Source of the DNA: Candidatus Nanoarchaeia archaeon
GTDB taxonomy: Archaea; Nanobdellota; Nanobdellia; Jingweiarchaeales; Jingweiarchaeaceae
NCBI GenBank assembly: GCA_038874075.1
Contig: JAVZDD010000002.1
Location: 4,605 to 68,604 of the forward strand
Direction of reading: 5' to 3'
DNA length: 64,000 bases
Part shown: piece after piece, positions 1 to 64,000 of the stretch
Layout of the letters: each line of letters opens with the position of its first letter
Position numbering within the stretch: position 1 is the stretch's first letter
Program-made: the position numbers and the translations under genes
The notes under the pieces: model-generated
The model's input: only the letters and a program-made list of their open reading frames with translations
Databases searched by the model: none
What the model was told of the DNA's origin: nothing

Positions 1-529
1 GGTTTCCGGTTGGCTCATCCGCCAAAACCAGTGATGGGTTGTTTGCCAGTGCTCTCGCAATTGCGACTCGCTGTCTTTCACCACCCGAAAGCTGCCTTGG
101 GTAACTATTCACCCTCTTCTCAAGACCGACGGTTCTCAACAAATCCAACGCTCTTCTCTTTCTTTCGTTTTCATTTACTCCAGCGAATATCATTGGAAGC
201 TCAACATTTTCAATTGATGTCAGATTCTCCTGCAAATAATAAAATTGAAAGACGAACCCTATCTCTTTGTTTCTTATTTCAGCCAGTTCATCATCACTTA
301 ACTTCGATACGTCTTTACCATTGATCAAGACTTTTCCACTTGTTGGAGTGTCCAAGCAACCAATTATATGAAGCATCGTTGATTTTCCACTACCACTTGG
401 CCCCATGATCGATACGAATTCACCTTTTTTTATTTCTAAATTAATACCATTCAATGCTTTTATTTGTACTTCACCAAGTCTATAGATTTTTGTTACATTT
501 TCAAGCTCCACAATTGTTTTAGCTTTCAC
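1..529 (-). CDS. ABC transporter ATP-binding protein, partial (C-terminus runs off window edge)
   Basis: Reverse-strand translation gives Walker A GPSGSGKST, ABC signature LSGGERQR and Walker B LADEPT; probable GTG start at 527-529 preceded by GGAG. Track ORF 10..324(+) is antisense to it. Confidence 0.8.
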   Translation of the reverse strand, partial: MKAKTIVELENVTKIYRLGEVQIKALNGINLEIKKGEFVSIMGPSGSGKSTMLHIIGCLDTPTSGKVLINGKDVSKLSDDELAEIRNKEIGFVFQFYYLQENLTSIENVELPMIFAGVNENERKRRALDLLRTVGLEKRVNSYPRQLSGGERQRVAIARALANNPSLVLADEPTGN

Positions 530-989
530 TTTCCAGCTCCTCCAATTTTCTCTTTGTTTCTATTAAAATTTTTTCCGCCCTAGTGATCTTTTCTTTATTC
601 ATTGATTTTATTTTATTCCTAATTTCTAAAAGTATCATGTCTATTTCTGCATTTGGTGTTTTGAATACATGTCTAAAAACCTCATTGAATTTGTAAAAAT
701 TTTTCATCCAACTTTCTCTTATCCTATCAATCCTTTTGATCAACATCTTACCCTTTTTAGTGATAGCATAACTTATTTTTCTTTTATCTTTGCCGTACCT
801 CCTTATCAGTTTTTTCTCCTCCATTCTTCTTAGTAATGGATAAATCGTTCCTGCGCTGGGCTTCCAGCAATGATGTGTCTTCTCTTTTATTTCGTTTATT
901 ATTTCGTAACCATGCATCTTTTTTTTGCTTAATAATTTGAGTACAAAAATACATAGCATACCAGGTATCACATCAAATTTCTTCTTCAT
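519..989 (-). CDS. PadR-family transcriptional regulator
   Basis: 156 aa; winged-helix region HGYEIINEIKEKT...GTIYPLLRRMEEKKLI typical of PadR; overlaps start of downstream ABC ATPase gene (operon). Confidence 0.65.
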   Translation of the reverse strand: MKKKFDVIPGMLCIFVLKLLSKKKMHGYEIINEIKEKTHHCWKPSAGTIYPLLRRMEEKKLIRRYGKDKRKISYAITKKGKMLIKRIDRIRESWMKNFYKFNEVFRHVFKTPNAEIDMILLEIRNKIKSMNKEKITRAEKILIETKRKLEELESES

Positions 990-1028
990 GCCTTATATCG
1001 TATACGATATAATTATATAAAACTTTTG

Positions 1029-2030
1029 TTACTGACTGTCGCATTCAATTACTTTTTTAATAAAATTTTCAACTTCACTTTTCAGAATTTTTGCCCCAGC
1101 AGCTTTTTTATGCCCACCACCACTCGAATTCAATTCCTTGCAAACTTCTCGAAAAATTTTACCTAAGTCAAAGTTATCGATCCTAGTTCTTCCTTCTACC
1201 ATTGCATAATCTTTTGTAGGTTCCTCGTTTATCACGATGCAAATTTTATCTTGGTTTAAATTTGCCAATGTTCCAGCCAAATAACTTTGTATCGGTAAAT
1301 TTGATCTAATCCTGACAAAAGTGAATTTATCGTGCTCAATTGCTATTTCTGAGAGCTTGCTTAACCAGTAATTTCTCTCGATTATTGACTTTCTTTTTAA
1401 TTCAACAAGCTTTTCTGAGTTTGGTGTTGATCCAAGAATAGTAGTGGGTAAACCACTTTCAGCTGCTTCAAGTAATGAATTTAATGCGTATCTAACTCCC
1501 TCTTCAGCAAGAATTCTCGCAGAGCTGATGAAATGGACCATCGTGTTCAAAACTTCTTCTGTTAATTCTTTGTTTCTTTGAATCGCGATTTCCTTCAATT
1601 CCTCGAACCCATTTAGGTCCTTATCTGCCAAACAACCAACGCAAGCAATCCAAGCATATTTTGAAAAGTTTAGATATGTGCTGCAAAATTTGAATGTTAA
1701 ATAAGATGAGCAGTGATTCTCATCAAAAATCATCTGTTTATGCTCAGTTTTTGGTGGATGATGATCGATGACCAAATAATCCCTTTCAAATTTATTTAAT
1801 TCACTGTTTGGTAAATCCAAAAAAACAATTAAGTCATAATCTTCATTTTTTAACTGTTGCATCACCTCAGTATCAACTTCAATATATTTTGGCGAAAAGA
1901 TAGATACTGGAAAATTGCCAAATTTTTTTAGTAAGCTAATAAAAAGTGCAGAAGAACATATACCATCCGCGTCATTGTGGTGTATGATAACGATCCGGCT
2001 CTTCTCCAATTTCTCTCTTTTAATCATCAT
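1029..2030 (-). CDS. DHH/DHHA1 family phosphoesterase (NrnA/RecJ-like)
   Basis: 333 aa; DHH motifs (IIHHNDADG, VIDHHP) and C-terminal DHHA1 GGGH motif (SSGGGHKKAAGA). Confidence 0.75.
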   Translation of the reverse strand: MMIKREKLEKSRIVIIHHNDADGICSSALFISLLKKFGNFPVSIFSPKYIEVDTEVMQQLKNEDYDLIVFLDLPNSELNKFERDYLVIDHHPPKTEHKQMIFDENHCSSYLTFKFCSTYLNFSKYAWIACVGCLADKDLNGFEELKEIAIQRNKELTEEVLNTMVHFISSARILAEEGVRYALNSLLEAAESGLPTTILGSTPNSEKLVELKRKSIIERNYWLSKLSEIAIEHDKFTFVRIRSNLPIQSYLAGTLANLNQDKICIVINEEPTKDYAMVEGRTRIDNFDLGKIFREVCKELNSSGGGHKKAAGAKILKSEVENFIKKVIECDSQ

Positions 2031-2075
2031 TCTCTAAACGCAATTGTTATATAAAAAAATTGTTTTAAAAATTGT

Positions 2076-2618
2076 ATGTTTTCAATCTATGAAATTTTTG
2101 AAATATTTATGACTATAATAGCACTAGGTTACATATTTTCAGACTATGTTGTGAGATTACCAATTAGACACCTTCATAAAAATTTGAGAGATGAAATTCT
2201 ACTTGCATCGATCATTGTTTCACCTTCCATTATATTTCATGAATTTGCTCACAAATTCGTTGCAGTTTACTTTGGTGGCGCTGCTAATTTTCACGCAAAC
2301 TTTTATGGATTGCTACTTGGCATAGCAATGAAAGCGCTTGGATTACCAATCATATTTATACCAGCTTATGTTTCGGTTAGGGGCTTATACACCACACCAA
2401 TCGTTTTTGGATTGATTGCCATTTCAGGACCGCTAGTCAACTTTGCGATTTTTTTAATTCTTTCGCTATTGTTAAAATTTAATAAAATAACTGGGGATAT
2501 GTACTTCTATGCGCTTGTGATCAAGGAAATGAATAAACTCCTCTTCCTTTTTAACATGCTTCCAATACCAAGTACTGATGGTTTTAATTTCTATCAAGCG
2601 CTTTTGAATTCCATATAA
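2076..2618 (+). CDS. Site-2 protease-like (M50 family) membrane metalloprotease, paralog 1
   Basis: 180 aa polytopic protein; HExxH (HEFAHKF) and C-terminal NMLPIPSTDG (LDG-type) motif. Confidence 0.55.
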   Translation: MFSIYEIFEIFMTIIALGYIFSDYVVRLPIRHLHKNLRDEILLASIIVSPSIIFHEFAHKFVAVYFGGAANFHANFYGLLLGIAMKALGLPIIFIPAYVSVRGLYTTPIVFGLIAISGPLVNFAIFLILSLLLKFNKITGDMYFYALVIKEMNKLLFLFNMLPIPSTDGFNFYQALLNSI

Positions 2619-2648
2619 TTTATAAATGAAGATTGTTAAATCTTAATT

Positions 2649-3344
2649 ATGCAGTTTGGACTTTCAAAGCAAGAGCTCAGAGACATCATCATTTCCGTTC
2701 TGGTCTTGGGATTTGTTTTTTCTTATAATAGATGGGAGACGATCAGTATAGGAATAAGAAATTTTTTTATTGCTGTTTTTGTGATTGGAATCGCATTCTT
2801 GGCGCATGAGCTAGCGCACAGGTATGTTGCAAGGAAATATGAATGTAAAGCAGAATATGTGATTTGGCCAGCCGGTCTATTGCTAGCGGTTGTATTAACA
2901 ATATTAAGTGGTGGAAATTTTATTTTCGCTGCCCCAGGCTTCGTAATGATTTCAACAGCATATGCAACGAGACTTGGTTTTCGCTATGTGAATCTGAGCA
3001 GAGAGGAAGTGGGAAAAATTGCACTTTCTGGTCCAATAACAGGTATCTTTTTGGCAATGCTATTCAAACTACTTCAACCATTATCAAAAGAGATATTTAC
3101 GTATGCGATATCAATAAACTTGTGGCTTGCAATTTTCAATCTTCTACCAATTCCTCCGCTTGATGGTAGTAAGGTTTTCGCCTGGAGCATAAGCATATGG
3201 GGATTTGCCATTGTAACTGCATCTGTACTTTTCATACTTTACACGATGCTCGAAATCAACTTCATCATTTCATTGATCATTCTCATCGCAGTTGGTCTAA
3301 TTTCATTTTTGTTGATGGAGACAAGAGTACCAACAATATTTTAG
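2649..3344 (+). CDS. Site-2 protease-like (M50 family) membrane metalloprotease, paralog 2
   Basis: 231 aa; HExxH (HELAHRY) and NLLPIPPLDG motif; same architecture as upstream neighbor. Track ORF 2864..3163 is an internal alternative frame. Confidence 0.6.
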   Translation: MQFGLSKQELRDIIISVLVLGFVFSYNRWETISIGIRNFFIAVFVIGIAFLAHELAHRYVARKYECKAEYVIWPAGLLLAVVLTILSGGNFIFAAPGFVMISTAYATRLGFRYVNLSREEVGKIALSGPITGIFLAMLFKLLQPLSKEIFTYAISINLWLAIFNLLPIPPLDGSKVFAWSISIWGFAIVTASVLFILYTMLEINFIISLIILIAVGLISFLLMETRVPTIF

Positions 3345-3394
3345 AAAAAATTTAAAAGTAACAAAATTCAATAATAAAGTGATGGGGTGGTAAA

Positions 3395-3661
3395 ATGGTA
3401 GAAAAAAGCGATAGGGTTTTTTCAAAGAACATACTTGGTAAGACAGTCGTCAGTAAGGCTGGAAAAAAGTTTGGGGAGGTTGGTGACATCATTTTCGAAA
3501 CGAGAACAGGTGAATTGATATATGTTGTACTGAAAAATTCAACGAGCTACGCATCACAATTTGAACTTGAGAAAGATGCAAATGGTAATTTTCAAGTTCC
3601 ATTTAATGCAGTTATAGCAGTTGGTGACTTTGTTGTTGTAGCAGAAGAAGATATCATATAA
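3395..3661 (+). CDS. PRC-barrel domain protein
   Basis: 88 aa; ILGKTVVSKAGKKFGEVGDIIFETRTGELIYVVL pattern typical of archaeal PRC barrel proteins; SD GGGGTGG upstream of ATG. Confidence 0.55.
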   Translation: MVEKSDRVFSKNILGKTVVSKAGKKFGEVGDIIFETRTGELIYVVLKNSTSYASQFELEKDANGNFQVPFNAVIAVGDFVVVAEEDII

Positions 3662-3751
3662 ACCCCAATCACCACGAATTTATCTTTGATTTAAAGAAAT
3701 TCTTGAAGTTTTATTGAATAAAATAATAAGAAATTAAAATAAGAACTAGAT

Positions 3752-3838
3752 TTACTCTTCTTCTTCCCATTCTTCCTCTTCTTCACCCTCGTCCCATTCT
3801 TCCTCTTCTTCACCCTCGTCCCATTCTTCCTCCTGCAT
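3752..3838 (-). CDS. Hyper-acidic 28-aa micro-protein (MQEEEWDEGEEEEEWDEGEEEEEWEEEE)
   Basis: ATG at 3836-3838 (minus) preceded by GGAGGTG 5 nt upstream; lies just downstream of the zinc-ribbon gene stop; built from 27-bp tandem repeats. Below the 60-aa ORF-track threshold as an independent ORF. Confidence 0.4.
   Translation of the reverse strand: MQEEEWDEGEEEEEWDEGEEEEEWEEEE
3766..3819. repeat. Two perfect 27-bp tandem direct repeats (cccattcttcctcttcttcaccctcgt) with partial flanking copies
   Basis: Directly visible in sequence 3752-3838; encodes EEEEEWDEG repeats on minus strand. Confidence 0.85.
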
Positions 3839-3858
3839 TTTGGCACCTCCAAAAAACA

Positions 3859-4068
3859 TTACTCCTCCCAGCCTTCGCTCTCGCCTTCCTCTGGCTCGTA
3901 CTCGTATTCCTCTTCGCCGTATGCTTCTTCTTCGTATGCCAAACAATCTTCGCAGAGACTTCTCTCCGGATCACCACAGTTAGCGCAGAACTTGCTGCCA
4001 CACTCTTTGCACGTGTATACTTCATCAACTTCATTTTCACATATTTCACATGCTGGCATTTTTAACAC
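3859..4068 (-). CDS. Small zinc-ribbon protein with acidic C-terminal tail
   Basis: 69 aa; CxxC...CxxC...CxxC...CxxC (CEICENEV..CKECGSKFCANCG..CEDC) followed by E/Y-rich tail. Confidence 0.6.
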   Translation of the reverse strand: MLKMPACEICENEVDEVYTCKECGSKFCANCGDPERSLCEDCLAYEEEAYGEEEYEYEPEEGESEGWEE

Positions 4069-4192
4069 CCTATTAAATCGATAAATAAAGTTTGTATTTA
4101 GTATTTAAGCTTTTTGGATTCCAAAAATTTGATTTTTCATGGATTTTTTATGTTAAAGTATTTATTTTTTGAAAATTATTAATTTATTTAAC

Positions 4193-4753
4193 ATGGTTTT
4201 CACAAAGACAAAGAAACTCTTGAGGAATTTTGCGAGGGGCATCACAGATGGCATTCTAACTTCTCTAGGTCTCCTCATCGGCACGTATTATAGTGGTAGT
4301 ACAAGAATAATGCTGACCGTTGTACTAGCTGGTGGATTAGCGAACAGCATCTCGAACTTTACAGGTGCATTCATTGGAGAAACAGCAGAACTTTATCGCA
4401 GGATACATCAAATAAAGAGAGACATTGGAAAAAATGATGAAAAAAGTTTGAAGATAATTGATTTTCTCAGAGCAGAGGTACTTGAAGAGGAAAGGGATAT
4501 TCATCATCGTGGAATCGTTGATGGAGTAGGTACATTCATCGGATCACTTTTTGTAATCTCTCCTGTGCTTTTCATTTCGAACATAAACAATTTATTACTT
4601 GCCTCGTTGATGATCTCATTCCTACTCCTTTCAACACTTGGTGGCGTTATTGCTTATCTATCGAAGGAAGATGTTCTGTCACTCAGTGCCAAAATGTGCA
4701 TCATTGGCCTCATCACATTGATACTCTGTTCTCTAATCTCTAAAATTGCTTAG
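4193..4753 (+). CDS. VIT1/CCC1-like membrane protein (putative metal transporter)
   Basis: GITDGILTSLGLLIG motif resembling VIT-family GxxDGLxS motif, central E-rich cytoplasmic helix, multiple TM segments; track start 4169 is TTG, ATG at 4193 preferred. Confidence 0.4.
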   Translation: MVFTKTKKLLRNFARGITDGILTSLGLLIGTYYSGSTRIMLTVVLAGGLANSISNFTGAFIGETAELYRRIHQIKRDIGKNDEKSLKIIDFLRAEVLEEERDIHHRGIVDGVGTFIGSLFVISPVLFISNINNLLLASLMISFLLLSTLGGVIAYLSKEDVLSLSAKMCIIGLITLILCSLISKIA

Positions 4754-4773
4754 ATAAATTTATCAATTTGAAG

Positions 4774-6156
4774 ATGATTATTTTAATTATGCAAGCAAAG
4801 CAGATATTCTCTTTGAGCTCGATTGTAATAGTAATTTTTTTAGTTGGTTGCATTGGTCAAACAACACAGATGTGCACAAATCCAGATATTTGCAGTGATG
4901 ATAATCGCTGCTGTTCTGGTTACATATGTTGTGATGGTGCATGTGTTAGAGCTGAGACCTGCGCTTGCACAGGAAACATTATTTTGAGCGAACAATTTTT
5001 GAAGAATTACACAGGTACAAATATCTCATCAGGTACAAATGTACAATTCACCATATGCGGACTTAATAAATACTGTGAAAATGAGACAGTCTACATTAAA
5101 GAATCAAATTGCGATGCTCCAGATTATTTAACTTCATTTAAACCAGTTTATAAAAGCTCTTGTAATAATTTCGGTGGTTCGCCTTCTTTTTTCCTTACAT
5201 ATGGTTCGCACACGATTTGTGCATGTATTGACATAAACAAAGATAATAAGTTTGATGGCGGGGAGAGGTCATGCAGAAGTTTCTTGATTTGTCATTCAAA
5301 TCTTTCAGAGACATGCTACTCGGATGCAATGTGCTGTGAGGGTAGATGTATGAATGGCAAATGTTGCTTAACAGAAAATCAAGTGTGTAGGAATAACGAA
5401 GAATGTTGTACGAACTTTTGTTCAAATGGCACATGTAAGGAAATACCAGTAACAACATGCGCTGGTCAGACAAAATTAGATTTACCATCCATTGTTTCTC
5501 CCCAAAGCCCGATTTCTGCAAAAATTTATGGTCTAAACTCACTCTGTGCTGGGCATAAAGTGTATCTTAAAAAACAAAATTGTACTGGCGAGATAATCAT
5601 AAGTACTACACTAGATAGCAACGGAAGTCGTTCATTCCAATTTTCCGCGCCTAGCATGCTCGGTACCCACACATATGCTGCTTGTGTTGATATTACAGGG
5701 AATGAAACATTTGATAAGCCAGAAGAGTACACAACGAAACAGGTTAGGGTATGTTATGGACTTGGGCAAAGATGTGAGAATGATAATGAATGTTGCTGTA
5801 ATATATGTGATTATGTTTGCGGGGCATGCGATGGCGATGTTAACCTATCTTTGAGTGCATACAATGTAACACCCAACGCAACGATCCTTGCAACGATTTC
5901 TGGTTTAAGCAACAGATGCTTGAACAGGACAATTGAACTTAGACAATCAAGTTGTGTGGGTGAATTAATAAAATCATGCAATGTTGAAATGTCTTTCTGT
6001 GAGGGTGATAGATGCACTTATGGTTGCCAATTCTCATTTAATGCACCAGCACAAAACGGAACGTATAGATACTTTGCCTTTTTAGATCTCGATCTAGACG
6101 GTTTCATATGCATAAGTGAAAAAGAGTACGGGTATGCGATTGTCAATGTTATCTAG
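4774..6156 (+). CDS. Cysteine-rich modular secreted/surface protein
   Basis: About 460 aa; N-terminal hydrophobic anchor ending LVGC, about 50 Cys, three about 80-aa repeats (x-GLN-x-C...GxHTYAAC-DI), Cys-rich linkers, many N-x-S/T sequons. Track start 4768 is TTG; ATG at 4774. Confidence 0.6.
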   Translation: MIILIMQAKQIFSLSSIVIVIFLVGCIGQTTQMCTNPDICSDDNRCCSGYICCDGACVRAETCACTGNIILSEQFLKNYTGTNISSGTNVQFTICGLNKYCENETVYIKESNCDAPDYLTSFKPVYKSSCNNFGGSPSFFLTYGSHTICACIDINKDNKFDGGERSCRSFLICHSNLSETCYSDAMCCEGRCMNGKCCLTENQVCRNNEECCTNFCSNGTCKEIPVTTCAGQTKLDLPSIVSPQSPISAKIYGLNSLCAGHKVYLKKQNCTGEIIISTTLDSNGSRSFQFSAPSMLGTHTYAACVDITGNETFDKPEEYTTKQVRVCYGLGQRCENDNECCCNICDYVCGACDGDVNLSLSAYNVTPNATILATISGLSNRCLNRTIELRQSSCVGELIKSCNVEMSFCEGDRCTYGCQFSFNAPAQNGTYRYFAFLDLDLDGFICISEKEYGYAIVNVI

Positions 6157-6574
6157 AACTTAATCTTTTTTGCAATGTTTTTATTTCTTCGTAAGCTTTG
6201 CGTGGCGATGAAAAATTTTTGACTAATCTTTCAAATGGACACTCTTGATCGCCACTTAAAATTCTTGGTACAAGATTTTCATATTCAAAATAAATACTCC
6301 TACTACTTAGCCACTTTTTTGCCTCTTTACTCATAATGGTCGCGAATACTGCATCAACTTTTGTATAGCTGCAAAGCATCGCTACCGCCTTTCCGACGAT
6401 TTTATCCGCCACCGAAGCACCATTCATCTTTTCCCCCAGATCGTCAATCGCTACGAGAAAGCCGCGTATTCCACTCAACCTTGATTTAAATATTATTTGA
6501 TGATTTTTTACAATTATTAAATTAAATCCCCTCTTCTTTAGTTCTTCTCTCGCAATTCTAACATCATCCATCAT
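6149..6574 (-). CDS. Conserved hypothetical protein
   Basis: 141 aa ORF, no confidently recognisable motif; overlaps stop of upstream gene (operon with 6571..7482). Confidence 0.4.
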   Translation of the reverse strand: MMDDVRIAREELKKRGFNLIIVKNHQIIFKSRLSGIRGFLVAIDDLGEKMNGASVADKIVGKAVAMLCSYTKVDAVFATIMSKEAKKWLSSRSIYFEYENLVPRILSGDQECPFERLVKNFSSPRKAYEEIKTLQKRLSSR

Positions 6575-7482
6575 TTTTCTTCTCTTAGCGAATTTATTTC
6601 TGCTCTGAGTTCAATGATCTGCTTTTCATAATCTCGCATTATTTCATTGAATGTTTTCTCCTCCATCTTTCCCTTGAAAAATTCTTTTTGTACCTCATCT
6701 TTTTTTCTTTTTATTTGCTCAATTTTTTGCTCCAATTCCCTTATCACTTCTTCTCTATCCGCCTTCGTTTTCTTAATTCTCTGAGTAATTCTTTTTAAAT
6801 CTTCACTGAAACTTTTAATATTGATTTGTTTTATTTTTTCACCTGATTTGTACAGAAATTTATTTAATAGTACAATTAGAAGTATGAAGAAAATCACTTG
6901 TAACATTATCGTAATCACATTCGATTTTCTCTTTAAATCAATCTGTACATGGAAAGGCACATTTTTTTCCAGATTCTTTGCAAAATCGATCACAATTTCA
7001 TTTTCAATCTTTAACCTGTACACAGCTGGATCAATTCGTTCTAATTCATAATCTTTAGGCAGAAAAATCCTGATTGAAAGATTTGAGACGTCTTCAGTAT
7101 TCAAGAAAACAAACTCAATTGAATTTACCCCATCCTTTTGTTTTACTATACCCATAAAATTTGCTTTTATGTTGTAGTTAATCTTTTCGCCTTGTTGTAT
7201 TGGTTTTGGGAAAAACACAATTATTTTTGAATCATCAACTTCATATCTCATCCTTTCGGATATAAATCCAAGCTTGGTTACTTCCACGTTGCTGAATGTT
7301 AAGTTGTAAAATGTGATTTCTTGCCTGTCAACTGTTCTCTGCGCAATGAACTCAACTAACAAATCAGCCTGCATATTACCATCTGATATATGTCGCAGTT
7401 CTAGAGCAATCCTACTGTCAGCATGAGCAAGATTTACCAAAAGTAGTGCAAATGAAATGAGTACATAATACCTAATTTTCAT
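6571..7482 (-). CDS. Signal-peptide membrane-anchored protein with C-terminal coiled coil
   Basis: 303 aa; N-terminal signal-like MKIRYYVLISFALLLVNLAHA, one TM (VITIMLQVIFFILLIVLL), K/E-rich heptad-like C-terminus. Confidence 0.5.
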   Translation of the reverse strand: MKIRYYVLISFALLLVNLAHADSRIALELRHISDGNMQADLLVEFIAQRTVDRQEITFYNLTFSNVEVTKLGFISERMRYEVDDSKIIVFFPKPIQQGEKINYNIKANFMGIVKQKDGVNSIEFVFLNTEDVSNLSIRIFLPKDYELERIDPAVYRLKIENEIVIDFAKNLEKNVPFHVQIDLKRKSNVITIMLQVIFFILLIVLLNKFLYKSGEKIKQINIKSFSEDLKRITQRIKKTKADREEVIRELEQKIEQIKRKKDEVQKEFFKGKMEEKTFNEIMRDYEKQIIELRAEINSLREEK

Positions 7483-7600
7483 AATTATTAGATAATTTTC
7501 TAGAAATAAAAGATTTGTTTTTTGATATTTAAATAAAAAATAAAAATTTCAGATCGCCCGTCATTAATCACAGATCATTGCTCATGAGCTTCATCATCAA

Positions 7601-7610
7601 AATTTTTATA
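7601..7610 (+). promoter_or_regulatory. Candidate TATA box (aatttttata) for a leaderless MBF1-like transcript
   Basis: A/T-rich TATA-like element about 27-30 nt upstream of ATG 7637; inference only. Confidence 0.3.
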
Positions 7611-7636
7611 TGTTTAACATTTATTTAAGTCTTTGT

Positions 7637-8092
7637 ATGGTAATTTGCGAACTTTGCGGTAAAGAAGTGGAAAAGACATTAGATGTCAGCATCGAAGGTT
7701 CTGTACTTAGGCTATGCGAGTCATGCTCGAAGTTTGGTAAGGTCATCAAAGAAAATAAAATTGTACCAAAAAAAGTTGAAAAAGAGGAGGAAGAGAAAGA
7801 AATAACAATTGTTGAAAACTATGCTGAAATTTTCAGAGAACTGAGAGAAAAGCTTGGATTAACGCAAGAAGAATTCGCTCGCAAGCTCAATGTGAAAGAA
7901 AGTGAAATAAAGAAAATTGAAAGTTCAAAGCTCGAACCTGACATCAATCTAGCACTAAAAATTGAAAAAATGTTTGGAGTTAAATTAATCGAGGAAGGAT
8001 TTAATGTTTTATACAATAAAAGAGAGGAGAAGATAGGCAACTTGACAATCGGGGACGTTATTAAACTTAAGAAAAAGAAGAATTTTCGTTAA
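7637..8092 (+). CDS. mbf1: Archaeal multiprotein bridging factor 1-like protein (zinc ribbon + HTH-XRE)
   Basis: N-terminal CELCG...CESC zinc ribbon, C-terminal helix-turn-helix LGLTQEEFARKLNVKESEIKKIE; second in-frame ATG chosen because the first ATG (7610) sits inside the TATA-like element. Confidence 0.65.
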   Translation: MVICELCGKEVEKTLDVSIEGSVLRLCESCSKFGKVIKENKIVPKKVEKEEEEKEITIVENYAEIFRELREKLGLTQEEFARKLNVKESEIKKIESSKLEPDINLALKIEKMFGVKLIEEGFNVLYNKREEKIGNLTIGDVIKLKKKKNFR

Positions 8093-8124
8093 GTTTAAAT
8101 TTAAAGTTATTTTAAATAAATCCA

Positions 8125-8526
8125 ATGAAGTCTCAAGTGGCCATTGAATACATGATATTAATTTCTTTAATTCTACTACTCTTAGTACCTATCTGGATCT
8201 ATCTTATGCTTTCAAGGATACAGCTTCAAGATGATCTTTCAATTTCATACGCCAAAGATGCGGTCAATCGAATAAAAGATGCAGCCGATTTGGTTTACAT
8301 CCAAGGAAGTCCGGCTCGAGTGAAAGTGAATATTTATATTCCAGAAAATGTGCACAGCATAAATTTTACTGATAGGACGATCATCATCAAATTAAGGACA
8401 AGTGCTGGTCTCGTTGACATTCATGCAGAAACATTAGCTAACATTACAGGACAGCTGCCTGTTCAAAGCGGATACTACGAAGTAATTGTTAAATCCGAAG
8501 TGGGTTATGTGAATGTCACGATCTAA
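8125..8526 (+). CDS. Prepilin-like protein (class III signal peptide-like N-terminus)
   Basis: MKS-QVAIEY then about 20 hydrophobic residues; Q at +1 and E at +5 relative to a putative K-S cleavage site; many N-x-S/T sequons. Confidence 0.5.
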   Translation: MKSQVAIEYMILISLILLLLVPIWIYLMLSRIQLQDDLSISYAKDAVNRIKDAADLVYIQGSPARVKVNIYIPENVHSINFTDRTIIIKLRTSAGLVDIHAETLANITGQLPVQSGYYEVIVKSEVGYVNVTI

Positions 8527-8905
8527 GTCTCAAATAATCGCGGAAACGCTTTTTGTATATGCAATCTTATTTGCATTTTCAATGATCATGATAATCTACA
8601 TATTCGATCAAAATACACAAATGTTGGAAGAAAGAAAAAGGGCAGAAGCAAATAGAATTTCTTCAGATATTGTGGATGCAATAAATACAGCTGTGATTGA
8701 GGGTGATGGCTTCTCAATTACCTTCACAACACCACCAGACATATTGGGGACGAACTACACGCTAAACATCGATGATGGGGCATTATTGGTTGAATGGAGC
8801 AATCATACGTTAAGTAAAACAATTCTCACCAAGAATGTGTATGGTACATTAAAAAAAGGCACAAATACTGTGAGAAATGAAAATGGGCAGATTTTTATTG
8901 AATAA
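8513..8905 (+). CDS. Prepilin-like protein (class III signal peptide-like N-terminus)
   Basis: MSRSKS-QIIAETLFVYAILFAF; overlaps upstream gene by 14 nt. Confidence 0.5.
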   Translation: MSRSKSQIIAETLFVYAILFAFSMIMIIYIFDQNTQMLEERKRAEANRISSDIVDAINTAVIEGDGFSITFTTPPDILGTNYTLNIDDGALLVEWSNHTLSKTILTKNVYGTLKKGTNTVRNENGQIFIE

Positions 8906-9410
8906 AAAAGCACAAGTATTATCTGCTGATTTAGTGGTAAGCATTTTCATATTCACAATTATCATCTCTTTGTTTTTTATTTTTTGGAGAAATGTATATA
9001 ACAACCTGACAATGCAGGAAAAGTTTTTAGAATTACAATATTCGGCAATAAGAATCTCAAATATGCTCGTGAAGACAACCGGTTATCCAAGCAATTGGAA
9101 TTCAACCAATGTTGTTCAGATTGGGCTTGCATCAGAGGCAAATGTACTCTCAATTGAAAAGTTAAGAGTTTTCTTGGATATTAATTACGCTGAAATCAAG
9201 AGAATAATGAAAATAAGTGAGGATTTTAGGGTAAGAGTGAAATACAGAAATGGTAGTACGATTTTGGATAATCTTGGCTTGCCATTAGAAAAGGGATTGG
9301 AACCATCTCCAAGCGCCAAGATAATCGTTCCCATAGAAAGACCATGTCTATTAAAATTAGAAAATGTAACTGTAATTTGTATCTTTGAGTTTAAGTTGTG
9401 GTCAACATGA
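8877..9410 (+). CDS. Prepilin-like protein (class III signal peptide-like N-terminus)
   Basis: MKMGRFLLNKKA-QVLSADLVVSIFIFTII; overlaps upstream gene by 29 nt. Confidence 0.45.
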   Translation: MKMGRFLLNKKAQVLSADLVVSIFIFTIIISLFFIFWRNVYNNLTMQEKFLELQYSAIRISNMLVKTTGYPSNWNSTNVVQIGLASEANVLSIEKLRVFLDINYAEIKRIMKISEDFRVRVKYRNGSTILDNLGLPLEKGLEPSPSAKIIVPIERPCLLKLENVTVICIFEFKLWST

Positions 9411-12175
9411 AAAAAGGTTTTGTAATTCCACTTGATATGACAATCGCGATTATCATATTACTATTTACCTCAACCATATTCACATTCTTTCAGTATGGGC
9501 TTGAGACACCGGGAATAATCTATGAGCTTTCATATCAAAGGGCTGAAGATACGCTCACGATCTTGCAAAAAACAAAGATTGCTTATGTAACAGATGATCC
9601 CGTCGTAACACAATACATCAATCAAGGGATGATCACAGAAGAAGACATGAATAAAACGATATTGGACTTGATTGGTACATTTTGGTCCGAGGGAAAGGTT
9701 GATTTGGCCGTCAATTTATCAAAGAGTATTTTTGATTCACTATTACCACCAGAAGTTGGTTACGAAATTGTAATAGGGAACGACACTATTTATAGTCGAC
9801 CAGGTGTATTGGGTAGTATTTTCAGAGTGAGGACAGTTGTCTCTGGTTTCAAAACCGGAGAAGCACCACTAGGTTGCATCGCAAGCGCCTACATAGAAAA
9901 AATTAAAGGAAAACGAACCGCATCTTACTATTACTTTGGTGGTTTTACTGGTCAGGGAAATTTAACCTTTTATATTTATGATATTCCAAGCGATGCAATC
10001 ATAGAAAGCATCTATCTAGAACTCAGCACCGTGGCAAATGCCACTTTATACATAAATGGAAATTTTTGTCAATCATTAAATAAGAAATATCCAAATTACA
10101 CCGTTGAAAATTGGACAATATTTGATCAAAATTGCATCAATAACATCAGCAAGGGAGTGGCAAACCTATTCACCATTAACTTCTCTTCCCCAGTTACGAG
10201 TGCATACATTGGTGGCGGTTACATAAAGATCACGTATGATACTGCACAGATGAATGTTCCTCTGGGCAATGTGATGCAATACAACTTCACAGGAATTTCT
10301 GGTGTTATCAACCTGTATGATTCATTTTATATTCCAGGAAATTTAACATCGATGGAGATGCATTTGGAATTTTTAAGTAACTATTCAACTTTTTTCAATA
10401 TTGGTAACAAAACAATTTTTGAGAATAATGGAAGTAATACTACACAAATCATTGATTTCAATGATTCGTATCTATCACAAATTTTGAATTACAGTGAGAT
10501 AAGCTTGGAAACAATTCCATTGCGCTTCGGTATGAAGGCATTTAACATCACGATTCAACAGAATGCTGATGTCATTTTGATCACAGATTTATCTGGAAGT
10601 ATGGATTGGAGATTAGATAGCGAAAATACAGGAATAGCCAGAAATTGTACTGATCCTTTATTGAATAGTTCAAATACAAAAAGAATAAGCTTAGCAAAAT
10701 GTTTGGACAAGGAATTCGTTGATATCATATTAAATACTTCTGGAAATAGGGTTGGATTGGTTGGATTTTATAGTGACAATTCACCACCATACAAAGGAAG
10801 AACAATCATTCACGATTTATCCGATAATAAGACAAGCTTATACAATGCAATCGACAGCTATTTTATCCAGGGTGGAACATGTATCTGCTGTGGTATAAAC
10901 AGGGCTTATAACATTTTGAGTGCGCAGAGCAATGCATCAAGGAAAAAATTCATCGTTGTAATGTCAGATGGAATACCAACACACCAATGTGGCTCAAGTG
11001 GTACAGATGAGTGTCAAGGGATTAGAGATGGTTCTCCGGCAAATGAGGGTTTGTGGTTAGGTTGGGGGGCCGGATGTTATGGTGGAGGAGACGATTGTAA
11101 TACGACCGATTGCTTGTGTGCGATGCAAAATGCGAATTGGTCTTCATGCAGGTCATACAATAATTTGAATGCGACCGTATATTCAATTGGATTCGGACCT
11201 GTTGCAAGCTGTTGGAGTGCAAATTGGACATTGAGATCAATTGCTGATTGTGGACATGGCAGTTACTATGCAAGCAGCGATGCAGATGAACTCAAACAAA
11301 TTTACAGAAGTATCGCAGAATCGATCTTGAATGCATCTTACACCACACAATTGATAGAGGTAACAAATGTAACAAACACAATATTATATCCATCTTCTTA
11401 CATTAAATTTAATTACACACCCATTGTACCGCAATATGGTTACTCTGAAATATCTATAAAAGGTGATACAAAACCTTTCAGCGGTTGCAATGGAAGTTTT
11501 TTTGTTCCAGGTCAATTACAAATTGATGACGTTCAAGTTACATCTTACTCATTTGATTATTGGACGGATAAAATATTTGTGAATAATAGCATTACAAATG
11601 GTAGTTTGATCAATGTCTTTAATCTTTCAAAGTTTGGTAGTGATTATAAAAAACTTGGTGATCCATATGCGATCAAATTTCCAGCTTACTTCATTGGATC
11701 AAACGAGACTAATTACATTAACATTCTGCTTGCCCTGAGTCCGACAAATCAAAGCACAAATTGTTCAGCTGGTGATAGGGTCATTTACACTGGTAGAATT
11801 AGAACACCAATTATCTACTCAAATGTCCTACCATTTTGCAAAGGAAGCAATGTGAGCGTTTGCTTTGATAAAGATCACGATGGCTATGCAGATGGTTGTT
11901 CATACATTGCAATCGGTAAAAATCTTCCGAATTTCAATGCCACACCAAAAACCGTGGAGGATTTGAATCCAAATGAAAACGCAGTAGATCAAGTTTTCCT
12001 ACAACTTTTAGATGCATTAAACTTTGTTACAATACCAGCGAACACTGGTAGATCAGGAAATTTCACGAATCCGATTGACATAGAACTCGTTTCGGAACTG
12101 AATTTTGATACTGTTGATACAGCAAACGTACCATCTCTTTGGCAACCCGTATCAATTGAGGTGAGAATTTCATGA
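9407..12175 (+). CDS. Large prepilin-like surface protein with von Willebrand factor A domain
   Basis: MKKG-FVIPLD N-terminus plus hydrophobic helix; MIDAS motif DLSGSMD, GGT and VVMSDG motifs (vWA), Cys-rich insert, very high N-x-S/T density. Track start 9398 is GTG; ATG 9407 overlaps upstream stop (ATGA). Confidence 0.65.
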   Translation: MKKGFVIPLDMTIAIIILLFTSTIFTFFQYGLETPGIIYELSYQRAEDTLTILQKTKIAYVTDDPVVTQYINQGMITEEDMNKTILDLIGTFWSEGKVDLAVNLSKSIFDSLLPPEVGYEIVIGNDTIYSRPGVLGSIFRVRTVVSGFKTGEAPLGCIASAYIEKIKGKRTASYYYFGGFTGQGNLTFYIYDIPSDAIIESIYLELSTVANATLYINGNFCQSLNKKYPNYTVENWTIFDQNCINNISKGVANLFTINFSSPVTSAYIGGGYIKITYDTAQMNVPLGNVMQYNFTGISGVINLYDSFYIPGNLTSMEMHLEFLSNYSTFFNIGNKTIFENNGSNTTQIIDFNDSYLSQILNYSEISLETIPLRFGMKAFNITIQQNADVILITDLSGSMDWRLDSENTGIARNCTDPLLNSSNTKRISLAKCLDKEFVDIILNTSGNRVGLVGFYSDNSPPYKGRTIIHDLSDNKTSLYNAIDSYFIQGGTCICCGINRAYNILSAQSNASRKKFIVVMSDGIPTHQCGSSGTDECQGIRDGSPANEGLWLGWGAGCYGGGDDCNTTDCLCAMQNANWSSCRSYNNLNATVYSIGFGPVASCWSANWTLRSIADCGHGSYYASSDADELKQIYRSIAESILNASYTTQLIEVTNVTNTILYPSSYIKFNYTPIVPQYGYSEISIKGDTKPFSGCNGSFFVPGQLQIDDVQVTSYSFDYWTDKIFVNNSITNGSLINVFNLSKFGSDYKKLGDPYAIKFPAYFIGSNETNYINILLALSPTNQSTNCSAGDRVIYTGRIRTPIIYSNVLPFCKGSNVSVCFDKDHDGYADGCSYIAIGKNLPNFNATPKTVEDLNPNENAVDQVFLQLLDALNFVTIPANTGRSGNFTNPIDIELVSELNFDTVDTANVPSLWQPVSIEVRIS

Positions 12176-13407
12176 AAAGAGGCATAAGTTTCAGCATCAT
12201 CACATTCTTGTTTCTGATACCAATACTCACGTTCATAATCACATACTCAGAATCAATGCAATCAATCAGGAGGGAAAGCATAAAAAAGATTCTATCTGAT
12301 CAAAATATCTTCTTTTCTAAAACTTTGCTTAATGACCTAGAGAAAATGATATGGATAACGGGGAAACGAGCGATAATTTCAGCAATACAAAGAGTGATTA
12401 AGTATGGTACACCACTGAACGATTCCATTTCCGTTATAAAAGAGCTGATGCAAAACGGTACGATTTTTGGTGTAAATGAAACCCTAATGCAAAACAACAC
12501 AATCGGTTACTGGATAAACTTAATCCAATTGGAACAAAATGTATCTGCTTTCAATTTTTCAATCGCTTATTCAAATTTAGAGGTTGATTGGGAATCATTT
12601 AATTGCATTTTTAATGTTTCATTCTCAATTAATGTTTCTGACATTTCAAATACAACCAGGTCCACGAGGATTGGAAATATCTCAATTCTTGTTTCAATCG
12701 AAAAGATGGAAGATCCGATTTATCCACTATACACGAATGGATTGTTTAGAAAAAGTATAAAAATTTGTAATTCAACACTTCCCGAGGTTCGTAGTTTGGC
12801 TTTTGGTACAATCGCGAGTAAAAATGTCACAGGTATATCAGTCATTGGCCTCTCATCAAATTTAACTTACATTCAATCAATTCAAAACAAATCAGATAAA
12901 ATACTCGTCACAGATAACCTGACGATCATAGGTTCTGCCTTAATAAATGCATTTAAAGGAGTCGTTGCGGATCATAGCGATTTACCAGCAGGTATTACAG
13001 TACCATATATCATAAACACAACAAATGCAACAACATCCATACCAGACGCACGTTTAATATATTTGGACGAAATCACGAAGAAAGTTTGGGACATTGAAAA
13101 ATTTGAAGATACAATAAATACTGGTTGTTACCATATTTCATTGAATGGTTCAAACATTTTTGGTAGGTTAGAGGGAAAATTGAATTCTACGGGGAATAAA
13201 TCAGGCATTGAAAGTTTCGTTGATGTTAGAAAATTAATTTCAATGGATATACCAGTGAAAGAAAACCAAACACTTATTGATTATCTCTATTTTAGTAACA
13301 ACTCTCATCCAGGATGTAAAGTAAGGGGCATCAATGAAACGTGGTTTAGAATTGATCCCTGGAATGCTGAAAGATACGGAGTAGGAGAGATTTTAGATTG
13401 TAGTTAG
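12172..13407 (+). CDS. Membrane-anchored extracellular protein, last gene of the prepilin-like operon
   Basis: MKRGISFSIITFLFLIPILTFII N-terminus; SD GAGGTGAG upstream; start overlaps upstream stop; many sequons. Confidence 0.5.
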   Translation: MKRGISFSIITFLFLIPILTFIITYSESMQSIRRESIKKILSDQNIFFSKTLLNDLEKMIWITGKRAIISAIQRVIKYGTPLNDSISVIKELMQNGTIFGVNETLMQNNTIGYWINLIQLEQNVSAFNFSIAYSNLEVDWESFNCIFNVSFSINVSDISNTTRSTRIGNISILVSIEKMEDPIYPLYTNGLFRKSIKICNSTLPEVRSLAFGTIASKNVTGISVIGLSSNLTYIQSIQNKSDKILVTDNLTIIGSALINAFKGVVADHSDLPAGITVPYIINTTNATTSIPDARLIYLDEITKKVWDIEKFEDTINTGCYHISLNGSNIFGRLEGKLNSTGNKSGIESFVDVRKLISMDIPVKENQTLIDYLYFSNNSHPGCKVRGINETWFRIDPWNAERYGVGEILDCS

Positions 13408-14462
13408 CTTGGACATCTTGGACATGAGATACAATTGTATGAGTTATTAATAAAAACATTTCCGGTGAGAGATGGATCAGCGTTGATGCAATATACGCCA
13501 ATCACATTTTGTTCAATAATATTATTAGAAATTTGTATATTTGATTCTGTTATGATGCCAATGTGGTTTCTATAAATTCTACTATTACTTATAATTGTGT
13601 TGCTTCTCGGAATAAATAAACCCTGTCCCCACAATTCTGTGGAATTAAAACCACATCCACTCAGTTCTGAGTTATTGATTTGTAATGTTGCACCAGGTCG
13701 AACCTCAAAAAAGAAATTTGCATCTTCAAAATCACCATTTGTAATCTTTGAATTTAAGACATAAAGTGCACCCATATCTCCAACTTGAATGCCGTATTCA
13801 CCATCATAACTCGAATTTATACGCAAGGTCACATTGTGAAGGAATAATGCCGTAGAGAAAGGTAGGAGTGGATAGGTGATTTCACCACCAGTTCGAATCG
13901 TCAAATTTCCATTCAAATTTATAATTGTGTCACCGCAATATGTTGACTTATTAACAATCCATTCGCCAAATGTTGGGAACTCACACGGGGCTAGGTAAAT
14001 GTACCCATCAGATGGTGTGGCTTCTGAAGATGGAACCGTAAATTCAAATACAAATGAACCACCAGAAGGAAGTATAGCAATTAATTTTATCGTGTGGTTT
14101 TTTTCTGCTTCAAGCGGAGGCACAAATGTGATCGTTATTGATTCATTCGGCTTTAAATTGACCTCAATCTCATCTACCAATCTATCATCAACAAAAACCT
14201 TTATTTTTTCTATCTCCTCGGTTCCGGTGTTCTCTATTATCGTTTGATTTCCCTTGACTTCCTTGAAGCTGATTTCTACTTCTTTTTTGGGTTCTTGAGT
14301 ATGAGTAGATCCAGTCTTTGTTATTTGATAGTAAATCATCGCAATTAAAACAATTGCCACCAAGAGAATAGGAATCAATTTTTTTAGGAGATCACTTTTT
14401 TTATGAACCTCTTTTTCCTTCTTCACGACTGTTTGCTTGTCCTTAACTTCTCTCTTTTTCAT
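13404..14462 (-). CDS. Membrane-anchored protein with right-handed parallel beta-helix repeats
   Basis: K-rich N-terminus plus TM (LIPILLVAIVLIAMIYY); C-terminal repeats SNSRIYRNHIGIITESNIQISNNIIEQNVIGVY typical of PbH1 beta-helix repeats; ends CISCPRCPS. Confidence 0.55.
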   Translation of the reverse strand: MKKREVKDKQTVVKKEKEVHKKSDLLKKLIPILLVAIVLIAMIYYQITKTGSTHTQEPKKEVEISFKEVKGNQTIIENTGTEEIEKIKVFVDDRLVDEIEVNLKPNESITITFVPPLEAEKNHTIKLIAILPSGGSFVFEFTVPSSEATPSDGYIYLAPCEFPTFGEWIVNKSTYCGDTIINLNGNLTIRTGGEITYPLLPFSTALFLHNVTLRINSSYDGEYGIQVGDMGALYVLNSKITNGDFEDANFFFEVRPGATLQINNSELSGCGFNSTELWGQGLFIPRSNTIISNSRIYRNHIGIITESNIQISNNIIEQNVIGVYCINADPSLTGNVFINNSYNCISCPRCPS

Positions 14463-14495
14463 TGAATAATTAAAAAAGAATCCAAACTTAAAAAA

Positions 14496-14627
14496 CTATC
14501 GTGTTTTTCGCTCGAGATTGGGATATTCGGCAAATTCTAAAATTTCATTACATTTTTTACAGAGATGCATATCTTCCCTTTCTTCAACGTTGAGCTTGCT
14601 ACCGCACAATTCACATTTCGCTTCCAT
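14496..14627 (-). CDS. Small zinc-ribbon protein (43 aa), not in ORF track
   Basis: MEAKCELCGSKLNVEEREDMHLCKKCNEILEFAEYPNLERKTR with CxxC...CxxC; A/T-rich TATA-like sequence about 25-30 nt upstream suggests leaderless expression. Confidence 0.4.
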   Translation of the reverse strand: MEAKCELCGSKLNVEEREDMHLCKKCNEILEFAEYPNLERKTR

Positions 14628-14726
14628 TATATGATATTGTATTACTAAGTATTATTTAAATTTTATGAATTACCCCACAGTGAAAATACAACAAAAAATA
14701 AAAGATATTATACAATATTTAATTCA

Positions 14727-15845
14727 ATGGAAAAATATTTTGTTGCATTCAAGTATGGATTACCCAATATATTTGCGCATTTATTGGCAATGCAACAAAT
14801 AAAGGAATTCTATTCTCTTTTGCCGAATTATGAAGGTAAAGATATAGAGCTGGACATTATTAAAAGACATGAGACAAGGCCACCAGCTTGGTTGAGGAAC
14901 CAGGCGTTTGTGATATGGAGCGGCAATCAAGGTTATTTCAGTATCTTTAGTAAAAAAGCGATGAAGACAGCCATCGCATACACGATTGCTTTCTATGCTG
15001 CAGATCTAAAGGATGAATTGTGTGATAAGTATTTAATCCCAATACTTTGTTCAAAAAAATTTCAGAGTTACAATGAAAATAAAATTTTGAATTTGATTTT
15101 GAACACGAACATTCAAAAATTGAATAATTCAGTTAAGAAAGAAGCGCTCGTGCTTGAAAATGCGTCTGATAACTTATTACAACTTACTTCTTTAAAATTT
15201 ATTGAGCTTGGGAGGGAAGCGTATTTACTGTATAAAAAAGGGATGATGCGCGCATTTAAAGGACAAGCAATGGATGTTTGGATTTCTACTAAACTAAAAA
15301 CAAATAAGTTAAATGAAATAAAGAGGAAGTTTCATACCAAGGATTATTTAAAAAAAATAGTAAGCGTCGCCGAAGAGAAACTTGGTTGTATTGGGGAATA
15401 CGCAGCCAAAATCACATATCGATTGAGCAACGGTAGTGACAAAAAAATTGAAAATGCACTCTGTACTTGGTACAAGAATGCAACCACTCTTTTACAAATC
15501 ACATATGATGATATGAGGGAGATATTGGATAACTTAAGAGAACGAGAAACGAATCCGTTTATACTTGCGATGATATGTAATGATTACAAGCATCTGAGTA
15601 AGGAGAACTTAAAAATTTTTCTTGAACACAATCCAGAGCTAATTAATAATATGATTTCACCATTAATTGAAGGCATAAAAGAAAGTCTAAAAAAGTTGGA
15701 AGATTTTAATTTCCACGACCACCTCCTAGCCACAAATATGATCATGAAAATTGTAGACAAGGAGATTGATAGTTTCGAGAAGAAAATTGGTGTAAAAGTA
15801 ATAAGACCAAAATTAACCGATGTAAGAAGCAATATCTCGTTCTAA
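14727..15845 (+). CDS. Hypothetical protein
   Basis: 372 aa ORF, predicted helical, no recognisable motif. Confidence 0.45.
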   Translation: MEKYFVAFKYGLPNIFAHLLAMQQIKEFYSLLPNYEGKDIELDIIKRHETRPPAWLRNQAFVIWSGNQGYFSIFSKKAMKTAIAYTIAFYAADLKDELCDKYLIPILCSKKFQSYNENKILNLILNTNIQKLNNSVKKEALVLENASDNLLQLTSLKFIELGREAYLLYKKGMMRAFKGQAMDVWISTKLKTNKLNEIKRKFHTKDYLKKIVSVAEEKLGCIGEYAAKITYRLSNGSDKKIENALCTWYKNATTLLQITYDDMREILDNLRERETNPFILAMICNDYKHLSKENLKIFLEHNPELINNMISPLIEGIKESLKKLEDFNFHDHLLATNMIMKIVDKEIDSFEKKIGVKVIRPKLTDVRSNISF

Positions 15846-15994
15846 TTCTGCTTTCTTTTTCTTGCTTTTTTTATATACAACGGGTGGAATGAAAAATTCG
15901 TCATCTATCTCTGGTTCGATCGTATGTTCGATATCAAATTCTGGTTTCATGAGATAAACTAAAAATTCTTAACTTAAAAATTTTTTGTAAAGAA

Positions 15995-17110
15995 TTAATC
16001 CTTTAATAGAAATTTTTCAACTAAATCTCTTGCCTTTTCCCTCTTTCTTTGATGTTCAGAGATAAATTTTTCAATTTTTTCAGCAAGTATTTTTTTACAC
16101 TCCCCACAGATTATTTCTCCTTTTCTACATTTTTCGTTTAATTCAAATATTTTTTGATCGTCTTCTTCAAATAAGAAGTAGTAATATTGATAAATTGAAC
16201 ATATATCTGGATTTCCACCATATTTCCGTTGCAGCTCTGCCGTTTCTCTCCCACCGGTAAACGCATTCATTACTTTTTTTCTTACAATGTCTGGTGCATC
16301 GGTAGTGAAAATACAGGTTGATGGTTCGCTTGAACTCATCTTACCTTCCTTACCCAAGCCAGGCATTATTTTGCACTGTATGGATGCAGGCTTGTAAAAG
16401 CCCAATTTTGGTAAAATATCTCGTGCAATCCTGAAATGAGGATCTTGATCGATGCCATGAGGAATTAAGCAGGGTATGTTCCTCTTTTCCTTGACTGATT
16501 CTAAAAAAGCCGGAACAGCTTGCATGCTTGTAAAAAATATTGATCCCACATTCGTTTCATTCGTAAATCCAAAGACGGCCTTTACCGTTGAAAAGGTAAG
16601 TTTCTTGGCAACTTTTATTGCTTCCCTATACATTGTTTTTGCATAAGCAAGATCGGAGATTATCCTTGTTTTCCTTGGATCGAATCCAAGTGCAATTATA
16701 TCAAGCATATTCTCGTAAGTAAATTTCTCAACTTCTTCCAATTTGAGATTCTCTTTAAAAAGAAATTTTTCATCATCCGTCAATTGAATTAGATACTTCA
16801 CATCAAATGCATCTTGTAATTGTTTTGCAAAGATAAAGGAAATTAAGTGACCAATGTGTGTATTTCCAGATGGACCTCTACCATTATACAAATAAAATTT
16901 ATTTCCCTTCTCATATTCATCTAGGATAAATCCAAGGTCTCGATGCGCAAAGAATATTTTTCTTGTAATAAACTTGTTCCTACCTAAATACCTTTCAAGT
17001 CTTTTGATGAGTCGATCATCTATCAAATTTAAACCAAATTCCTTTACTAATTTCTCATAATCTATCCTTCCCTTAACTTCCCAAGGCGTCACAACAAATT
17101 CTTTGACCAT
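15995..17110 (-). CDS. trpS: Tryptophan--tRNA ligase (archaeal/eukaryotic type)
   Basis: VTPWEV N-terminal signature, HIGH motif (NTHIGHL), KMSKS-type motif (KMSSS), class I aaRS length. Confidence 0.85.
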   Translation of the reverse strand: MVKEFVVTPWEVKGRIDYEKLVKEFGLNLIDDRLIKRLERYLGRNKFITRKIFFAHRDLGFILDEYEKGNKFYLYNGRGPSGNTHIGHLISFIFAKQLQDAFDVKYLIQLTDDEKFLFKENLKLEEVEKFTYENMLDIIALGFDPRKTRIISDLAYAKTMYREAIKVAKKLTFSTVKAVFGFTNETNVGSIFFTSMQAVPAFLESVKEKRNIPCLIPHGIDQDPHFRIARDILPKLGFYKPASIQCKIMPGLGKEGKMSSSEPSTCIFTTDAPDIVRKKVMNAFTGGRETAELQRKYGGNPDICSIYQYYYFLFEEDDQKIFELNEKCRKGEIICGECKKILAEKIEKFISEHQRKREKARDLVEKFLLKD

Positions 17111-17197
17111 TATTCATCCAAATCAATTTAATTTTATAAGATTATTGGGTAAAATTACGGATTAAACTTTTTATTGAGGGCTTTACTAAAATTATTT

Positions 17198-17560
17198 ATG
17201 AATCCTTTGTATACAAAAATTTTAACGATATTACTAATATTTATGGGAGAATCGATTGCAATTTATTCTGAAATGATCGCGGCAAAAACTAATTTCTCGA
17301 GCCCACAAACTTTTTTACACATTTTTCTTAAGATGTTCGTTATTATTATCATAGCAGGCGGATTCTTGATTGCCGGTTACATGCTTGGTTTTAGTGCTTT
17401 CAATGACATCTGGATTGTCAGTGTCGCATCTATCACTTCAATCCTAATAATGGAACCAATACTTGCTTACACAATTTTTCGACAGATACCAACAAAAGGG
17501 GCAATTATAGGTTTAGTATTTGGTTTTTTAGGTTTCGTTTCTGCATTGTTCCTAAGATAG
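17198..17560 (+). CDS. Small integral membrane protein
   Basis: Four predicted hydrophobic helices; track start 17174 is TTG, ATG at 17198. Confidence 0.4.
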   Translation: MNPLYTKILTILLIFMGESIAIYSEMIAAKTNFSSPQTFLHIFLKMFVIIIIAGGFLIAGYMLGFSAFNDIWIVSVASITSILIMEPILAYTIFRQIPTKGAIIGLVFGFLGFVSALFLR

Positions 17561-17676
17561 AAACAGAGGATGGGGGCATCATCGCCATGCTCAGTATCGT
17601 CCAGATTGCACCTCTGCTTGTATTTAATTATTAAATGATTGCTTATAAACAAGGAGATAAAATTTCCAGTTTTCCA

Positions 17677-18990
17677 CTATTCTTCTTCAGAAATCGCAAT
17701 TGGTTCTTCTCCACCATGCCAACTTGTTCTTGGTCTTACTTGGATTGGATATATCCTTTCTTGAGTGTCATCAAGCGCGATCGCAGCACCCTTCAATCTT
17801 GGTAATTCTGAAATATATCTTTCAAGTGCGTATGGCAAATAACTCTGCATGATGTTGTTTAGTGCATTTATGTCTTCCTTTGATGTTACTCGGTGGGAAA
17901 TTACCAGATCACACTGAGAAATCACATCCCCGCTTAATTTACCTGGCTGTTGCGATGCTAACACAAGTGAAACTCCAGGTTGCCTACCTTCCCTGATCAC
18001 TTGTACGAGTGCATCAGTGGCTAATGTCTTTCCTTTTGCTGGAATAAATTCATGAGCCTCGTCTAGAAAAATCCAAACAAGAGGTACTTCTTTTTTTGCT
18101 TGCTCCTTGTATCTCTTTCCAAAAGCTGTGAATCCACCCTCTATCTCACTCAATTCCTCAATCTTTCTAGCGATTGTTCTGTGTTCTAATATTTTTTTTG
18201 TTATAATTCCTATTACGAGTGCTCTCAGGTTAAATCCACCCATTACCTGAGTATAATAAGAAATATCAAGTACTGTGATCTTACCCCTTTCCAACAAATT
18301 ATCCACTTTCGTCCCTTCCTTTTCAAAGAGACCCCATTCCTTGATCATGTCTAATTTATTTATCAATGCTAGTTTTGTTTGGTTATCAGCCTTTTCATCA
18401 GCTTCGACTGCTTGTATCACTTCATCAATACCAAATGCACCTTGTTTTTTCATCTTAGTTATTACTCGTTCAACCAATATGCCAATTGGGTCCGTTGACT
18501 CAACACCCATCAGAACACACCAATCTGATGGATTGAGCTCTGAAGTAGCAATCGAAAAAGGTCTGTCCACAGGCACATTTTGTGCCCTAAGTTTCTCAAA
18601 GAAACCATATGGTACATACACGATACATCTATCCGAGTAGTCCTTTGCTTCGAGCCCCCATTGCTCAAGTAATTTAAAATCTCTTCTATTTGGAAACTTT
18701 AATGTCCAATATATTCCCATCGTATCAAGAATAAGAGATGCAATGTTCTCTGATACTTCTGGAGGTAGGTTTGTCATTCCCTCTGCAATTACACCCATCG
18801 TGTAGCTCTTACCTTCACCTCTTTTTCCAGCAATTAATATCACATGTGGCCTGGATACATCAAGAAGCACCGGGTTAGCCAAGCTCTTTACCTTTTCCAT
18901 TGTTACATAATGTTTTGCCAAGAAAATAGTGCCTTTCGTGCCGTATTTATCCAAGTCTTTTTGTCTTCTACCCAAGATTATTTCATACAT
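17677..18990 (-). CDS. HerA/FtsK-superfamily P-loop ATPase (DUF87-like)
   Basis: Walker A HVILIAGKRGEGKSYT and Walker B VWIFLDEAHEFIP (hhhhDEAH type). Confidence 0.5.
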   Translation of the reverse strand: MYEIILGRRQKDLDKYGTKGTIFLAKHYVTMEKVKSLANPVLLDVSRPHVILIAGKRGEGKSYTMGVIAEGMTNLPPEVSENIASLILDTMGIYWTLKFPNRRDFKLLEQWGLEAKDYSDRCIVYVPYGFFEKLRAQNVPVDRPFSIATSELNPSDWCVLMGVESTDPIGILVERVITKMKKQGAFGIDEVIQAVEADEKADNQTKLALINKLDMIKEWGLFEKEGTKVDNLLERGKITVLDISYYTQVMGGFNLRALVIGIITKKILEHRTIARKIEELSEIEGGFTAFGKRYKEQAKKEVPLVWIFLDEAHEFIPAKGKTLATDALVQVIREGRQPGVSLVLASQQPGKLSGDVISQCDLVISHRVTSKEDINALNNIMQSYLPYALERYISELPRLKGAAIALDDTQERIYPIQVRPRTSWHGGEEPIAISEEE

Positions 18991-19051
18991 AATTAAATTA
19001 TAGAATTGTACATATTAAAATTTATTTATATAAGATGTATTAATCATTTAT

Positions 19052-19135
19052 GCCAGGTTGGCTGAGCGGTTAAAGCGCTAGCCTCGAAAGCTAGTGGAGC
19101 TTTGCTCCTCGCAGGTTCGAATCCTGCACCTGGCG
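19052..19135 (+). tRNA. tRNA-Ser (anticodon CGA)
   Basis: Acceptor stem GCCAGGT/ACCTGGC, anticodon arm CTAGC-CTCGAAA-GCTAG, long variable arm, T-arm GCAGG-TTCGAAT-CCTGC, discriminator G. Confidence 0.8.
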
Positions 19136-19163
19136 GTACTAAAAATTAAAAGAAATCAGATGA

Positions 19164-19526
19164 CTAATCTAAAACAATTTTTAATAATAGATCTTCTACG
19201 GCTGCTTTGAATTTTTTTAAATCTCCTTCTAAAAATGCTTTATCTATGTTTTCAAAGGTACTTTCGTAGTATCTGCTAAGTATATTATCTGGATTTGTTG
19301 GGTCATAGTAATATTTGTTCCTTTGCATTTTTTTAATAACGAGATATACTTTATCCATGTTTTTCTTTGTGATTTTAACTGGATGTATCTCGCCCAATCC
19401 TAATTTCGAGCCCCACCATTCTTTTCCAGTTATTGCGTGATAAACACTCCATTTCCCGAGCGTATCTTTCTCCAATGCTTCGTCAAGTAGTGTTTCTAAC
19501 TTACTTTTTTTGACCATTATCATCAC
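19164..19526 (-). CDS. Hypothetical protein
   Basis: 120 aa ORF; no recognisable motif. Confidence 0.4.
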   Translation of the reverse strand: MMIMVKKSKLETLLDEALEKDTLGKWSVYHAITGKEWWGSKLGLGEIHPVKITKKNMDKVYLVIKKMQRNKYYYDPTNPDNILSRYYESTFENIDKAFLEGDLKKFKAAVEDLLLKIVLD

Positions 19527-19622
19527 CTTTTATAATGAATGTCCATTTATTTATAAATTTTACTACTTATAAATAACAACTATTTTTATTATAAACCTAT
19601 TGTTCTTAACTAATTAGAGAAA

Positions 19623-20495
19623 ATGGAGAAAAATTCACTAATCACTGTTATTTCTGAAGAATGTTTGAAACATGAGAACCCATACGAACCAAGTAGTCGA
19701 TTAATACCGATTTATGAATCGAGAAATAGATTTGAATACAAAGAAGCAAAAGAATACGAAGAACAAATACTAAACTTAGTACATTCAAAAAAATACATTC
19801 AAGGAATCAAGGACATGAGAATTGATTCGAGTTCTGATACACCCATTAACCTTCACACATATAACAGTGCGTTATGGGCAGCAAGAGGAGCAGTAACAGC
19901 AGCCGAACTCTTGGATGAGTACAAACATTCATTTGCATTGATAAGACCACCCGGACACCATGCCAGCTTTTCTGGTAGCGTCATTTACCAAATCCCATGG
20001 GGATTTTGTTACTTCAATAATATTGCAATTGCAACAAAATATCTAATCAAAAACAAGAAGGCAGATAGAATTGCAATTTTAGACATGGACTTTCATTATG
20101 GTGAAGGAACTCAAAGTATTTTTAAGGATAATGACAACGTAAGATGCTTCTCAATACATGGAAGAACACACTTTCCTCCAGTCAAAGCATTTTCAGCCGG
20201 AAATTTAAAGAGCTTCACCATCCCAATTGAGAGCACAATTTACATAAAAACACTCAAAAAAGTTTTAGAAGAGATTTTAGAATTCAAACCAGACAGGATT
20301 GGAATTTCAATCGGTCTTGATACACATAAGAGAGATATGTTCGCTGGTAGTATTGGCGAAGGTCTAGAAACGAAAGATTATTATAATATTTTTAATCTGA
20401 TTGACAAATTAGACATAGGATGTTACTGGATATTGGAAGGCGGTTACAATGCCCAAGTGATTAAGGAGGTATTCCTTAATATTTTAAGTGAATGA
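19623..20495 (+). CDS. Histone deacetylase-family (HDAC/AcuC/acetylpolyamine amidohydrolase-like) protein
   Basis: RPPGHHA and DMDFHYGEGTQ motifs of the arginase/deacetylase superfamily. Confidence 0.75.
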   Translation: MEKNSLITVISEECLKHENPYEPSSRLIPIYESRNRFEYKEAKEYEEQILNLVHSKKYIQGIKDMRIDSSSDTPINLHTYNSALWAARGAVTAAELLDEYKHSFALIRPPGHHASFSGSVIYQIPWGFCYFNNIAIATKYLIKNKKADRIAILDMDFHYGEGTQSIFKDNDNVRCFSIHGRTHFPPVKAFSAGNLKSFTIPIESTIYIKTLKKVLEEILEFKPDRIGISIGLDTHKRDMFAGSIGEGLETKDYYNIFNLIDKLDIGCYWILEGGYNAQVIKEVFLNILSE

Positions 20496-20899
20496 AAATG
20501 AAAAAAGAAGTACAAACAGTCACATCTCTTTTAAAGTATAAGAATAAAATTTTATTATTAAAAAGATCACAAAGAGTTGGTTTCTATGCAGGTAAGTGGG
20601 CAGGAGTGAGTGGTTTCTTAGAAGAGGGTGAGATTCCTGAGGAAAGAGCTAAGATAGAAATTTTTGAAGAGACTGGATTAAAAGGAAAAATTTTGAAAAA
20701 AGGAAAAGTGATTAAAGTATTTGATAAAGAACTAAATGCTAACGTAGTAATACATCTCTTTTTATTTGAAGTTAAGAAACAAAAAGTAAAGCTAAATTGG
20801 GAGCATGATGATTATGTTTGGATTAAACCAGAAGAGATAAATAAATATGATACAGTTCCAATTTTGAATAGAATATTTAAGATATTATTAAAAAATTAA
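20492..20899 (+). CDS. Nudix hydrolase
   Basis: Nudix-box-like GVSGFLEEGEIPEERAKIEIFEETGL; start overlaps HDAC-like stop (ATGA). Confidence 0.55.
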   Translation: MKMKKEVQTVTSLLKYKNKILLLKRSQRVGFYAGKWAGVSGFLEEGEIPEERAKIEIFEETGLKGKILKKGKVIKVFDKELNANVVIHLFLFEVKKQKVKLNWEHDDYVWIKPEEINKYDTVPILNRIFKILLKN

Positions 20900-22083
20900 T
20901 TTTTGTAATTTTTAAGGAATTCAGCAATTTTCTTAATTCCCTCATTTATCCTTTCTTCATTTTCAGATACGAATGTCAATCTAAAATAACCTTCGTCCTT
21001 TCTCATCCCAAATGCGCTTCCTTGCACAATTGCGACTTTTTTAGTATCCAAAAGCTCACTTACAAATTTAGCATCATCTTTGATTCCTGGGATTCTTACA
21101 AAATAGTAAAATGCTCCATCTGGTTTTACGAAATCAGCTTCCGGTAAATGTTCCTCTAGACTTTTACCCATTGCCTCCATCCTCTTTTTATAAGTTTCAA
21201 CTACGTACTTCGTGTATGCTTCTCTTTTCGCCCTGTTCTCTTCCTTTAAAAATTCTATGATCAATTTTTGTGAAACAACATTTGGACAAATGATATCGTA
21301 TTGATTTGCCTTTATCATTGCATCAATGATATCTTTATTTGCATAGTTATAACCAATCCTCCATTGTGGAGCTGAAGCAGTCTTAGAAAAACTTCTTATA
21401 CCAACCAAATTATCCATGAATTCATTGAATGGTTCAAATTTACCATTGTATGTAATTAAGTAATAAGCTTCATCGCTCAAGATTGCCATCCCATTTTCCT
21501 TTGCAATCTCACCAATTGCACGAACTTCTTTTTTGTTGAGTATTCTTCCTGTTGGATTGTCTGGAGAAATCACGATAATTGCTTTTGTTTTTCCTTTATT
21601 CACTTTTTCATTAAGCTCATCGATGTCAATCCTGAAATTGTTTTCAATACCTGTTCTTATTTCAACCATCTTTGCATTGTTCAATTGAATAAGTCCCGGA
21701 TAGGCAACGTAAGTTGGTAAGATTGTAATTACTTCATCACCTGGATTTATTAATGATTTGAATGCAACACTGATCCCATTGGATGCAGCATTTGTGATTA
21801 ATATGTTTTCCAATGTTAGTTCGAATCCCTCTTCTTTCATACATTCCGCAATTCTTTGTCTGAGTTTTTTAAAACCAGCAGTAGCACAGTAACCCTTGGA
21901 ATTTTTGAGTATCTCACCTGCTTTTTCAAGTAGAAAATCTGGTGGATCTAGACTTGGCTCACCACCACCAAGACCTATGAGCTCTGGATCCTCTTTCAAT
22001 ATCTCAAGTTTTGTAGCGATTTCCCTTATAGGGGAAGCTTTAAGCGAAGAAATAGAGGAAGAAATCGTTGGTTTCATAATCAA
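20896..22083 (-). CDS. PLP-dependent aminotransferase (class I/II, aspartate aminotransferase-like)
   Basis: 395 aa; PLP-lysine region SFSKTASAPQWRIGY, typical fold-type I length. Confidence 0.75.
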   Translation of the reverse strand: MIMKPTISSSISSLKASPIREIATKLEILKEDPELIGLGGGEPSLDPPDFLLEKAGEILKNSKGYCATAGFKKLRQRIAECMKEEGFELTLENILITNAASNGISVAFKSLINPGDEVITILPTYVAYPGLIQLNNAKMVEIRTGIENNFRIDIDELNEKVNKGKTKAIIVISPDNPTGRILNKKEVRAIGEIAKENGMAILSDEAYYLITYNGKFEPFNEFMDNLVGIRSFSKTASAPQWRIGYNYANKDIIDAMIKANQYDIICPNVVSQKLIIEFLKEENRAKREAYTKYVVETYKKRMEAMGKSLEEHLPEADFVKPDGAFYYFVRIPGIKDDAKFVSELLDTKKVAIVQGSAFGMRKDEGYFRLTFVSENEERINEGIKKIAEFLKNYKN

Positions 22084-22129
22084 ACATATTTGAACTCATT
22101 TTATAAATCTTTCTATCACTGTTTAGTAA

Positions 22130-22597
22130 CTATTTTCTTTTAATTTTATTGAGTATCTTTTTAATGAATCTTTTATAGATGACGTCTCTTTCTAATGTTT
22201 CCCAAAAATCAAAAAAGAAGAGATAATTTAGAAAAATTAATACAACATATGTAATCACATCATATGTAATCCTTTCCCAATAATTACCCAATGTGATCAA
22301 TAACCCGATTTCATCAATTATTATACCGAGACCGATGCCATATAGCACTGCGCAAAGTCTTGTGAAGTGTTTTCCGTGATAATGGAGCGTTAAACCACCC
22401 GATAAAATGATTATAAAAATACCAAGGAAAAAGTGATGAATGTGATAACCTCTCCATATTAAGTTAATGTTTGGAAACAACAATACAAATGTTCTTGCAG
22501 CTGCAAAACTTATGAAAAGTGAGACAAAAACGATGAAAGGTATCTCCTTTCTCCTTTTATCCAATTCCTCTTTTATAATTGAGAGTACCCACTGCAT
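22130..22597 (-). CDS. Integral membrane protein
   Basis: 155 aa with about four hydrophobic helices. Confidence 0.4.
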   Translation of the reverse strand: MQWVLSIIKEELDKRRKEIPFIVFVSLFISFAAARTFVLLFPNINLIWRGYHIHHFFLGIFIIILSGGLTLHYHGKHFTRLCAVLYGIGLGIIIDEIGLLITLGNYWERITYDVITYVVLIFLNYLFFFDFWETLERDVIYKRFIKKILNKIKRK

Positions 22598-22720
22598 ATT
22601 AATATTAAGAAATAATCAGTTTAATTATTTTTTTAATTAGAATATATGTGTTTAAACATGAAACGTTATATTTAAAAAGATTTAAATCTTATTAATAGCG
22701 ATATTTTATAGGTAAGCAAA

Positions 22721-23194
22721 ATGCCAGAGGAAAAGAAGATAATCAGAATTGCAGGCACTGACTTAGATGGGAATTTAAAGATAGAGCGAGCGCTTTGGAA
22801 GATTAAGGGCATAGGTAATATGTTCGCGAGAGCAATAAGAACTGCTGGAGGATGGCCTCCAGATAAAAAACTTGGAGAGCTGGATGATAATGAAATAGAG
22901 AAATTAAAAGAGATGATAAGAGATCCGGCTAAATTTGGGATAAAACCATGGCTGCTAAACAGGAGAAGGGACATCGAGACAGGTAAAGACATGCATCTCG
23001 TTTCCTCGGAACTTGAATTTGCCCAAAAAAGTGATATAGAATTCTTAAAGAAAATAAAAGCGAGAAGGGGAATAAGACATATGTTGGGATTGAAGGTTAG
23101 AGGACAGAGAACAAGAAATACAGGGAGAAAAGGTCCTGCTGTTGGTGTTTCAAGAAAAAAGGTACAGCCTGCTAAAGCTTCTAAAAAAGAGTGA
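22721..23194 (+). CDS. rps13: 30S ribosomal protein S13 (uS13)
   Basis: RIAGTDLDGN...KGIGNMFARAI...RGIRHMLGLKVRGQRT signature. Confidence 0.9.
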   Translation: MPEEKKIIRIAGTDLDGNLKIERALWKIKGIGNMFARAIRTAGGWPPDKKLGELDDNEIEKLKEMIRDPAKFGIKPWLLNRRRDIETGKDMHLVSSELEFAQKSDIEFLKKIKARRGIRHMLGLKVRGQRTRNTGRKGPAVGVSRKKVQPAKASKKE

Positions 23195-23199
23195 GTTAA

Positions 23200-23727
23200 A
23201 TGGGTGATCCAAGGACAAGATTAAAAAAGAAGTATGAAAAACCAAAACAAAGATGGCAGAAATTAAGGATTGATAAAGAAGCTGATTTGATTAAAAAGTA
23301 TGGTTTCGTGAATAAGCGAGAAATATGGAAAATGCAGTCTATATTAAGGAAATGGAGACAGCAGGCAAGAAAATTGATTGCCTCAAAAGGTGATCAGGCT
23401 AGAATAGAGAAAGAGCAATTGATATCAAAACTTTCAAAACTAGGTTTGGTAAAAAAGGACGCAAAGCTTGATGATGTACTTGGTTTGGAAATAAATAACT
23501 TATGTGATAGAAGATTGCAAACGATTGTCTTTAATAAAGGACTTGCAAATTCAATAAAACAAGCTAGACAATTCATTGTTCATGGTCACATATCAATCAA
23601 AGATAAAAAAATCAAGTCACCAAATTATCTAGTTCCGATCGATGAGGAAGGATTAGTCATGTTTTCCAAGGGGTCAAAGATAGCCCAAGAACAGCTGAAG
23701 AAAAGTGGTGAAAAAGTTGGAGCCTAA
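23200..23727 (+). CDS. rps4: 30S ribosomal protein S4 (uS4)
   Basis: S4 domain [29 protein letters not shown]; follows rps13. Confidence 0.9.
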
Positions 23728-24244
23728 TAAAGAAGAGGAGAAGAAGACCGATGAGAAAATAATTGAAAGTGAAAATAAATCAAATGAAGAAAAAATAGAG
23801 GTAAAGGAGAAAGAAGAGACTAAAAAAGAAGAGAAAAAAGCTGAGAGAAAAAAAGAAAAAATTAGGTGGGGTGTTGCCCACATATATGCAAGTTACAATA
23901 ATACAATAATTCATATCACCGACATTACTGGTTCTGAAACATTTGCATTTGCAACAGGAGGTCAAATGGTAAAGGCGGATCGGTTAGGTTCATCTCCAGC
24001 TGCGGCAATGATGGCTGCTAAGAAAGCCGCTGAAATCGCAATGGAGAAAGGTATAAATGCAATCCATATAAAAGTTCGAGCACCTGGAGGCCATGAAGGT
24101 CCAAAGAATCCTGGTCCAGGTACACAAGCAGCGATTAGAGCACTCGCAAGATGTGGATTGAAAATAGGATTCATCGAGGATGTTACACCAATTCCACATG
24201 ACGGATGTAGAAAATCTGGAGGTAAAAGGGGAAGAAGAATGTGA
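23705..24244 (+). CDS. rps11: 30S ribosomal protein S11 (uS11) with K/E-rich N-terminal extension
   Basis: Core [20 protein letters not shown]...[15 protein letters not shown]; only in-frame starts are GTG/TTG at 23705-23719, giving about 50-aa KE-rich extension. Confidence 0.8.
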
Positions 24245-24250
24245 TCAAAA

Positions 24251-25048
24251 ATGAAAATAAAAATATTGGAAGAGAATAATGAAAGATTGAAGTTTATTAT
24301 CGATGGACTCAATATCGAGCTTTTAAATTCATTAAGAAGGATATGTATGTCGGAAGTTCCTGTGATGGCAATAAAAGAGGTTGAATTTAGAAAAAATTCG
24401 AGTGCTTTGTATGACGAAATAATTGCACATCGGCTTGGTTTGATTCCATTGAAAACAGATCTAAAAAGTTATAATTTTGTTAGTGAATGTTCGTGTAAAG
24501 GGAAGACATGTGCAAAGTGTTCAGTTAAACTTTCATTAAAAGAGGTTGGTCCAAAAACAGTTTATGCCAGTGATATGAAATCAACTGATCCTGAAATAAA
24601 ACCAGTTTTTCCAAAGATGCCAATTGTTAAACTTTTGGAAGGACAGGAACTTGAATTCACAGCAATCGCAATTCTTGGAAGGGGAATTGAACACGCTAAG
24701 TTTTCACCTTGTCTTGCCACATATCGCTACTATCCTAAAATTGAAATAGATTCGAAGGCTTGCAATCAGTGTAAAAAATGTGTTGATGCTTGTCCCAAGG
24801 GCATTCTAAGCATTTCTGGCAAAGAAATTGTAATAAACGAAAAAACACTATTGGATTGTGACCTTTGTAGAGCTTGTGAAGATGCTTGCAAACCTAAGGC
24901 AATTAAGCTGATAGATAATCCAAACAAAGTAATATTCGAAATTGAAAGCTGGGGTCAATTAAAGCCAAAAGAGATATTTATAAATGCGATAAGGATAATG
25001 GAAGAGAAACTCAAAGAATTTTCAAGCGCTATTAAAGAAAAGGCTTAA
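24251..25048 (+). CDS. rpoD: DNA-directed RNA polymerase subunit D (Rpo3) with 4Fe-4S motifs
   Basis: Conserved RpoD N-terminus (ELLNSLRRICMSEVPVMAI), ferredoxin-like Cys clusters CNQCKKCVDACP and CDLCRACEDAC. Confidence 0.85.
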   Translation: MKIKILEENNERLKFIIDGLNIELLNSLRRICMSEVPVMAIKEVEFRKNSSALYDEIIAHRLGLIPLKTDLKSYNFVSECSCKGKTCAKCSVKLSLKEVGPKTVYASDMKSTDPEIKPVFPKMPIVKLLEGQELEFTAIAILGRGIEHAKFSPCLATYRYYPKIEIDSKACNQCKKCVDACPKGILSISGKEIVINEKTLLDCDLCRACEDACKPKAIKLIDNPNKVIFEIESWGQLKPKEIFINAIRIMEEKLKEFSSAIKEKA

Positions 25049-25050
25049 TT

Positions 25051-25173
25051 GCGGGGGTAGCGAAGCTAGGTCCAACGCGCAGGACTTAAGTTTAATTACT
25101 TAAGTGATGAGGTCACAATGATATGAAATCCTGTGGCTTAGTGCCCGCGTGGGTTCAAATCCCACCCCCCGCA
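25051..25173 (+). tRNA. tRNA-Leu (anticodon TAA) with about 37-nt intron
   Basis: Acceptor GCGGGGG/CCCCCGC, discriminator A, long variable arm, T-arm GTGGG-TTCAAAT-CCCAC; anticodon stem CAGGA...TCCTG interrupted by about 37 nt (25091-25127 if at canonical 37/38 site). Confidence 0.65.
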
Positions 25174-25253
25174 TATGTCATGAATTCTGTTTTTCAAAAT
25201 AATCGAAAATTTATTTAATCTAGATTAGTGAAGTAATAATTCGAGTGAGTGAT

Positions 25254-26165
25254 ATGCCAACTTTTAGAGAAGTAATGAGTGAAATCAAGAAAATTGACAC
25301 GGACGATGATTGGGACGGGATAGGATCAGCAGCGCAGATAGTCCGTCATTTTAATGGAATAGAAGTAAGCATCAACCATGAAAAAGGTGTTCCTTCTGAT
25401 TCTCACACATTGATATTGGACAAGGATACAGTGGGTGATGGTTGGGTGATAGATCACCATCCAACAAACAAGTCAAGGAATATTTTAATCCTTTGTAAAG
25501 AAGGAAATAAACCCACTGCTACGCTCGTTTACGAAGCACTTCCTAAAAAAGATAAAACAGATCTTTTTATTGCTGCTACTGCTGAAATTACAGATAGCTT
25601 ACATAATATATGCTTAGAAAAAATAAAGAAAGAAAATAAAGATTTGTTCAAAGCGTCTAATTATAAGAACCAATATATGAGAGAGGAGGAAATATTTTCC
25701 ATTGCCTCAGTTTTGGCTTTTTTAAGTAAGCGATATCCATATAAAACATTAGAAATTTCAAAAAATCTTAATCCAAATAAAATAGACAGTGTTGATTCGT
25801 TGATTAATTTATTGAATAATCAAGAGAAAAGTGATGTTAAAAGGTTTTTAAGTTACATGGAGAATTTTAATCCAAGATTTGATTTGATAAGCATAGGAAA
25901 TTATGAGGTTAAAGTTGCAGATGAAAAATGGTTTGAATTCCCAATGTCATCGCTTGAGAGGATGTTGACTGAGAACCCCGGTAATTATGTTTTTTTGAAA
26001 GGTGATAGAGTCAGTATAAGATCCAATGATATTAACTTTATTAATGAAGTTCTTCGAAGATTTCAACCAATAACAGAAAGTTATGGCGGTAGGGTAAACC
26101 AGTTTGGAATAAAGTTGAAAAAGACATTAAACTACGACTCATTCTTAAAGATATTGAATAAATAA
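25254..26165 (+). CDS. DHH-superfamily phosphoesterase-like protein (divergent)
   Basis: DTDDDWDG and VIDHHP motifs resemble DHH motifs I and III; track start 25245 is GTG. Confidence 0.4.
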   Translation: MPTFREVMSEIKKIDTDDDWDGIGSAAQIVRHFNGIEVSINHEKGVPSDSHTLILDKDTVGDGWVIDHHPTNKSRNILILCKEGNKPTATLVYEALPKKDKTDLFIAATAEITDSLHNICLEKIKKENKDLFKASNYKNQYMREEEIFSIASVLAFLSKRYPYKTLEISKNLNPNKIDSVDSLINLLNNQEKSDVKRFLSYMENFNPRFDLISIGNYEVKVADEKWFEFPMSSLERMLTENPGNYVFLKGDRVSIRSNDINFINEVLRRFQPITESYGGRVNQFGIKLKKTLNYDSFLKILNK

Positions 26166-26219
26166 AATTATCTGGAAAATTTTAATACTAATATTGCTTA
26201 ATTATTAATTAGAACTCAG

Positions 26220-27887
26220 ATGAATAATGAAGAATTCCAAAAGCAAAAAATCGCTTATTTTTCAATGGAGATAGCACTAAAAAATGATATTTTTACATAC
26301 GCTGGTGGTTTGGGGGTTTTAGCCGGAGATACGATTAGATCAAGCGCTGATTTGAACATACCTCTAGTCGCGGTTTCTTTGATAAGCAAGAAAGGATATT
26401 TCAAGCAAGAAATAACAGAAGACGGTAGACAAATTGAATATCCGCAAGAATGGGATCCATCAAAATATATGAAACTCTTACCTGAAACAATTGAGGTAAA
26501 AATAAAAAATGAAAAAGTTAAGGTTAAAGCTTGGCTTTACGAATGGCGCAGTTTGATTGGTGGTGTTGTTCCAGTACTTTTCCTTGATACGGATGTGGAC
26601 GGAAATTCTGAAGAAAATCGCGCGATAACACATTACCTTTATGGAGGTGATGAGAAGTATAGATTAAAACAAGAAATCGTGCTTGGTATTGGTGGAGTTA
26701 GAATGTTGGAAGCGCTTGGATTTAGGATCAAGAAATACCACATGAACGAGGGTCACTGTGCACTTTTAGCTCTTGAATTGTTATATAAGAATGGAACAGA
26801 TGTGGATAAAGTAAGGGAATCTTGTATTTTTACTACACATACACCTGTGGAAGCTGCACATGATAAATTTTCATACGAACTCATCAGCGAATTGTTAGGG
26901 GAAGCCGATTTAAGTCTATTAAAGAAATATGGAGGACAGGATAAATTCAACATGACGCTTTTTGCTTTAAATATGAGCAATTATGTTAATGGTGTGGCTC
27001 AGAAACATCGAGAAGTGGTTGGTGGAATGTTTCCAGGTTACACTGTACATGCAATTACAAATGGTGTACATTCTTACACATGGACTTGTGATAGTTTCAA
27101 AAGAATATTTAATAAGTATTTACCTGGATGGGCAAATGAACCAGATTTTTTAGTGAGAGTGGATGTGATACCAGAAGAGGAAATCTGGCATGCACATCAA
27201 GAGGCAAAGAAAAATTTGATTGATTATGTGAACAATGTTACTAACATTAATATGGATTACAATACTTTCACAATGGGTTTTGCTAGGAGAGCAACAGGAT
27301 ATAAAAGAGCAACATTTCTTTTTTCAGATCCAGAAAGATTAAAAAAAATAAATCGTAGGTATAAAATGCAATTAATATTTGCTGGAAAAGCACATCCAAA
27401 GGATGATTCAGGTAAGAGAATAATCGCTGAAATATTCGATCATATAAAAAAATTGAAGGATGAAATTAAAATTGTTTATCTACCGAATTATGACCTTGAC
27501 TTGGCACTCAAATTTGTTTCTGGCGTTGATGTTTGGTTGAATACACCATTGAGACCGTTGGAAGCGTCAGGTACTAGCGGGATGAAAGCAGCACACAATG
27601 GTGTAATAAACTTCAGTGTTTTAGATGGTTGGTGGGTAGAAGGCTGCATTGAAAATGTTACTGGTTGGGCTATTGGTCCCCATCCAAATGAAAACCTTTC
27701 TTCTTGGGATACTTACATAAGAGAAAAGGATGATTTGTACAATAAATTGGAGTATGTGATCCTTCCAATGTTTTACAATCAAAGAGATGCATGGATTCAA
27801 ATGATGAAAAATTCGATTGGTAAAATTGCATATTACTTCAACAGTCACCGAATGATGCGTAGATATGTGACAGAAGCGTACCTCTAA
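26220..27887 (+). CDS. glgP: Alpha-glucan (glycogen/maltodextrin) phosphorylase, short GT35 type
   Basis: 555 aa; PLP-site motif EASGTSGMKAAHNG, N-terminal AYFSMEIAL...YAGGLGVLAGD. Confidence 0.8.
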   Translation: MNNEEFQKQKIAYFSMEIALKNDIFTYAGGLGVLAGDTIRSSADLNIPLVAVSLISKKGYFKQEITEDGRQIEYPQEWDPSKYMKLLPETIEVKIKNEKVKVKAWLYEWRSLIGGVVPVLFLDTDVDGNSEENRAITHYLYGGDEKYRLKQEIVLGIGGVRMLEALGFRIKKYHMNEGHCALLALELLYKNGTDVDKVRESCIFTTHTPVEAAHDKFSYELISELLGEADLSLLKKYGGQDKFNMTLFALNMSNYVNGVAQKHREVVGGMFPGYTVHAITNGVHSYTWTCDSFKRIFNKYLPGWANEPDFLVRVDVIPEEEIWHAHQEAKKNLIDYVNNVTNINMDYNTFTMGFARRATGYKRATFLFSDPERLKKINRRYKMQLIFAGKAHPKDDSGKRIIAEIFDHIKKLKDEIKIVYLPNYDLDLALKFVSGVDVWLNTPLRPLEASGTSGMKAAHNGVINFSVLDGWWVEGCIENVTGWAIGPHPNENLSSWDTYIREKDDLYNKLEYVILPMFYNQRDAWIQMMKNSIGKIAYYFNSHRMMRRYVTEAYL

Positions 27888-27889
27888 AT

Positions 27890-28204
27890 TTATTTTCTCT
27901 TCTTAATCTCGATCAGTTGCTTTTCAAATCTCTTCATTATTTCTCTCTTTCTTCTTTCTCTTTCATTTATCACTTCTTTTTTTCCTATCATATAACCAAT
28001 CACTAGTAAGAATATACCAATGAAGATAAAAGGAATAAATGAAATCGCAAAGAAAATAGCTACCTGGAAAGTATTTATCATTGGGTAACGTGTCATAAGA
28101 AACATTATTAAAAATAAGATGATTACTATGGGCATAAATATGATGAAAACTCCTATTCCTTTGAGAATGTCAGAAATTGCCTCAATAGATATCTCATCCA
28201 GCAT
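27890..28204 (-). CDS. Small membrane protein
   Basis: 104 aa, two hydrophobic helices and basic C-terminus. Confidence 0.4.
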   Translation of the reverse strand: MLDEISIEAISDILKGIGVFIIFMPIVIILFLIMFLMTRYPMINTFQVAIFFAISFIPFIFIGIFLLVIGYMIGKKEVINERERRKREIMKRFEKQLIEIKKRK

Positions 28205-28235
28205 AAGTAAATAATAATTTATAAAAATTTAAATC

Positions 28236-28324
28236 TGCCTGGGGTGGGATTTGAACCCACGATTGCAGCGTATCTTAGCAAAGCTCATGAGCGCTGCGTT
28301 CTAGCCAGACTAAACTACCCAGGC
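28236..28324 (-). tRNA. tRNA-Met/Ile2 (anticodon CAT) with about 14-nt intron
   Basis: Reverse complement: acceptor GCCTGGG/CCCAGGC, anticodon stem CAGCG...CGCTG with loop CTCATG + 14-nt insert, T-arm GTGGG-TTCAAAT-CCCAC, discriminator A. Track ORF 28244..28459(+) is spurious. Confidence 0.65.
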
Positions 28325-28325
28325 A

Positions 28326-28808
28326 TTAAAGTTTGTATCCAATCTTTCTTAAAAAAACCTTCCTATCTTTTATCTCTTCCTCTCCTTCAATACCCTTGCT
28401 CTTCATACCATCCACAACACCAAGAATTCCCCTTCCTTGCTCTGTCTCAGCGATTATAATTTGTAATGGGTTCGCAGTTGCAGCAATTATATTACAAACC
28501 TCAGGTACTTCTTTTATTCTATTTAATACGTTTATTGGGTATCCATTTTTTAAGAAAATGATGAAACAATGTCCACATCCGATCTCCAGCGCTTTTTCTG
28601 CAGCTAATTTTCTAAGTTGTTCATCATTGCCACTATGTCTTACAAGGCAAGGACCGCTTGATTCACAGAAACCGATACCAAATTTTATGATGGGAGATGA
28701 ATTCACGATTGCTTCATGTAAATCCTCAACTGTTTTAATAAAATGACTCTGTCCAAGTATCAAATTACATCCTTCAGGTACTTCTATCTTAACAATTTTG
28801 ATTTCCAT
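28326..28808 (-). CDS. Conserved hypothetical protein
   Basis: 160 aa ORF ending 1 nt before the tRNA 5' end on the same strand. Confidence 0.45.
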
Positions 28809-28940
28809 AATCTCACGAGAGGAGAATAGTAATTAATAATTTTAATTTCTTTCTATTCCAATATGCAAATTTTATTATCAAAATTTTTTATCACTATAAA
28901 ATAGTAAAATTTATAAGTAACATCATTCACAATTAACTTT

Positions 28941-29726
28941 ATGAAAATACCAGCTGATATAGAAAGGATACTGGACAAGACAGTTAAGTGTTTACCAAAC
29001 ACATACTATTGTAAGGATATGAAATTTTCAAAGGACGATCTAGCAAGAAGAACATGTAAAGAAGTAAGATGTGATGCTGTGGCTTTAATGCCAACTTACA
29101 ACACATATACGAGAGGTAAACCTGGGTATTGGCATGACAATGTTGGAAATGTCTTAGAAGATCTTCTTAGCATAAAGGAGCACTTCCTAAAAGATTCACT
29201 GAAAAAAATAATCGTCGTAAATGATGGTAGTACTGATAAAACAAATGAAGTTCTGGAAGAATTAGTTAGGAGAGAATCAAAGACAATAGATGTAATAAAC
29301 ATACCTGAGAACCTAGGATTCAATTATGCGGTACTTGCTGGTTATGAGAAAGCGCTTAAAAATAATCCTAAAATTATTGTTAAGATGGATTCTGATGGTG
29401 AAACCCCACCAATTTTCATCACAGAATTGTTAGATAAGATGGTTAAACTTGATGCTGACCACATTCACTACGGTACACCATTTTCTAGTGAGATGTCAAC
29501 TGGGTTTTTTGGTTTTAGAGCAACGAGATCAAACATCATTAAGGATTTACTCCCATTCTTCAAATCGCTCTTTATCTATCCTGGCTCAGAGGTGGCTGGA
29601 AGAAGCATAGATGAAGTGCTGACAAGTGTGTTGACTAATCCATTCTCACCGTATAGGATCGTGAATAAAGAAATAAAAGTGTATAGAATATTTGAAGAAG
29701 ACGGCGAAACAATTCGATTAGCTTGA
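28941..29726 (+). CDS. Glycosyltransferase family 2
   Basis: AVALMPTYN, VVNDGSTDKT and MDSDGE (DxD) motifs. Confidence 0.65.
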   Translation: MKIPADIERILDKTVKCLPNTYYCKDMKFSKDDLARRTCKEVRCDAVALMPTYNTYTRGKPGYWHDNVGNVLEDLLSIKEHFLKDSLKKIIVVNDGSTDKTNEVLEELVRRESKTIDVINIPENLGFNYAVLAGYEKALKNNPKIIVKMDSDGETPPIFITELLDKMVKLDADHIHYGTPFSSEMSTGFFGFRATRSNIIKDLLPFFKSLFIYPGSEVAGRSIDEVLTSVLTNPFSPYRIVNKEIKVYRIFEEDGETIRLA

Positions 29727-29728
29727 AA

Positions 29729-30991
29729 TCATAAATTTCTTAACCAATTTAATTTTGTCAAAACTGCTGGTTTTAGAACTGGGTATTTTTTAATTATTTC
29801 ATTTGTAATGTAGCTGATATCCCAAATCATTTTATTTTCATCGTCTGGCGATGGAAACTGAAGTAATCCTTCAATTTCCATTTGAAATAATTCATTTTGT
29901 TCATGCGTACAGCGATCTATTAGCACACAGTATGAATTTTTAGTAATTTCATTCTCTACCAAAAAATATTTTCTTTTTCTGTAAATTGTTTTTAAGGGTA
30001 ATTGCAATATAGATGCAGTGAAGGAATCCTTTTCTTCACTTCGCTTAACAATGCAATTCAATCCGAAAGGATCATTCAAAATTTCTACATTACTTTTGCG
30101 AGTGATTCTCTTTGATTTACCTTTTGTACTTATCCTTAAAAATTCATTTTGATTTAATAAATAATGATCCAATTCGCCTGTTTCCAAAACATATGGAAAT
30201 TTGTTTAAAACTGAAAAACCATTTATACCCCCGCTTTCAAAATCCTTCTTAATTTGGTGGAAAACAAATTGGTCTGCTCCGTCTAAAATTAATTTTGCTT
30301 CGATCTCAATGTTAGCATTCGGAACATAATATTTATGCTTATCTCGCAAATGTTTACTTAAGAAATTGTAAGCCATATCTTTCTTGGAAATTACTGGTTC
30401 GGCTTCAAAATTGATTAATGTTTCCCGAATTCTCTGAACATTTTTAGAATTGGTTTTATCCGGATGTATTTTAATTTCTACTCGAGCGTAATCTTCGTTC
30501 CCGATCTTAATCCCATTAAATTCTTTGTCAAAAAAGAAATAATCGATCTGATCATCAATCGTGATCCTGAATTCATTTTCTTTAGATACATAATGCGCTC
30601 TTCTATAGCTATCTGCTACGTAGGGCTGAAGTTTAAGTTGGATTGGCATTCCATTTATCCTTAAAACTTCATCTAAAATCTTTTTAAGACTAAGGTTTTT
30701 CCTTTCTTTTTCTTTTAGTCTTAACGCGCTACTCGCCTGGTCTTTTTTGATTTCAAATATCCATTCATCATCTAAATTGAGCTTCCCATCGAATGGAGAG
30801 CTTGAATATCTTCTAGCCTTAACTGAAATTTCGAATGGAACTTCATGTTCGTTATTATTAAAATATAATGTATGATTATAATTTGTTGGAAAAACTTGAG
30901 GGGAAACGATTGACTCAATTTCTTTTAAAAATTTGTTAGAGTTAGATGCTTCAATTAAGTATCTTTCTTCTGTCCTCTTTATTAAATCCAT
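29729..30991 (-). CDS. CYTH-domain (triphosphate tunnel metalloenzyme)-like protein
   Basis: C-terminal half has ExExK-type motif NIEIEAKLILD followed by RISTKGKSKRITRK; N-terminal half of unknown nature. Confidence 0.35.
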   Translation of the reverse strand: MDLIKRTEERYLIEASNSNKFLKEIESIVSPQVFPTNYNHTLYFNNNEHEVPFEISVKARRYSSSPFDGKLNLDDEWIFEIKKDQASSALRLKEKERKNLSLKKILDEVLRINGMPIQLKLQPYVADSYRRAHYVSKENEFRITIDDQIDYFFFDKEFNGIKIGNEDYARVEIKIHPDKTNSKNVQRIRETLINFEAEPVISKKDMAYNFLSKHLRDKHKYYVPNANIEIEAKLILDGADQFVFHQIKKDFESGGINGFSVLNKFPYVLETGELDHYLLNQNEFLRISTKGKSKRITRKSNVEILNDPFGLNCIVKRSEEKDSFTASILQLPLKTIYRKRKYFLVENEITKNSYCVLIDRCTHEQNELFQMEIEGLLQFPSPDDENKMIWDISYITNEIIKKYPVLKPAVLTKLNWLRNL

Positions 30992-31038
30992 AACAAGATT
31001 TAAATATTACTGACTTATATACTATTCAGTGATAAAAA

Positions 31039-31416
31039 ATGTTAGAAAAGGAAACGGAAAAAAGAAAGATATTACAACATTTTATGCCTCACACAAAGAT
31101 TGCTATGGCAATAAGATTATCAGCATACAAAGCAAAAGATGAAGGTAAGCCATACCATGGCACAACAATAGCTGAACTAGAAAACATATTAGAAAAGCTC
31201 AAGGAATCAAATTTCGATTTTGGTATTTCTTCTGATAAACTTCCAGAAATTTTGAAATCTGCAGAGGAAAGTGGACGAATTTTTCCAACACTCAAATTTG
31301 ATGCTGAGAATCGTGCTATTAGAGCCTATGTTGTGGATCCGGTGGTCTCACATCTTTACGATGAAATGTTAGAAGAAGTTGGTTTATTAGAAACAAAAAT
31401 TAAGGTCAAAATTTAA
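31039..31416 (+). CDS. Hypothetical protein
   Basis: 125 aa ORF, no recognisable motif. Confidence 0.4.
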   Translation: MLEKETEKRKILQHFMPHTKIAMAIRLSAYKAKDEGKPYHGTTIAELENILEKLKESNFDFGISSDKLPEILKSAEESGRIFPTLKFDAENRAIRAYVVDPVVSHLYDEMLEEVGLLETKIKVKI

Positions 31417-31460
31417 ATAATTCTTTTTAAGACATATCTCGTTTTTAAAACTTTGTTGAA

Positions 31461-31532
31461 TGGACCGGAGGGGAATTGAACCCCTAGTCTCTCGCACGCC
31501 AAGCGAGCGCTTTACCATTAAGCTACCGGCCC
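31461..31532 (-). tRNA. tRNA-Ala (anticodon GGC)
   Basis: Reverse complement GGGCCGG...: G3:U70 pair in acceptor stem, anticodon arm CTCGC-TTGGCGT-GCGAG, T-arm GGGGTTCAATTCCCC, discriminator A. Confidence 0.8.
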
Positions 31533-31793
31533 ATACCTAAAATTAAACTCCAAATAATTTAAAGATTTTGTTTATAGAAATCTTTTATAGCCTAAACTTT
31601 TGGACTGTAATGTCTTTTGTCCAGTAATAAGTTAGTACAAAGAACCAAATTGAGATGGTAATTATAGCTATGATTTTCTCTTTCAATCTCCTTATTCGAG
31701 ATTTTGCCATCCTACATCACTAAATTTATTTTAATAGTTATGAAGGACAATAATTATTAAGTAATATCTAAATTTAAAGGTTTTGGATTCGTT

Positions 31794-32360
31794 TTATCCT
31801 ACAGTAATACAATTTATATTTTTAAACAAAATTCTATCAAGATTGTCTTCTTTAAGACCAATTTCAAGGTTTAGAACCTCACCGACTTTTTTATACTCTT
31901 CTGGTATTGCCAGCGTAAAGTTTAATTCTACGAGTTGGTTTGTCTTAAGTAAGTTAATTTTTTTCTCACCATGGGCAAGCAATCTATCTTCTTTGTACAC
32001 GTTAATAAAAATAACTGTATCAACGATATCATAAATTCCATCATTCATAATACTAAGTTTAAAATTATCCTCGGTTGAGTTTGAACACATAAAACCAGTA
32101 AGTGCTATTGAATATTTTTCTCTTAAAATTCCTCTCGATGTTGTGTTACTACATTTGTCTTGTAGGCATAGACCCATACAATAGATATCTGTACCATTCT
32201 CTTTGATGTCGGAGTACTGTACACCAATACATTCACAGATGGTGTCTATAGAACCTGCAACTCTACTCAAATTTCCGCATGGCTTTGGAAACAAGAAGAC
32301 AGCTATTCCCCAAACTATTAGAGAAGCAGCTAGCATATGTATTATCAGGTCAAGTTTCAT
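31794..32360 (-). CDS. Secreted/membrane-anchored cysteine-containing protein
   Basis: 188 aa; N-terminal hydrophobic signal-like helix, several Cys and N-x-S/T sequons. Confidence 0.4.
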   Translation of the reverse strand: MKLDLIIHMLAASLIVWGIAVFLFPKPCGNLSRVAGSIDTICECIGVQYSDIKENGTDIYCMGLCLQDKCSNTTSRGILREKYSIALTGFMCSNSTEDNFKLSIMNDGIYDIVDTVIFINVYKEDRLLAHGEKKINLLKTNQLVELNFTLAIPEEYKKVGEVLNLEIGLKEDNLDRILFKNINCITVG

Positions 32361-32455
32361 TCAATAAAAAATAACAGTCATAAGTTAAATTTTTTCTGCA
32401 TATCCAGATTAAAATAAACACTAAATTTTTAAATGTAAAATTTTTTACCAATTAT

Positions 32456-32689
32456 ATGGAAGAAGTTCTTAGGACGGATCAAGGAAAAATAGTAATATTC
32501 CTTCTAATCATAGGTGCTGTATTTTTCATTGCACTTACATTCTCACTACAACAAGGAATCGAAACATGTAACAATTGTTACATCATGGGTTTTGGCAATT
32601 ACTCAGATGTAATACTTATATTGTTGGCGATGGCTTTCCTAATGTTCGTTTTGATCAGGTTCTATACACAGTTTTCTCCATTAAAATAA
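32456..32689 (+). CDS. Small membrane protein
   Basis: 77 aa, two hydrophobic helices. Confidence 0.35.
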   Translation: MEEVLRTDQGKIVIFLLIIGAVFFIALTFSLQQGIETCNNCYIMGFGNYSDVILILLAMAFLMFVLIRFYTQFSPLK

Positions 32690-32729
32690 ATTCAAAATAT
32701 ATTTAAAATCACTATTATATAGTAAATAA

Positions 32730-33467
32730 ATGTTTCCAATAACAATAGAAAATTTAGTGGATAATATAAGAAACAAAGATTGTCCAAATTGGATAAAAAA
32801 AGAGAATGCGCTCTGTCTTTGCCAGGTTGTTTATGATGGAATGCTTGAACAAATGTTAGATCAACCATCTCTGCTTAATAAAACGTTTAAAGTAGCTTCA
32901 GAAGTATGTGCTAAATTTTACATTCCTGGTTACAATGCTAATGTTAATGAAAGAGACCTAGACTACATTAAAAAAACTACTAGGAAATTCAAGATCGACA
33001 TTAAATTTCGACCTCTGAATGGGAGCGAAGATTGTGTCAAGGACTTCATCCGAAGTGTTGTAAAGTATTATAAAGAGCATGAGAGACCAGATGTAATTAT
33101 TTCGATTGCAAGTGGTGGATTTGAACCAGCGTTGGTTCTTTCCAAGGTGTTAAATACACCACATACGACATTAAGGTTCTCACATCACTATAGAAATGAT
33201 GAAAATGTGAAATTGTTACCATTCCAAGAAATGGAACTTAAAGAAAAAATTCCAAATAGTAATGTTTTGTTAATTGATGATTGGATAGAAAGCGGTAGAA
33301 CAATCAATAAAGTAACTGATTTTTTAAATGAAAGTTATGCACCAAGAACGATTACTGTTGGCATTGTACTCAATAGTTACAATACAATATTTAATCCCGT
33401 TATGAAATTCCCTTTTAAAATAGTTAGGTACGAAGCAAATTTTCAAGACAAATTTTGCAGAATCTAA
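32730..33467 (+). CDS. Phosphoribosyltransferase-domain protein
   Basis: PRPP-binding type motif VLLIDDWIESGRTI preceded by IISIASGGFEPA. Confidence 0.45.
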   Translation: MFPITIENLVDNIRNKDCPNWIKKENALCLCQVVYDGMLEQMLDQPSLLNKTFKVASEVCAKFYIPGYNANVNERDLDYIKKTTRKFKIDIKFRPLNGSEDCVKDFIRSVVKYYKEHERPDVIISIASGGFEPALVLSKVLNTPHTTLRFSHHYRNDENVKLLPFQEMELKEKIPNSNVLLIDDWIESGRTINKVTDFLNESYAPRTITVGIVLNSYNTIFNPVMKFPFKIVRYEANFQDKFCRI

Positions 33468-33960
33468 ATTGTTTTTCTGGGCTTGAAGTACTCATGAAAC
33501 ACTCCTCAAATTCTTCTCCTTCATGGTCAAAGAGTCCTATTTGATGACCAAATTCATGAGTCAGTATTTTTACCAAATCATCCGTTGAGAGTGAAAATTC
33601 TGATATCACGCTTCGATTACCAAGCGTATGTCCTGAAAGAAGATCAATTTTACAGATTATTTTTCCATCGTATATCGTAATTTGCTTCCTATATATTGGT
33701 TCATTTAGTGCTAGAATCCATGGTTGGGTGTAATTCCAGCCAAGTCTCAGCACCTTATTCAGAGGAACCGCCAGGATTTCTCTATCCTCATAATTGATAA
33801 CATCTTCCATTCTTTTAATACGCTCCAGTTCACCCCTAACATTCCAATCCATTTTTTGTCTTCTTATTTTTTCAGGAAAAAATAAAAGTGCATTCTTGTA
33901 GATTTCATGAAGAGAAATATCAGGATTTTCTCTAAAGTCGATGAGTGTAACCACACTCAT
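33424..33960 (-). CDS. amzA: Archaemetzincin-like zinc metalloprotease
   Basis: HEFGHQIGLFDHEG followed by Cys-containing C-terminus (C...CKIC), about 180 aa. Confidence 0.65.
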   Translation of the reverse strand: MSVVTLIDFRENPDISLHEIYKNALLFFPEKIRRQKMDWNVRGELERIKRMEDVINYEDREILAVPLNKVLRLGWNYTQPWILALNEPIYRKQITIYDGKIICKIDLLSGHTLGNRSVISEFSLSTDDLVKILTHEFGHQIGLFDHEGEEFEECFMSTSSPEKQFRFCKICLENLLRT

Positions 33961-33999
33961 AAGTAGAAAGGTAACAAATGTTAAATAAATATTTTACTT

Positions 34000-34656
34000 T
34001 TAAGTAGTGTCTAATAAAGAAACCTCGATTCGCTGTTTTCCTTTTCCAGGTTTTTTGCCTTTATCTACCCTGATTTGACCTATCTCACTTGTGTTTTTAA
34101 CATGCGTCCCCAGGCAGTGCATCTTTGGAAATATCTCTATCTTCCAATACCAAATATCAGGATTGTCTGGTTCTCGTGCTCTCTCAATTTCATAATTCTT
34201 TGCGATTATTTGATTCGCCTTTTCTTCGACTGCCTTCAATTTCTCCGTATCGATCTCTTCTATCAAGTAATCATTCCTATCTTTTTTATCATCAACAATT
34301 CCAGGAGATGCAACTTTGCAATCAGGACCAAATATAGCTTGCATTACATAATAAACAATATGTGCTGCTGAATGTAATCGCATTATCTTGTATCTCCTTT
34401 CCCAATCGATTTTTCCATGAACAATGTCACCAACTTTGAAATTGGGCTCCCTTTCAAGTATGTGTATGACTTTGTCACCTTCTTTTATTGTGTTGACTAC
34501 CTTTATCCCATTTATTTCACCAGTATCACCCACTTGACCTCCACCCTGCGGATAAAAACAAGTCTGGTCAAGAACAACTTGGTTTCCATTGATTTCAATT
34601 ACCTTTGCATCAAATTCCTTCATATATACATCTTCGTAAAATAATTTTCTAGTCAT
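34000..34656 (-). CDS. alaX: Alanyl-tRNA editing protein AlaX-like
   Basis: FYPQGGGQVGDTG N-terminal motif, zinc-binding HSAAH and CLGTH motifs. Confidence 0.7.
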   Translation of the reverse strand: MTRKLFYEDVYMKEFDAKVIEINGNQVVLDQTCFYPQGGGQVGDTGEINGIKVVNTIKEGDKVIHILEREPNFKVGDIVHGKIDWERRYKIMRLHSAAHIVYYVMQAIFGPDCKVASPGIVDDKKDRNDYLIEEIDTEKLKAVEEKANQIIAKNYEIERAREPDNPDIWYWKIEIFPKMHCLGTHVKNTSEIGQIRVDKGKKPGKGKQRIEVSLLDTT

Positions 34657-34717
34657 AAGTTCAATTCAAAAATATTTAAGTTTATAAACTTTTTATATAT
34701 AACAGTGAGGTGGTGAA

Positions 34718-34954
34718 ATGCCCCAAGCAAAAAAAGTTTTAAACCAAGCTGCTTCAGCGATGGGTACAATAACCTTGTTAATAGTGACTGCCGTGATCCT
34801 AATCGTTATGGGACTAGTATTCTTTCTAGTAAATTTATGGATCATAAAATTTGCAGCGGTAGACATCCTTAAATTACAAGTTTCTGGCGAATGGATTGTT
34901 TTTTCAGCAGCAGTTCTGAGTGCAGCATCAATGATTGGCTCAAAGAGCAGATAA
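34718..34954 (+). CDS. Small membrane protein
   Basis: 78 aa, two TM helices; strong SD GAGGTGGTGA upstream of ATG; preferred over antisense ORF 34693..34962. Confidence 0.45.
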   Translation: MPQAKKVLNQAASAMGTITLLIVTAVILIVMGLVFFLVNLWIIKFAAVDILKLQVSGEWIVFSAAVLSAASMIGSKSR

Positions 34955-35026
34955 ATAATCATTATTTTTTTGTATTTACTATAAAGTAAAAATATTTAAG
35001 TAAGGGAAGATGTAATATCATTAAAA

Positions 35027-35497
35027 ATGAATAATTATAAAACCATGCCATTAAGAAAATGGTTTGAAGATAGGATTCGTTCTTCAACGAGTGTTGCTCA
35101 AGAATCACTAAAACAACAAATGAAAAAGCTTGAAGAAATTGGTTGGGACCTCGATAAACCTATTTTTGATAACATGCGTGAAACACTCAAAAAATTAGAT
35201 AAAGATCAGAGAGAAGCATACATTGTAAGCATTGCTTACTTGTGGACAAGTCCCGAATTCATTTCCAATAGCTTGTATGAGATTAAATATGAAGAATTAG
35301 AGAAATTTAAAGCAAACATTTTGGATGAAGCTGCTGAAGCAAAACAGTTTTTCAAAGACCTTGCAAGAGAATGCGATGTTGAAATTCCGGAGGATGCACT
35401 TGAGAAGATAGTTGAAATAAATAAACAGAATTCTTTGAGAATTGTGGATGAGCATATAAAAGGAAGAAAACCAGCATCATATGGTTTTATTGTTTAA
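35027..35497 (+). CDS. Hypothetical protein
   Basis: 156 aa soluble helical ORF. Confidence 0.4.
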   Translation: MNNYKTMPLRKWFEDRIRSSTSVAQESLKQQMKKLEEIGWDLDKPIFDNMRETLKKLDKDQREAYIVSIAYLWTSPEFISNSLYEIKYEELEKFKANILDEAAEAKQFFKDLARECDVEIPEDALEKIVEINKQNSLRIVDEHIKGRKPASYGFIV

Positions 35498-36096
35498 TAA
35501 AAATTAACAGTTGTGCCTCTAAGAAATAACTCAATGAAAGTTAGTGTGATCATAGCTGAAACAAGAATAATAGCCTTCCATTCTTTTAGTTTGTACAATA
35601 CGATTGGAGCAATGTACAACTGTATAACGAGAGACCAGAAACCAACGAATAGGGAGAAATAGGGAATAAAACCGCCCAACAAACATGGAGCAACGCCGTA
35701 GCAGACTGATTTCCAAGCATTCAAAAATGAGCCCTGCCCACCGGCAAGCTTGATAATTGCATGTAAAAAGAGAGTAGTACAAATAAGAATTAGAATTGCA
35801 AATATTGTGATCAAAAATGGTTCAATGAAATATGCGATTGGACCATACCTTGGAACAAAATAATTTCTAATCGCTCTATAACCCATTATTTGCGCCTGAT
35901 ATGCAGATGAAAAATCCGTGCTTTCTATTCCAAGATAATTTATGATTGAGGTCAAAATTGCAATCATAATTGTTATTTTTAGAAAGAATATAAATGGCTC
36001 TTTCCAACCTTCTTTCTCTGTCTTTTCAAAAAAAGTTCTTGGTTCTTCAAGTATCTCAAAAAATTTTTTTATCATTAAATCACCAATTACATACAT
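35494..36096 (-). CDS. Polytopic membrane protein (Yip1-like topology)
   Basis: 200 aa with about five hydrophobic helices. Confidence 0.4.
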   Translation of the reverse strand: MYVIGDLMIKKFFEILEEPRTFFEKTEKEGWKEPFIFFLKITIMIAILTSIINYLGIESTDFSSAYQAQIMGYRAIRNYFVPRYGPIAYFIEPFLITIFAILILICTTLFLHAIIKLAGGQGSFLNAWKSVCYGVAPCLLGGFIPYFSLFVGFWSLVIQLYIAPIVLYKLKEWKAIILVSAMITLTFIELFLRGTTVNFY

Positions 36097-36174
36097 TTTA
36101 TATAATATTAAATTAGATATAAAAGGGATTCGTTTGAATAAAAGTTTAAAAATACTTAAATATAGTTTCTATCT

Positions 36175-36762
36175 ATGTCCCTAAAAGATTTTTTTGAAAG
36201 CGAAAGAGTTTTAGGACAAGTAATTAGATTTGGTATCAGAAAAAGATTGAAAGATGAGAATGTTGCCGAGCATAGCTTTCATACCGCGTTATATGCGATG
36301 ATCTTGGCGGATATAGAACAGAAAAAGTTTGGTAATAAGGTAAACATGGAAAAGGTATTTAGGGGTGCACTTTTACATGATTTGGAAGAATGCATGACTG
36401 GTGATATCCTGTTCCATTTCAAACACAGCGATGAAAAATTGACTTCAGAAATAAAAAGAATTGGCACAAAGTTCTATGAAAAATTGATAAAGAATCTTCC
36501 GGCTAGCATGCAAAAAGATTATATGGAAGCGTGGTTGCACTGCAAAGACCCCAATACAATTGAGGGAAGAATTGTCTGGGCAGCTGACCGATTGGAAGCA
36601 CTTTTTTATGCATTGGATGAATTAAGACTTGGTAACAAGTCTTTTAGACTGGTTCTGATTGAAATAATGAATGATATAAAAAAAATAAAATTGAGAAGTT
36701 TAGATTTTGTTCTGAATGAAATAAAAAATGAGCTAAAAACTTGGAAAGTAAAGCCAAAATGA
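36175..36762 (+). CDS. HD-domain hydrolase (YfbR-like 5'-deoxynucleotidase family)
   Basis: HD motifs: AEHSFHTA, LLHDLEE, WAADRLEA. Confidence 0.65.
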   Translation: MSLKDFFESERVLGQVIRFGIRKRLKDENVAEHSFHTALYAMILADIEQKKFGNKVNMEKVFRGALLHDLEECMTGDILFHFKHSDEKLTSEIKRIGTKFYEKLIKNLPASMQKDYMEAWLHCKDPNTIEGRIVWAADRLEALFYALDELRLGNKSFRLVLIEIMNDIKKIKLRSLDFVLNEIKNELKTWKVKPK

Positions 36763-37079
36763 AAATAAGAATGATTGACATAACAAACATCAATCATGGT
36801 TTTAATAAATTTAGAAGGGCAATTAGAATTAGTGAAAATGTTTCAATTGATTACATAACAAAGAGACACGTTGCTTTTACTGTTTTTGATGATATAAAGA
36901 AAACAATTCATAGTGTCTTGTACAAGAGTGAGGAGAAACCACCATATGATTGGAGTTGTGATTGCAAGTGGTTCTCTACGAGAGGAGTAAGTACTGGTGT
37001 ATACTGCGCACATATAATTGCTGTTAACATAAAACTCTCACAAGACAAACAAATGTTACGTTATATAGAGAAAATATAA
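36741..37079 (+). CDS. SWIM zinc-finger protein
   Basis: CxCx(n)CxH pattern: CDCKWFSTRGVSTGVYCAH. Confidence 0.5.
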   Translation: MESKAKMKIRMIDITNINHGFNKFRRAIRISENVSIDYITKRHVAFTVFDDIKKTIHSVLYKSEEKPPYDWSCDCKWFSTRGVSTGVYCAHIIAVNIKLSQDKQMLRYIEKI

Positions 37080-37137
37080 TTTTTCAAAATTTATATTTGC
37101 GAAATGCTTAAAAGTATGGGGAGAGAAAATAATTTGT

Positions 37138-37210
37138 GCCCTGGTAGCTCAGCTGGTAGAGCGACTGCCTTGTAAGCAGTAGGTCGGGGGTTCGAGACCC
37201 TCCCAGGGCT
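37138..37210 (+). tRNA. tRNA-Thr (anticodon TGT)
   Basis: Acceptor GCCCTGG/CCAGGGC, D-arm GCTC-AGCTGGTA-GAGC, anticodon arm ACTGC-CTTGTAA-GCAGT, T-arm GGGGG-TTCGAGA-CCCTC, discriminator T. Confidence 0.8.
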
Positions 37211-37240
37211 TTTTTAAATTTTGATGTCGTAAGTTCTATC

Positions 37241-38167
37241 TTATATCAAGAAATAAGGTTTTCTTCTCAAATTTGCTTCTTTGAATATGTTTGTTAACTC
37301 ATCATCACTTGCGCCGTTTCGTATGGGAGTTAATATATCAACCAAGTTATCATTTTTCATCAAACAAGGTTTTAATTTACCATCGCTTGTTACTCGCAAT
37401 CTTGTACAATATTTGCAGAATTCTGTATTTTCAGTTGGTCCCACGATTTCAATGGTTACATTTGGTAAATGATAAACCGAACGATTTTGCATATATTTTC
37501 TGTTCTCCACTTTTATTGCTTTGTGTTTCAGTTTGTTCTCGTAATCTTCTAGTGACTTATGGTAATTTTCATAATATTTTTTATTTATATTCATTTGTTC
37601 GAGTTCAATTAACTGCAAAAAACCAGTTGTTTTGCTCGCAAAATTGATCATTTCGTCTACTTCCGTATCATTTATCCCTCGAAGTACGAGCATGTTAAGT
37701 TTAACTGGGTGAAGCCCAGCAGAAACAGCACTTTTTATTCCTTCAATTACATCTTCCAATTTACCTCCTGTCAATTTGTTGTAAACACTTTCATCAAGTG
37801 TGGGTAAATTTATGTTAACTCGCCTCAGGCCAGCATTTTTAAGTTCTTCAGCTAAATCAGCAAGCATCACTCCATTCGTTGTTATTGAGATATCTTCCAA
37901 TGTTTCAATCTTGGCGATTTCTCTGACGATCTTTACGATGTCTTTCCTAATCAGAGGCTCCCCACCCGTAAGCTTTATGCCGCGAATACCAAGAGATGAA
38001 CCCACCCTTGCAATACGAACAATCTCGTCAATACTCATTTCGGATAATTTATCTCCAACACTATCTTCACCTTCCCTATGACAATAAGAACACCTTAAGT
38101 TGCAACGCTGTGTGAGTGAAATACGCAGATTTAATAATGGTCTGCCATACAAATCAATCAACATCAT
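37241..38167 (-). CDS. moaA: GTP 3',8-cyclase MoaA (radical SAM)
   Basis: Radical-SAM motif CNLRCSYC, GTP-binding region, C-terminal CxxCx(n)C (CKYCTRLRVTSDGKLKPC). Confidence 0.85.
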   Translation of the reverse strand: MMLIDLYGRPLLNLRISLTQRCNLRCSYCHREGEDSVGDKLSEMSIDEIVRIARVGSSLGIRGIKLTGGEPLIRKDIVKIVREIAKIETLEDISITTNGVMLADLAEELKNAGLRRVNINLPTLDESVYNKLTGGKLEDVIEGIKSAVSAGLHPVKLNMLVLRGINDTEVDEMINFASKTTGFLQLIELEQMNINKKYYENYHKSLEDYENKLKHKAIKVENRKYMQNRSVYHLPNVTIEIVGPTENTEFCKYCTRLRVTSDGKLKPCLMKNDNLVDILTPIRNGASDDELTNIFKEANLRRKPYFLI

Positions 38168-38222
38168 TCTAATTTAAAGTAAGCACAATAATTTTAAATT
38201 CATTGGTTTCATATTGACTACT

Positions 38223-38540
38223 ATGAAAAAGACCCAAGCAGTAAAGAAAATAGATGAAGAGGAGATAAAATCTGGACTTGAGAACTTGGTCACAATTGAA
38301 CCTTTTCCAAAAGATTATTCTGGTGACTGGTCAACTTTATGGGATAATAAATGCCCAAGATGTAATGTTCCGGTTCAAATGAGATATTTGGGTTATGGTG
38401 TATTCGAAGATTCATTGATTGGAAAATGCTCATATTGTGGAAAAGAAATTGTATTCGCACATGATTCACCCAGGAGCGGACAGGAGGAAGAAGTCAGAAT
38501 TTGGTACGATGGAAGGCTGATTAGACGATTCAGAAACTAG
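38223..38540 (+). CDS. Small zinc-ribbon protein, hypothetical
   Basis: CPRC...CSYCG four-Cys pattern; track start 38214 is TTG, ATG at 38223. Confidence 0.4.
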   Translation: MKKTQAVKKIDEEEIKSGLENLVTIEPFPKDYSGDWSTLWDNKCPRCNVPVQMRYLGYGVFEDSLIGKCSYCGKEIVFAHDSPRSGQEEEVRIWYDGRLIRRFRN

Positions 38541-39933
38541 GCTGTTCCCATTCTTCCCACTTTTCGTAACTTTTTCTAAGAATGTGGAAAGATGGCAGTA
38601 AAAGTGTAAGACTGATGAACAATATAGATGGGTCCAGCATTGATAGGAATATCATAACTAACAGAATCGGGGAGATTGAGATCACATAAATCAAAAATAT
38701 TTTTGCATTGTACAAAAGAACATTTGGATAAAGACCTGTAAGATAAATTGTAATTGAAAGTGTATAAAATGAAATGGAAATGAGTGTAAGAAGTGCTGGA
38801 GCAAAGTAATTAAGCTCATTTCTCCAAATTGCTAATAGGAAAAGAATAAAAATAGATACGAGATTGATCATTGCATAGCTGTGAATTTTACTTTTCATCA
38901 CGGTTGAAACCTTAACTGGAAGGAACGAATAAGAGGTAAACAAATCAAATTCTGTAAGCCAGTTGTAAACGGATGAAGAGATCACACCAAGAAGTATAGA
39001 GAAAATAATCAAATAGTTTACCGGAACAAATTTTAGAAAGAAATAAAGCATTACCCAGATGATAGCAATCGGAAAGAGAAATGAGAATATTATCTTGCCC
39101 ACTCCACCTTCACTCCTGTCCAAATCTAAGAAATCCTTTGCGATGAAGACTGAATAGTTGCTAAACTTGAATCTATTCGACAAATCTTCAAGCCTGTCCT
39201 TGAATCTTCTCTTCTTTTCAGTGTATTCAACTTTCATAAACAAAATAGAGAGTCCTGATAGAACAAAAATAATCAGAAGGGAAAGAAAAACTTGGAATAC
39301 GGAGCGATTGTAAAAGAAGACTAAAGGAGGTAACAAAGCAAGTATATCAATTTTTAAGTAAATAGTAAAGAATGTGTTAAGTGTAATTAATGATAGGATA
39401 ATTGCAATGAGCAATTTTAATGAGTGTACATAAACCGTTGAGAGAAAAAAAGAAATTGATAAACCAATTAAAAATGAGAGTGTTAGTGTGATCAGAAATA
39501 ACAGTGCATAACTGATATCTACTGAGATGATTTGTGATGCAATTGCAAAACCAAATACAAATGGTAATATCCAAAGTAAAAAGTAATACACAATATCCTT
39601 TACATAAAAGTTTAGAAGTATTCTTTTATCAGAAATTGGCAGATTTCTAGAAGAATATGCGATCAGACTCGCATGTCCAAATCTCCTGTTCATTGCCTCC
39701 CTACCAAGAAGTCCAAAAGAACCGACACTGAGACCAAGTAAAACGAAGGAATAGTGTGCAATTAAAATGACTTGTTTCAAGGGCAGAATTTCAATAAATA
39801 TTGGTATGACTAGTGATCCTGCAAATGAAAAAAATAACAAAACGATTGGAAAGAGGGCAAACATAAAATTTCCAAAAATACTTGAATGTATCCTCCACTC
39901 TTCTTTCATCATATTCCAAAATATTTCAAACAT
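38530..39933 (-). CDS. ABC-2 type transporter permease (polytopic)
   Basis: 467 aa, more than 10 hydrophobic helices; directly downstream of ABC ATPase gene with 1-nt spacing. Confidence 0.55.
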   Translation of the reverse strand: MFEIFWNMMKEEWRIHSSIFGNFMFALFPIVLLFFSFAGSLVIPIFIEILPLKQVILIAHYSFVLLGLSVGSFGLLGREAMNRRFGHASLIAYSSRNLPISDKRILLNFYVKDIVYYFLLWILPFVFGFAIASQIISVDISYALLFLITLTLSFLIGLSISFFLSTVYVHSLKLLIAIILSLITLNTFFTIYLKIDILALLPPLVFFYNRSVFQVFLSLLIIFVLSGLSILFMKVEYTEKKRRFKDRLEDLSNRFKFSNYSVFIAKDFLDLDRSEGGVGKIIFSFLFPIAIIWVMLYFFLKFVPVNYLIIFSILLGVISSSVYNWLTEFDLFTSYSFLPVKVSTVMKSKIHSYAMINLVSIFILFLLAIWRNELNYFAPALLTLISISFYTLSITIYLTGLYPNVLLYNAKIFLIYVISISPILLVMIFLSMLDPSILFISLTLLLPSFHILRKSYEKWEEWEQPSF

Positions 39934-39934
39934 T

Positions 39935-40651
39935 TTAGCTCTCTTTTACCAATTTTATGAAAAATTGTTCAAGGTGCTGTCTTCTCTTCTTGAGCTCCTT
40001 TATTGGACCTTTGTAAATGATTTTGCCCTTATCTATGATTCCTATCGTCGTGCATATCTCTTCAGCTATCTCAAGTACGTGTGTTGAGAAAAATATTGTT
40101 CCACCCTTCTTTACAAATTCCATCAAGTAATCCTTAACTTTCCTTTGAATTATTGGGTCTAAATTTATCAATGGTTCATCGATGAAAGCAAGTGTAGGTT
40201 CATGAATGAATGCTTGTGCGAACATTAATTTTTGTCTTGTTCCTCTTGACAAATCCTTGCACAAAACATCCCTTTGATCCTCAAATTCCAAGAACTTGAA
40301 CCACTCTTCACACTTTTTCCTTATGTTATCTAATTTTCTTATTTTTGCTACAAAATATAGATACTCTTCTGCTGTGAGAAAGCTTGGTGGATTCTCCTGT
40401 TCGGGTATTATCCCAACAAGCTCCCTTATTTTTATTGGATCCTTAAGTATGCTGATCCCAAGTACCTTGGCGTCTCCTTTTGTTGGTCTAATTTGTCCAG
40501 TTAACAACTTAACAGTTGTCGTTTTACCAGATCCGTTTGGACCAAGGAGTCCGAACAACTCACCTCTCCTTATTTTTAAAGAATCAATGTTGACTGCGGT
40601 TAAATCGCCAAATTTTTTGACAAGATTTCTTACTTCTATGATGTTTTCCAT
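39935..40651 (-). CDS. ABC transporter ATP-binding protein
   Basis: Walker A GPNGSGKTT, signature LSRGTRQK, Walker B LAFIDEP. Confidence 0.85.
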   Translation of the reverse strand: MENIIEVRNLVKKFGDLTAVNIDSLKIRRGELFGLLGPNGSGKTTTVKLLTGQIRPTKGDAKVLGISILKDPIKIRELVGIIPEQENPPSFLTAEEYLYFVAKIRKLDNIRKKCEEWFKFLEFEDQRDVLCKDLSRGTRQKLMFAQAFIHEPTLAFIDEPLINLDPIIQRKVKDYLMEFVKKGGTIFFSTHVLEIAEEICTTIGIIDKGKIIYKGPIKELKKRRQHLEQFFIKLVKES

Positions 40652-40759
40652 ACTATATTATTGGGTTTCTAATCTTAAATAGATAATGACTCCAGATAAA
40701 AAATTTTTGAATTAACAATGAGAAAATTATATAAGTAAATTCAATTTAGTTAGAAATTT

Positions 40760-41293
40760 ATGAGCCTATGGAAGGATATACCAGTAGGAGATAAGCCACC
40801 AAAGATAGTAAATGCAATAATTGAAGTTATAAGTGGTTCAAGGGACAAATACGAGTATAATAGGGAATGGGATGCATTTGTGTTAGATCGAATCTTATTT
40901 TCCTCTGTTGTCTTCCCAATCGAATATGGTTTCATTCCACAAACATGGTATCACGACAATGACACGTTGGACATAATGGTCTTGAGTTACGAACCACTAG
41001 AAGTCGGGTGTGTGATAAAAGTAAGAGTAATTGGTGCATTACTAATGGAAGATGAATCTGGAGAAGATTCAAAAATCCTTGCGGTACCAGTAAATGATCC
41101 AAGATTTGATGGAATTAATGACATTAAAGATGTCCATCCACACAAACTAAAAGAAATACAGGAATTCATTGAAAGTTATAAAAGACTTGAACCAAATAAA
41201 TGGGTGAAGTTTAAGGGATGGGAGAATGCGAAGGAAGCAGAGAGGATCGTCCAAGATGCGATAGATCTCTATAAGAAGAAATTCAAGAAATAG
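40760..41293 (+). CDS. ppa: Inorganic pyrophosphatase (family I)
   Basis: DKYEY...DNDTLDIMVL...PVNDPRFDGINDI motifs, 177 aa. Confidence 0.85.
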   Translation: MSLWKDIPVGDKPPKIVNAIIEVISGSRDKYEYNREWDAFVLDRILFSSVVFPIEYGFIPQTWYHDNDTLDIMVLSYEPLEVGCVIKVRVIGALLMEDESGEDSKILAVPVNDPRFDGINDIKDVHPHKLKEIQEFIESYKRLEPNKWVKFKGWENAKEAERIVQDAIDLYKKKFKK

Positions 41294-41294
41294 T

Positions 41295-41675
41295 TCATCT
41301 CAATTCTTTTTCCAATTTACTTTCACAATCAAAACAATATTCTGTTTCCCTATTTGTTGTGACTTCCTTCTTACAACTTTTACATATAATTTTGTGTAAG
41401 AGCGAATCTTTCTTTTCCGACCTAACATATGATGTTTCTCTAGGTGGGAATATAATCGCATCGTTTGGACATAGATTTTCACAAGAAGAACAACCGTAGA
41501 TACAATTCAATGGATTTGCAACATAAGCTTTATTGTCCCTTATTTCTAGAACATTGTGTGGACAAAAGTTTACACATCTATAAGTACCCCCACAACCATC
41601 ACACTTATCAAGATATATGATTGGAAACCATGCTTGTTTACTCATTTTTTGTGAATTGATTAAAGCATTATTCAT
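41295..41675 (-). CDS. 4Fe-4S ferredoxin-domain protein with C-terminal zinc ribbon
   Basis: CDGCGGTYRCVNFCP and CIYGCSSCENLCP cluster motifs; C-terminal CKSC...CFDC. Confidence 0.65.
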   Translation of the reverse strand: MNNALINSQKMSKQAWFPIIYLDKCDGCGGTYRCVNFCPHNVLEIRDNKAYVANPLNCIYGCSSCENLCPNDAIIFPPRETSYVRSEKKDSLLHKIICKSCKKEVTTNRETEYCFDCESKLEKELR

Positions 41676-41684
41676 TTTAAAATT

Positions 41685-42692
41685 TTAATATCTCCAAGTA
41701 TCAACGTAAATGTAAGGTAAGGATAAAATTTCTTTTGGAACTTTGGCGTAAAAATTCGCTAAAAGCGCATTTTTATAATCCGGTGGTTCAATCTGTAAAA
41801 ATTTCCGACCCTCCTCCCAGAAATAATCATCAAGGTAATAAGGATCGATTCCTGAAACCTTAGAAACAATCTCAAAGCATCTTTTACATCTAAGTCTTAG
41901 TTCCAATTCCTCATCAAGATCTAAGAATTCCCTTCTCCTCACTTTATCAATTAACTCGTCTGACAAGATTGAAATCATTCCTGATTTTATTGCCACATTT
42001 TGCAGATGGTAGTCAATGGGTGGCGTCTTGTTTTCAGGATCTTCAAATTTCCATAAACCTCTCCTCTCCATCACTTTTGCCAAGAGATTTGCTTTTTTGA
42101 ATAGTGGTTTATCAGCATAACCTATGAACACTTCAAACCTTTGTAACAGTCCTCCTTTGTTTAAAGATGGTTCATCTATTTCATTTTCCAGAAGCTTATG
42201 TCCACTTTCTTCATAAATTTCATTTACACTTCTTTTTCTGTTGTTTAAAAGTTGACTTCCAAAAAATCTAGTTAAATATAACCTGTGCTTTCCTTTATCA
42301 TAGATTGGGATTTTTCCTGTATCATCTGCCAACCATTGAATATAATCTTCATCCTTAAGATTCGCGAGGTTATTCGGAGAAAAGAAATCAGGATTTTTAT
42401 TTAACATCTCAATTGATTTTTGCCAGAGATAAGATGCTCCTTTCACCAATTGACCATTTATCAGCCCATAATCCAATGAAATTGAACCGTCCCTATTCTT
42501 CTCCCAAAAATGGTGATCTATGTTTATCACAGCACCATAGAAATTTGAGACTAAATCGATTCCTAAACCAAGGGACGGATTTTCCTTTGGATCATTGAAT
42601 TGGTAGTAGAAATCTCTCTTGACTTGAGTAAGGTACTCACCAATCTGTCTGCAAACTTTTTCATTCACGAAAAACAAATCTGGCATTTTCAT
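41685..42692 (-). CDS. Hypothetical protein
   Basis: 335 aa soluble ORF; tightly spaced within the minus-strand cluster. Confidence 0.45.
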   Translation of the reverse strand: MKMPDLFFVNEKVCRQIGEYLTQVKRDFYYQFNDPKENPSLGLGIDLVSNFYGAVINIDHHFWEKNRDGSISLDYGLINGQLVKGASYLWQKSIEMLNKNPDFFSPNNLANLKDEDYIQWLADDTGKIPIYDKGKHRLYLTRFFGSQLLNNRKRSVNEIYEESGHKLLENEIDEPSLNKGGLLQRFEVFIGYADKPLFKKANLLAKVMERRGLWKFEDPENKTPPIDYHLQNVAIKSGMISILSDELIDKVRRREFLDLDEELELRLRCKRCFEIVSKVSGIDPYYLDDYFWEEGRKFLQIEPPDYKNALLANFYAKVPKEILSLPYIYVDTWRY

Positions 42693-42735
42693 TACTTAAA
42701 AATAGTGATTTATATTCTTTGTGATGAGAAATGTT

Positions 42736-43182
42736 TTATTCAGAATGTATAGTCCTGTGTGTTTCACATTTATTATTTATACATTTGCACTCAGTTGGCA
42801 AGCAATCAACTAACGGAACACAACTTTTTTGAAGCATATCATAATAAATTTTCATATACCTTGTTGCGTTTACGTTAATATTTACACAAATACCACAGCG
42901 CACATCAATAAGTATGCAATCTTCATCCATTTGGCAATTAAAATCCAATTTCTTGAATTCAATCGATTCTTGCTCCATCAACTCATCACATCCTTCTTGA
43001 CCAACCAAAGATAAATTTTGAGTAAATTCTTCTGTTTCGTTTCCTATGTTTTTGGTGGTTGTACCTATAGCCTGGATGTAGTAGGCACTGACTACAACAA
43101 TTAAAAATAATATTCCGATCATCAAATAAATTTTCTCCATAACATTAACTGGGAGTTGTAAAATATAAAATCTTTTCCTCAA
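42736..43182 (-). CDS. Small secreted/anchored cysteine-rich protein
   Basis: N-terminal hydrophobic helix (true start may be internal MEKIYLMIG), 10 Cys in C-terminal 90 aa. Confidence 0.4.
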   Translation of the reverse strand: MRKRFYILQLPVNVMEKIYLMIGILFLIVVVSAYYIQAIGTTTKNIGNETEEFTQNLSLVGQEGCDELMEQESIEFKKLDFNCQMDEDCILIDVRCGICVNINVNATRYMKIYYDMLQKSCVPLVDCLPTECKCINNKCETHRTIHSE

Positions 43183-43192
43183 ATATATCGAA

Positions 43193-43972
43193 TTACCGAT
43201 AAAAATCTTGCAATTTCTTCATTTGACCAAACACAGGTGTTAGTATGTAACCATTTTGCATGTTTCCTAAAACTTCACATTTCTCCGGATAATACCAGAC
43301 ATAATAAGCAATGTAAGCGCAGAATATCGCATCCAGTAAATCTTCGTATTCCTTCAGTGCATTGCCCTTCAATTTCTCGACATTTTTTTCTAGCACCTCA
43401 CTCGGTAAGAACATCCTTGGGTTTGCTTTCTCTAAACTTTTCAAGCAATTCTGGTACTTCCTGAATTCTCTGTATCTGAACTTGTAATCTCTCTTTGGCT
43501 TTGCTTTGTATTGAATGATTTTTTTAAGGTTAAATATAACAACCATCGAAGGATGTGGATAAACCTCAAAAAATTTTCTCGTCCTTTCAAATTTTTTTAT
43601 ACGTGGATCATGTCTGAACCCATATTTTTCCAATAACCTTGAAATTTCCTCCCCTCTAACCTTACCATCCCACTGGCTCAATCTCTTCCTATTTGTAGGA
43701 TGCGCTCCAGCATCGTATTCTCTAAATAATAAACCAACAAGCTTCTCAGCGATTCTTCTACCTTCTTTATTTGGAACGATCAATGGTGCATCAATTGCAA
43801 TCAAAGCATTTTCCTTTCCAACTTTTTCATTGATATAACCAACAATTTCCATATCAGTACTCAAATTTGTCTTAAAATCGATGAGCTCAGCCTTCTCTTC
43901 ATCTCCTTTCGATATTGCAACTGCGGTTCCGTTCTTCGGTGACCACGCTAGATCAACACCGACGAAGAGCAT
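43193..43972 (-). CDS. DUF429-like protein (predicted RNase H-fold nuclease)
   Basis: N-terminal GVDLAWS...AIDAPL pattern characteristic of DUF429. Confidence 0.5.
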   Translation of the reverse strand: MLFVGVDLAWSPKNGTAVAISKGDEEKAELIDFKTNLSTDMEIVGYINEKVGKENALIAIDAPLIVPNKEGRRIAEKLVGLLFREYDAGAHPTNRKRLSQWDGKVRGEEISRLLEKYGFRHDPRIKKFERTRKFFEVYPHPSMVVIFNLKKIIQYKAKPKRDYKFRYREFRKYQNCLKSLEKANPRMFLPSEVLEKNVEKLKGNALKEYEDLLDAIFCAYIAYYVWYYPEKCEVLGNMQNGYILTPVFGQMKKLQDFYR

Positions 43973-44014
43973 AATTAGTTATAGGTTCCATTGCTTAAAT
44001 AAATTTGTAGAACA

Positions 44015-45139
44015 CTATCTCCTTGGAGGTATGCTGATTGGTCTTATATGCTTGATTTCTCTTCTTCTTGCCTCATCGTAAGATTCAATGATTTCCCTCG
44101 TTTCTCTTGGTGATCTATATGTGAATTCGGCATATTCTTCCAAAAAGTTACGAGAGCCACTTCTCAATTCCTGGAGAAAAATTTCTGTAATCCAATTTTC
44201 ACCAATCTTTAAATTTTCACCGTCAGTGAGCAAACCATCCAATGTCCTGTTGTCGACTATTTCACCCAAGAAATCTGCAGTTACATTCACATTTCTGAAA
44301 AATTTTTCATACCTCCCATCAATCCTTCCAATCAATTTAGCAAGATTTTCTGGTTCTGCCCACTTTGGCAAGTCTGATTCACCATTAACAAATTCAATAT
44401 TGTGATATCCATTAAGATTCCAAAAATCTGACATCCTGATGTTCGTTGTAAAAAATCTTTTAACTTGTGCAAGTGCACCATCTACCCACGAATACATTAA
44501 TGGTTCAATTTTATCTATTCTCTTTTGAATTTCCCTTGGTATTTTGAGAACGAGAGCATGTGGTGTGTGTGGTAAACCATTTTCCAACATTAGATTCTCA
44601 TTCACGACTTCCTCGTTTAGTGCGTCATCCAAACTAACTGCACCCAAAGGGGTTCCATTCATGTATTCTATTCTTGTTATGTGCGCATCAGTAATTAAAA
44701 AGCGTCCTTTATTCATAATTCCAATCATTTCTAGATTGCCGGTACCCTTGCAGTTGAGGATATTGAAGTAATATTTAACCCCATGATATTCAGTCTCAAA
44801 AGTTGGTATGATAATATCGGAAGTTCTGCCACCATTGTACATCATTAACAATTCTTCATTTTGTTTAACTGTGTGTGGGTCAAGGTAAATACTCGGTATC
44901 CAAAGGCTGAAAAGGAGTTTTTGTAGTGATTTGTTTGCTTTACTTAAAATCCAATCATTTTTCCAAACGATGTCTTGCTCATCCTCTATTGGCAAAAGCG
45001 TGATCCTAATGAATTCGTTTGGTATGCGAACGATTGTATTGTCAACTATCTTGTAAAGTGGTTTTGATTTGCGATCTTTTGATTTCGAAGGATATCTAGG
45101 TAACATATTACTACTTAATAGTGAATAATTTAAAAACAT
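44015..45139 (-). CDS. Hypothetical protein
   Basis: 374 aa ORF; start overlaps stop of upstream NDT-like gene (translational coupling). Confidence 0.45.
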   Translation of the reverse strand: MFLNYSLLSSNMLPRYPSKSKDRKSKPLYKIVDNTIVRIPNEFIRITLLPIEDEQDIVWKNDWILSKANKSLQKLLFSLWIPSIYLDPHTVKQNEELLMMYNGGRTSDIIIPTFETEYHGVKYYFNILNCKGTGNLEMIGIMNKGRFLITDAHITRIEYMNGTPLGAVSLDDALNEEVVNENLMLENGLPHTPHALVLKIPREIQKRIDKIEPLMYSWVDGALAQVKRFFTTNIRMSDFWNLNGYHNIEFVNGESDLPKWAEPENLAKLIGRIDGRYEKFFRNVNVTADFLGEIVDNRTLDGLLTDGENLKIGENWITEIFLQELRSGSRNFLEEYAEFTYRSPRETREIIESYDEARRREIKHIRPISIPPRR

Positions 45140-45519
45140 TTCTGTTTCTTCTTATGTTTTGAATCAAGCGCGAGAAGCACGTTCTTGAAACTTTTTCTTG
45201 GTGTTGGTTTAATCCTGTCTTTATTTATCAGAATGATTGGTTTGTTTGCCATGAATGCCATACCAAGGTCAAATCTACTACCTTCACTTTCATCATCCCA
45301 ATAAACATGAACCTCATCAGCCTCCATAACCGCTTTTTTATTTGCTGAACAGATCCTTATTCCAATTGGATCGTCCTGCTTTGTATCTCTAGGTGGATAA
45401 TAAACCTTGTGACCATTGGACTCTAGTTTGGAAACATATTCTTCCAGCTCTTTAATCTCACATTCCTTGGCTCCCCTTACTGGACATATAATAAATATTT
45501 TTTTTCTTTTAACTGGCAT
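45130..45519 (-). CDS. Nucleoside 2-deoxyribosyltransferase-like (NDT/DNPH1 superfamily) protein
   Basis: IFIICPVRG N-terminal and HVYWDDESEGSRFDLGMAFMANKPIILI motifs resembling the NDT fold. Confidence 0.45.
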   Translation of the reverse strand: MPVKRKKIFIICPVRGAKECEIKELEEYVSKLESNGHKVYYPPRDTKQDDPIGIRICSANKKAVMEADEVHVYWDDESEGSRFDLGMAFMANKPIILINKDRIKPTPRKSFKNVLLALDSKHKKKQKCF

Positions 45520-45582
45520 ACAATTGATGAAATAAATCTAAAGTTTTATATCTTTTGGATTTTTATAATAAATTGATCAAAA

Positions 45583-45789
45583 TTGAAAATTTCAATTATA
45601 ACAATTTTAACATTGATATTGGAAATTGTGTTTTTGATCCTTTGGGTTGCATTGCTTACTGAAAGCACATTAATATCAATTTCGAAAGAAGACATTTTTT
45701 TCTTCGGAACGATACTATTGGTTCTATTAATTATAATAGACTTTATTGAAGTACTCTTATCTTATTTTGAAATAAAAAGGAAAGTTTAA
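45583..45789 (+). CDS. Small membrane protein
   Basis: 68 aa, two hydrophobic helices. Confidence 0.35.
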   Translation: MKISIITILTLILEIVFLILWVALLTESTLISISKEDIFFFGTILLVLLIIIDFIEVLLSYFEIKRKV

Positions 45790-45791
45790 AG

Positions 45792-46367
45792 ATGAACTAT
45801 AGAAAACACTCAAGCATTGCAGGAAGGAATGAAAGCATCCTTTTGATCATTGATGTTCAAGATAAGCTTTATGATAAGATTGTTGAAAAAGAGAAGCTAC
45901 TTTCAAACATAAAAAAACTTGTTAGTGTTGCAAAAATACTTGGCATCCCAATCATAGTTACTGAGCAAGAAAGGCTTGGGGATACAATTGAACTGTTAAA
46001 GAAAGTTTTAGGAAATGATTATTCTTCGATAAAAAAAATCAGTTTTAGTTGTATGGATAATGAAGAGTTTAGAAAAAAGATTAAGGAGCTTTGTAAGAAA
46101 CGATTTTACAATACATTCATTGTCGTCGGGATAGAAGCACATATATGTGTTGAGCAAACAGCGCTTGATTTATTGGCGAATGATTATAAAGTTCACGTGG
46201 TTAAAGATGCAATCTCCTCAAGAAGGAAAGAAGATGTTGAAACGGCGATAAGTAAGATGGAAAAGAACGGTATTATTGTTACGAGTACTGAGATGGTCAT
46301 ATATGAGCTATTGGGAAGCGCTGGGAACGAAGATTTCAAGAAAGTTTTAAAAATAATCAAATCATGA
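45792..46367 (+). CDS. Isochorismatase-family cysteine hydrolase
   Basis: ILLIIDVQ and VVGIEAHICVEQTALD (catalytic Cys) motifs. Confidence 0.7.
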   Translation: MNYRKHSSIAGRNESILLIIDVQDKLYDKIVEKEKLLSNIKKLVSVAKILGIPIIVTEQERLGDTIELLKKVLGNDYSSIKKISFSCMDNEEFRKKIKELCKKRFYNTFIVVGIEAHICVEQTALDLLANDYKVHVVKDAISSRRKEDVETAISKMEKNGIIVTSTEMVIYELLGSAGNEDFKKVLKIIKS

Positions 46368-46380
46368 AGGTCGAGAGACT

Positions 46381-46986
46381 ATGATAGAGGTCTGGGATAA
46401 AATGATAAAAACAGAGAAAAATTGGAATAGAAGGTATTACAAATGGAATTTTAGATCTTTATTGTTACCGTATATTTCAAGGAGTAAAAGGCACTTAGAT
46501 TTCGGATGTGGATTTGGATTTTTAACTTATATCCTTGCAAAGGAGTATCCAAGGACAATGTTTTATGGGATTGACATAGATAAGGAGCGAATAAAAATTG
46601 GTAGAAAAAGATATTCAAGAGTAAATCTAAAACTTCGATGTTCTAATAAAATAATTGGTAAATTTGATTCTATGTCTATGTGCTTTGTCATCCACCATCT
46701 TGGAAATATGACCAAACAATACTTGAAAGAACTATACAAACACCTAAATCCAAATGGGAAGATCATTGTATTCGATTTCAGAAAAGTCTCAAAATCAAGA
46801 TATAAGAAATGGTATGATAAAAAGGTCAAGGAAGGAGAATACGAGGACAGCTTCGAAAAATCATATCAAACCCACAATAGATGGACGATAAAAGAATTTT
46901 CGTCGTTGATGGAAAAAATAGGCTTCAAGACTATATTAACTAAACCCATCGGGGATTTAAGATTTCTCTATGTTGGAGAAAAGTGA
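46381..46986 (+). CDS. Class I SAM-dependent methyltransferase
   Basis: Motif I HLDFGCGFGFLT and motif post-II GKIIVFDF. Confidence 0.7.
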   Translation: MIEVWDKMIKTEKNWNRRYYKWNFRSLLLPYISRSKRHLDFGCGFGFLTYILAKEYPRTMFYGIDIDKERIKIGRKRYSRVNLKLRCSNKIIGKFDSMSMCFVIHHLGNMTKQYLKELYKHLNPNGKIIVFDFRKVSKSRYKKWYDKKVKEGEYEDSFEKSYQTHNRWTIKEFSSLMEKIGFKTILTKPIGDLRFLYVGEK

Positions 46987-47070
46987 TGTTTATTTTGATT
47001 ATCCAATAGTAAAAAGCAAAAAGTAAATTTATTAAATATGGAAGACATGAGAAATTAACGGTGAAGTTTT

Positions 47071-49017
47071 ATGGTAATAGAGGATGTTGAAGCGCTATTA
47101 AGGGAAAAGCGCGTTTTCGAACCTTCTGTATCATTCAAAGAGCAAGCGAACATAAAGAATGAGGATGTTTATAAGAAAGCAAGCGAAGATCTTGAATCAT
47201 TTTGGGCTGAGAACGCTGAGAAACTTCATTGGTATAAAAAATGGGACAAGGTACTTGAATGGAATCTACCATATGCAAAATGGTTCTTGAATGGTAAAAT
47301 AAATGCCTGTTACAATTGTGTTGATAGGCACATAAAGGAGAAAGGGAACAAGGCAGCAATCATATGGGAAGGTGAGCTCGGTGAGACCAGGGTTCTAACT
47401 TATATTGATCTATATCGAGAAGTGAACAAATTTGCCAATGTTCTAAGATCAATCGGAGTAACAAGAAATGATGTGGTCACTATTTACATGCCAATGATTC
47501 CTGAGCTCGTAATAGCAATGCTTGCTTGCGCAAGAATTGGTGTACCTCATAGTGTTGTTTTCTCAGGTTTTAGTGCCAGCGCATTGCAGGTCAGAATAAA
47601 CGATGCTGGCTCAAAATTTCTCATCACCGTTGATGGCTATTATCGAAGAGGAAATGTTGTAAATGCAAAAGATACAGTTGATGAAGCGTTGAAAAATACA
47701 AATGTAGAGAAAGTAATCGTTTACAAAAGAGTTGGAAACCAAATCAATCTCGTTGAGAACAGGGATTTATGGTGGCATGAACTAATGAAAGATGTTCCAC
47801 TCTACTGTGAGCCTGTACAAGCAGACAGTGAGGATCTTCTTTTTATTATGTATACCAGTGGAACAACTGGAAAGCCAAAAGGTGTAATGCACACAACTGG
47901 TGGGTATATGGTCGGGGTAAATACAACGACAAGATACATATTTGACATAAAAGATAATGATATTTTCTGGTGTACGGCAGATATAGGGTGGATAACAGGA
48001 CATAGTTACATTGTTTACGGCCCTCTTTCTAATTGCGCAACGATACTCATGTACGAGGGAGCCCCTGATTATCCATCATTTGATCGATTTTGGGAAATTA
48101 TAGAAAAATATAAGGTCACCATCTTCTACACAGCCCCAACTGCAATAAGGACATTCATGAAATGGGGTGATGAATGGGTAAAAAAGCATGATTTGAGTAG
48201 TTTGCGTTTATTAGGTACAGTGGGGGAACCAATAAATCCAGATGTTTGGGTGTGGTATTATAACACAATCGGAAATGGAAAGTGTCCGATTGTTGATACT
48301 TGGTGGCAAACAGAAACTGGAATGGTGTTGATCACACCCTTGCCAGGAATAACAAAGTTAAAGCCCGGTTCTGCAACATTTCCATTTCCTGGTATAGTTG
48401 CAGACGTCTATGATGATAATGGAAATCCAATGCCACCAAACGAAAAGGGAAATTTAGTAATAAAAACACCTTGGCCTTCAATGCTGAGAGGATTGTATAA
48501 AGACCCAGAAAGATATGTTGAAACTTATTGGAGTAGATACAAAGATGCTTATTTGACTGGTGATGGTGCTGCAAAAGATGAAGATGGCTACTTCTGGCTC
48601 ATGGGAAGGATGGATGATGTGTTGAAGGTTTCTGGACACAGGATTGGAACAATGGAAGTTGAAAGTGCGATCGTATCACATGAAAAAGTAGCAGAAGCAG
48701 CTGTTGTTGGAATGCCACATGAAATTAAAGGTGAGTCAATATTTGCATATGTGATATTAAAAGAAGGCATACAACCATCAAAAGAACTTGAAGACGATAT
48801 AAAAGAACATGTTAAAAAAACGATGGGACCAATTGCAAGGCCTGATAACATTGTTTTTGTGAGTGACTTACCAAAAACGAGAAGTGGAAAAATAATGAGA
48901 AGAATACTCAGGAGTCTGTTAACTGGTGGTGAATTAGGTGATGTAACGACATTAAGAGATCCAAGTATCGTTGATGAATTGAAAGAAAAAGTTAAAGAAA
49001 AACTTGGAAAAACATAA
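47071..49017 (+). CDS. acs: Acetyl-CoA synthetase (AMP-forming)
   Basis: 648 aa; YTSGTTGKPKGV AMP-binding motif, WWQTETG, C-terminal SGKIMRR. Confidence 0.9.
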   Translation: MVIEDVEALLREKRVFEPSVSFKEQANIKNEDVYKKASEDLESFWAENAEKLHWYKKWDKVLEWNLPYAKWFLNGKINACYNCVDRHIKEKGNKAAIIWEGELGETRVLTYIDLYREVNKFANVLRSIGVTRNDVVTIYMPMIPELVIAMLACARIGVPHSVVFSGFSASALQVRINDAGSKFLITVDGYYRRGNVVNAKDTVDEALKNTNVEKVIVYKRVGNQINLVENRDLWWHELMKDVPLYCEPVQADSEDLLFIMYTSGTTGKPKGVMHTTGGYMVGVNTTTRYIFDIKDNDIFWCTADIGWITGHSYIVYGPLSNCATILMYEGAPDYPSFDRFWEIIEKYKVTIFYTAPTAIRTFMKWGDEWVKKHDLSSLRLLGTVGEPINPDVWVWYYNTIGNGKCPIVDTWWQTETGMVLITPLPGITKLKPGSATFPFPGIVADVYDDNGNPMPPNEKGNLVIKTPWPSMLRGLYKDPERYVETYWSRYKDAYLTGDGAAKDEDGYFWLMGRMDDVLKVSGHRIGTMEVESAIVSHEKVAEAAVVGMPHEIKGESIFAYVILKEGIQPSKELEDDIKEHVKKTMGPIARPDNIVFVSDLPKTRSGKIMRRILRSLLTGGELGDVTTLRDPSIVDELKEKVKEKLGKT

Positions 49018-49064
49018 ATAAATAAAAGAAAAAACGTTTTAATTGCTTCTTTTAGAACTTGTAT

Positions 49065-49199
49065 CTAAAATTTTCTTCTTTTTGCATAACACTCTCTACA
49101 ATATACAGGCCTTCCTTCTTGTGGTTTGAAAGGAACTTCGCATTCCTTACCACAATCAGCACATATGGCCTTGTACATTTTCCTTTCGCCAAAAGCCAT
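49065..49199 (-). CDS. Small zinc-ribbon protein (44 aa), not in ORF track
   Basis: MAFGERKMYKAICADCGKECEVPFKPQEGRPVYCRECYAKRRKF with CxxC...CxxC; strong SD GGAGGA 5 nt upstream of ATG. Confidence 0.5.
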   Translation of the reverse strand: MAFGERKMYKAICADCGKECEVPFKPQEGRPVYCRECYAKRRKF

Positions 49200-49626
49200 T
49201 TTTATCCTCCTACCAAACATACAAAAGAACTAGCTTGACTAGTCTTTTATATGTTCTTTTAATCTTACTGATTGCTCTCTTTATAAACATTTCTAATCGT
49301 GTTCCATCACTTCCACTAATGCTTCACCTAATATTGACACTTTAAAAGCAGTGATTTGGAAGAAACGTAAGGCTGTGAAATACGGTCAAGGATGGCAATT
49401 ATAGGAATAAAAATTAACCCTTTCAAGATCCGAAATAGATTATCTCCTAATTTTTGATAGTTCACTAGCTGCCTTCAATATTAGATATATAATGAGTGCT
49501 GCTGCGATTATGTATTGAATCAACTTTACTATAGAAGTAATCATTGTTGTATACTGTGTTATATCAACGTATTCTGCGCCATTCATTTTTGTGAATTATT
49601 TTTTATTAGAATAAAAAGTTTGTGAA

Positions 49627-50919
49627 TCAGTTTTTAGCTCTTTCAACATCTTCCTTGGATATAAGAACCTTGTTTATGTACGTTGAATTTGGTGGAATGC
49701 ATAAAGATGGATAAATCCTCGTGCTTATTATCCTACAACCTTCACCTATCTTTACATCATTTCCAATCACACTCACTTTATCTATTTCTGTTGGTTTTTT
49801 ATCGCTTGATTCAATTACGACATTTCTACCGATTATACTCTCCTTTATTTTTGAAGAATCTCCAACTGAAGATGAGTCCATAATTGCAGCGTTTTCTACC
49901 TGAACATTCCTACCAATTATACAATAATTGTCTATGTTTGAGTCAGTTATTTTTGTACCATCACCTATCCTACAGTGTCTGCCTATTAGGGCTGATCCAT
50001 TTATTATTAGTCTTCCTTCCTTGCACTCTTTGATGATTTTTTCTCTCAATTTAACTGATTCCCTACTAAAGCCTTGAACCCAAACATTTCTTCCTGGAAA
50101 AATTCTTTCTTCTTTTATTCTCATATCAAGCGCACCATTCAAAATTTCGCGCATTGCTTTAAGATACCCTTCCGGCGTTCCTACATCATACCATCTTTTC
50201 TTCATTTCATATCCATATACTGGAAAATTATGGTCTACGATGTGTGGAATAAAATCTAGGCCAAAGTCCAGTCTATTACGTGCTTTCTTGATTTCTTTAA
50301 CTTCTTTACTTTCTAACACGTCCTTTATGTCTGGGGAAATCAAGTAAATACCTGTATTGGCCCATCTACTTGGCGCTTCTTCTGTCCTTGGTTTCTCAAC
50401 AAATTTTCTAATTCTTCTATTTGAATCCATATCTGCTATTCCATATTCCTCTGTTCTATCCACTTTTGTTAATACTATTGTCATGAATGCATCCTTCTTC
50501 TCATGCTCATTTATTAAATCAACTAAATCAATATCAAAAACATTGTCCCCTTGGACGCAAAGTATTGGTGCATTAATATTATAATAGTTCAAATTTAATC
50601 TTAGGGAATCAGCGCTTCCAACATCATTCAAATTTGGTTGGTATTTTATGTGTATCCTTGGACTAATTTGATATTTTGCTGAGAACCCAACCCCTTCACC
50701 AAATTGATCAAACAAATTCCTGTAATTTGTTCCTCCCTTGACTCCAAAAATGAAATTTTTTATTCCTTGCTCTGCTAATGTAGCTAGTGAAAACTCAATG
50801 ATTGGTCTGTTCAATAGTCTTACGCAGGCCTTTGATACATCTTGTGTTAGCGGTTTTAGTCTCTTCGCTTCTCCGCCGACCGGAAAAAATGCAACAATTT
50901 CTTCTAGATTCATTCTCAT
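49627..50919 (-). CDS. Sugar-phosphate nucleotidyltransferase with C-terminal left-handed beta-helix
   Basis: N-terminal FPVGGEAKRLKPLT NTP-transferase motif; C-terminal hexapeptide repeats. Confidence 0.7.
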   Translation of the reverse strand: MRMNLEEIVAFFPVGGEAKRLKPLTQDVSKACVRLLNRPIIEFSLATLAEQGIKNFIFGVKGGTNYRNLFDQFGEGVGFSAKYQISPRIHIKYQPNLNDVGSADSLRLNLNYYNINAPILCVQGDNVFDIDLVDLINEHEKKDAFMTIVLTKVDRTEEYGIADMDSNRRIRKFVEKPRTEEAPSRWANTGIYLISPDIKDVLESKEVKEIKKARNRLDFGLDFIPHIVDHNFPVYGYEMKKRWYDVGTPEGYLKAMREILNGALDMRIKEERIFPGRNVWVQGFSRESVKLREKIIKECKEGRLIINGSALIGRHCRIGDGTKITDSNIDNYCIIGRNVQVENAAIMDSSSVGDSSKIKESIIGRNVVIESSDKKPTEIDKVSVIGNDVKIGEGCRIISTRIYPSLCIPPNSTYINKVLISKEDVERAKN

Positions 50920-50987
50920 CCCCAGATTAAAAATGAGTTAATTTTGTCACTACTATAAAAATACATCAATTTATTAACTTTTCGAAT

Positions 50988-52142
50988 TTATATCTCTTGT
51001 ATTTCGGCCTTATCAATTGCATCCTTCATTAATTTCTTTATCTTTATTCTCCTCTCAAATTCTTTTACGATTTCAATTCTTGCCTGCGCTGTTGGATGTT
51101 TTGGCGTGAACAACGTACAACAATCTTCCTGCGGTTGTACTGAGATTTCGTATGTTCCAATCTTTTTAGCGATTTTTATTATTTCTAATTTGTCCATACC
51201 AATCAAGGGCCTCAGTATTGGTATTTGCGTCACTTCTTCTATCACAGCGATGTTATCTAGTGTTTGGGATGATACTTGGGCTAGACTTTCCCCAGTGATC
51301 AATGCCTTCGCACCCTCTTTTCTTGCTATTTCTTCGCAAATCCTTAGCATAAACCTACGATAGAAAATTATCCTATATTTCGTGGGTATCATCGCTTTTA
51401 TTGTAAGTTGAATATTGGCAAATGGGATTAAATATAGTTTTATTTTATCTTGATATTCGCGAAGCACTTGGAGCAATTTCTTCGTTTTTTCAATGCTCTT
51501 CTTTGATACTAGTGGAAAACTGTGAAAATGTACAAATATCACATTACACCCTCTTTTCATCGCGAGCAATGAGGCGATGGGTGAATCAATGCCTCCAGAA
51601 ATTAAGGAAATGACTTTTCCAGAAACGCCAACGGGTAAACCACCTAGTCCTTTTATCTTTTTGAAATAAATATAAGTGTCATTTTCTCTCACTTCGACAA
51701 AAATTCTTTTATCTGGATTCGCCAAATCTACTTTTCTTTTTATCACGCTACCAATCTCGCGTGCCAATTCCTGGCTTGAGTAATTGTGTTTACCAACTCT
51801 CTTCACTTCAACTGCAAATTTTTCATCCTTTCCCACTATTTTGTTGTAATTCTGTTTAAAAAATTCAAGTATCTCTCTCTTTTCCGAAGTTTCCAAGTGT
51901 AGGCATGGTGAAAATGAAACGATGCCAAAGACTTTTTTTAAGATTTTGCAAACTTTTGCAATTTTCTTTGTTTTAATAAAAATTCTTCCTCTTTTTTGAT
52001 AGATGCTAAAATCAATCCCTGTCTTGATAATTCTTGATTTTATGTTTTCGATTAATCTTCTTTCAAAAAGTTGCATAACTGGCTCTGATTTGAGAAATAT
52101 TTCCCCGTATCTTACGAGTATCTCATTATATTCCATTTTCAT
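50988..52142 (-). CDS. thiI: tRNA 4-thiouridine synthase / sulfurtransferase ThiI
   Basis: PP-loop SGGIDS within ISLISGGIDSPIAS, N-terminal THUMP-like region, 384 aa. Confidence 0.8.
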   Translation of the reverse strand: MKMEYNEILVRYGEIFLKSEPVMQLFERRLIENIKSRIIKTGIDFSIYQKRGRIFIKTKKIAKVCKILKKVFGIVSFSPCLHLETSEKREILEFFKQNYNKIVGKDEKFAVEVKRVGKHNYSSQELAREIGSVIKRKVDLANPDKRIFVEVRENDTYIYFKKIKGLGGLPVGVSGKVISLISGGIDSPIASLLAMKRGCNVIFVHFHSFPLVSKKSIEKTKKLLQVLREYQDKIKLYLIPFANIQLTIKAMIPTKYRIIFYRRFMLRICEEIARKEGAKALITGESLAQVSSQTLDNIAVIEEVTQIPILRPLIGMDKLEIIKIAKKIGTYEISVQPQEDCCTLFTPKHPTAQARIEIVKEFERRIKIKKLMKDAIDKAEIQEI

Positions 52143-52546
52143 TGAATTAAATACTCATCTAACTTTTTGAATGCTTCTTCTAAATTTTTATATGTTATTA
52201 AAATTATGTTTTTATTTCCTTCAATCATCGCGGATAACTTTTTGCGCTTTCGCGTATTGAACAAACAAATTATTTTCTTCTCCATTTCTTCGGCCTTTGC
52301 AATTTCATAGCCTACACCTAAACTTGGAAAGGTAACTTCTGCGACTACGATATCCGCTTCTCTCAACCACTTTATGTCCCTTTCATAGATTCTTTTACTT
52401 TCCAATTTCTCTCCTTTGCATGAAAGTCTATTACAAATGTGTTCAGTCAAAACTACTCCAAATTTTTTGAGATGTTCAATTATTTTGGCGTATGTCTTTC
52501 TTCCTCTTCTTCCACCCCTAATCGAACCAGCAAAATATATTTTCAT
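52139..52546 (-). CDS. 2'-deoxynucleoside 5'-phosphate N-hydrolase (DNPH1/Rcl)-like protein
   Basis: IYFAGSIRGGR and DIVVAEVTFPSLGVGYEIAKA motifs; true ATG at 52544-52546, since the 27-codon track extension overlaps the tRNA. Confidence 0.6.
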   Translation of the reverse strand: MKIYFAGSIRGGRRGRKTYAKIIEHLKKFGVVLTEHICNRLSCKGEKLESKRIYERDIKWLREADIVVAEVTFPSLGVGYEIAKAEEMEKKIICLFNTRKRKKLSAMIEGNKNIILITYKNLEEAFKKLDEYLIQ

Positions 52547-52549
52547 AAA

Positions 52550-52633
52550 TGCAGGGGCTGGGATTCGAACCCAGGAAGGCACTAAGCCACTAGGTCCTAA
52601 GCCTAGCTCTTTAGACCGCTCAGACACCCCTGC
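52550..52633 (-). tRNA. tRNA-Leu (anticodon TAG)
   Basis: Reverse complement: acceptor GCAGGGG/CCCCTGC, anticodon arm CTAGG-CTTAGGA-CCTAG, long variable arm, T-arm CTGGG-TTCGAAT-CCCAG, discriminator A. Confidence 0.8.
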
Positions 52634-52696
52634 AATTTAACAAATAATTGTTTTGTTTAATAAATTTTCCCCAAATCTGCTGCCTAATATATAAGT

Positions 52697-53539
52697 ATGG
52701 GGTTAAGTGGAAGATGTAAGTGTGGAAGCTCAAACTTTCAATACGACTTAAAAAGAGCAGAAAAATTTTGCACCAATTGTGGTTTAATAATAGAAGATAA
52801 TTTATTTTCAGAATTTGAGATAAAGAATAATGGGAGTATGAAAAGTAGAGAGATCAAGCCAAGATTTCCGAATGTTTTGAGAACACCGAGAGAAAGAGTA
52901 ATGAAAAACGCAAGAGATGAGCTCTGGTATCTTTGTGATGTTCTCCAAATAAAAAGTCAACAAATTAAAAATGAAATTTTGAAGCTTTATATGAAGCTCT
53001 ATGAAATTGATTTTACTGAACGAGTGAGCAGGGAATGTATAATTGGTGCATTGATTTATCTTATTTGTTGCAGGGAGAAGCACAATTATCTCACACTATT
53101 TGACATCAGCAAGTTTACAAATCGCTCGCCAGAAGAAATCTGGGAAATGGTCAATATGATATGTGATGAGCTTGAAATTAAATTTATTCCTCCTGATCCC
53201 GAGAATGGAATAATAAAATTTGGGATAGAACTTTTTATGGAACCGTATGAAATTACATTAGCAATGCAAATTATGGAAGAAGCTAGATTAAATGGAATAA
53301 TAGAAGAGTATGCAGATGTGCTTGATGTGATAACAAGCCTTTATTTATCATCTCTCATATGCGCTAAGATAAAGAATAAGAACGTCATAAAAATTGATGA
53401 CATCCTGAAACAATTCTGTTGGATTGATAAAAATGACCTTATAAAAAATATTACAGTCTGGAAAAGGTATATTAGTCCAGAAAAAATTATGAAGTGGAAA
53501 TTAATCAAAGAAATAAAAAATTATAGATTTAAAAACTGA
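52697..53539 (+). CDS. Transcription initiation factor IIB (TFB)-family protein
   Basis: TFIIB-type zinc ribbon CKCGSSNFQYDLKRAEKFCTNCGLIIEDN followed by about 250 aa consistent in length with two cyclin folds. Confidence 0.55.
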   Translation: MGLSGRCKCGSSNFQYDLKRAEKFCTNCGLIIEDNLFSEFEIKNNGSMKSREIKPRFPNVLRTPRERVMKNARDELWYLCDVLQIKSQQIKNEILKLYMKLYEIDFTERVSRECIIGALIYLICCREKHNYLTLFDISKFTNRSPEEIWEMVNMICDELEIKFIPPDPENGIIKFGIELFMEPYEITLAMQIMEEARLNGIIEEYADVLDVITSLYLSSLICAKIKNKNVIKIDDILKQFCWIDKNDLIKNITVWKRYISPEKIMKWKLIKEIKNYRFKN

Positions 53540-54264
53540 AATTGCTTTGCATTTTTCCACATATAAATATTGTTAAACAAACAATAAACTTCCTTCACAC
53601 TCCTTTTTATTTCATTTATTTTTTTTAATAGGGATTCCAAATCTTTTCTTGTGTACTTGTAGCTGTACATTCGCTTTCCAGGTGGGGAACCATGTAAGCG
53701 AAAGTAAGCGATCTTCTTCTTACTGAAAAAGGTTGGTTGTCTAGCAAAGGGGTCGCATACGTCTATCAAATCAAATACCTTGCATACCTCCTCGATGCCT
53801 TTATCGCTCCAACCTCTCAATTCAATCGCAATTGAGATTTCATCTCTCTTAATTGAAGAGAAAAATTTTTTCATATTTTTTTTATTCTCCTCATTTTCTT
53901 TGAAAGAAGACGGTAATTGTATCAAACAAATTTTCGATTTCAATGTCTTACAAACTTGTAATGTTTCATTCCAGAAACTCAGAACTTCACTTGTTGGCCT
54001 CAAAAATCCAACTTTGTCTGACAATCGTTTTATTTCATTTTCATTAAGACCACTTCTTTTCCAAGTAGGACTATTTGTTGGATGCGAGATTCCTTGAAAG
54101 CATTTAATTGTAAATTCAAAATCAGTCGGAACAATATTTCTCCATTTCTCAACTGTTTTTATCAGTGGTAACTTGTAGAATGTTGATTGTACCTCAACAA
54201 GTTTAAATTGTTTTGCATATTTCTCAATTGCTTTTGGAAATCCACAACAACCAATTTTTATCAT
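53521..54264 (-). CDS. DUF72-family protein
   Basis: N-terminal MIKIGCCGFPK resembling the DUF72 IGTSGWSY start. Confidence 0.5.
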   Translation of the reverse strand: MIKIGCCGFPKAIEKYAKQFKLVEVQSTFYKLPLIKTVEKWRNIVPTDFEFTIKCFQGISHPTNSPTWKRSGLNENEIKRLSDKVGFLRPTSEVLSFWNETLQVCKTLKSKICLIQLPSSFKENEENKKNMKKFFSSIKRDEISIAIELRGWSDKGIEEVCKVFDLIDVCDPFARQPTFFSKKKIAYFRLHGSPPGKRMYSYKYTRKDLESLLKKINEIKRSVKEVYCLFNNIYMWKNAKQFQFLNL

Positions 54265-54310
54265 AAGTTACACACAGAAAATTAAATTTTTATAATTTAT
54301 TATTAAACTT

Positions 54311-55126
54311 TCATTCATCAATATTCCTCTCGATCCAGAGTAACCTAGCAACTGCCATTGTAGCATAGCCAAATATCGCAATTAAGAATGCATCTTCGAA
54401 TCTGCCAATACCATAAAGGAGATACCTGCCGACTAAGAAAAGGTATGAAAGAAAAACTAATGCTGGTAACGGAATTATGTTTATCCGTTTCCAAACACAA
54501 GGTTTTTGTTCATTCATTAGCATATGCAAATCTCTCCTACTCTTCAGTTCTCCAAGTTCACTTGCAATTTTATAATCTTTACAAAGTTGAAATATTACAC
54601 CAGGAATTCCCTCTGATTTCGTTGCAATCAAATTTATTACTTGAGCTCTTGTTTCGTTGCCTAGTAATCGCATCGCCATTTGTTTACTTTCATGCCATTT
54701 CAATGGTACCAATTCTATTTTCTCCCTAAAATTTAATCTCACATCTTTCTCAGAAGTTGCGATGAGAATTACGATTGATAAAATTTTATTTAAGATTTTT
54801 CTTGTTTCAGTTGTAATTTCATCAAAATCATCGATCAGAAAGATTAATTTTTCCCTCCTCTTCCTCAATTCACTTAATATTTTTTCCATTTGCTCTCTCC
54901 TACTTCTCTTGTGCTCAATTCTCAAAAAATTTGAAATGTCACTCAGTAGCTCCCTCGGAGTAATTGGTGTTTGGATAAGTAATGTTCGATGAAAATATTT
55001 TTTTCTTATTTCTTTTAGTAATCTCGTCTTTCCGATACCTTTAATCCCGTAGATTAAGCAATGGTGCTCGTGTCTAATGTATCTCTCAATTTTCTCCATC
55101 TCAAAATTTCTTCCAATCAGTTCCAT
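54311..55126 (-). CDS. P-loop NTPase (AAA-like) with C-terminal transmembrane helices
   Basis: Walker A GIKGIGKT, Walker B LIFLIDDFDE, two C-terminal hydrophobic helices. Confidence 0.5.
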   Translation of the reverse strand: MELIGRNFEMEKIERYIRHEHHCLIYGIKGIGKTRLLKEIRKKYFHRTLLIQTPITPRELLSDISNFLRIEHKRSRREQMEKILSELRKRREKLIFLIDDFDEITTETRKILNKILSIVILIATSEKDVRLNFREKIELVPLKWHESKQMAMRLLGNETRAQVINLIATKSEGIPGVIFQLCKDYKIASELGELKSRRDLHMLMNEQKPCVWKRINIIPLPALVFLSYLFLVGRYLLYGIGRFEDAFLIAIFGYATMAVARLLWIERNIDE

Positions 55127-55132
55127 TTTCCA

Positions 55133-55573
55133 TCAAATCAAAAAATAAATCATCCAAGATGAAATTGCAATCAAATAATCAAGGGAACTCCCAGTTATCA
55201 CAGGACCGTCAAATATCACGAATCTGTAATTTAATGGCCAAAGTAACTTTGTTCCAGTATATGTGAGCATATCCAGGAAGACATGTGAAAACAGCGCTAT
55301 GATAACATAAATCACATAGTCAGGAAAGAGAATGAAGAATAGCAACGAACTTATTCCGAGGAACAGAAAGGAATGGGTAATGCTCCTATGCCCAAAATGT
55401 TCCTCTAACTCGTAACTTATTGGTCTAAAAATGAATCCAATTTCGGAATTATTTATATCGATGTCTGGAAAAATACTAAAGAAAATCAATATAATTGTAC
55501 TCGCCAAAGAAGGACTAAGTTTGAGAAATTTTGTTAAAAGCATTGCGATTCCAATGTGTGTAATGCTTATCAT
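55133..55573 (-). CDS. Membrane-bound metal-dependent hydrolase (YdjM/DUF457-like)
   Basis: 146 aa polytopic; His-rich motifs HIGIAML, GHRSITHS, SHVFLDM. Confidence 0.45.
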   Translation of the reverse strand: MISITHIGIAMLLTKFLKLSPSLASTIILIFFSIFPDIDINNSEIGFIFRPISYELEEHFGHRSITHSFLFLGISSLLFFILFPDYVIYVIIALFSHVFLDMLTYTGTKLLWPLNYRFVIFDGPVITGSSLDYLIAISSWMIYFLI

Positions 55574-55668
55574 ACTATTACTTAGGCCGCAGATTTATGA
55601 GTAAAAATTTTAAAATTTTTGAAATATAGATAATATCAAATCGCGTTAGGATTCAGTGGTGATCTCAA

Positions 55669-56103
55669 ATGTTGTCTCCAAAAAAAACAAAAAAAGATGT
55701 TTACAAGATAGTAATTGAAAGGGAAATGATGTGGGCACCCGGTCATTTTGCACCAATGAAAGTCACACATTTCTACATTCCAAGCGATAAAATCGTGATT
55801 ACAAAGTTGGAAAATTATTTTATTGAAAGAGACAAACAAATATTGGCAGAGTTGGATAGAGAACTTAATAAACCAAGCAATTCAACAAAAATTGAAAAAA
55901 TAGAGATTGAGCAAAGCAGTTTAGAAAATATAATAAATGAGTTTTCTATGTTGCAAGCAGCTGAAAGGGAATTAGAAGAAAAAAGGAAAAGGTTTAACAA
56001 CTTCTGCGGTGTTGTATTCGGCGAATTAGAAACAAAGTACAGATTGACTGAAGAAGGAAAGAATGTATTTACCTGTATCCTTCGCAATGAATCTTTGCCA
56101 TAA
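55669..56103 (+). CDS. Hypothetical protein
   Basis: 144 aa ORF with coiled-coil-like central region. Confidence 0.4.
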   Translation: MLSPKKTKKDVYKIVIEREMMWAPGHFAPMKVTHFYIPSDKIVITKLENYFIERDKQILAELDRELNKPSNSTKIEKIEIEQSSLENIINEFSMLQAAERELEEKRKRFNNFCGVVFGELETKYRLTEEGKNVFTCILRNESLP

Positions 56104-56156
56104 CATCCCTGAAGCACTGGAAAAAATTTAAAGTAAGCCAATAACATAAATTAATT

Positions 56157-56891
56157 ATGCTGAAGAAAAAAATGAAGATTTTGAGAGAGTATTTAAGACC
56201 TGACTCAAAAAAAATAATTTTAGCATCAATTTTGACGGTATTAATACCTTGTTTATATAACTACATAATAAACTTTTCTCAATTGCAAAATTTTCCATAT
56301 TTTCCAATAAGACCAATAAACGCGATCATCATATGGTTGTTTTTTTATTTTATTGCACATAAAGAAAAATTAAGGTGGAGTAAAATAGTGCAGATCTTCA
56401 TTTTTACCATAATCGCTATTTTTTGGATGGCCATCTTCAAAAATGCAAACTCTTTTCATATGGAAAACTTTGTACTGTTTTTCCTACTGGCTGCACCTTT
56501 TGTTTTTTCAACAATTATTACTTACCTCGTTCTAAAGGAGCGTAAAAAGATTGGATTCCAAAGAATTGGTATAGCCGCTGGCGGAGTATTAAGTCTATTC
56601 TTTTCAAGTCTACTTTGGATTGTTAGTATTCTGTTCTATAATTTTTTTATTGACAAAGCATGGCTCATCATTTCATTACCATTGGTGTTCTTCCTAATTG
56701 CATTATTCTTTGGTTCTGTTTATGGTTGGCTTTACAAAAAATATTTATACAAAAGGAGAGAAATAAAGAGTATATCACGCGCCATGCTTAACATCCTTCT
56801 CTGGCTTGTGCTTTTGCTAATTCCTTGGATTTTTGATTACTTAATAAAAGTTTATCATTTAGAAAAGAAATTATCTAGGGAAGTTGGATGA
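56157..56891 (+). CDS. Polytopic membrane protein
   Basis: 244 aa with about six hydrophobic helices; overlaps start of downstream radical SAM gene. Confidence 0.45.
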   Translation: MLKKKMKILREYLRPDSKKIILASILTVLIPCLYNYIINFSQLQNFPYFPIRPINAIIIWLFFYFIAHKEKLRWSKIVQIFIFTIIAIFWMAIFKNANSFHMENFVLFFLLAAPFVFSTIITYLVLKERKKIGFQRIGIAAGGVLSLFFSSLLWIVSILFYNFFIDKAWLIISLPLVFFLIALFFGSVYGWLYKKYLYKRREIKSISRAMLNILLWLVLLLIPWIFDYLIKVYHLEKKLSREVG

Positions 56892-58336
56892 AGGTATTAT
56901 TCCTTGCGAAGAACATTGAATATGAAGGTCCAATCGGGATTATGTATCTGTCAGCAATTTTAAAGCAACATGGACATGAAACAAAATTAATTGAAACAGA
57001 AAGTGGTAATTTGTGTGAGCAAATCGAACACTTTTCCCCTGACCTAATTGCCTATAGCGTAACAACCGGTTTGCATAAGTATTATTTAAAATTGAATAGG
57101 AAGATAAAAAGTAAATTCAAAATCACATCAGTATTTGGTGGTCCTCACCCAACATATTTTCCTGAAATGATAAAGGAGGAAGGGGTCGATGTGATTTGCA
57201 TTGGAGAGGGTGAACTTGCATTCGCAGAACTTGCAGACAAGATGGAAAAAGGCGAAGATATCACAAGAATTAAGAACTTGTGGGTCAAAAAGAACAATAA
57301 AATTTTCAAGAATAGTGTGAGACCCTTAATTGCCGATCTAGATGCGATTCCATTCGCAGATAGAGAACTTTTGTATGAATTCAATCCAAAATTTAAGAGT
57401 TATCCAATCACATTTTTTCTTGCAAGCAGAGGTTGCCCTTATGCTTGTCCTTATTGTTTCAATCCAACACTCGCAAAGCTATACAAAAACAAAGGTTGGA
57501 AGATCAGAAGGAGAAGTGTTGATAATTTAATTGAAGAAATTGAATTAGTTAGAAGGAAGCAGGCACTTCAGTTTATCCAATTTGTGGATAGTATTTTCAT
57601 CACAGATGAAAAATGGCTTGAAGAATTCACTGAAAAATACTCGAAAAAAATTGGAATTCCTTTTTATTGTCATGTAAGAGCAAATTTAGTGAATTGGAAA
57701 GTCGTGAAATTATTAAAAAAAGCCAATTGTGCAAGTGTTGGAATGGGTATTGAGTGCGGAGATGATAAAATCAGGAACAAAGTACTCAGGAGAAATATGA
57801 GTAAGAAACAGATAATAGATGCGTGTAAATTAATTAAAAAAGCTGGAATAAGGATATCATCACAAAACATGTTCGGTCTACCTGGTGGCTCCATCGAATC
57901 TGACATTGAAACAATAAAATTAAACATTCAATGTGGGGTCGACTATCCGGTAATTATGCTTTGGCAACCATATCCAAGAACAGAGCTTGCAGAGTATGCG
58001 ATTCAGAATGGATATTTTGATGGTGATTATGAAAGGATAGATTTCAGCTACTACTCTAATTCTGTAATCAAATTCAAAAAGGGTGAAAAGGAAAAAATTG
58101 AAAATTTACAAAAATTGGGTGCAATTGCAGTTGAGGCACCATTCCTATTACCAGTTATTTTGAAACTAATAAAATTACCAAAAAATACATTTTTTGACTC
58201 TATCTTCAGGGCATGGTACAGTTATTGCTGTGAAACAAGAATTACCCCCCATCAACTTTCATTTGAAGAGATGATACAAAAAATAAGACCATTGTTTGGG
58301 TTGCATCACATAAAAGGAGGTAAATTGGATGTCTAA
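56888..58336 (+). CDS. B12-binding domain radical SAM protein
   Basis: N-terminal B12-binding-like region (IMYLSAILKQHGHE), radical-SAM CxxxCxxC (SRGCPYACPYC). Confidence 0.65.
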   Translation: MKVLFLAKNIEYEGPIGIMYLSAILKQHGHETKLIETESGNLCEQIEHFSPDLIAYSVTTGLHKYYLKLNRKIKSKFKITSVFGGPHPTYFPEMIKEEGVDVICIGEGELAFAELADKMEKGEDITRIKNLWVKKNNKIFKNSVRPLIADLDAIPFADRELLYEFNPKFKSYPITFFLASRGCPYACPYCFNPTLAKLYKNKGWKIRRRSVDNLIEEIELVRRKQALQFIQFVDSIFITDEKWLEEFTEKYSKKIGIPFYCHVRANLVNWKVVKLLKKANCASVGMGIECGDDKIRNKVLRRNMSKKQIIDACKLIKKAGIRISSQNMFGLPGGSIESDIETIKLNIQCGVDYPVIMLWQPYPRTELAEYAIQNGYFDGDYERIDFSYYSNSVIKFKKGEKEKIENLQKLGAIAVEAPFLLPVILKLIKLPKNTFFDSIFRAWYSYCCETRITPHQLSFEEMIQKIRPLFGLHHIKGGKLDV

Positions 58337-58475
58337 GGATGGATTTAAAATTTTGCAAGAGTTAAGGAAGAAAATCGTGCTCGTTCTAGTTATTTTATTC
58401 GCGCTGTTAATCGCACTTTGGCTTTACTTGAGCAGATATGCCAATAAAGCGACGATGCACACACCATACGAGTAG
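58329..58475 (+). CDS. Putative 48-aa single-TM micro-protein
   Basis: ATG overlapping the radical SAM stop; SD AGGAGGT 7 nt upstream; one hydrophobic helix. Not in ORF track. Confidence 0.3.
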   Translation: MSKDGFKILQELRKKIVLVLVILFALLIALWLYLSRYANKATMHTPYE

Positions 58476-58510
58476 TTAAGTATATAAATACTACTTTTTT
58501 GTAGTAGTAG

Positions 58511-58831
58511 ATGAAAATGTCAGAAAATGAGAACCCATACATTGAAACAATAAAAAACATGCTTCCTTATTTAGAAGTACTCAAAATCGAAGAGGATGAA
58601 GACTCAAAGAGGGTAGTGTATAGCGAAAAATTGGAAAATCGTGGTGTCGCATTAGAATTGAAAAAGGAAGATGACACTGTTAATACTGTGTTATTTTACA
58701 TCGCCAGTGTTGACAAAAAAGGAAATTTTTTCTCCATACCAAAACCAGTAATATCAAAAACATTGCCTGGAAAATTGTTAGACATGGATCCAAATTCACT
58801 ACTAAGATTATTATTAGAAGAATGGTTTTAA
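58511..58831 (+). CDS. Hypothetical protein
   Basis: 106 aa ORF, no recognisable motif. Confidence 0.4.
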   Translation: MKMSENENPYIETIKNMLPYLEVLKIEEDEDSKRVVYSEKLENRGVALELKKEDDTVNTVLFYIASVDKKGNFFSIPKPVISKTLPGKLLDMDPNSLLRLLLEEWF

Positions 58832-59023
58832 CTTTTTCTTAAATAAAAAAATGAACCACAAAACAAAAGATTTAAATAAAATAAAAACCGAAAAATATAA
58901 ATATAAGCAAAGCTAAAAGAGGTAGTGATGTTGTGCTTAAAGTTGCTATTTAGAGGTAAGAATGCTCCGATTTCTGATGAGGAATTTAAAATTAAAATTT
59001 TGAAAAACTAGTTGAGAAAATGT

Positions 59024-59233
59024 GGGCCCGTAGCTCAGTCTGGAAGAGCATCTGTTGGAGGCAGAGAAAAATGTTTAATACATGTATTATTCCAATTACA
59101 CTTAAGATAAATTTCTTCTCTTCTCCATTCTTCAATCATTCTCTCATTCCTTCTCCAATTTCATTCTCAATTTCTCTGCCTTCAGATGTTGCTTTTAACC
59201 AGGTGGTCGCGGGTTCAAATCCCGTCGGGCCCA
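59024..59233 (+). tRNA. Intron-containing tRNA gene (about 136-nt intron); preferred reading tRNA-Lys(TTT), alternative tRNA-Ser(GGA)
   Basis: 5' half GGGCCCG-TA-GCTC-AGTCTGGAA-GAGC and 3' half CTTTTAA-CCAGG-TGGTC-GCGGG-TTCAAAT-CCCGT-CGGGCCC-A are separated by a CT-rich insert; 10-bp helix GGAGGCAGAG/CTCTGCCTTC inside insert. Track ORF 59020..59241 is spurious. Confidence 0.6.
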
Positions 59234-59245
59234 CTAGGTGAGAAA

Positions 59246-59491
59246 ATGGAAAAAAAGAAATTAGATTTATTTGCGCACATATGGGTGCCTAAGCACCGGA
59301 TAATGAGTGAAGAAGAAAAAGAAGAATTACTTAAAAAGTACAACATCACATTACAACAGCTCCCAAGAATTCTTGTGAATGATCCGATCTGTAAGGAGTT
59401 AAAGGCAAAGGTTGGAGATGTAATAGAAATCGAAAGAGATTCACCAACTGCTGGAAAAGCAATGTACTATCGTGTTGTTGTGCTTGAATAG
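59246..59491 (+). CDS. rpoH: DNA-directed RNA polymerase subunit H (Rpo5)
   Basis: [22 protein letters not shown]...[14 protein letters not shown]...[22 protein letters not shown]; SD AGGTGAG 4 nt upstream of ATG; track extension upstream is tRNA sequence. Confidence 0.9.
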
Positions 59492-59496
59492 GTGAA

Positions 59497-61002
59497 ATGA
59501 TGGATAAAGAAAAGATAATTTTGGATGCATATTTCAAGGATAGAAGCATTATCATTCACAACATCGAATCATTTAACAAGTTCATTGACAAGGGAATGCA
59601 AAGAGTTGTTGATGAAATTGGTGGGATCTCTTCTGATATTCTTCCAGAAGATATTCAAAGCTTGAAGATAAAGTTTGGTAAAATCACAGTAGAAAAACCA
59701 CACACACAAGAAGCAGAAGGCATCGCTGAAGAAATAACACCGATGCAAGCAAGATTGAGAAACATCACATATGAATCACCAATAATTTTGGAAATGGTGA
59801 TGGAGAAAGATGGTGTAGAGATAGAGAGAAACAACATACGCATTGGTAGTATACCTATTATGTTAAAATCAAAATATTGTGTGTTGAACGGAAAAACGGA
59901 GGAAGAGTTGATTGAATACGGTGAAGATCCAAATGACCCTGGTGGTTACTTTATCATAAATGGTACTGAAAGGATTATTGTCATTATTGAAGACCTAGCA
60001 CCGAATAAAGTCTTTACTGAGACAGATAAGACGGGCCCATTCCCAACAATTGCAAAAATATTCTCAGAAGACACACAATATAGAATTCCTCATGTGCTTG
60101 AGAGATCTAAGGACGGGATTATATACGTAAGTTTTGCAAGAGCAAATAAAGTACCATTTGCGATTTTGATGAAAGCGCTCGGGATCACAAATGAGAAAGC
60201 AATTGTGAGCGCAGTTTCTGATGATGAAAAACTTTTCAGTGACTTGTATATCAATCTTTATGAAACAAGTGAAATAAAGAGTGAGGAAGATGCGCTTGAT
60301 TTCATTGGAAGAAAACTTGGTGTTACATACTCAAAACCAAAAAGAGTTGAAAGAGCATGTGAAGTAATAGATAAATTCCTTTTCCCTCACATAGGTCATT
60401 CAGAATATGATCGACTTCCAAAGGCTTATTTCCTTGCAAAAACAATTAAGAAATTATTGCTTGTCTCCCAGGGAGTATTTCCAGAAGATGACAAGGATCA
60501 TTATTCAAATAAAAGATTAAGGCTCTGTGGAGACATGCTAGAAACATTGTTCAGGTTCTCCTTCAGAATGCTCGTCGGAGACATGAAATATAATTTAGAG
60601 AGATTATTAAAAAGAGGAAGACTTCCAACACTCCAAGCAATAACTAGAGCGCAATTATTAACATCAAGAATAAGAAGTGCATTGGCAACTGGAGAATGGA
60701 TTGGTGAAAGACATGGTATAAGTCAGCACATTGACCGATTGAATCATTTTGCCACGCTTTCACATCTAAGAAGAGTTGTTTCCTTACTCACCGCAAGTAG
60801 AGAAAATTTCGAAGCAAGAGATTTGCACCCAACGCAATGGGGAAGACTTTGTTCTCATGAAAGTCCAGAAGGTCCTGGCATTGGATTAAGAAAAAATCTT
60901 GCAATCACATGTGAGATTTCGACCGAATGTAGCATAAGCGATGAAGAATTGATTCAGCAGTTAAAAAATTTTGGTTTGAATGAGATTGGTGGGAAAAAAT
61001 GA
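59497..61002 (+). CDS. rpoB2: DNA-directed RNA polymerase subunit B'' (N-terminal half of split Rpo2)
   Basis: 501 aa with conserved RpoB N-terminal blocks (GGYFIINGTERIIV, HLRRV); start overlaps following gene. Confidence 0.9.
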   Translation: MMDKEKIILDAYFKDRSIIIHNIESFNKFIDKGMQRVVDEIGGISSDILPEDIQSLKIKFGKITVEKPHTQEAEGIAEEITPMQARLRNITYESPIILEMVMEKDGVEIERNNIRIGSIPIMLKSKYCVLNGKTEEELIEYGEDPNDPGGYFIINGTERIIVIIEDLAPNKVFTETDKTGPFPTIAKIFSEDTQYRIPHVLERSKDGIIYVSFARANKVPFAILMKALGITNEKAIVSAVSDDEKLFSDLYINLYETSEIKSEEDALDFIGRKLGVTYSKPKRVERACEVIDKFLFPHIGHSEYDRLPKAYFLAKTIKKLLLVSQGVFPEDDKDHYSNKRLRLCGDMLETLFRFSFRMLVGDMKYNLERLLKRGRLPTLQAITRAQLLTSRIRSALATGEWIGERHGISQHIDRLNHFATLSHLRRVVSLLTASRENFEARDLHPTQWGRLCSHESPEGPGIGLRKNLAITCEISTECSISDEELIQQLKNFGLNEIGGKK

Positions 61003-62798
61003 GTGATGTTTTTTTAAATGGTAAGTTTGTTGGAGAAGTAAAAGAACCAGAAAAGTTTGTTCAGAAAATAAGAGAAAACAGGAGAAACGGTGTCTTACCA
61101 AATGAAATAAATGTTTCTTACCATGAAGAGCGAGATGAAGTTTACATAAGCACCGAAAAGGGGAGAGCAAGGAGACCGCTTATTGTTGTTGAAAATGGAA
61201 AGCCAAAATTAACAAAGGAGCACCTTGAAAAATTACAAAAAGGAGAGATCAGATGGTCTGACTTGGTTAAGGAAGGCGTGATTGAATATTTGGATGCAGA
61301 TGAGGAGGAAAATTGTTATATTGCAATTAACGAAAATGAATTGACAAAGGAACATACTCATCTTGAAATTTCACCGCTTGTAATCCTTGGTTCTCAAGCA
61401 GCGATGATACCCTACGCTGAGCACAATCTAAGTGTAAGGATCCTCATTGGTGCTAAAGTAATAAAGCAAAGTTTGGGTATATATGCTGCAAATTTCTTAC
61501 TTAGAATGGATACTGATTCCTCAATTTTACACTACCCGCAACGTCCGATTGTTAAGACAAAAATCTATGACACAATAAATTATGATTCGCATCCAGCAGC
61601 TCAGAATATTGTTGTAGCAATCATGTCTTTTGAAGGATATAACATGGAAGATGCGATTATTATGAATAAAGCAAGTATAGAAAGGGGTCTTTACAGATCG
61701 ACATACTATAGACCATACAAAACAGAAGAACTAAGATACTCTGGTGGTCAAGTAGACAAGATAAAAATCCCTGAAAAGGATATCAAAGGCTATAGAACAG
61801 AAGAGGCATATCGTTATTTGGAAGAAGATGGTATTATATATCCCGAGGCAGAAGTGAAGGCTGGGGATGTATTGATTGGAAAAACATCACCACCAAGATT
61901 TTTAACCAGTTTAGAGGAATTCAAAGTAGGTCTGGAATCAAGAAGAGAGACATCCGTGCCTGTGAGACACGGTGAAAAAGGCATCGTTGAAAGTGTTATA
62001 TTGACGGAAAGCGAAGAAGGAAATAGATTTGTAAAGGTAAAAGTGAGAGATTTAAGAGTACCTGAACTTGGTGATAAGTTTGCAAATAGACACGGACAAA
62101 AAGGGGTTGTTGGCTTGATCGTACCTCAGGAGGACATGCCTTTTTCTGCTTCTGGTGTGATTCCCGATATCATTTTCTCACCACATTCAATTCCATCAAG
62201 GATGACTGTGGGACACTTGATTGAATTAATTGGTGGAAAAGTTGGAGCACTGGGTGGAAAGTACATTGATGGTACTGCGTGGAGTGGGCAAGATGAATTC
62301 GAATTGAGAAAGCAGCTCAAGCAACTTGGATTTAGGGAAGATGGAAGTGAAACACTTTATGACGGTGCAACTGGCAAGAAATACAAAGCGAGGATATTCA
62401 TTGGAGAAATGTATTATTCCAAACTTAGACACATGGTTGCAAATAAGATACATGCAAGATCAAGAGGTCCTGTCCAACTTTTAACGAGACAGCCAACTGA
62501 AGGCAGAAGTAAGGAGGGAGGTCTCAGGTTAGGAGAAATGGAAAAAGATTGTTTTGTTGCGCATGGTGCAAGTTTACTCCTAAAAGAAAGATTTGATTCT
62601 GATAAGACGGTTGTACCAATCTGTAAGAAATGTGGCTTAGTCGCAATCTACAATAAGTACCGAGACAAAGGAAGATGTCCTGTTTGTGGTGAAGATGCTC
62701 CAATTGTTTTCATCGAAATGAGTTATGCATTCAAATTGCTGTTAGATGAACTGAAAAGCTTGTGTATTTATCCAAAATTGATTGTGAGGTTTAAATAG
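60999..62798 (+). CDS. rpoB1: DNA-directed RNA polymerase subunit B' (C-terminal half of split Rpo2)
   Basis: 599 aa with RpoB C-terminal blocks (NRHGQKGV, GEMEKDCFVAHGA) and C-terminal zinc ribbon CKKCG...CPVCG. Confidence 0.9.
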   Translation: MSDVFLNGKFVGEVKEPEKFVQKIRENRRNGVLPNEINVSYHEERDEVYISTEKGRARRPLIVVENGKPKLTKEHLEKLQKGEIRWSDLVKEGVIEYLDADEEENCYIAINENELTKEHTHLEISPLVILGSQAAMIPYAEHNLSVRILIGAKVIKQSLGIYAANFLLRMDTDSSILHYPQRPIVKTKIYDTINYDSHPAAQNIVVAIMSFEGYNMEDAIIMNKASIERGLYRSTYYRPYKTEELRYSGGQVDKIKIPEKDIKGYRTEEAYRYLEEDGIIYPEAEVKAGDVLIGKTSPPRFLTSLEEFKVGLESRRETSVPVRHGEKGIVESVILTESEEGNRFVKVKVRDLRVPELGDKFANRHGQKGVVGLIVPQEDMPFSASGVIPDIIFSPHSIPSRMTVGHLIELIGGKVGALGGKYIDGTAWSGQDEFELRKQLKQLGFREDGSETLYDGATGKKYKARIFIGEMYYSKLRHMVANKIHARSRGPVQLLTRQPTEGRSKEGGLRLGEMEKDCFVAHGASLLLKERFDSDKTVVPICKKCGLVAIYNKYRDKGRCPVCGEDAPIVFIEMSYAFKLLLDELKSLCIYPKLIVRFK

Positions 62799-62807
62799 GT
62801 GTGTCAA

Positions 62808-64000
62808 ATGGCACAAGTAATAAAGGAAAAGATTGATGCGATTGAATTTAGGATTCTTTCACCAGCAATAATTAGAAAGATGGGTGTTGTGAAGATAATT
62901 ACTCCAGATCTTTACGATGCGGATGGTTACCCAATTGAAGGAGGTTTGATGGATTTAAGAATGGGTGTTGTTGATCCTGGTTTGAGGTGTAGGACCTGTG
63001 GTGGGAGGGTAAAGGAATGTCCAGGGCATTTTGGTTACATTGAATTGGCAAGACCAGTTATACACATTAAATATATTCCATGGATTTATGATTTCTTGAG
63101 GTGCACTTGTAGTGATTGTGGTAAAATTTTGCTCGAAGAGAAAGAAATTGAGAAATGGAAAAAGAGACTCGATAAAATAAAGAAAACAAAAGGAGAACTT
63201 GCAAAGTGGAATGTAATTAAACTAATTTCTCAGAAAGCAAAAAATGCAAAGGTTTGCCCGCACTGTGATGCTAAGAAAAAGAAGATAAGATATGAAAAAC
63301 CGCTAACTTTCATCGAAGGTGAAACTAAACTTACACCAATTGATATAAGGGAAAGACTTGAAAAAATTCCAGATGAGCATTCTGAGCTGCTTGGTTTGGA
63401 TCCACAAGCAGGAAGACCTGAATGGATGGTCCTAACATTGCTTCCTGTTCCACCTGTAACTGTTAGACCAAGCATTACATTGGAAAGCGGACAAAGAAGT
63501 GAAGATGACTTGACACACAAACTTGGTGACATTATAAGAACAAATCAAAGGTTGTTCGAGAATTTAAATGCTGGGGCACCAGAGATAATCATTGAGGACC
63601 TTTGGGATTTGTTGCAGTATCACATCACAACATTTTTTACAAACAATGTTTCACAGATACCTCCAGCAAGGCATAGATCAGGTAGACCATTAAAAACGCT
63701 AGCTCAAAGAATAAGGAGTAAGGAAGGTAGATTCAGGAGGAATTTGGCAGGTAAAAGGGTGAATTTCTCTGCAAGAACTGTAATATCCCCCGACGCAAGG
63801 ATAAAAATAGATGAAGTTGGCATTCCAATTGATATTGCAAAGGAACTTACAATACCAGAGAGAGTAAATGAATGGAACATAGACTGGTTAAAAGAATTCA
63901 TAAAGAGAGGACCAAATGAGCATCCGGGTGCGAATTATGTAATTACGCCTGAAGGGAAAAGAAAAAGGATTACAGACGAAACAAAAAAACAAATAATAGA
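62808..64000 (+). CDS. rpoA1: DNA-directed RNA polymerase subunit A' (Rpo1 N-terminal part), partial at window end
   Basis: ATG 62808; translation MAQVIKEKIDAIEFRILSPAIIRKMGVV...RCRTCGGRVKECPGHFGYIELARPV (zinc-binding clamp N-terminus); no stop before window end. Confidence 0.9.
   Translation, partial: MAQVIKEKIDAIEFRILSPAIIRKMGVVKIITPDLYDADGYPIEGGLMDLRMGVVDPGLRCRTCGGRVKECPGHFGYIELARPVIHIKYIPWIYDFLRCTCSDCGKILLEEKEIEKWKKRLDKIKKTKGELAKWNVIKLISQKAKNAKVCPHCDAKKKKIRYEKPLTFIEGETKLTPIDIRERLEKIPDEHSELLGLDPQAGRPEWMVLTLLPVPPVTVRPSITLESGQRSEDDLTHKLGDIIRTNQRLFENLNAGAPEIIIEDLWDLLQYHITTFFTNNVSQIPPARHRSGRPLKTLAQRIRSKEGRFRRNLAGKRVNFSARTVISPDARIKIDEVGIPIDIAKELTIPERVNEWNIDWLKEFIKRGPNEHPGANYVITPEGKRKRITDETKKQII

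Follow-up and report, generated by a model that had tools for sequence, protein, structure and literature searches.

A prepilin-like vWA protein of DPANN archaea as a candidate adhesive subunit at the tip of an Epd/Tad-like pilus

What is the function of a large protein with a von Willebrand A (vWA) domain that is encoded among small, tightly overlapping genes with prepilin-like products? The question is raised by a locus of Ca. Jingweiarchaeum tengchongense (DPANN, a group of tiny symbiotic archaea), contained in a 64,000-nucleotide stretch of DNA that was analysed as a whole and is referred to here as the window. The first-pass annotation had read this protein, which we call V, as a metal-dependent adhesin presented on a filament by a pilin-like anchor, and the analysis described below supports that reading. 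In our view V is probably an adhesin of minor-pilin-like type that sits at the tip of a pilus. With its four partners it would form a set, a-b-c-V-d, that most likely starts the assembly of a type IV pilus of archaeal system 1 (Epd/Tad-like) and afterwards forms its cap.

An operon of five prepilin-like proteins

The open reading frame of V, from ATG to TGA, encodes 922 residues (Table 1); the interval given in the first-pass annotation was correct, while its length of 923 residues had counted the stop codon. A start at the in-frame GTG (9398) would lengthen the protein by three residues, but public gene calls begin at 9407. The product is identical to the NCBI "VWA domain-containing protein" of this species. 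As had been proposed, V is the largest member of its operon, being the fourth of five overlapping genes on the same strand; its four partners are annotated only as hypothetical proteins (the NCBI label of the gene a product, for example, is "hypothetical protein"). A scan for promoters and terminators in the operon returned 33 sites versus 29.8 expected, but was set aside, as its bacterial-type method is unsuited to an archaeon. Secreted proteins rich in sequons and cysteines, with no pilin features, are encoded nearby at 4774-6156 and 13404-14462.

Table 1. Position in the window of the five genes and of the regions and motifs of V (a slash marks the predicted cleavage site)
Feature	Positions	Strand	Description
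Gene a	8125..8526	+	133 aa, prepilin-like MKS/QVAIEY..., small minor-pilin candidate
Gene b	8513..8905	+	130 aa, prepilin-like ..KS/QIIAE..; 14-nt overlap with a
Gene c	8877..9410	+	175/177 aa, prepilin-like ..KKA/QVLSAD..; 4-nt overlap with V (ATGA)
Gene V	9407..12175	+	922-aa vWA/MIDAS protein
Gene d	12172..13407	+	411 aa, prepilin-like MKRG/ISFSIITFLF..; 4-nt overlap with V
V aa 1-55	9407..9571	+	MKKG leader with cleavage predicted after G4; long hydrophobic alpha-1 helix
V aa 56-386	9572..10564	+	Helical bundle (56-118), then beta-rich region (119-386)
V aa 387-645	10565..11341	+	vWA domain
MIDAS DxSxS (DLSGSMD, aa 394-400)	10586..10606	+	D394 92/92, S396 91/92, S398 92/92
Arm 1 (insert beside MIDAS, aa 401-425)	10607..10681	+	AF2 model and conserved Cys pair
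GGT (MIDAS Thr491)	10871..10879	+	T491 91/92; followed by conserved C-I-C-C
VVMSDG (MIDAS Asp521)	10955..10972	+	D521 92/92
Arm 2 (Cys/Gly/Trp-rich insert, with start of next helix, aa 523-581)	10973..11149	+	
V aa 646-922	11342..12172	+	Family-specific beta-rich C-terminal domain

All five products have class III (prepilin)-type N-termini. That of V (MKKG/FVIPLDMTIAIIILLF) consists of a short basic leader and a hydrophobic helix that is 20 or more residues long (MKKG/FVIPLDMTIAIIILLFTSTIFTFF), and its conservation across the family, with the consensus K-K-G/x-x-F-S-L-[DE]-A ahead of a hydrophobic stretch, bears out the earlier description of the protein as prepilin-like. The alpha-1 helix is kinked at G31-P35, and the AF2 model divides it into helices H6-31 and H35-55. 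The canonical arrangement G/Q-x-x-x-E, with the glutamate at +5, is seen in the families of a and b (for a, the family N-terminus is [KR]G/Q-x-x-x-E-[YF]); in V and c the conserved acidic residue is at +6 instead, and the signal helix of d has no acidic residue. An acid at +5 is not universal among archaeal pilins. In profile searches, V has no match to pilin or class III signal models (PF04021, N_methyl, TadE) at E ≤ 0.1, and scans of Pfam and NCBIfam with V likewise returned no TadE/TadG, PilY1, archaellin or pilin family; a match to CglB (E 0.08) was dropped as not significant. The small partners give weak matches below the respective cut-offs: a to Pfam Class_IIIsignal (PF04021; E 0.013, 15.9 bits versus a cut-off of 23.7) and b to the NCBIfam minor pilin ComGD (E 9e-4), with a weak match of b also to the Pfam family DUF7266. 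By hhalign, a and b are full-length paralogues (98.3%), and c, d and V are related to one another over their first 60 or so residues (89-95%; c versus V 95.4%, d versus V 89%), with the caveat that composition can inflate the similarity of hydrophobic N-terminal helices.

The alpha-1 helix of V is separated from the vWA domain by about 380 residues, within which no canonical pilin head was detected in a model of medium confidence; a profile of residues 1-386 found nothing under E = 0.9 among PDB sequences. The region from 56 to 386 carries invariant Gly/Asn motifs (FGGxxGxGN, YIGGGY and PGIxGxINLYDSFYxPG).

The vWA domain, its cysteine-rich arms and the surface of V

The assignment of a vWA domain, first suggested by motifs, is upheld by profiles whose cut-offs are curated gathering scores (VWA_2, 30.6 bits versus 27, residues 389-522; VWA, 27.7 bits versus 23.8, residues 438-633) and by the predicted structure, which has the Rossmann-like alpha/beta fold expected of such domains. 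The MIDAS is complete, as had been noted, with DLSGSMD, GGT (residues 489-491) and VVMSDG (517-522) all in place; D394, S396, S398, T491 and D521 are each found in 91-92 of 92 homologues, and the site is predicted to bind metal. Together with the five MIDAS residues, eight cysteines out of the 22 in V are conserved at a level of at least 90% in these homologues. The vWA region holds 14 of the cysteines of V, and two inserts, or arms, rich in conserved cysteines flank the MIDAS. In the first, between the strand at 387-394 and the helix at 426-441, the AF2 model shows no regular core secondary structure, and a conserved pair is formed by C414 inside the insert and C432 just after it. The second contains the Cys/Gly/Trp-rich segment reported in the first-pass annotation (residues 536-581), with C536 in 90, C557 in 84, C564 in 91 and C581 in 88 of the 92 homologues; at 521-569 the model is largely devoid of regular secondary structure. 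The cysteines that follow GGT are C492 (70/92), C494 (82/92) and C495 (70/92).

The claim of an extreme density of N-x-S/T sequons also stands. V has 40 of them (4.3 per 100 aa). When its sequence was shuffled 20,000 times, 13.0 ± 3.2 were expected (z = 8.5) and no shuffle contained as many as 40; the reversed motif [ST]-x-N, used as a control, was counted 12 times, equal to expectation. The 60 other open reading frames of the window have 0.53 sequons per 100 aa, with an observed/expected ratio of 1.13. Gene d behaves like V (23 sequons versus 6.1 expected, z = 7.9), enrichment is common to the homologues of V (median observed/expected 2.46), and several of the sites in V are conserved. Because of this enrichment in V, in d and in homologues, both proteins are expected to be extracellular, and V is probably heavily glycosylated. 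AglB was not found in the 64-kb window among the open reading frames scanned, which did not include every small one.

The vWA domain is followed by a domain specific to the family, with the motifs SYSxxYWTD and LGDPY and a terminal W. It has no Pfam relative, and its profile found nothing under E = 0.9 among PDB sequences. Searched against proteins at large, the profile found 652 clusters; in the listed proteins, fragments aside, the domain is the extreme C-terminus of chains of about 850-1,940 residues. In general, it can be seen that both ends of V are constant, while the middle varies widely in length between lineages over that range. The family thus delineated comprises about 650 clusters at 50% identity, almost all from DPANN, and is present in at least 479 species-level genomes; no description of it was found in the literature searched.

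Conserved neighbourhood and proposed role

Synteny was analysed in 80 non-redundant related loci, across which the a-b-c-V-d module is conserved: c lies directly upstream of V in 54 of 66 loci, the full a-b-c set in 46 of 66, and d lies downstream in 47 of 65. Of the 28 loci with flanks of at least 8 kb on each side, 25 had within 10 kb of the module a gene for a FlaI/TadA-type ATPase and a pair of platform genes of half size, and a conserved candidate major pilin (about 120-175 aa, N-terminus Q-A-A-M-E-[FY]-LMTYGWAIL) accompanies the machinery in 32 of the 80. We assign this machinery to the archaeal "system 1", an Epd/Tad-like pilus with a split platform. An archaellum was considered and rejected, as the ATPase scores 291-293 bits versus an ArlI cut-off of 550 and the platform is split in two genes rather than being a single ArlJ gene; no archaellin match occurs among the proteins scanned. 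V also does not fit the description of an ArnB-like cytoplasmic vWA regulator of archaeal motility (soluble, with an FHA/ZnF partner or a MoxR ATPase).

The association with a filament ATPase and platform was observed in relatives and not inside the window, where no ATPase, platform, prepilin peptidase or major pilin was found among the open reading frames scanned. When the ATPase encoded beside the module in the closest relative with such a neighbour was used to query a protein database, 7,672 near-equivalent matches came back, none attributable to this genome. Support for pilus machinery in this organism is indirect: according to the genome paper of the lineage, flaHIJ-type genes occur in the group and every genome encodes PilA-family pilins (PMC10134863), and a preprint mentions Aap loci in this species.

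Adhesion, processing, glycosylation and tip location are what we infer for V from these results, and the following sequence of events would account for them. The five overlapping genes would be co-expressed, and their products inserted in the membrane by their class III signals, with the short basic leader (MKKG in V) removed by a prepilin peptidase. The five hydrophobic alpha-1 helices would then bundle on the split platform protein as an initiation complex, beneath which the ATPase would polymerise the separate major pilin; since the major pilin is added from below, the bulky V and d would end up at the distal tip. There the complete MIDAS would be exposed and, with Mg2+ or Mn2+ in place, would engage an acidic side chain of some ligand carried by a host cell, a partner cell or a surface. 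The two flanking inserts, whose conserved cysteines are probably disulfide-bonded, may shape ligand specificity and stabilise the vWA domain in this hot-spring organism, and N-glycans would cover the rest of the surface of V.

Strict gene order and one-to-one overlaps also suggest a stoichiometric structural complex, which raises the possibility, one that we regard as unlikely, that V serves mainly in assembly or anchoring: the five proteins would nucleate the pilus or hold the filament in the envelope, with the MIDAS binding a pilus or envelope component. Most genes of the M. maripaludis Epd pilin operon, minor pilins included, are indeed essential for piliation (PMC3875500), loss of CpaL sharply reduces piliation (PMC12607857), and an anchoring hypothesis for TadG is cited by Makarova et al. 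(PMC4858521). Priming and adhesion at the tip are, however, compatible, as the priming complex of known systems becomes the tip; moreover, the nearest structural and sequence relatives of V are adhesins, and its length-variable middle between constant ends is a better fit to an outward-facing module that adapts to its target than to an internal anchor.

Somewhat less probable still is that V is a stand-alone surface adhesin or envelope protein, held in the membrane by an unprocessed, unpolymerised helix acting as a transmembrane or signal anchor, its linkage to pilus genes reflecting co-regulation only. Such a reading would be in keeping with the lack of a pilin HMM match, the displaced acidic residue, an operon with no adjoining pilus machinery in the window, and the neighbouring sequon- and Cys-rich secreted proteins that have no pilin features. 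It leaves unexplained why [KR]-[KR]-G directly before the helix is kept across phylum-level DPANN lineages, why V sits in fixed order among four genes with class III signals, and why the module adjoins an ATPase and platform in nearly all well-flanked loci. It is very improbable that the module forms a short pseudopilus, or a structure like a bindosome, that captures or secretes substrates, with the jelly-roll (CBM-like) and vWA domains taking up nutrients or glycans for a cell that is metabolically dependent. The CBM-like matches are generic beta-sandwich similarities from a model of pLDDT 69, the BasE score (125 bits) is far under its cut-off of 1000 and lower than the score obtained with the model of FlaI (ArlI), the machinery comes with a conserved candidate major pilin, and V has no solute-binding protein domains.

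The reading of V as a tip adhesin can be carried further, and here we are speculating: the module may be a DPANN-wide host-recognition pilus tip, in which the constant ends of V dock on the minor-pilin bundle and the variable middle picks the host envelope, and it may also be the archaeal counterpart of the tip complex made of TadE/F/G (CpaJ/K/L) in bacteria, possibly even its evolutionary source. By the variable middle is meant the vWA domain together with the Cys-rich arms and, in proteins of 1,200-1,900 residues, further inserted domains. Pili-like appendages between ultrasmall cells and their hosts have been seen by cryo-TEM (PMC7906910). The V family offers a concrete, widespread and testable candidate for the grip of DPANN on their hosts: its conserved MIDAS can be mutated, its soluble domain can be expressed, and its variable middle could be correlated with host range. 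A more informative label for the four genes now called hypothetical would be prepilin-like candidate minor pilin.

Comparison with known pilus adhesins

These results can be placed beside several known systems. The sortase-pilus tip adhesins RrgA, SpaC, GBS104 and PitA and the type V protein Mfa5 have, like V, a vWA fold with an arm-flanked MIDAS, displayed at the tip of a pilus as is proposed for V, but their assembly chemistry (sortase or strand exchange) is unrelated, and the resemblance is a convergent solution. PilY1/PilC of bacterial type IVa pili is a large tip adhesin that primes assembly with about four minor pilins, and some members have an N-terminal vWA domain (PMC8179133); PilY1 itself, however, does not belong to the pilins, and its defining feature is a beta-propeller at the C-terminus (PF05567), to which V, with its prepilin-like N-terminus, has no match.

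The Epd pilus of Methanococcus maripaludis, an archaeal filament of system 1, likewise has a split platform protein, and its prepilins have Q at +1 and E at +5, as do the families of a and b. Several Epd minor pilins are essential for piliation and the pilins are N-glycosylated (PMC3875500; preprint), and the pilin operon is separate from the loci of the ATPase, platform and major pilin (PMC3875500; preprint). No vWA-bearing subunit has been reported for Epd, whose adhesin-like candidates carry DUF2341 and galactose-binding domains. V would add such a subunit to the Epd-like system of archaea, which is thought to have given rise to the Tad pilus of bacteria, where TadG bears a vWA domain.

The likeness of V to TadG/CpaL lies in a vWA/MIDAS module on a pilin-like anchor, accompanied by small minor pilins and a two-gene platform. 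It is architectural only. V and its partners do not match the N-terminal Pfam families of TadE and TadG (PF07811 and PF13400) at E ≤ 0.1; the set here has five pilin-like proteins versus three in Tad (Flp) pili (TadG/CpaL and TadE/TadF, or CpaJ/CpaK), and it lacks a secretin and any part in an outer membrane.

PilB of Streptococcus sanguinis (PDB 7B7P) is a type IV minor pilin made of two modules, one of them a vWA adhesin. The five MIDAS residues of V align with those of PilB; DLSGSMD of V aligns with its DTSGSMD, and VVMSDG with its TDG, which contains Asp319 (TAG in the D319A mutant entry). Overall identity is 15-19%. The bacterial protein, of 420-426 residues in solved chains versus 922 in the archaeal one, has a canonical compact pilin head with a short linker to the vWA domain; in V a helical bundle and about 270 residues of beta-rich domains precede the vWA domain, and the Cys-rich arms, the 277-residue family-specific C-terminal domain and the dense sequons are additional. 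The survey of modular pilins in the PilB paper used a bacterial pilin signature, and the word "archaea" is absent from its text (PMC8179133). V is best explained as an archaeal counterpart of bacterial PilB and TadG/CpaL, which would extend from bacteria to archaea the idea of the modular pilin, a functional module carried on a pilin anchor.

The vWA protein and its metal-site motif

The ORF of V, the vWA/MIDAS protein, was confirmed in the window; its ATG at 9407 shares an ATGA with the stop of the upstream gene, and its TGA (12173-12175) overlaps the start of the downstream gene, also ATGA-style. The first-pass annotation had the ORF right and its length wrong: 922 residues are encoded, and the reported 923 therefore includes the stop codon. 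The identical NCBI entry is a 'VWA domain-containing protein' of Candidatus Jingweiarchaeum tengchongense (Nanobdellota, DPANN), also filed under 'Candidatus Parvarchaeota archaeon', on contigs of up to 358 kb; the aMBF1 gene upstream likewise marks the window as archaeal.

The motifs originally read from the sequence were all found (DLSGSMD at aa 394-400, GGT at 489-491, VVMSDG at 517-522), as was the Cys/Gly/Trp-rich stretch (aa 536-581). Both Pfam vWA models match V above their gathering scores, and the confident AlphaFold2 model (mean pLDDT 89.5, built on 92 homologues) has as its top Foldseek match PilB, the Streptococcus sanguinis type IV minor pilin with a vWA module. A plain sequence search of the vWA region against every PDB chain again gave PilB as best match (E 0.009), pairing DLSGSMDW with DTSGSMDW and SDGIP with TDGIP, the latter being TAGIP in the entry for the PilB D319A MIDAS mutant. 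D394, S398 and D521 do not vary across the 92 aligned sequences, and S396 and T491 are found in 91 of them. Given these near-invariant residues, the PilB alignment and the profile and fold matches, the MIDAS of V is, as first proposed, complete, with all five residues present, and under strong constraint.

In the model the Cys-rich segment connects the strand with the MIDAS Asp (513-520) to the core helix that follows (570-587), and a second insert (aa 401-425) comes after the DxSxS strand; two inserts thus flank the MIDAS, an arrangement called 'arms' in PilB and RrgA (PMC8179133). Eight cysteines of V are at least 90% conserved in the same alignment (C414, C432, C536, C557, C564, C581, C602 and C615), and a C-x-C-C directly follows the MIDAS Thr in most family members. 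The vWA region holds 14 cysteines, for which disulfide bonding is putative.

A five-gene module and its linkage to pilus machinery in relatives

V belongs to a run of same-strand, overlapping genes, a-b-c-V-d (overlaps of 14, 29, 4 and 4 nt), whose other members are labelled hypothetical proteins by NCBI. No other ORF of the 64-kb window has a class III-type N-terminus, except for a weak candidate that a loose filter let through. Across relatives, families a and b carry the canonical [KR]-G↓Q-x-x-x-E-[YF] (arrow, predicted cleavage point), family c has Q at +1 and D at +6, family V has K-K-G↓ with D/E at +6, and family d has K-K-G↓ without the acidic residue. Families a and b are paralogues over their full length (hhalign 98%); c, d and V are mutually related in their first ~60 residues (hhalign 89-95%, scores which hydrophobic helices can inflate). 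A TTTAAAT box lies ~27 nt ahead of the ATG of gene a; in this AT-rich genome it is weak evidence for what might be the TATA box of a leaderless operon transcript.

Coordinates of features in the window and in related loci
Feature	Locus	Position	Strand	Remark
460-aa protein	window	4774-6156	+	hydrophobic N-terminus
aMBF1 gene	window	7610-8124	+	same strand as a; gene ends 32 nt before a, the range includes the gap
Gene a	window	8125-8526	+	1st of five
Gene b	window	8513-8905	+	2nd of five
Gene c	window	8877-9410	+	3rd of five
Gene V	window	9407-12175	+	4th of five
Gene d	window	12172-13407	+	5th of five
352-aa protein	window	13404-14462	-	convergent with d; stop codons overlap
Atypical tRNA gene	window	25051-25173	+	
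Phosphorylase-like protein	window	26220-27887	+	glycogen or alpha-glucan
Weak class III candidate	window	27890-28204		
Atypical tRNA gene	window	28235-28325	-	
VTC-domain protein	window	29729-30991	-	polyphosphate-related
GlmU-like enzyme	window	49627-50919		sugar-nucleotidyltransferase
Candidate major pilin	L004	2549-2974	-	
Candidate major pilin	L007	17919-18395	+	
Gene u	L004	6397-6951	-	
Gene u	L005	7586-8470	-	
Gene u	L006	14542-15246	+	
Stretch past machinery	L006	18751-23219	+	Micrarchaeota relative

For the analysis of synteny, ORFs were called in all fetched loci and labelled by iterated HMM searches, and non-redundant loci were counted. Gene c lies immediately upstream of V in 54, and the complete a-b-c set in 46, of the 66 loci with at least 2 kb upstream; gene d is downstream in 47 of the 65 loci with at least 1.5 kb on that side. 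Where at least 8 kb were available on both sides, ATPase (E) and platform (F) genes occur within 10 kb in 25 of 28 loci, laid out as a b c V d u E F F or with F F E u divergent from a b c V d. By type the ATPase is FlaI/TadA; its reading as an archaellum ATPase was rejected, its 291 bits being far below the equivalog cut-off of 550 bits. The two platform genes match the N-terminal and C-terminal halves of ArlJ respectively, and a KaiC/ArlH-like ATPase is sometimes present. The hallmark of system 1 of the archaeal type IV filaments (TFF), which in methanococci is the Epd pilus, is a split platform; system 1 has been reported from DPANN too, and the bacterial Tad pilus is regarded as derived from it (preprint 10.64898/2026.04.22.720090). 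Beside the machinery, 32 of 80 loci (L004, L007 and 30 others) encode a 120-175-aa prepilin with the near-invariant N-terminus [KR][GA]↓Q-A-A-M-E-[FY]-LMTYGWAIL, a good candidate for the major pilin. The conserved family u (184-294 aa), mostly immediately 5' of the ATPase gene, has only weak matches, to winged-helix (MarR) and DUF7118 models. The L006 stretch encodes a KaiC/ArlH-like ATPase, two prepilin-like products (366 aa and 132 aa) and a protein of 719 aa with an AgmC_N-like region (E 6e-40, below cut-off); HMM labelling shows an additional run of a/b/c-like genes there.

Among the ORFs scanned in the 64-kb window there is no ATPase, platform, candidate major pilin, prepilin peptidase or AglB gene. 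Such an absence has a precedent: in Methanococcus maripaludis the minor-pilin operon, the ATPase/platform genes and the major pilin gene are at separate loci (PMC3875500). According to the genome paper on the lineage, flaHIJ-type genes occur in the group and every genome encodes PilA-family pilins; the paper mentions neither a vWA protein nor the module (PMC10134863).

A word-indexed protein search found 721 relatives of V, and a scan of one genome per species found a relative in at least 479 genomes. By record title, ~55 of the best 80 loci are labelled as DPANN (Aenigmatarchaeota, Woesearchaeota, Pacearchaeota, Nanoarchaeota, Micrarchaeota, Altiarchaeota, Parvarchaeota), the rest being 15 unclassified archaea, 9 euryarchaeal and 1 bacterial, the last on a 3.5-kb contig. 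Searched against 1.84 billion representatives, the profile of the family-specific C-terminal domain matched 652 clusters (50% identity), of which 477 had E <= 1e-30; among the matches listed, fragments aside, the domain is at the extreme C-terminus, in proteins of ~850 to ~1,940 aa. The ends of the family are constant and its middle is variable. Long variants of ~1,170-1,940 aa (P0019, P0011, P0014 and others; P0315 and P0331 at about 1,900 aa) keep both termini around extra domains, such as the BNR-like insert (PF14870) of the Micrarchaeota versions. One Aenigmatarchaeota MAG, WJKS01, carries two complete modules (L009 and L033), and each of the two has a separate set of ATPase and platform genes.

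Sequons and neighbouring genes

The high sequon density first remarked on in V is real: its 40 N-x-S/T motifs, which take up half of its 80 Asn, compare with 13.0 +/- 3.2 when the sequence is shuffled (z 8.5, with 0 of 20,000 shuffles reaching 40), and the reversed control motif occurs at expectation. Gene d has 23 against 6.1 expected (z 7.9). The observed/expected ratio is 3.1 for the five operon proteins pooled, 2.15 for window proteins outside the operon that have a hydrophobic N-terminus, and 1.13 for the remaining 60 window ORFs; the enrichment is general to the surface proteins of the organism, V and d being the most extreme. The bias is common to V homologues (median 3.2 per 100 aa, median ratio 2.46), with conserved sites at N185 (88 of 92 sequences), N606 (79) and N443 (71), and is consistent with selection for N-glycosylation of an extracellular protein.

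The 460-aa protein matches nothing in Pfam or NCBIfam; with 48 cysteines (~10%) and 13 sequons (z 3.4), it has the look of a secreted protein unusually rich in Cys. The secreted-looking 352-aa protein has weak CARDB and DUF2808 matches, 10 sequons (z 3.2) and a Cys-rich tail after beta-helix-like repeats. The GlmU-like enzyme could supply glycan precursors. The two atypical tRNA genes, one with a 4-nt anticodon by ARAGORN and the other, of 123 nt, detected by Rfam only, are probably intron-containing archaeal tRNAs. The VTC-domain and phosphorylase-like proteins are encoded in a genome that is reduced.

Proposed role and comparison with known systems

In the best-supported reading, a, b, c, V and d would make up the complex that primes, and lies at the tip of, a system-1 type IV pilus, with V as its adhesive subunit. 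The basis for this reading is the vWA fold, the conserved MIDAS, the class III-type N-termini, the sequon enrichment, and the conserved module with its linkage to machinery in relatives; the finding is sound, and the initial proposal of an adhesin with a vWA domain on a pilin-like anchor is supported. We would expect leader cleavage, bundling of the alpha-1 helices and a tip location for V, which would bind metal and ligand and may be glycosylated; its target may be a host cell, another partner cell or a surface. Since pili-like appendages link ultrasmall cells to hosts in groundwater (PMC7906910), host attachment is plausible, though not locus-specific.

Databases already list V under a generic vWA label, and bacterial type IV pilus subunits with vWA modules are known. 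In the literature searched we found neither a prepilin-like vWA subunit from archaea nor the five-gene DPANN module described: a 2016 census treats vWA proteins as cytoplasmic regulators only, save for a remark on bacterial TadG (PMC4858521), and the 2026 preprint (10.64898/2026.04.22.720090) nowhere mentions vWA. For DPANN-host attachment the V family supplies a candidate that can be put to the test, and it also provides a link to Tad/TadG.

The adhesin PilB depends on its MIDAS and is likely tip-exposed (PMC8179133); Tad minor pilins serve as exchangeable tips that select targets; and CpaL/TadG, the vWA subunit of bacterial Tad pili, is a pilin-like protein with inserted beta-rich domains and a predicted tip location (PMC12607857). 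V, which has no match to pilin HMMs in Pfam/NCBIfam scans, differs from these known cases in its acidic residue at +6 and in the ~380 residues that separate its vWA domain from the alpha-1 helix. These residues comprise two beta-rich parts, which bear invariant Gly/Asn motifs, as well as a helical bundle; the beta-rich portion has only a weak resemblance to carbohydrate-binding jelly-rolls. Its 277-aa C-terminal domain has no known relative by Pfam scan or profile search of PDB sequences. The V module also comprises five pilin-like proteins, as against three in S. sanguinis and in Caulobacter.

Follow-up and report, generated by a model that had tools for sequence, protein, structure and literature searches.

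The gene on the minus strand at 13404..14462 of the window, i.e. the whole 64-kb stretch of DNA analysed here, encodes a 352-residue protein predicted to combine a basic N-terminal tail, one transmembrane helix, an Ig-like domain and a parallel beta-helix. We favour, with modest confidence, its interpretation as a glycosylated, membrane-anchored surface protein, in which an Ig-like stalk would present a beta-helix head that binds glycans or other surface polymers without catalysis.

The coding sequence is complete, from an ATG start to a TAA stop, and is a real gene. A partial protein deposited from a Candidatus Parvarchaeota MAG (P0001) is 100% identical to its product, and the neighbouring 411-aa protein also has an identical deposited copy from Candidatus Parvarchaeota MAGs. 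An ortholog (P0002) shares 57% identity, and three other metagenomic contigs carry full-length orthologs at about 57% identity; the full-length ortholog at the related locus L003 has 348 residues. Genes nearby include those of aMBF1 and of an archaeal-type TrpRS; with the deposited copies, they place the organism among the DPANN archaea. The first-pass annotation had read a Lys-rich N-terminus, a single membrane anchor and a C-terminal parallel beta-helix into this protein, which composition and hydropathy, the AF2 model and the profile match bear out. It was also right about the structural type, which is known from adhesins and polysaccharide-active proteins; the Ig-like domain between anchor and helix is a feature that it did not contain.

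Membrane anchor and Ig-like stalk

The first 28 residues (14379..14462, minus strand) hold 12 K/R against 5 D/E, and the tail of the ortholog is equally basic; from the positive-inside rule, this tail is predicted to be cytoplasmic. It is followed by a transmembrane helix at aa 29-46 (14325..14378, minus strand), predicted to be an uncleaved signal anchor, where hydropathy peaks (aa 25-47) and where AF2 places a helix (residues 3-50). This is the sole strongly hydrophobic segment of the protein. Tail and helix would thus hold the protein in a type II topology, N-in and C-out. All ten N-x-S/T sequons lie C-terminal of the transmembrane segment, and the ectodomain is probably N-glycosylated.

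The anchor leads to a predicted beta-sandwich at aa 62-145 (14028..14279, minus strand), modelled by AF2 with seven strands at a pLDDT of about 80-92, which would serve as the stalk. It is Ig-like, of CARDB/FN3-like type: Foldseek matches its structure to FN3 domains and to FlaF/FlaG, and in the Pfam scan CARDB (PF07705) remained below threshold at aa 76-128 (19.0 bits for a cutoff of 22.7), as did DUF2808. In one relative (P0185), a bona fide CARDB domain adjoins the helix module.

The beta-helix head

The C-terminal part, aa 160-345 (13428..13985, minus strand), is modelled as a right-handed, three-sheet parallel beta-helix of the NosD/CASH type, with about seven rungs including an N-terminal cap. 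Three regular PbH1-type repeats of about 22 residues (aa 281-301, 302-321 and 322-345) follow the pattern G-[IV]...N..I..N; the rungs upstream of aa 281 are irregular and form the cap region. A first AF2 run on a 3-sequence alignment, with a pLDDT of 64, was superseded by a run on the 37-sequence module alignment, which gives the parallel beta-helix anticipated by the first-pass annotation.

Profile searches with the query itself were less favourable. Neither Beta_helix (PF13229) nor NosD (PF05048) matched it, even at E<=10, in the Pfam and NCBIfam scans, whereas the ortholog P0002 barely passes the Pfam NosD cutoff (23.9 for 23.6 bits). The missing match reflects limited detection sensitivity and does not contradict the fold. 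Likewise, the 3-sequence alignment found no match in a sequence search of the PDB, and the 37-sequence module profile matched NosD (7o0y) at E 4.3e-11 and AlgG at 1e-5. In relatives aligned over aa 163-345 (E 1e-14 to 1e-24), that very region scores above cutoff for PF13229 and PF05048. On these profile comparisons, the helix is homologous to NosD-type helices and falls within the pectin lyase-like superfamily.

Both ends of the helix seem to be closed. At the N-terminal end, C160 and C176 flank the cap, and their equivalents co-occur in 13 of 15 other modules, which suggests a disulfide. At the C-terminal end, the motif NCISCPRCPS (aa 344-352; C344, C347 and C350; 13407..13433, minus strand) lies one rung after C325 and is kept by the orthologs as NCSSCPRCPI. 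The pattern NC.SCPRCP is almost absent from other helix modules and thus nearly unique to this family; the CxxCxxC cluster may cap the helix as a disulfide or a metal site. Also particular to the family is a ten-residue insertion loop in the second rung, YPLLPFSTAL (aa 197-206; 13845..13874, minus strand), which among the 37 aligned modules is limited to the query and its ortholog, and where AF2 confidence is low.

A common module in a rare small protein

A profile of two orthologs was searched against 1.84 billion representative proteins (E<=1e-3), and the helix module of about 180 aa matched 918 of them; a word-indexed search with the module alignment matched 16 proteins and added little. 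Orthologs aside, nearly all of the matches listed span just query positions ~163-345. The N-terminal edge of the module is sharp, since 149 of 238 domain matches begin at profile positions 160-180. Of 183 cases, 100 have the module beginning within the first 80 residues of the protein, right behind a signal peptide or anchor. Most carriers are large multidomain surface proteins, in which the module occurs together with CARDB, Laminin_G_3, Kelch or DUF2341 domains; giant proteins contain it repeatedly, one of 2303 aa having as many as 11 stretches. Source names of the relatives include 'right-handed parallel beta-helix repeat-containing protein' and 'Periplasmic copper-binding protein (NosD)', and one match comes from Hodarchaeota. 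The head of the 352-aa protein is homologous to a 'head' module found at the N-terminus of many large archaeal and bacterial surface proteins with multiple domains.

Beyond this protein, the small architecture of about 350 aa is known from a single ortholog group (57% identity). The full N-terminal layout of transmembrane helix, Ig-like domain and beta-helix recurs in just one distant protein, P0084/P0176 (1482 aa), which shares 27% identity over about 330 aa and runs on for another 1100 residues. Scans of genome and metagenome contigs confirmed no further relatives of the 352-aa protein or of the last gene of the neighbouring operon described below. As far as these sequence searches reach, the small architecture is rare, yet assembled from common parts.

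The distant protein P0084/P0176 (loci L002/L010) begins with MKKG followed by ASTAIVMILVML (ASTAIV...), a class III, prepilin-like signal motif, which hints at pilin fusions among the beta-helix head proteins of this group. The P0176 gene adjoins ribosomal protein genes and lies about 8 kb from a T2SSE gene, with no neighbouring pilin cluster. At L010 (21184..22945) and L011 (18277..20038), the gene of a T2SSE (PilB-like) ATPase is split by an intein with a LAGLIDADG domain and adjoins genes of a 1950-aa beta-helix and Laminin_G_3 protein and of a TnpB/Cas12f-like protein.

Binding rather than catalysis

Binding is favoured over catalysis because no candidate catalytic residues were found, the motifs of AlgG, GH28 and PL1 enzymes are absent, and the relatives display repeated adhesin-like arrays. 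The head would then bind glycans or surface polymers without catalysis, whether those of the cell's own envelope or those of a host cell. The main rival reading, which appears unlikely to us, is a glycan-active enzyme (a surface-anchored lyase, hydrolase or epimerase) that cuts or remodels polysaccharide or a host cell's glycosylated envelope; such a role has been suggested for pectin-lyase-like proteins in other DPANN archaea. Regular-expression searches of the protein (DPHD; NTD, G[DQ]D, G.HG and RIK; W[IV]DH and RxPxxR) indeed returned no DPHD (AlgG), GH28 or PL1 motif. Across the 37 modules no acidic or basic position is conserved, the conserved glycines, asparagines and hydrophobic residues being structural only. 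Furthermore, the helix has just about seven rungs, and its single long loop is the low-confidence, family-specific insertion at aa 197-206; repetition of the module within giant proteins is typical of structural or adhesive arrays, not of catalytic domains.

The top Foldseek matches of the 352-aa protein were the pectate lyases PelI and Pel3 (PL3; 3b8y, 4u49; E 1e-4 to 1e-3), which have their domains in the same order as it does, the short beta-helix coming after an FN3-like domain. They are, however, secreted bacterial enzymes with 7-12% identity to it, and global superposition is poor (TM ~0.2); low identity and poor superposition point to an architectural analogy and not to a family relationship. 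AlgG, a periplasmic alginate C5-epimerase (4nk8), has 12% identity; the protein differs from it in the lack of the catalytic DPHD, in reaching less than half its length, and in organism and context. The passengers of autotransporter adhesins (pertactin, Vag8, Hap, EtpA) belong to bacterial outer-membrane systems with C-terminal beta-barrels and have no detectable sequence homology to it. [quoted passage not shown] The proteins (MJ1_0451, MJ1_0701 and MJ1_0776), comparable to the 352-aa protein in kind and in type of organism, have 908-1320 aa and up to 8 Ig-like folds, compared with 352 aa and a single Ig-like fold here.

A gene pair with a probable promoter region of its own

The ORF lists of the window and of L003 both contain a small co-directional ORF upstream of the beta-helix gene. 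In the window, it encodes a 43-aa C4 zinc ribbon (14496..14627, minus strand) and lies 33 nt upstream of the ATG of the 352-aa gene; the L003 counterpart (10355..10489, minus strand) has the same position and reaches the Pfam cutoff for DUF4428. Across the two loci, this is a conserved CxxC...CxxC protein of 43/44 aa. The zinc-ribbon motif, CELCG...LC..C, weakly resembles the N-terminal zinc ribbon of aMBF1, which is encoded at 7610..8092 (BLASTP E 0.018).

Two blocks of DNA are conserved around this small ORF. The first (14631..14673, minus strand) occurs once in the window and is almost unchanged at L003, where the adjoining coding DNA has diverged. It is promoter-like and contains TTTAAATA (14653-14660), 26 nt before the ATG of the zinc-ribbon gene, which from archaeal promoter geometry would be a TATA box. 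The second, a 25-nt block AAAAACACGATAGTTTTTTAAGTTT over the zinc-ribbon stop codon (14484..14508, minus strand), is identical in the window and L003, occurs once in the window and includes a T-rich, TATA-like element about 26 nt before the ATG of the 352-aa gene; it may be an internal promoter or another regulatory site. Together, the two blocks probably represent the promoter region of the gene pair itself. The 352-aa gene would thus be transcribed with the zinc-ribbon gene or just after it, independently of the convergent pilin-like operon. An Rfam scan of the window returned six tRNAs only, with nothing near the 352-aa gene.

Divergently transcribed from the gene pair is the gene of a 372-aa protein (14727..15845, plus strand), which matches no Pfam or NCBIfam family and has a 357-aa counterpart at L003 (10605..11678, plus strand).

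The convergent pilin-like operon

Preceded by the aMBF1 gene, five genes for type IV pilin-like proteins form an operon on the plus strand (8125..13407). A class III-type N-terminal motif (K/R-G/A/S followed by a hydrophobic helix) is present in four of the five proteins, the fifth having a near-match, KKGFVIPLD; one product is a 925-aa VWA-domain protein (Pfam). As judged from these motifs, this is a true cluster of type IV pilin-like genes. Its distant relatives adjoin T2SSE and T2SSF genes; tblastn found none of these pilus ATPase and platform genes in the 64-kb window. As had been noted at first pass, the 352-aa gene ends 4 bp inside the last operon gene, on the opposite strand. Both stop codons lie within the four shared bases, TTAG, at 13404..13407. 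This 4-bp overlap is unconserved, relatives having gaps of 39 and 49 nt instead.

The same annotation went on to propose that the protein cooperates with the operon, for example, in our terms, as a FlaF/FlaG-like stator or anchor, or as an adhesin acting with the VWA-domain pilin; we hold such a partnership to be improbable. Two lineages do keep the convergent adjacency, and the products of the operon and of the 352-aa gene are both extracellular. The beta-helix gene is indeed convergent on the operon at L001, L003 and L004 as well. These loci represent, however, one closely related lineage, in which the last operon gene is 69% identical, and the entire 15-kb neighbourhood at L003 is collinear with the window, from aMBF1 through HerA and a deacetylase. 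The kept arrangement consequently carries little information, as it falls within general synteny. Four distant loci with a homolog of the last operon gene (L005, L006, L007 and L008/L009; 31-34% identity) gave no beta-helix module in a module-HMM search of six-frame translations of the fetched flanks, and unrelated genes fill the position after the operon's last gene there. The conserved synteny expected from cooperation was thus not found beyond the collinear lineage.

Genes of about 280 aa that follow the operon in distant relatives were considered as divergent counterparts of the 352-aa protein and rejected, as BLAST found no similarity; the candidates had 283 aa at L005, 278 aa at L008, and 218 and 234 aa at L006. 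The post-operon proteins of L008 and L006 are a different, mutually related pair. The L005 gene (9278..10129, minus strand), whose TM-anchored product contains a low-complexity (GE)n stretch and is unlike the 352-aa protein, is likewise convergent on the last operon gene, with the same 4-bp overlap.

Structural similarity to pilus components also has to be weighed. FlaF/FlaG and archaeal type IV pilins likewise have an Ig-like beta-sandwich placed behind an N-terminal membrane helix, and Foldseek matched this part of the protein to 8fk7, a type IV pilin of archaea (E 5e-4), and to FlaF/FlaG 6pbk, 5tuh and 4p94 (E 5e-3 to 3e-2; 5e-4 to 3e-2 over the whole set). TM-scores are nevertheless low (~0.4), and a helix plus a beta-sandwich is a generic geometry. 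The 352-aa protein differs from this group by the additional beta-helix and has neither sequence similarity to it nor a class III signal peptide; FlaF/FlaG families gave no Pfam match, and archaellum (fla/arl) genes are not adjacent in the window or L003. The class III-like motif at the start of P0084, the distant relative with the full architecture, would favour a partnership. The protein itself was rejected as a prepilin: its first 45 aa contain no class III motif, its sequence resembles none of the five operon proteins, and Class_IIIsignal gave no Pfam match; the ortholog, too, is devoid of the cleavage motif. With the gene on the opposite strand, behind what appears to be its own conserved promoter region, a functional link to the operon is not supported beyond adjacency and a shared extracellular location.

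A wider scheme would join the zinc-ribbon micro-protein and the anchored minimal helix head to the VWA-pilin operon as a lineage-specific host-contact device of Parvarchaeota, in which the host would be reached by the pilus and its glycan coat bound or cut by the anchored helix at the contact site. We regard this as a long shot, together with the possible descent of the protein from a pilin-fused adhesin, hinted at by the prepilin-like N-terminus of P0084, whereby a permanent anchor with a Lys-rich tail in the cytoplasm would have replaced the cleavable signal.

A role as NosD-like accessory protein or chaperone, assembling a metal centre with an ABC transporter, is very improbable: NosD is the closest solved relative by sequence profile and the ortholog reaches its Pfam cutoff, but the profile match spans generic PbH1 repeats only, the helix is much shorter than in NosD/CASH proteins (PF05048, PF13229; ~185 aa) and borne on a transmembrane anchor and an Ig-like stalk foreign to NosD, and the neighbours in the window and L003 (the pilin-like operon, the 372/357-aa protein, TrpRS and a HerA-like ATPase) include no ABC-transporter, nosF, nosY, nosZ or copper-related gene.

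Significance and other features of the window

For DPANN archaea, which depend on physical contact with their hosts, surface proteins are the obvious candidates for making it. Neither the fold nor the combination of domains nor the type of organism is new to the literature, and the 352-aa protein is a small, rare example of an ordinary archaeal surface protein. Surface proteins that combine Ig-like and beta-helix domains usually reach thousands of residues; owing to its compactness, this one could be a convenient model for expressing a single 'head' module and probing its binding.

Elsewhere in the window, a 462-aa Cys-rich protein (4768..6156, plus strand) has internal repeats that look both Cys-rich and Ig-like and a lipobox-like LVGC near its N-terminus, and is probably another surface protein. 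Finally, one of the tRNA matches (25051..25173, plus strand) spans 123 nt, well above the length of a standard tRNA, and thus probably includes an intron; the window has five other tRNAs.

Follow-up and report, generated by a model that had tools for sequence, protein, structure and literature searches.

A lineage-specific gene string in Candidatus Jingweiarchaeum tengchongense encodes a predicted archaeal relative of the queuosine-5′-monophosphate N-glycosylase Qng1

The Qng1/QNG1 proteins (DUF2419, PF10343) are queuosine-5′-monophosphate N-glycosylases/hydrolases that release queuine, and the reference structures used here are those from Sphaerobacter thermophilus and human (PDB 7U07, 7UK3, 7U91, and 7UGK). 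In Qng1, D298 recognizes the 7-deazaguanine ring and W302 stacks on it, and the terminal carboxylate of Y323 completes and closes the active site (PMC9881137). The proteins of the DUF429 family (PF04250; COG2410/COG4328/COG4923) form part of clade D of the RNase H-like proteins (Majorek et al., 2014; PMC3985635). A DUF429 gene and a gene for a distant Qng1 homolog stand in one short string of genes in the DPANN archaeon Candidatus Jingweiarchaeum tengchongense, for which a lifestyle based on nucleotide salvage has been described (PMC10134863).

The string comprises six minus-strand open reading frames (ORFs) at positions 41295–45519 of the window, that is, of the whole 64,000-nt stretch of DNA that was analyzed. 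All six were recovered at these coordinates, and the intergenic spacings of −10, 42, 10, 43, and 9 nt given in a preliminary description were reproduced with the longest ORFs, two of the five hinging on the choice of start codon. Homologs of the 374-aa protein (44015–45139) start at residue 28 of the protein in the window, where the codon is ctt and cannot be a start, and the start options are M1 (overlap, −10) and M12 (gap, +23). Homologs of the small Cys-rich protein (42736–43182; longest ORF 148 aa) begin at M15, which widens the gap from 10 to 52 nt, and its start is likely to be this M15 at 43140, giving a protein of ~134 aa. Between the string and a divergent 68-aa gene lies an A/T-rich intergenic region of 63 nt (45520–45582), whose TATA-like runs suggest that it is likely to be the promoter region of the string. 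Because the window is 92.6% coding and has a median same-strand gap of 11.5 nt (35 of its 44 same-strand gaps are ≤50 nt), the tightness of the six genes is not exceptional for this genome; further tight runs of six and five genes occur at 7610–13407 and 59020–64001, respectively. The GC content of the cluster (0.34–0.345) is that of the rest of the window, and the flanking genes (MoaA, ABC transporter, pyrophosphatase, isochorismatase, methyltransferase, acetyl-CoA synthetase, and ThiI) are housekeeping genes.

The most informative of the six products is a 335-aa protein (41685–42692, minus strand), which had initially been listed without an assignment and which profile and structure comparisons now identify as a Qng1/DUF2419-like protein, a predicted N-glycosidase of the HhH fold. 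At 21.6 bits, its own score against the Pfam Q_salvage model falls short of the cut-off (25); PF10343 is carried by 8 of its 11 homologs, and its family profile matches StQng1 (7U07) with an E-value of 1.5e-6. When its AF2 model (pLDDT 88.5) was compared with the PDB by Foldseek, the top 11 matches were all Qng1/QNG1 (TM 0.70–0.76, E ~1e-9), the next match being AGOG (TM 0.48). The catalytic Asp of Qng1 (D231) corresponds to D227, and its HhH Lys (K199) to K199; the latter is invariant in the archaeal family, as is the former save in one lineage (L007/L009, P0015/P0016), which has Asn in its place. The ribose-pocket residues F75 and Y232 of Qng1 are matched by F62 and Y228, the guanine-recognizing D298 and W302 by the invariant D288 and W292, E267 by E262, and the protein-terminal Y323 by Y335, at which the protein ends; all full-length members share the ending T-x-R-Y. 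The prediction of a nucleotide N-glycosidase step is well supported.

Other positions differ from those of Qng1. Y93, W94, and W299, which form the pocket for the queuine cyclopentenediol, are replaced by A86, S/T87, and D289; in the proton relay, D69 is replaced by I/V56 and N72 by D59, and there is no D207 loop. The archaeal family conserves these queuine-pocket and proton-relay replacements. At the phosphate contacts, K233 has become His and Q306 Arg. We know of no queuosine in archaeal tRNA. The Qng1-type closure by a C-terminal Tyr suggests a mononucleotide rather than DNA as the substrate. By analogy with Qng1, the enzyme may bind, in a closed pocket, a nucleoside 5′-monophosphate of the guanine type, which could be a 7-deazaguanine one, and probably splits it into base and sugar phosphate. 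Contacts to the base would come from D288 and W292, those to the ribose from K199 and the terminal carboxylate of Y335, and those to the phosphate possibly from H229, R296, and K200. The freed base would then be available for salvage, and the sugar phosphate might feed the pentose-phosphate and AMP/RuBisCO routes reported for the genus.

The DUF429 protein (259 aa; 43193–43972, minus strand) is a predicted RNase H-fold nuclease. This earlier call holds, with a PF04250 score of 66.8 bits against a cut-off of 23, and the acidic residues D7, D61, D211, and D214 are invariant among 16 diverse members of the family. A search for a solved DUF429 structure found none. There are 1202 homologs; across DPANN phyla, Methanomethylicota, and CPR bacteria, their identity is 58–69%. 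The protein occurs in the genomes of 301 species; it is found widely in DPANN archaea, where it is highly conserved, and elsewhere its gene stands alone. At the 80 loci examined from other species, all five partners are absent and no neighbor is conserved: the largest neighbor family occurs at only 6 of the 80, and the recurrent neighbors (PolD subunits, HIT, P-type ATPase, CDC48, and ferrochelatase) are housekeeping genes. The 374-aa protein, encoded upstream on the same strand, belongs to a very rare family that has no Pfam model. Its structure model is of low confidence and Foldseek yields nothing significant; a weak protein-kinase-like fold signal suggests a possible protein-kinase-like, ATP-using enzyme. 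Its more distant homologs stand alone, without the other cluster genes.

The remaining three products are small. The 129-aa protein (45130–45519, minus strand) had been called an NDT/DNPH1-superfamily protein, and this assignment is marginal. The likeness consists of matches to PHROG NDT families (E 2e-4) and of a best PDB sequence match to NDTs (E 0.025); the PF05014 score of 23.6 bits lies below the gathering cut-off of 28.8, and the nucleophile Glu in the VELGMA motif of solved NDTs is aligned with an Asp (FDLGMA), as it is in a viral relative. Relatives with 42–46% identity occur in two large IMG/VR contigs. The Cys-rich protein (minus strand), which is predicted to be membrane-anchored or secreted, matches no family in Pfam, NCBIfam, PADLOC, or PHROG. 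Its gene is known only from three related genomes, each time directly upstream of the Qng1-like gene, and the homologs at the related loci L004 and L014 are 48–52% identical. For the 126-aa protein (41295–41675, minus strand), the earlier call of a 4Fe-4S ferredoxin with a zinc ribbon holds, the ferredoxin being of the 2x[4Fe-4S] type and the ribbon C-terminal: Fer4_7 is matched with 31.9 bits against a cut-off of 27, and two cluster motifs (CxxCx5Cx3CP and Cx3CxxCx3CP) can be read in the translation, as can a CKSC...CFDC (CxxC...CxxC) tail, for which the Pfam zinc-ribbon match stays below its cut-off; no NCBIfam model reaches its cut-off. The stop codon of this gene is one base from that of the convergent pyrophosphatase gene.

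Conservation of the string as a unit was not observed. At ~14 other Qng1-like loci, the other cluster genes are not present, and the Qng1-like gene adjoins other genes, the association with Tmk and NT5C being found in only two or three independent lineages. Taken together with the DUF429 and 374-aa loci, which also occur without partners, this speaks against the co-conservation that the preliminary description had proposed to look for. The closest relatives keep only the pairs 374-aa–DUF429 and Cys-rich–Qng1-like, which persist in three related genomes and within which there may be some functional coupling. The ferredoxin gene is missing at these loci, and the Qng1-like gene directly adjoins the pyrophosphatase gene in L004 and L014. 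The NDT-like gene is missing at L004 and L114, where a gene for an Rv2179c-like exonuclease on the opposite strand takes its position; both the ferredoxin and the NDT-like gene are accessory members of the string. Since the flanking housekeeping genes are equally syntenic in the related genomes (the pyrophosphatase is 92% identical), the synteny in relatives is little informative either way. An operon conserved across distantly related genomes was considered and rejected, as the pairs recur only in close relatives with syntenic flanks.

On balance, we lean toward the interpretation that the six genes form a string specific to this lineage, probably transcribed together and with a part in nucleotide scavenging, and not a conserved dedicated operon. 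The nucleoside/nucleobase-salvage part of the earlier proposal is retained here, in keeping with the Qng1-like glycosidase, the kinase-like signal, and the described lifestyle of the organism (PMC10134863); the operon part is not, because the genes are not co-conserved. The kinase-like enzyme, the DUF429 nuclease, and the NDT/DNPH1-like protein would plausibly belong to the same scavenging economy as the glycosidase, a link that we infer from adjacency in one small clade only. It is unlikely, though by no means negligibly so, that the six genes are unrelated and merely packed together in a streamlined genome, with no shared role in nucleotide metabolism. Tight co-oriented packing is the genome-wide norm, the locus varies among close relatives, no conserved partners occur at the loci examined elsewhere, and TATA-like A/T-rich stretches are also present in the 42-nt gap before the DUF429 gene and the 43-nt gap before the Qng1-like gene, all of which would fit such a juxtaposition; however, four of the six products (NDT-like, kinase-like, RNase H-like, and Qng1-like) have nucleotide or nucleic-acid folds or families, more than we would expect, by an unquantified estimate, of a random draw of six genes. 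Nor do we find much to commend the suggestion of a nucleotide-targeting defense module, in which the NDT-like protein and the glycosidase would act as effectors that deplete or damage nucleotides around an antiviral DUF429 nuclease. This is highly improbable, even though the DUF429 protein matches the PADLOC candidate PDC-S44 (model PDLC05019) over its full length (E 3.7e-74, 247 bits), its gene shares 4 nt with that of a DEAD-box helicase in one close relative, its distribution is patchy while its identity between phyla is very high, a pattern that horizontal transfer could produce, and relatives of the NDT-like protein occur in phage and viral contigs. PDC-S44 is only an unvalidated candidate, for which no describing paper or experimental report was found, and the other five proteins have no PADLOC match; the flanks of the cluster and the recurrent DUF429 neighbors are housekeeping, not defense, genes; the locus is syntenic in relatives and shows no GC anomaly; and searches of IMG/VR found no relatives of the DUF429, Qng1-like, or 374-aa protein.

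A more specific proposal is a dedicated operon for salvage of 7-deazaguanines (archaeosine/preQ0), in which DUF429 or other nucleases would liberate modified mononucleotides or nucleosides from the tRNA of the host, the kinase-like 374-aa enzyme would make the 5′-monophosphate, the Qng1-like enzyme would free the archaeosine/preQ0 base for ArcTGT, and the ferredoxin would serve a redox step. The retention of the catalytic core and guanine-face residues of Qng1 alongside the replacement of its queuine-specific residues is consistent with this proposal, and the substituent pocket contains two invariant Asp residues, a feature that would fit a cationic amidinium group. Archaea have archaeosine, not queuosine. 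Deamidation of the free G+ base to preQ0 has been reported (PMC5699537); human QNG1 reportedly needs an upstream kinase that is not yet identified, which provides a precedent for a kinase and a glycosidase together (PMC9881137). Nevertheless, such an operon is improbable: co-conservation is lacking, and the nearest relatives have neither the ferredoxin nor the NDT-like gene; the scanned ORFs of the window include no TGT/ArcTGT or preQ0-related gene; the kinase assignment is weak; and the Tmk and NT5C neighbors of Qng1-like genes elsewhere point to deoxynucleotide metabolism, not tRNA bases. It is tempting to speculate, at what we regard as long odds, that this Qng1-like branch has been re-specialized for archaeosine-/preQ0-5′-monophosphate, with the 374-aa protein as a new kinase-like enzyme supplying the 5′-monophosphate. 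If so, host-dependent DPANN archaea would be able to recover the 7-deazaguanine base for use by ArcTGT, and the orphan 374-aa family would be analogous to the kinase upstream of human QNG1.

Compared with described systems, the products of the string range from typical to divergent. The DUF429 protein is a clear member of its family, a single-domain protein encoded by a stand-alone gene as described for that family, from which it differs in nothing. The 374-aa protein has no detectable sequence similarity to the SelO AMPylase, the NIS synthetases AcsD/IucC/SbnC, WaaP, Bud32, APH, or PIP kinases, and its motif spacing is unlike that of canonical kinases. The 129-aa protein can be aligned with the NDT/DNPH1 superfamily over ~100 residues, including the GxxxxLGMA region, but it scores below the threshold, has Asp for Glu, and forms a subfamily of its own (KKIFIICPVR...DEVHV...FDxGMAF), common to the two large viral contigs. 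The 335-aa protein shares the superfamily fold, with its HhH Lys and Asp, with the HhH DNA glycosylases AGOG, Ogg1, and EndoIII, although the structural match to these (TM 0.45–0.48; Pfam AGOG match weak, E 0.059) is far weaker than that to Qng1. In contrast to the neighborhoods of Qng1, the archaeal Qng1-like genes stand beside Tmk, NT5C, and methyltransferase genes, not TGT or transporter genes, and the protein is only ~17–18% identical to Qng1. It nonetheless has the same two-lobe HhH glycosylase fold as Qng1/QNG1, and by sequence and model it is a distant, previously unrecognized homolog from an archaeal subfamily of Qng1/DUF2419, in which the core has been kept and the pocket for the base substituent remodeled.

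The six open reading frames on the minus strand at 41295-45519 are arranged as the preliminary description stated, in the order NDT-like (129 aa), 374-aa, DUF429, Cys-rich, Qng1-like (335 aa) and ferredoxin, and spacings of −10, 42, 10, 43 and 9 nt are obtained with the longest open reading frames. These values depend on the choice of start codon in two cases. Homologs of the 374-aa protein start at the counterpart of window residue 28, which is encoded by ctt and cannot initiate translation, so that the window gene starts at either M1 (overlap, −10 nt) or M12 (gap, +23 nt); homologs of the Cys-rich protein start at M15 of the window protein, in which case the preceding gap is 52 nt. Exact sequence matches assign the window to Ca. 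Jingweiarchaeum tengchongense, a thermophilic member of the DPANN archaea, in which the accessions of the six genes are consecutive and the products bear the annotations hypothetical, DUF429 or 4Fe-4S protein; no NCBIfam model reaches its cut-off for any of them. Tight packing is not special for this window, which has a coding fraction of 92.6%, a median same-strand gap of 11.5 nt, 35 of 44 same-strand gaps of 50 nt or less, and other equally co-oriented tight runs, one with six genes at 7610-13407 and one with five at 59020-64001. The ferredoxin gene (end 41295) converges with a pyrophosphatase gene (end 41293), and there is no space for a terminator between them because their stop codons are one base apart. 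A/T-rich, TATA-like stretches located approximately 20-30 nt upstream of the DUF429 and Qng1-like start codons, in the gaps at 43973-44014 (42 nt) and 42693-42735 (43 nt), would allow internal promoters for leaderless transcripts; both gaps coincide with boundaries between conserved gene pairs.

In streamlined genomes, tight co-oriented strings do not justify an operon reading without evidence of co-conservation, and a conserved six-gene cluster largely fails to appear in relatives, the partners being absent at DUF429, Qng1-like and distant 374-aa loci. The DUF429 assignment itself (43193-43972) is sound, with a PF04250 score of 66.8 bits and the invariant acidic residues. DUF429 has been assigned to the RNase H-like superfamily and is mostly found as a single domain (PMC3985635), which is the sole literature found on it; the literature search returned no paper on its function, and a search for a solved structure found none. 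Homologs below an E-value of 1e-10 number 1202, and identity is 58-69% across DPANN phyla, Methanomethylicota, Marsarchaeota and CPR bacteria, yet a scan of 185,579 species genomes detected relatives in just 301. High identity in so few genomes suggests that the DPANN-type DUF429 is under very strong constraint or has spread horizontally. Eighty DUF429 loci from these 301 genomes were examined with 10-kb flanks, and neither tblastn nor profile HMMs detected 374-family, Qng1-like, NDT-like or Cys-rich genes near DUF429 in any of them. The commonest neighbor family, according to de novo clustering of all neighbors, occurs in just six of the 80 loci, and the recurrent neighbors are housekeeping genes (PolD subunits, HIT, P-type ATPase, CDC48 and ferrochelatase); the PolD small-subunit gene is located within 5 kb of DUF429 in six loci and the large-subunit gene in three.

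Likewise, none of the other five cluster genes is present within 4 kb of the Qng1-like gene in the fifteen metagenomic loci and the loci collected earlier. In DPANN-type contigs (L007, L009, L011, L097, L101, L110, L096, L100, and L098), the Qng1-like gene adjoins a thymidylate kinase (Tmk) gene in four loci from two lineages, and its other neighbors encode an NT5C-like 5′(3′)-deoxyribonucleotidase, a DUF123 GIY-YIG protein and a small membrane-anchored DOT1-like methyltransferase, which hints at (deoxy)nucleotide metabolism. Distant 374-aa homologs stand alone in unrelated contexts. One locus (L113, 3548-6501) carries a remote homolog (P0026, ~21% identity), after which come an uncharacterised 264-aa gene and two genes of the isochorismatase family; the 264-aa gene was considered as a cryptic DUF429 and rejected (hhalign probability 0.2%). 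An isochorismatase-family gene also lies just upstream of the cluster in the window (45792-46367) and in two close relatives (L004 and L114), and this likeness may be a coincidence.

Among the closest relatives, L004 and L005 have the order 369aa-DUF429-Cys-Qng1-like, flanked by the isochorismatase and pyrophosphatase genes that also border the window cluster. They have no NDT-like gene, the position of which is occupied by an Rv2179c-like exonuclease gene on the opposite strand, and the ferredoxin gene is missing in these two loci as well as in the related L014. In L114, which shares its sample of origin with L014, DUF429 (4729-5511) and a DEAD/DEAH-box helicase gene (5508-6377) overlap by 4 nt; the helicase gene has no counterpart in the window, and the arrangement represents a nuclease-helicase pairing. 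The constant elements are just two pairs, 374-DUF429 and Cys-rich-Qng1-like, and they are constant only in genomes close enough for the housekeeping flanks to be syntenic as well (pyrophosphatase 92% identical). The six genes are most likely a lineage-specific, probably co-transcribed string in a streamlined genome rather than a dedicated system.

The remaining members of the string are less readily assigned. Family profiles of the 374-aa protein match no PDB sequence, a Pfam scan of all 21 family members gives no match, and a Foldseek search of PDB with its low-confidence AF2 model yields nothing significant; the protein is possibly a kinase-like enzyme. The NDT-like designation is marginal: solved NDTs are matched only at E 0.025, the score of 23.6 bits lies below the cut-off of 28.8, and the nucleophile Glu of NDTs aligns with Asp in the window protein. 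Its closest relatives found (42-46% identity) are encoded by two large IMG/VR viral contigs of 169 and 223 kb (L111, 6004-6354; L112, 6001-6336), share the motifs KKIFIICPVR and FDxGMAF, and also have Asp in place of the NDT Glu; in L111, this gene lies a few genes downstream of a gene for a large unannotated protein (~454 aa). The ferredoxin, by contrast, was correctly named, having a standard dicluster domain and a CxxC...CxxC tail. The Cys-rich protein, with ten Cys residues and a hydrophobic anchor at its N-terminus, occurs only in the three related genomes.

It had also been proposed that the cluster could be a nucleotide-targeting defence module. DUF429 does match the PADLOC candidate defence model PDC-S44 (E 3.7e-74), for which the literature search found no describing paper; however, the other five proteins have no PADLOC match, and the flanking genes encode MoaA, an ABC transporter, pyrophosphatase, isochorismatase, a methyltransferase, acetyl-CoA synthetase, a sugar nucleotidyltransferase and ThiI. 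Furthermore, scans of viral contigs for the Qng1-like, DUF429 and 374-aa families found no relatives, nor were any found in phage genomes (by tblastn for the 374-aa protein), while PHROGs match only the NDT-like protein, apart from one weak match for the ferredoxin. Elsewhere the window has the content of an ordinary chromosome, with glycogen phosphorylase, an aminotransferase and RNA polymerase subunit B, which is split into two genes overlapping by 4 nt (59497-61002 and 60999-62798). With housekeeping surroundings, core genes lacking viral relatives and PDC-S44 as the sole signal, the defence proposal is not supported, and we regard it as very improbable. An origin from a mobile element is rejected because the cluster does not depart from the window average in GC content, its flanks keep their synteny in relatives and no viral relatives of the core genes were found. 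The window also encodes a 925-aa VWA-domain protein (9398-12175), a HerA-like ATPase (17677-18990) and a B12-binding radical SAM protein (56888-58336). Two long Rfam tRNA matches (25051-25173, 123 nt; 28236-28324, 89 nt), which ARAGORN misses or misreads (anticodon ‘catg’), are presumably intron-containing tRNAs, and they support the archaeal origin of the window.

A lineage-specific string that contributes to nucleotide economy is the most likely explanation. The idea of nucleotide salvage remains plausible on account of the Qng1-like enzyme, whereas a conserved operon is not supported. Jingweiarchaeum reportedly lives by salvage; its AMP/type III RuBisCO pathway is complete and its pentose-phosphate pathway partial (PMC10134863). 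Nucleotide cleavage by the Qng1-like enzyme, the well-supported step, would fit this lifestyle. The NDT-like protein, the possible kinase-like enzyme and the RNase H-fold nuclease might feed the same nucleotide economy, as judged from their adjacency only. What gives the cluster lasting value is the archaeal Qng1-like subfamily, together with two clearly delimited families of uncharacterised proteins that offer well-defined targets for biochemistry: the 374-aa family and DPANN DUF429, which is highly conserved.

The 335-aa protein (41685-42692) scores 21.6 bits against Pfam Q_salvage, just under the threshold of 25, and PF10343 is carried by eight of its 11 homologs. Its family profile matches solved Qng1 structures (E 1.5e-6), and its AlphaFold model is confident (pLDDT 88.5, pTM 0.89); the eleven best PDB matches of the model are all Qng1/QNG1 chains (TM 0.70-0.76, E ~1e-9), whereas the next fold, the DNA glycosylase AGOG, reaches a TM of only 0.48. 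A scan of species-representative genomes with Qng1-like patterns gave no confirmed relative, and archaeal Qng1 homologs are not described in any paper found in the literature search.

Functional residues from the Qng1 structural paper (PMC9881137) were mapped onto all full-length archaeal members, down to 31% identity. The catalytic Asp (D231, here D227; Asn in one lineage), the HhH Lys (K199), the ribose-pocket residues F75 and Y232 (F62 and Y228), E267 (E262), the guanine-recognizing Asp D298 (D288), the stacking Trp W302 (W292) and the protein-terminal Tyr Y323 (Y335), the carboxylate of which closes the site, are kept, and every full-length archaeal member ends in T-x-R-Y; Qng1 itself is inactivated by a tag at its C-terminus. 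By contrast, the queuine-specific pocket is replaced (Y93 by Ala, W94 by Ser/Thr and W299 by an invariant Asp), as are the proton relay (N72 by an invariant Asp and D69 by Ile/Val, the D207 loop being missing) and the phosphate contacts K233 and Q306 (invariant His and Arg). Because the catalytic core is kept and the queuine-specific residues are replaced, the 335-aa protein belongs to an archaeal branch of the Qng1 family that is both distinct and conserved. By analogy, this branch most likely hydrolyzes the N-glycosidic bond of a guanine-type 5′-mononucleotide other than queuosine monophosphate, which would yield the free base and ribose-5-phosphate. Two members (P0016, L007 8001-9029; P0015, L009 8001-9008) have Asn at the catalytic Asp (PPINYH instead of PPIDYH), with the other conserved residues intact. 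Since D231N is the inactivating Qng1 mutant used in crystallography, these copies may be binding proteins or employ a different mechanism. It is tempting, if unlikely to prove right, to speculate that the two invariant Asp residues of the pocket bind the amidinium group of archaeosine in a DPANN route of 7-deazaguanine salvage, in which the 374-aa protein would act upstream as a kinase; if the substrate were an archaeosine or preQ0 nucleotide, the archaeal 7-deazaguanine modification would thereby gain its first salvage route. A search for ArcTGT/preQ0 genes in the supplements of the Jingweiarchaeum paper yielded only a QueF-like gene, in a Parvarchaeum MAG (a different genus). DPANN archaea depend on scavenged nucleotides, and the archaeal branch, with its invariant, altered substituent pocket, suggests that they possess a hitherto unrecognised activity of the nucleotide N-glycosidase type; to our knowledge, Qng1 has so far been characterized only as a queuine-releasing enzyme, in eukaryotes and a few bacteria.

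Follow-up and report, generated by a model that had tools for sequence, protein, structure and literature searches.

A tRNA-Leu gene abutting a DNPH1-like gene in a nanoarchaeon: a predicted tRNA–mRNA co-transcript with a three-nucleotide leader

In the genome of an uncultured Candidatus Nanoarchaeia archaeon, the gene for tRNA-Leu(UAG) ends 3 nt before the start codon of a gene for a DNPH1-like protein, of the 2'-deoxynucleoside 5'-phosphate N-hydrolase family, which in turn overlaps the start codon of thiI. The most economical reading of this locus is a tRNA–mRNA co-transcript, from which tRNA processing would leave an mRNA with a leader of only 3 nt. In fact, we consider it probable that a single promoter, that of the tRNA, is read through into the DNPH1-like gene and thiI, and that cleavage after the discriminator A73 makes the 5' end of the message. 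All coordinates below refer to the window, that is the whole stretch of 64,000 nucleotides that we analysed (contig JAVZDD010000002.1, assembly GCA_038874075.1).

Results

The Rfam model RF00005 places tRNA-Leu(UAG) at 52550..52633 on the minus strand, with a full-length match (model positions 1-71 of 71) scoring 58.5 bits (gathering score 29). The molecule is a class II tRNA with a long variable arm (a 13-nt variable-region insertion), a 7-bp acceptor stem (GCAGGGG/CCCCTGC), U8 and the discriminator A73 at position 52550; CCA is not encoded, as is the case for all six tRNAs of the window. ARAGORN also calls Leu(tag), at 52634..52549, one nucleotide off the Rfam boundary at each end, since pairing of T52634 with A52550 could add an eighth base pair. 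These boundaries were dropped in favour of the Rfam register, which keeps U8, allows no gap between T-stem and acceptor stem and leaves A73 as the discriminator. Codons CTA and CTG occur at ~16 per 1000 codons in the window's ORFs, and therefore this tRNA is needed.

The discriminator is followed by the spacer TTT (52547..52549, minus strand) and directly by the ATG of the DNPH1-like gene (52546..52544). An earlier note on this DNA had put the tRNA 3' end at 52550, 3 nt before an ATG at 52546, and all of these coordinates hold, both in the Rfam match and on reading the sequence. The junction is not an assembly artefact, since it is base-for-base identical in GCA_025920685.1 and GCA_025920645.1, which makes three assemblies in all. 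Among 41 tRNAs in the window and ~590 kb of fetched loci, no same-strand ORF starts less than 13 nt from a tRNA besides the one that follows tRNA-Leu(UAG). Other tRNA genes lie 1-2 nt after stop codons (25048/25051 and 28326/28324).

The DNPH1-like gene (52139..52546, minus strand) encodes a protein of 135 aa. The motifs YFAGSIRGG and SLGVGYEIAKA, from which the protein had been described, are present, and its proposed place in the DNPH1/Rcl family is borne out: the match to PF05014 reaches 53.5 bits, above the gathering cut-off of 28.8 (E = 3e-14), and 12 of its 12 PDB matches are DNPH1/Rcl (E = 5e-32 to 1e-28), with no nucleoside 2'-deoxyribosyltransferases among them. The best solved structures are those of human and rat DNPH1 (E = 5e-32), and identity to the human protein is 51% over 110 aa. 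In this alignment Y4, E35, H36, I53, D57, S75, E81 and S105 fall on human Y24, E55, H56, I76, D80, S98, E104 and S128. The catalytic triad of human DNPH1 is Tyr24, Asp80 and Glu104 (PMC10603095), and so Y4, D57 and E81 reproduce it. The features for 5'-phosphate binding are found as well, namely GSIRGG at residues 7-12 together with S75 and S105 (Ser98 and Ser128 in human), and the helical element Glu55-His56 is kept as E35 and H36. Thus the triad, the helical element, the GSIRGG loop and both phosphate-binding serines are common to this protein and to human and rat DNPH1 (Rcl), the hmdUMP/dNMP N-hydrolase (PDB 9da1, 8os9, 4p5e, 2khz; PMC10603095). The archaeal protein differs in being shorter, without the N- and C-terminal extensions, and in its shielding-loop region; in addition, human C26 is replaced by Ala. 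Judged by alignment, it is a clear DNPH1/Rcl homologue that retains all catalytic and phosphate-binding residues, and at 51% identity to proteins of solved structure its fold, the Rossmann-like one of a family of homodimers that hydrolyse the N-glycosidic bond of dNMP or hmdUMP, can safely be inferred. The gene has the same G+C content as the genome (32.6% and 34.2%, no difference), and we reject a recent foreign origin on this ground.

The distance between tRNA and coding sequence depends on the start codon, and the earlier note had named a true start further downstream as the case in which its proposal would fail. This is ruled out by the catalytic Tyr, which is residue 4 and would be lost with any later start, and by the starts of the homologues. 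In fact, the first codons after 52546 hold no ATG, GTG or TTG, homologues begin MKIYFAGSIRGG or MRIYFAGS in alignments that span 99–100% of the query, and an NCBI MAG has the identical protein annotated with the same length of 135 aa. The sole upstream in-frame start, GTG at 52627, was rejected as well; it falls inside the tRNA.

The third gene, thiI (50988..52142, minus strand), encodes a tRNA 4-thiouridine(8) synthase of 384 aa, which scores 379 bits against the TIGR00342 equivalog cut-off of 264.5 and has the full ThiI architecture of ferredoxin-like, THUMP and PP-loop domains (PF22025 ThiI_fer, PF02926 THUMP, PF02568 ThiI). The TGA of the DNPH1-like gene (52141..52139) overlaps the thiI ATG (52142..52140) in an ATGA (52139..52142, minus strand), the stop/start overlap that had been described before, and this suggests translational coupling of thiI to the DNPH1-like gene.

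To locate promoters, we used a BRE/TATA position weight matrix learnt with a motif sampler from the 48 promoter-proximal ORFs of the window. Half of these ORFs, 24/48, have the motif, AAAnnTTTAWAT, with its start 33-37 nt before the ATG, where ~6 would be expected by chance, and for this reason leaderless mRNAs appear to be the norm in this genome; short leaders occur too, given that ~10/48 have the motif at -44..-49. A BRE/TATA-like element, AAATTTATTAAA, preceded by GGGG (52656..52667, minus strand; 9.6 bits on the window matrix), starts 34 nt upstream of the tRNA-Leu 5' end, the same position that the motif takes relative to the ATG in leaderless genes (empirical P = 0.002 for such a match at -33..-37). 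The same register recurs in all six window tRNAs, each with its best in-register match at -34..-37 and with T(-1)/G(+1).

Nothing of this kind precedes the DNPH1-like gene. Over the 60 nt before its ATG the motif scores -6.6 bits at best, the lowest value of all 74 window ORFs, the motif that an ordinary leaderless gene would have 33-37 nt before its start is absent (-6.6 to -32.6 bits at -45..-20), and over the whole 87 nt upstream, a conserved tRNA body of 58% G+C, the best score stays below -6 bits. A separate promoter between tRNA and coding sequence, which would have undone the earlier proposal, is therefore not seen in a scan that covers TATA-type promoters only. There is also no Shine-Dalgarno-like sequence before the ATG (CCCCTGCATTT); several genes within operons of the window do have GGTGA-type motifs.

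The arrangement is not conserved. The closest DNPH1 homologue (locus L001, 71% identity) is followed by a NUDIX gene. A TATA-like box, AGATTTATTAAT, precedes its MRIYFAGS start by ~35 nt, a position that in the window is taken up by the tRNA body. A scan for DNPH1 relatives, in a contig collection that includes neither the source genome nor close relatives of it, returned 80 loci with no identity higher than 57%; a metagenome scan for thiI relatives gave two distant loci (48% and 38% identity). A conserved tRNA/DNPH1 pairing was rejected, as the tRNAs nearest to DNPH1 homologues lie 59 nt (L021) and 199 nt (L017) away. Likewise, thiI lies within ~3 kb of a DNPH1-family gene at 0/82 loci and a DNPH1-like gene is found at 0/12 loci with close thiI relatives. 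We thus reject the functional link between a nucleotide N-hydrolase and tRNA modification that had been read into this adjacency, which on these comparisons is specific to this lineage and has no functional weight. Relatives with a same-strand tRNA-Leu(GAG) upstream of thiI have a spacer of 56-87 nt, with a T7-T8 run and a TATA-like box, and in the window locus this spacer is gone. The arrangement was seen in only one species-level lineage, and so selection for it cannot be shown.

The tRNA-Leu gene is followed by the T-rich TTTATGAAAATATATTTTGC, with runs of T3 and T4 only, the T4 (52532..52535, minus strand) lying inside codons 4-5 (TAT TTT) of the DNPH1-like gene. Together with the TTT spacer, this run is the only T-rich stretch after the tRNA that might work as a weak terminator of the archaeal type, and the two runs could cause partial termination or even end most transcripts. 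If the latter, the DNPH1-like gene would be weakly expressed by accidental read-through, thiI would be transcribed mainly from a promoter towards the 3' end of the DNPH1-like coding sequence, and the tight junction would be a tolerated by-product of deletion, with which the lack of conservation agrees. A possible internal promoter-like motif of uncertain status, AAAAATTTAGAA (52178..52189, minus strand), does lie 47 nt upstream of the thiI ATG, with a score of 7.3 bits, and a second match of 7.4 bits lies at -65, so that thiI may be independent of the tRNA promoter. However, both matches fall outside the leaderless position (-33..-37) and could be chance in A+T-rich coding sequence, and the ATGA overlap points instead to coupling. 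Moreover, T5 runs occur within ~20 nt after three other window tRNAs, whereas the longest run after tRNA-Leu(UAG) is T4. Finally, the DNPH1-like ORF is intact, with all catalytic residues and a genome-like G+C content, and is identical in three assemblies; therefore it appears to be maintained and hence expressed. On balance we regard a junction that serves mostly as a terminator as unlikely.

If, as we favour, transcription does continue from the tRNA into the DNPH1-like gene, the message could still be translated without being cut. The tRNA would then be a structured 84-nt 5' UTR, the uncut precursor being translated by internal initiation without a Shine-Dalgarno sequence, and processed molecules would yield the tRNA and a decaying 3' fragment. 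There is a precedent in Thermococcus kodakarensis, where a tRNA-Lys is co-transcribed within the 159-nt 5' UTR of the TK0306 mRNA (Jäger et al. 2014, PMC4247193), and the ~10/48 ORFs with a more distant motif indicate that short leaders are used here. The AUG also sits in an unpaired A/U-rich stretch just past the acceptor stem: UUUAUGAAAAUAUAU stays single-stranded in the minimum-energy fold of the precursor and in its centroid fold alike. The folding did not reproduce the full cloverleaf (z-score -0.25), and we used it solely for this region. Against internal initiation stand the missing Shine-Dalgarno-like sequence, a stable helix 3 nt from the AUG that would hinder 30S loading on uncut RNA, the normally fast and efficient maturation of tRNAs and the apparent dominance of leaderless initiation in this genome, and we consider translation of the uncut precursor improbable. 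A primary leaderless mRNA made at the ATG independently of the tRNA, from a cryptic promoter within the tRNA or by means of a non-TATA initiator, is very improbable, for although archaeal transcriptomes are reported to contain internal start sites at which no TATA box is recognised (T. kodakarensis, with 644 internal start sites, is an example; PMC4247193), the stretch before this ATG is a G+C-rich, conserved tRNA body with the poorest motif score of all window ORFs.

Discussion

To explain this arrangement we propose that the promoter ~30 nt before the tRNA-Leu(UAG) gene yields one transcript, which would start at or next to the tRNA +1 and continue into the DNPH1-like gene and then thiI. The tRNA 3' end would be made by an endonucleolytic cut after A73, presumably by tRNase Z; such a cut is required because CCA is not encoded. 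In fact, tRNAs without an encoded CCA are the class that tRNase Z processes and the CCA-adding enzyme completes. The ORFs of the 64-kb window include no tRNase Z candidate (a metallo-beta-lactamase with HxHxDH), and we assume its presence in the genome. The same cut would also create the 5' end of the mRNA, predicted at the TTT spacer as 5'-P-UUUAUG…, and the 3-nt leader would be effectively leaderless, which fits the apparently dominant initiation mode in this genome. thiI would then be translated by coupling through the ATGA overlap, and the T3 and T4 runs may stop some transcripts, leaving the tRNA in excess over the mRNA. In archaea, an mRNA with a 5'-monophosphate may be unstable or poorly translated. 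What the sequence shows is the anatomy of the locus, where its promoter lies, the lack of a second one, the identities of the genes and the want of conservation; the transcription start, the co-transcript, the tRNase Z cleavage and translation of the cleaved product are predictions.

This proposal retains part of what had been suggested before, a tRNA–mRNA co-transcript whose processing yields a leaderless message. The absence of a promoter-like sequence before the ATG, the strong motif before the tRNA and the apparent leaderless default all speak for it, but the message would not be strictly leaderless, since a cut after A73 leaves UUU. We envision that the arrangement is the product of lineage-specific genome compaction and not a conserved functional module.

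Operons of tRNA and protein genes also occur in bacteria. In E. coli thrU-tyrU-glyT-thrT-tufB, for example, the tRNAs share a transcript with the protein gene that follows them and are freed from it by processing, but, unlike here, the mRNA has a leader with a Shine-Dalgarno sequence and its initiation is non-leaderless. Likewise, the T. kodakarensis tRNA-Lys and TK0306 share one promoter and primary transcript, as predicted for the window, but this mRNA keeps a conventional leader after removal of the tRNA, whereas that of the window would keep 3 nt (PMC4247193).

A further parallel is found in Nanoarchaeum equitans, where an RNase Z cut in a dicistronic tRNA-Val/C/D box sRNA8 precursor is proposed to make the 5' end of the sRNA (Randau 2012, PMC3491384), and where promoter box and tRNA start are separated by a fixed ~26 nt (PMC3491384). 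Both cases concern compact DPANN genomes with a fixed promoter-box distance and a promoterless gene immediately after the tRNA; they differ in that the N. equitans product is a small guide RNA with ends defined by RNA-seq, whereas that of the window is an mRNA predicted from sequence.

The principle is an established one in mitochondria. In the account of tRNA punctuation by Ojala, Montoya & Attardi (1981), as cited in PMC10941002, excision of tRNAs by RNase Z or RNase P defines mRNA ends, and the mRNAs, with leaders of 0-3 nt, are translated without Shine-Dalgarno sequences. As in that account, the tRNA of the window directly abuts a coding sequence on what is predicted to be one polycistronic transcript. 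Set against the cited description, however, mitochondrial punctuation is organelle-wide and has dedicated enzymes, whereas the window offers a single junction on an archaeal chromosome, with predicted processing, and most genes of this archaeon are served by a promoter of their own at the distance that suits leaderless transcription. It is conceivable, though less likely than not, that this archaeon uses a mitochondria-like punctuation, with leaderless tRNAs transcribed from +1 as in N. equitans, tRNA genes butted to coding sequences and a tRNase Z cleavage obligatory for the near-leaderless DNPH1–thiI mRNA. If true, this would tie the expression of a tRNA-modifying enzyme to the transcription and processing of a tRNA.

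In the literature searched, we found no report of a prokaryotic mRNA that owes its translatable 5' end to tRNA 3' processing, which is not proof of absence. The principle itself is already known from mitochondria and from an archaeal small RNA, the window being a species-specific case, and the locus says nothing new on the function of DNPH1 or ThiI. If confirmed, it would be a clean instance from nature in which a cellular archaeal genome uses tRNA 3' processing to make the translatable 5' end of an mRNA. It would also mean that extreme genome compaction can delete a promoter without losing expression where leaderless initiation is the default, and it would provide a simple test substrate for the archaeal translation of 5'-monophosphate mRNAs with 3-nt leaders.

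A tRNA gene three nucleotides from a DNPH1-like start codon

On the minus strand, a tRNA-Leu(UAG) gene (52633..52550; full-length Rfam match, 58.5 bits vs a gathering score of 29) is separated by a TTT spacer (52549-52547) from the ATG at 52546 of a 135-aa DNPH1-like ORF (52546..52139), the TGA of which overlaps the ATG of thiI in an ATGA (52142..52139). The coordinates in the earlier note are thus correct: tRNA, 3-nt gap, ATG and stop/start overlap were all re-found. The tRNA has a 7-bp acceptor stem (GCAGGGG/CCCCTGC), U8, the anticodon UAG and a long variable arm; its discriminator is A73, at 52550, and the gene does not encode CCA. ARAGORN draws wider boundaries (52634..52549) because T52634 (-1) could pair with A52550 (A73) as a possible eighth acceptor pair; we set this register aside, the Rfam register being canonical. 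For several tRNAs of the window, the ARAGORN boundaries exceed those of Rfam by 1 nt per end. The junction is the same in two further assemblies and is therefore not an assembly artefact.

We regard the start codon at 52546 as secure on sequence grounds because an NCBI MAG labelled 'Candidatus Parvarchaeota archaeon' has an identical protein annotated at the same length of 135 aa, homologues start MKIYFAGSIRGG, the catalytic tyrosine is residue 4, and the sole in-frame start further upstream falls within the tRNA. A true start further downstream, which would have spoken against the short junction, was not borne out. The proposed DNPH1/Rcl affiliation was upheld by an HMM search (PF05014, 53.5 bits); the solved structures matched are DNPH1/Rcl only (E = 5e-32 to 1e-28), and identity to human DNPH1 is 51% over 110 aligned residues. 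In fact, every functional residue of the human enzyme defined in PMC10603095 is kept in the alignment: the catalytic triad Y24/D80/E104 (here Y4/D57/E81), E55-H56 of the helical element (E35-H36), I29 and I76, which hold the base in plane (I9, I53), and the phosphate-binding S98 and S128 (S75, S105). By homology, then, the protein is a member of the DNPH1 family. Its gene has 32.6% G+C, matching the genome, and thus shows no obvious sign of recent import. Next downstream lies thiI (TIGR00342, 379 bits), with ferredoxin-like, THUMP and PP-loop domains.

Promoter motifs of mRNAs and tRNAs

The window is compact (34% G+C, ~88% coding). Its archaeal origin shows in a TFB-like gene, an Rpb3-type rpoD and intron-containing tRNAs, as well as in the labels of its closest ThiI relatives (below). 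To describe how its genes start, we took the 60 nt preceding each of 74 crude ORF calls; the 48 ORFs with an upstream spacer of at least 36 nt served to learn a 12-nt motif. This motif is a BRE/TATA element, AAAnnTTTAWAT, and begins at -33..-37 from the ATG in 24 of the 48 (chance would give ~6), as is expected if transcription starts at or beside the ATG; leaderless mRNAs thus look like the default in this genome. In a further ~10 ORFs the motif stands at -44..-49, pointing to short leaders, and GGTGA-type Shine-Dalgarno motifs precede several operon-internal genes.

The six tRNAs of the window (5' ends 19052, 25051, 28324, 31532, 37138 and 52633) share this geometry. In each, the best in-register BRE/TATA match begins 34-37 nt before the mature 5' end (empirical P 0.002-0.035), with T at -1 and G at +1, which suggests transcription from +1 without a 5' leader. 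The pattern resembles the 5'-leaderless tRNAs reported for Nanoarchaeum equitans, an organism without RNase P (PMC3491384, PMC10941002). Two tRNAs closely follow coding sequence. At 24251-25173 (+), an intron-containing tRNA-Leu(UAA) comes 2 nt behind the stop of rpoD (25048/25051), the gene that closes an S13-S4-S11-rpoD operon; at 28236-28808 (-), 1 nt separates the stop of an adenosine-specific kinase gene (PF04008) from an intron-containing tRNA with CAT in its anticodon region (28326/28324). The coding ends upstream hold only weak promoter-like matches (~4 bits). Either these tRNAs share a transcript with the mRNA, or their promoters are embedded in coding sequence.

At the tRNA-Leu(UAG), the motif copy AAATTTATTAAA (52667..52656, 9.6 bits, GGGG just before) begins at -34 from the mature 5' end (empirical P = 0.002 for position). 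A separate promoter between tRNA and coding sequence was sought with the motif and none was found, the best score being -6.6 bits; nor does any Shine-Dalgarno-like sequence precede the ATG (…CCCCTGCATTT directly before it). The upstream neighbour, a divergent TFB-like gene (52697..53539, +) with weak Zn-ribbon and TFIIB-repeat matches, lies on the opposite strand, so no other transcript enters from that side. This leaves the tRNA promoter, with read-through of the tRNA, as the predicted source of transcripts of the DNPH1-like gene. The two divergent genes have a 63-nt spacer in common (52634-52696). The best TATA-like match of the TFB-like gene, TAATATATAAGT, begins just 12 nt upstream of its ATG, in neither of the usual positions, and the gene is called 47 codons shorter in GCA_025920645.1 (233 vs 280 aa), so its true start or integrity is uncertain.

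Predicted processing and termination of the transcript

In tRNAs without an encoded CCA, tRNase Z cuts the precursor endonucleolytically behind the discriminator, and CCA is then added. CCA is encoded by none of the six window tRNAs, and their 3' ends are therefore expected to arise this way. We consider it probable that one promoter would yield a single tRNA-DNPH1-thiI transcript, that cleavage after A73 would release 5'-P-UUUAUG…, a near-leaderless mRNA with a 3-nt leader, and that thiI would be translated by coupling. In predicted folds of the precursor, UUUAUGAAAAUAUAU at the junction is unpaired.

It is unlikely that transcripts mostly terminate at T runs, with weak read-through and thiI served by an internal promoter. 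Motif matches of 7.3 and 7.4 bits do lie at -47 and -65 from the thiI ATG; the T runs after the tRNA are only a T3 (the spacer) and a T4 (codons 4-5), T5 runs follow three other window tRNAs, and relatives have T7-T8 runs. Termination here is probably leaky, and this could set the tRNA-to-mRNA ratio. At 28204-28236 (-), by contrast with the 3-nt junction, a 31-nt tRNA-to-ATG spacer contains TTTAAATTTTTATAAA, in which a T5 run and a TATA-like box are packed closely; the gene behind it can therefore be served by a leaderless promoter of its own. Translation of an uncut precursor, the tRNA serving as 5' UTR, has a parallel in tRNA-Lys/TK0306 of Thermococcus kodakarensis (PMC4247193) and is likewise unlikely. 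A cryptic promoter within the tRNA is very improbable: across the 60 nt that precede the DNPH1-like ATG, no site scores above -6.6 bits, the lowest such best value among all 74 ORFs.

Comparison with relatives

The tRNA-DNPH1-thiI arrangement is not conserved in the loci fetched from relatives. In 80 genomes and at the closest homologue, no DNPH1-family locus has a tRNA <59 nt upstream, and of the 41 tRNAs in the DNA compared, only the one at this locus has an ORF start on its strand within 13 nt. The earlier note had also linked the hydrolase to tRNA modification; this is unsupported, as thiI occurs within ~3 kb of 0/82 DNPH1-family loci and a DNPH1-like gene at 0/12 loci with close thiI relatives.

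The closest DNPH1 homologue (L001, 71% identity) stands alone, with a NUDIX hydrolase gene 36 nt downstream, a neighbour that fits a role in nucleotide-pool metabolism. A TATA-like box, AGATTTATTAAT, lies ~35 nt upstream of its MRIYFAGS start; in the window, the tRNA body occupies this position. The homologue is annotated as 151 aa (682-1137). The conserved MRIYFAGS start and the placement of the box suggest that this call is over-extended by 13 codons, the real protein being ~138 aa.

The closest ThiI relatives (65-70% identity) are Aenigmatarchaeota wherever their source carries a label. Two of their loci (L089, L093) have a tRNA-Leu(GAG) on the thiI strand, 56-87 nt upstream, with a long T run and a TATA-like box in the spacer. 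In the window, the DNPH1-like gene occupies the expected site of this terminator-promoter spacer, and the arrangement looks derived. In others (L086/L087, L088, L092, L094) a tRNA-Ser GGA is divergent from thiI, ~53 nt away. A class II tRNA gene thus directly adjoins thiI in 6/8 distinct related loci, in two configurations, and the window holds a third. Inherited synteny may account for this adjacency, or else a tRNA-thiolating enzyme may have become associated with tRNA promoters repeatedly.

Precedents and significance

The predicted principle is common to mitochondrial tRNA punctuation, as cited in PMC10941002, and to the tRNA-Val/sRNA8 precursor of N. equitans, in which RNase Z is proposed to make the 5' end of the downstream RNA (PMC3491384). 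For archaea, a tRNA co-transcribed with an mRNA is on record in T. kodakarensis (PMC4247193). We found no report in the literature of a prokaryotic mRNA made near-leaderless by tRNA 3' cleavage, which does not prove that there is none. The locus is a further case, predicted, single-locus and lineage-specific, of a known principle; it would gain wider significance if RNA data showed that this genome uses tRNA junctions throughout to make mRNA 5' ends.
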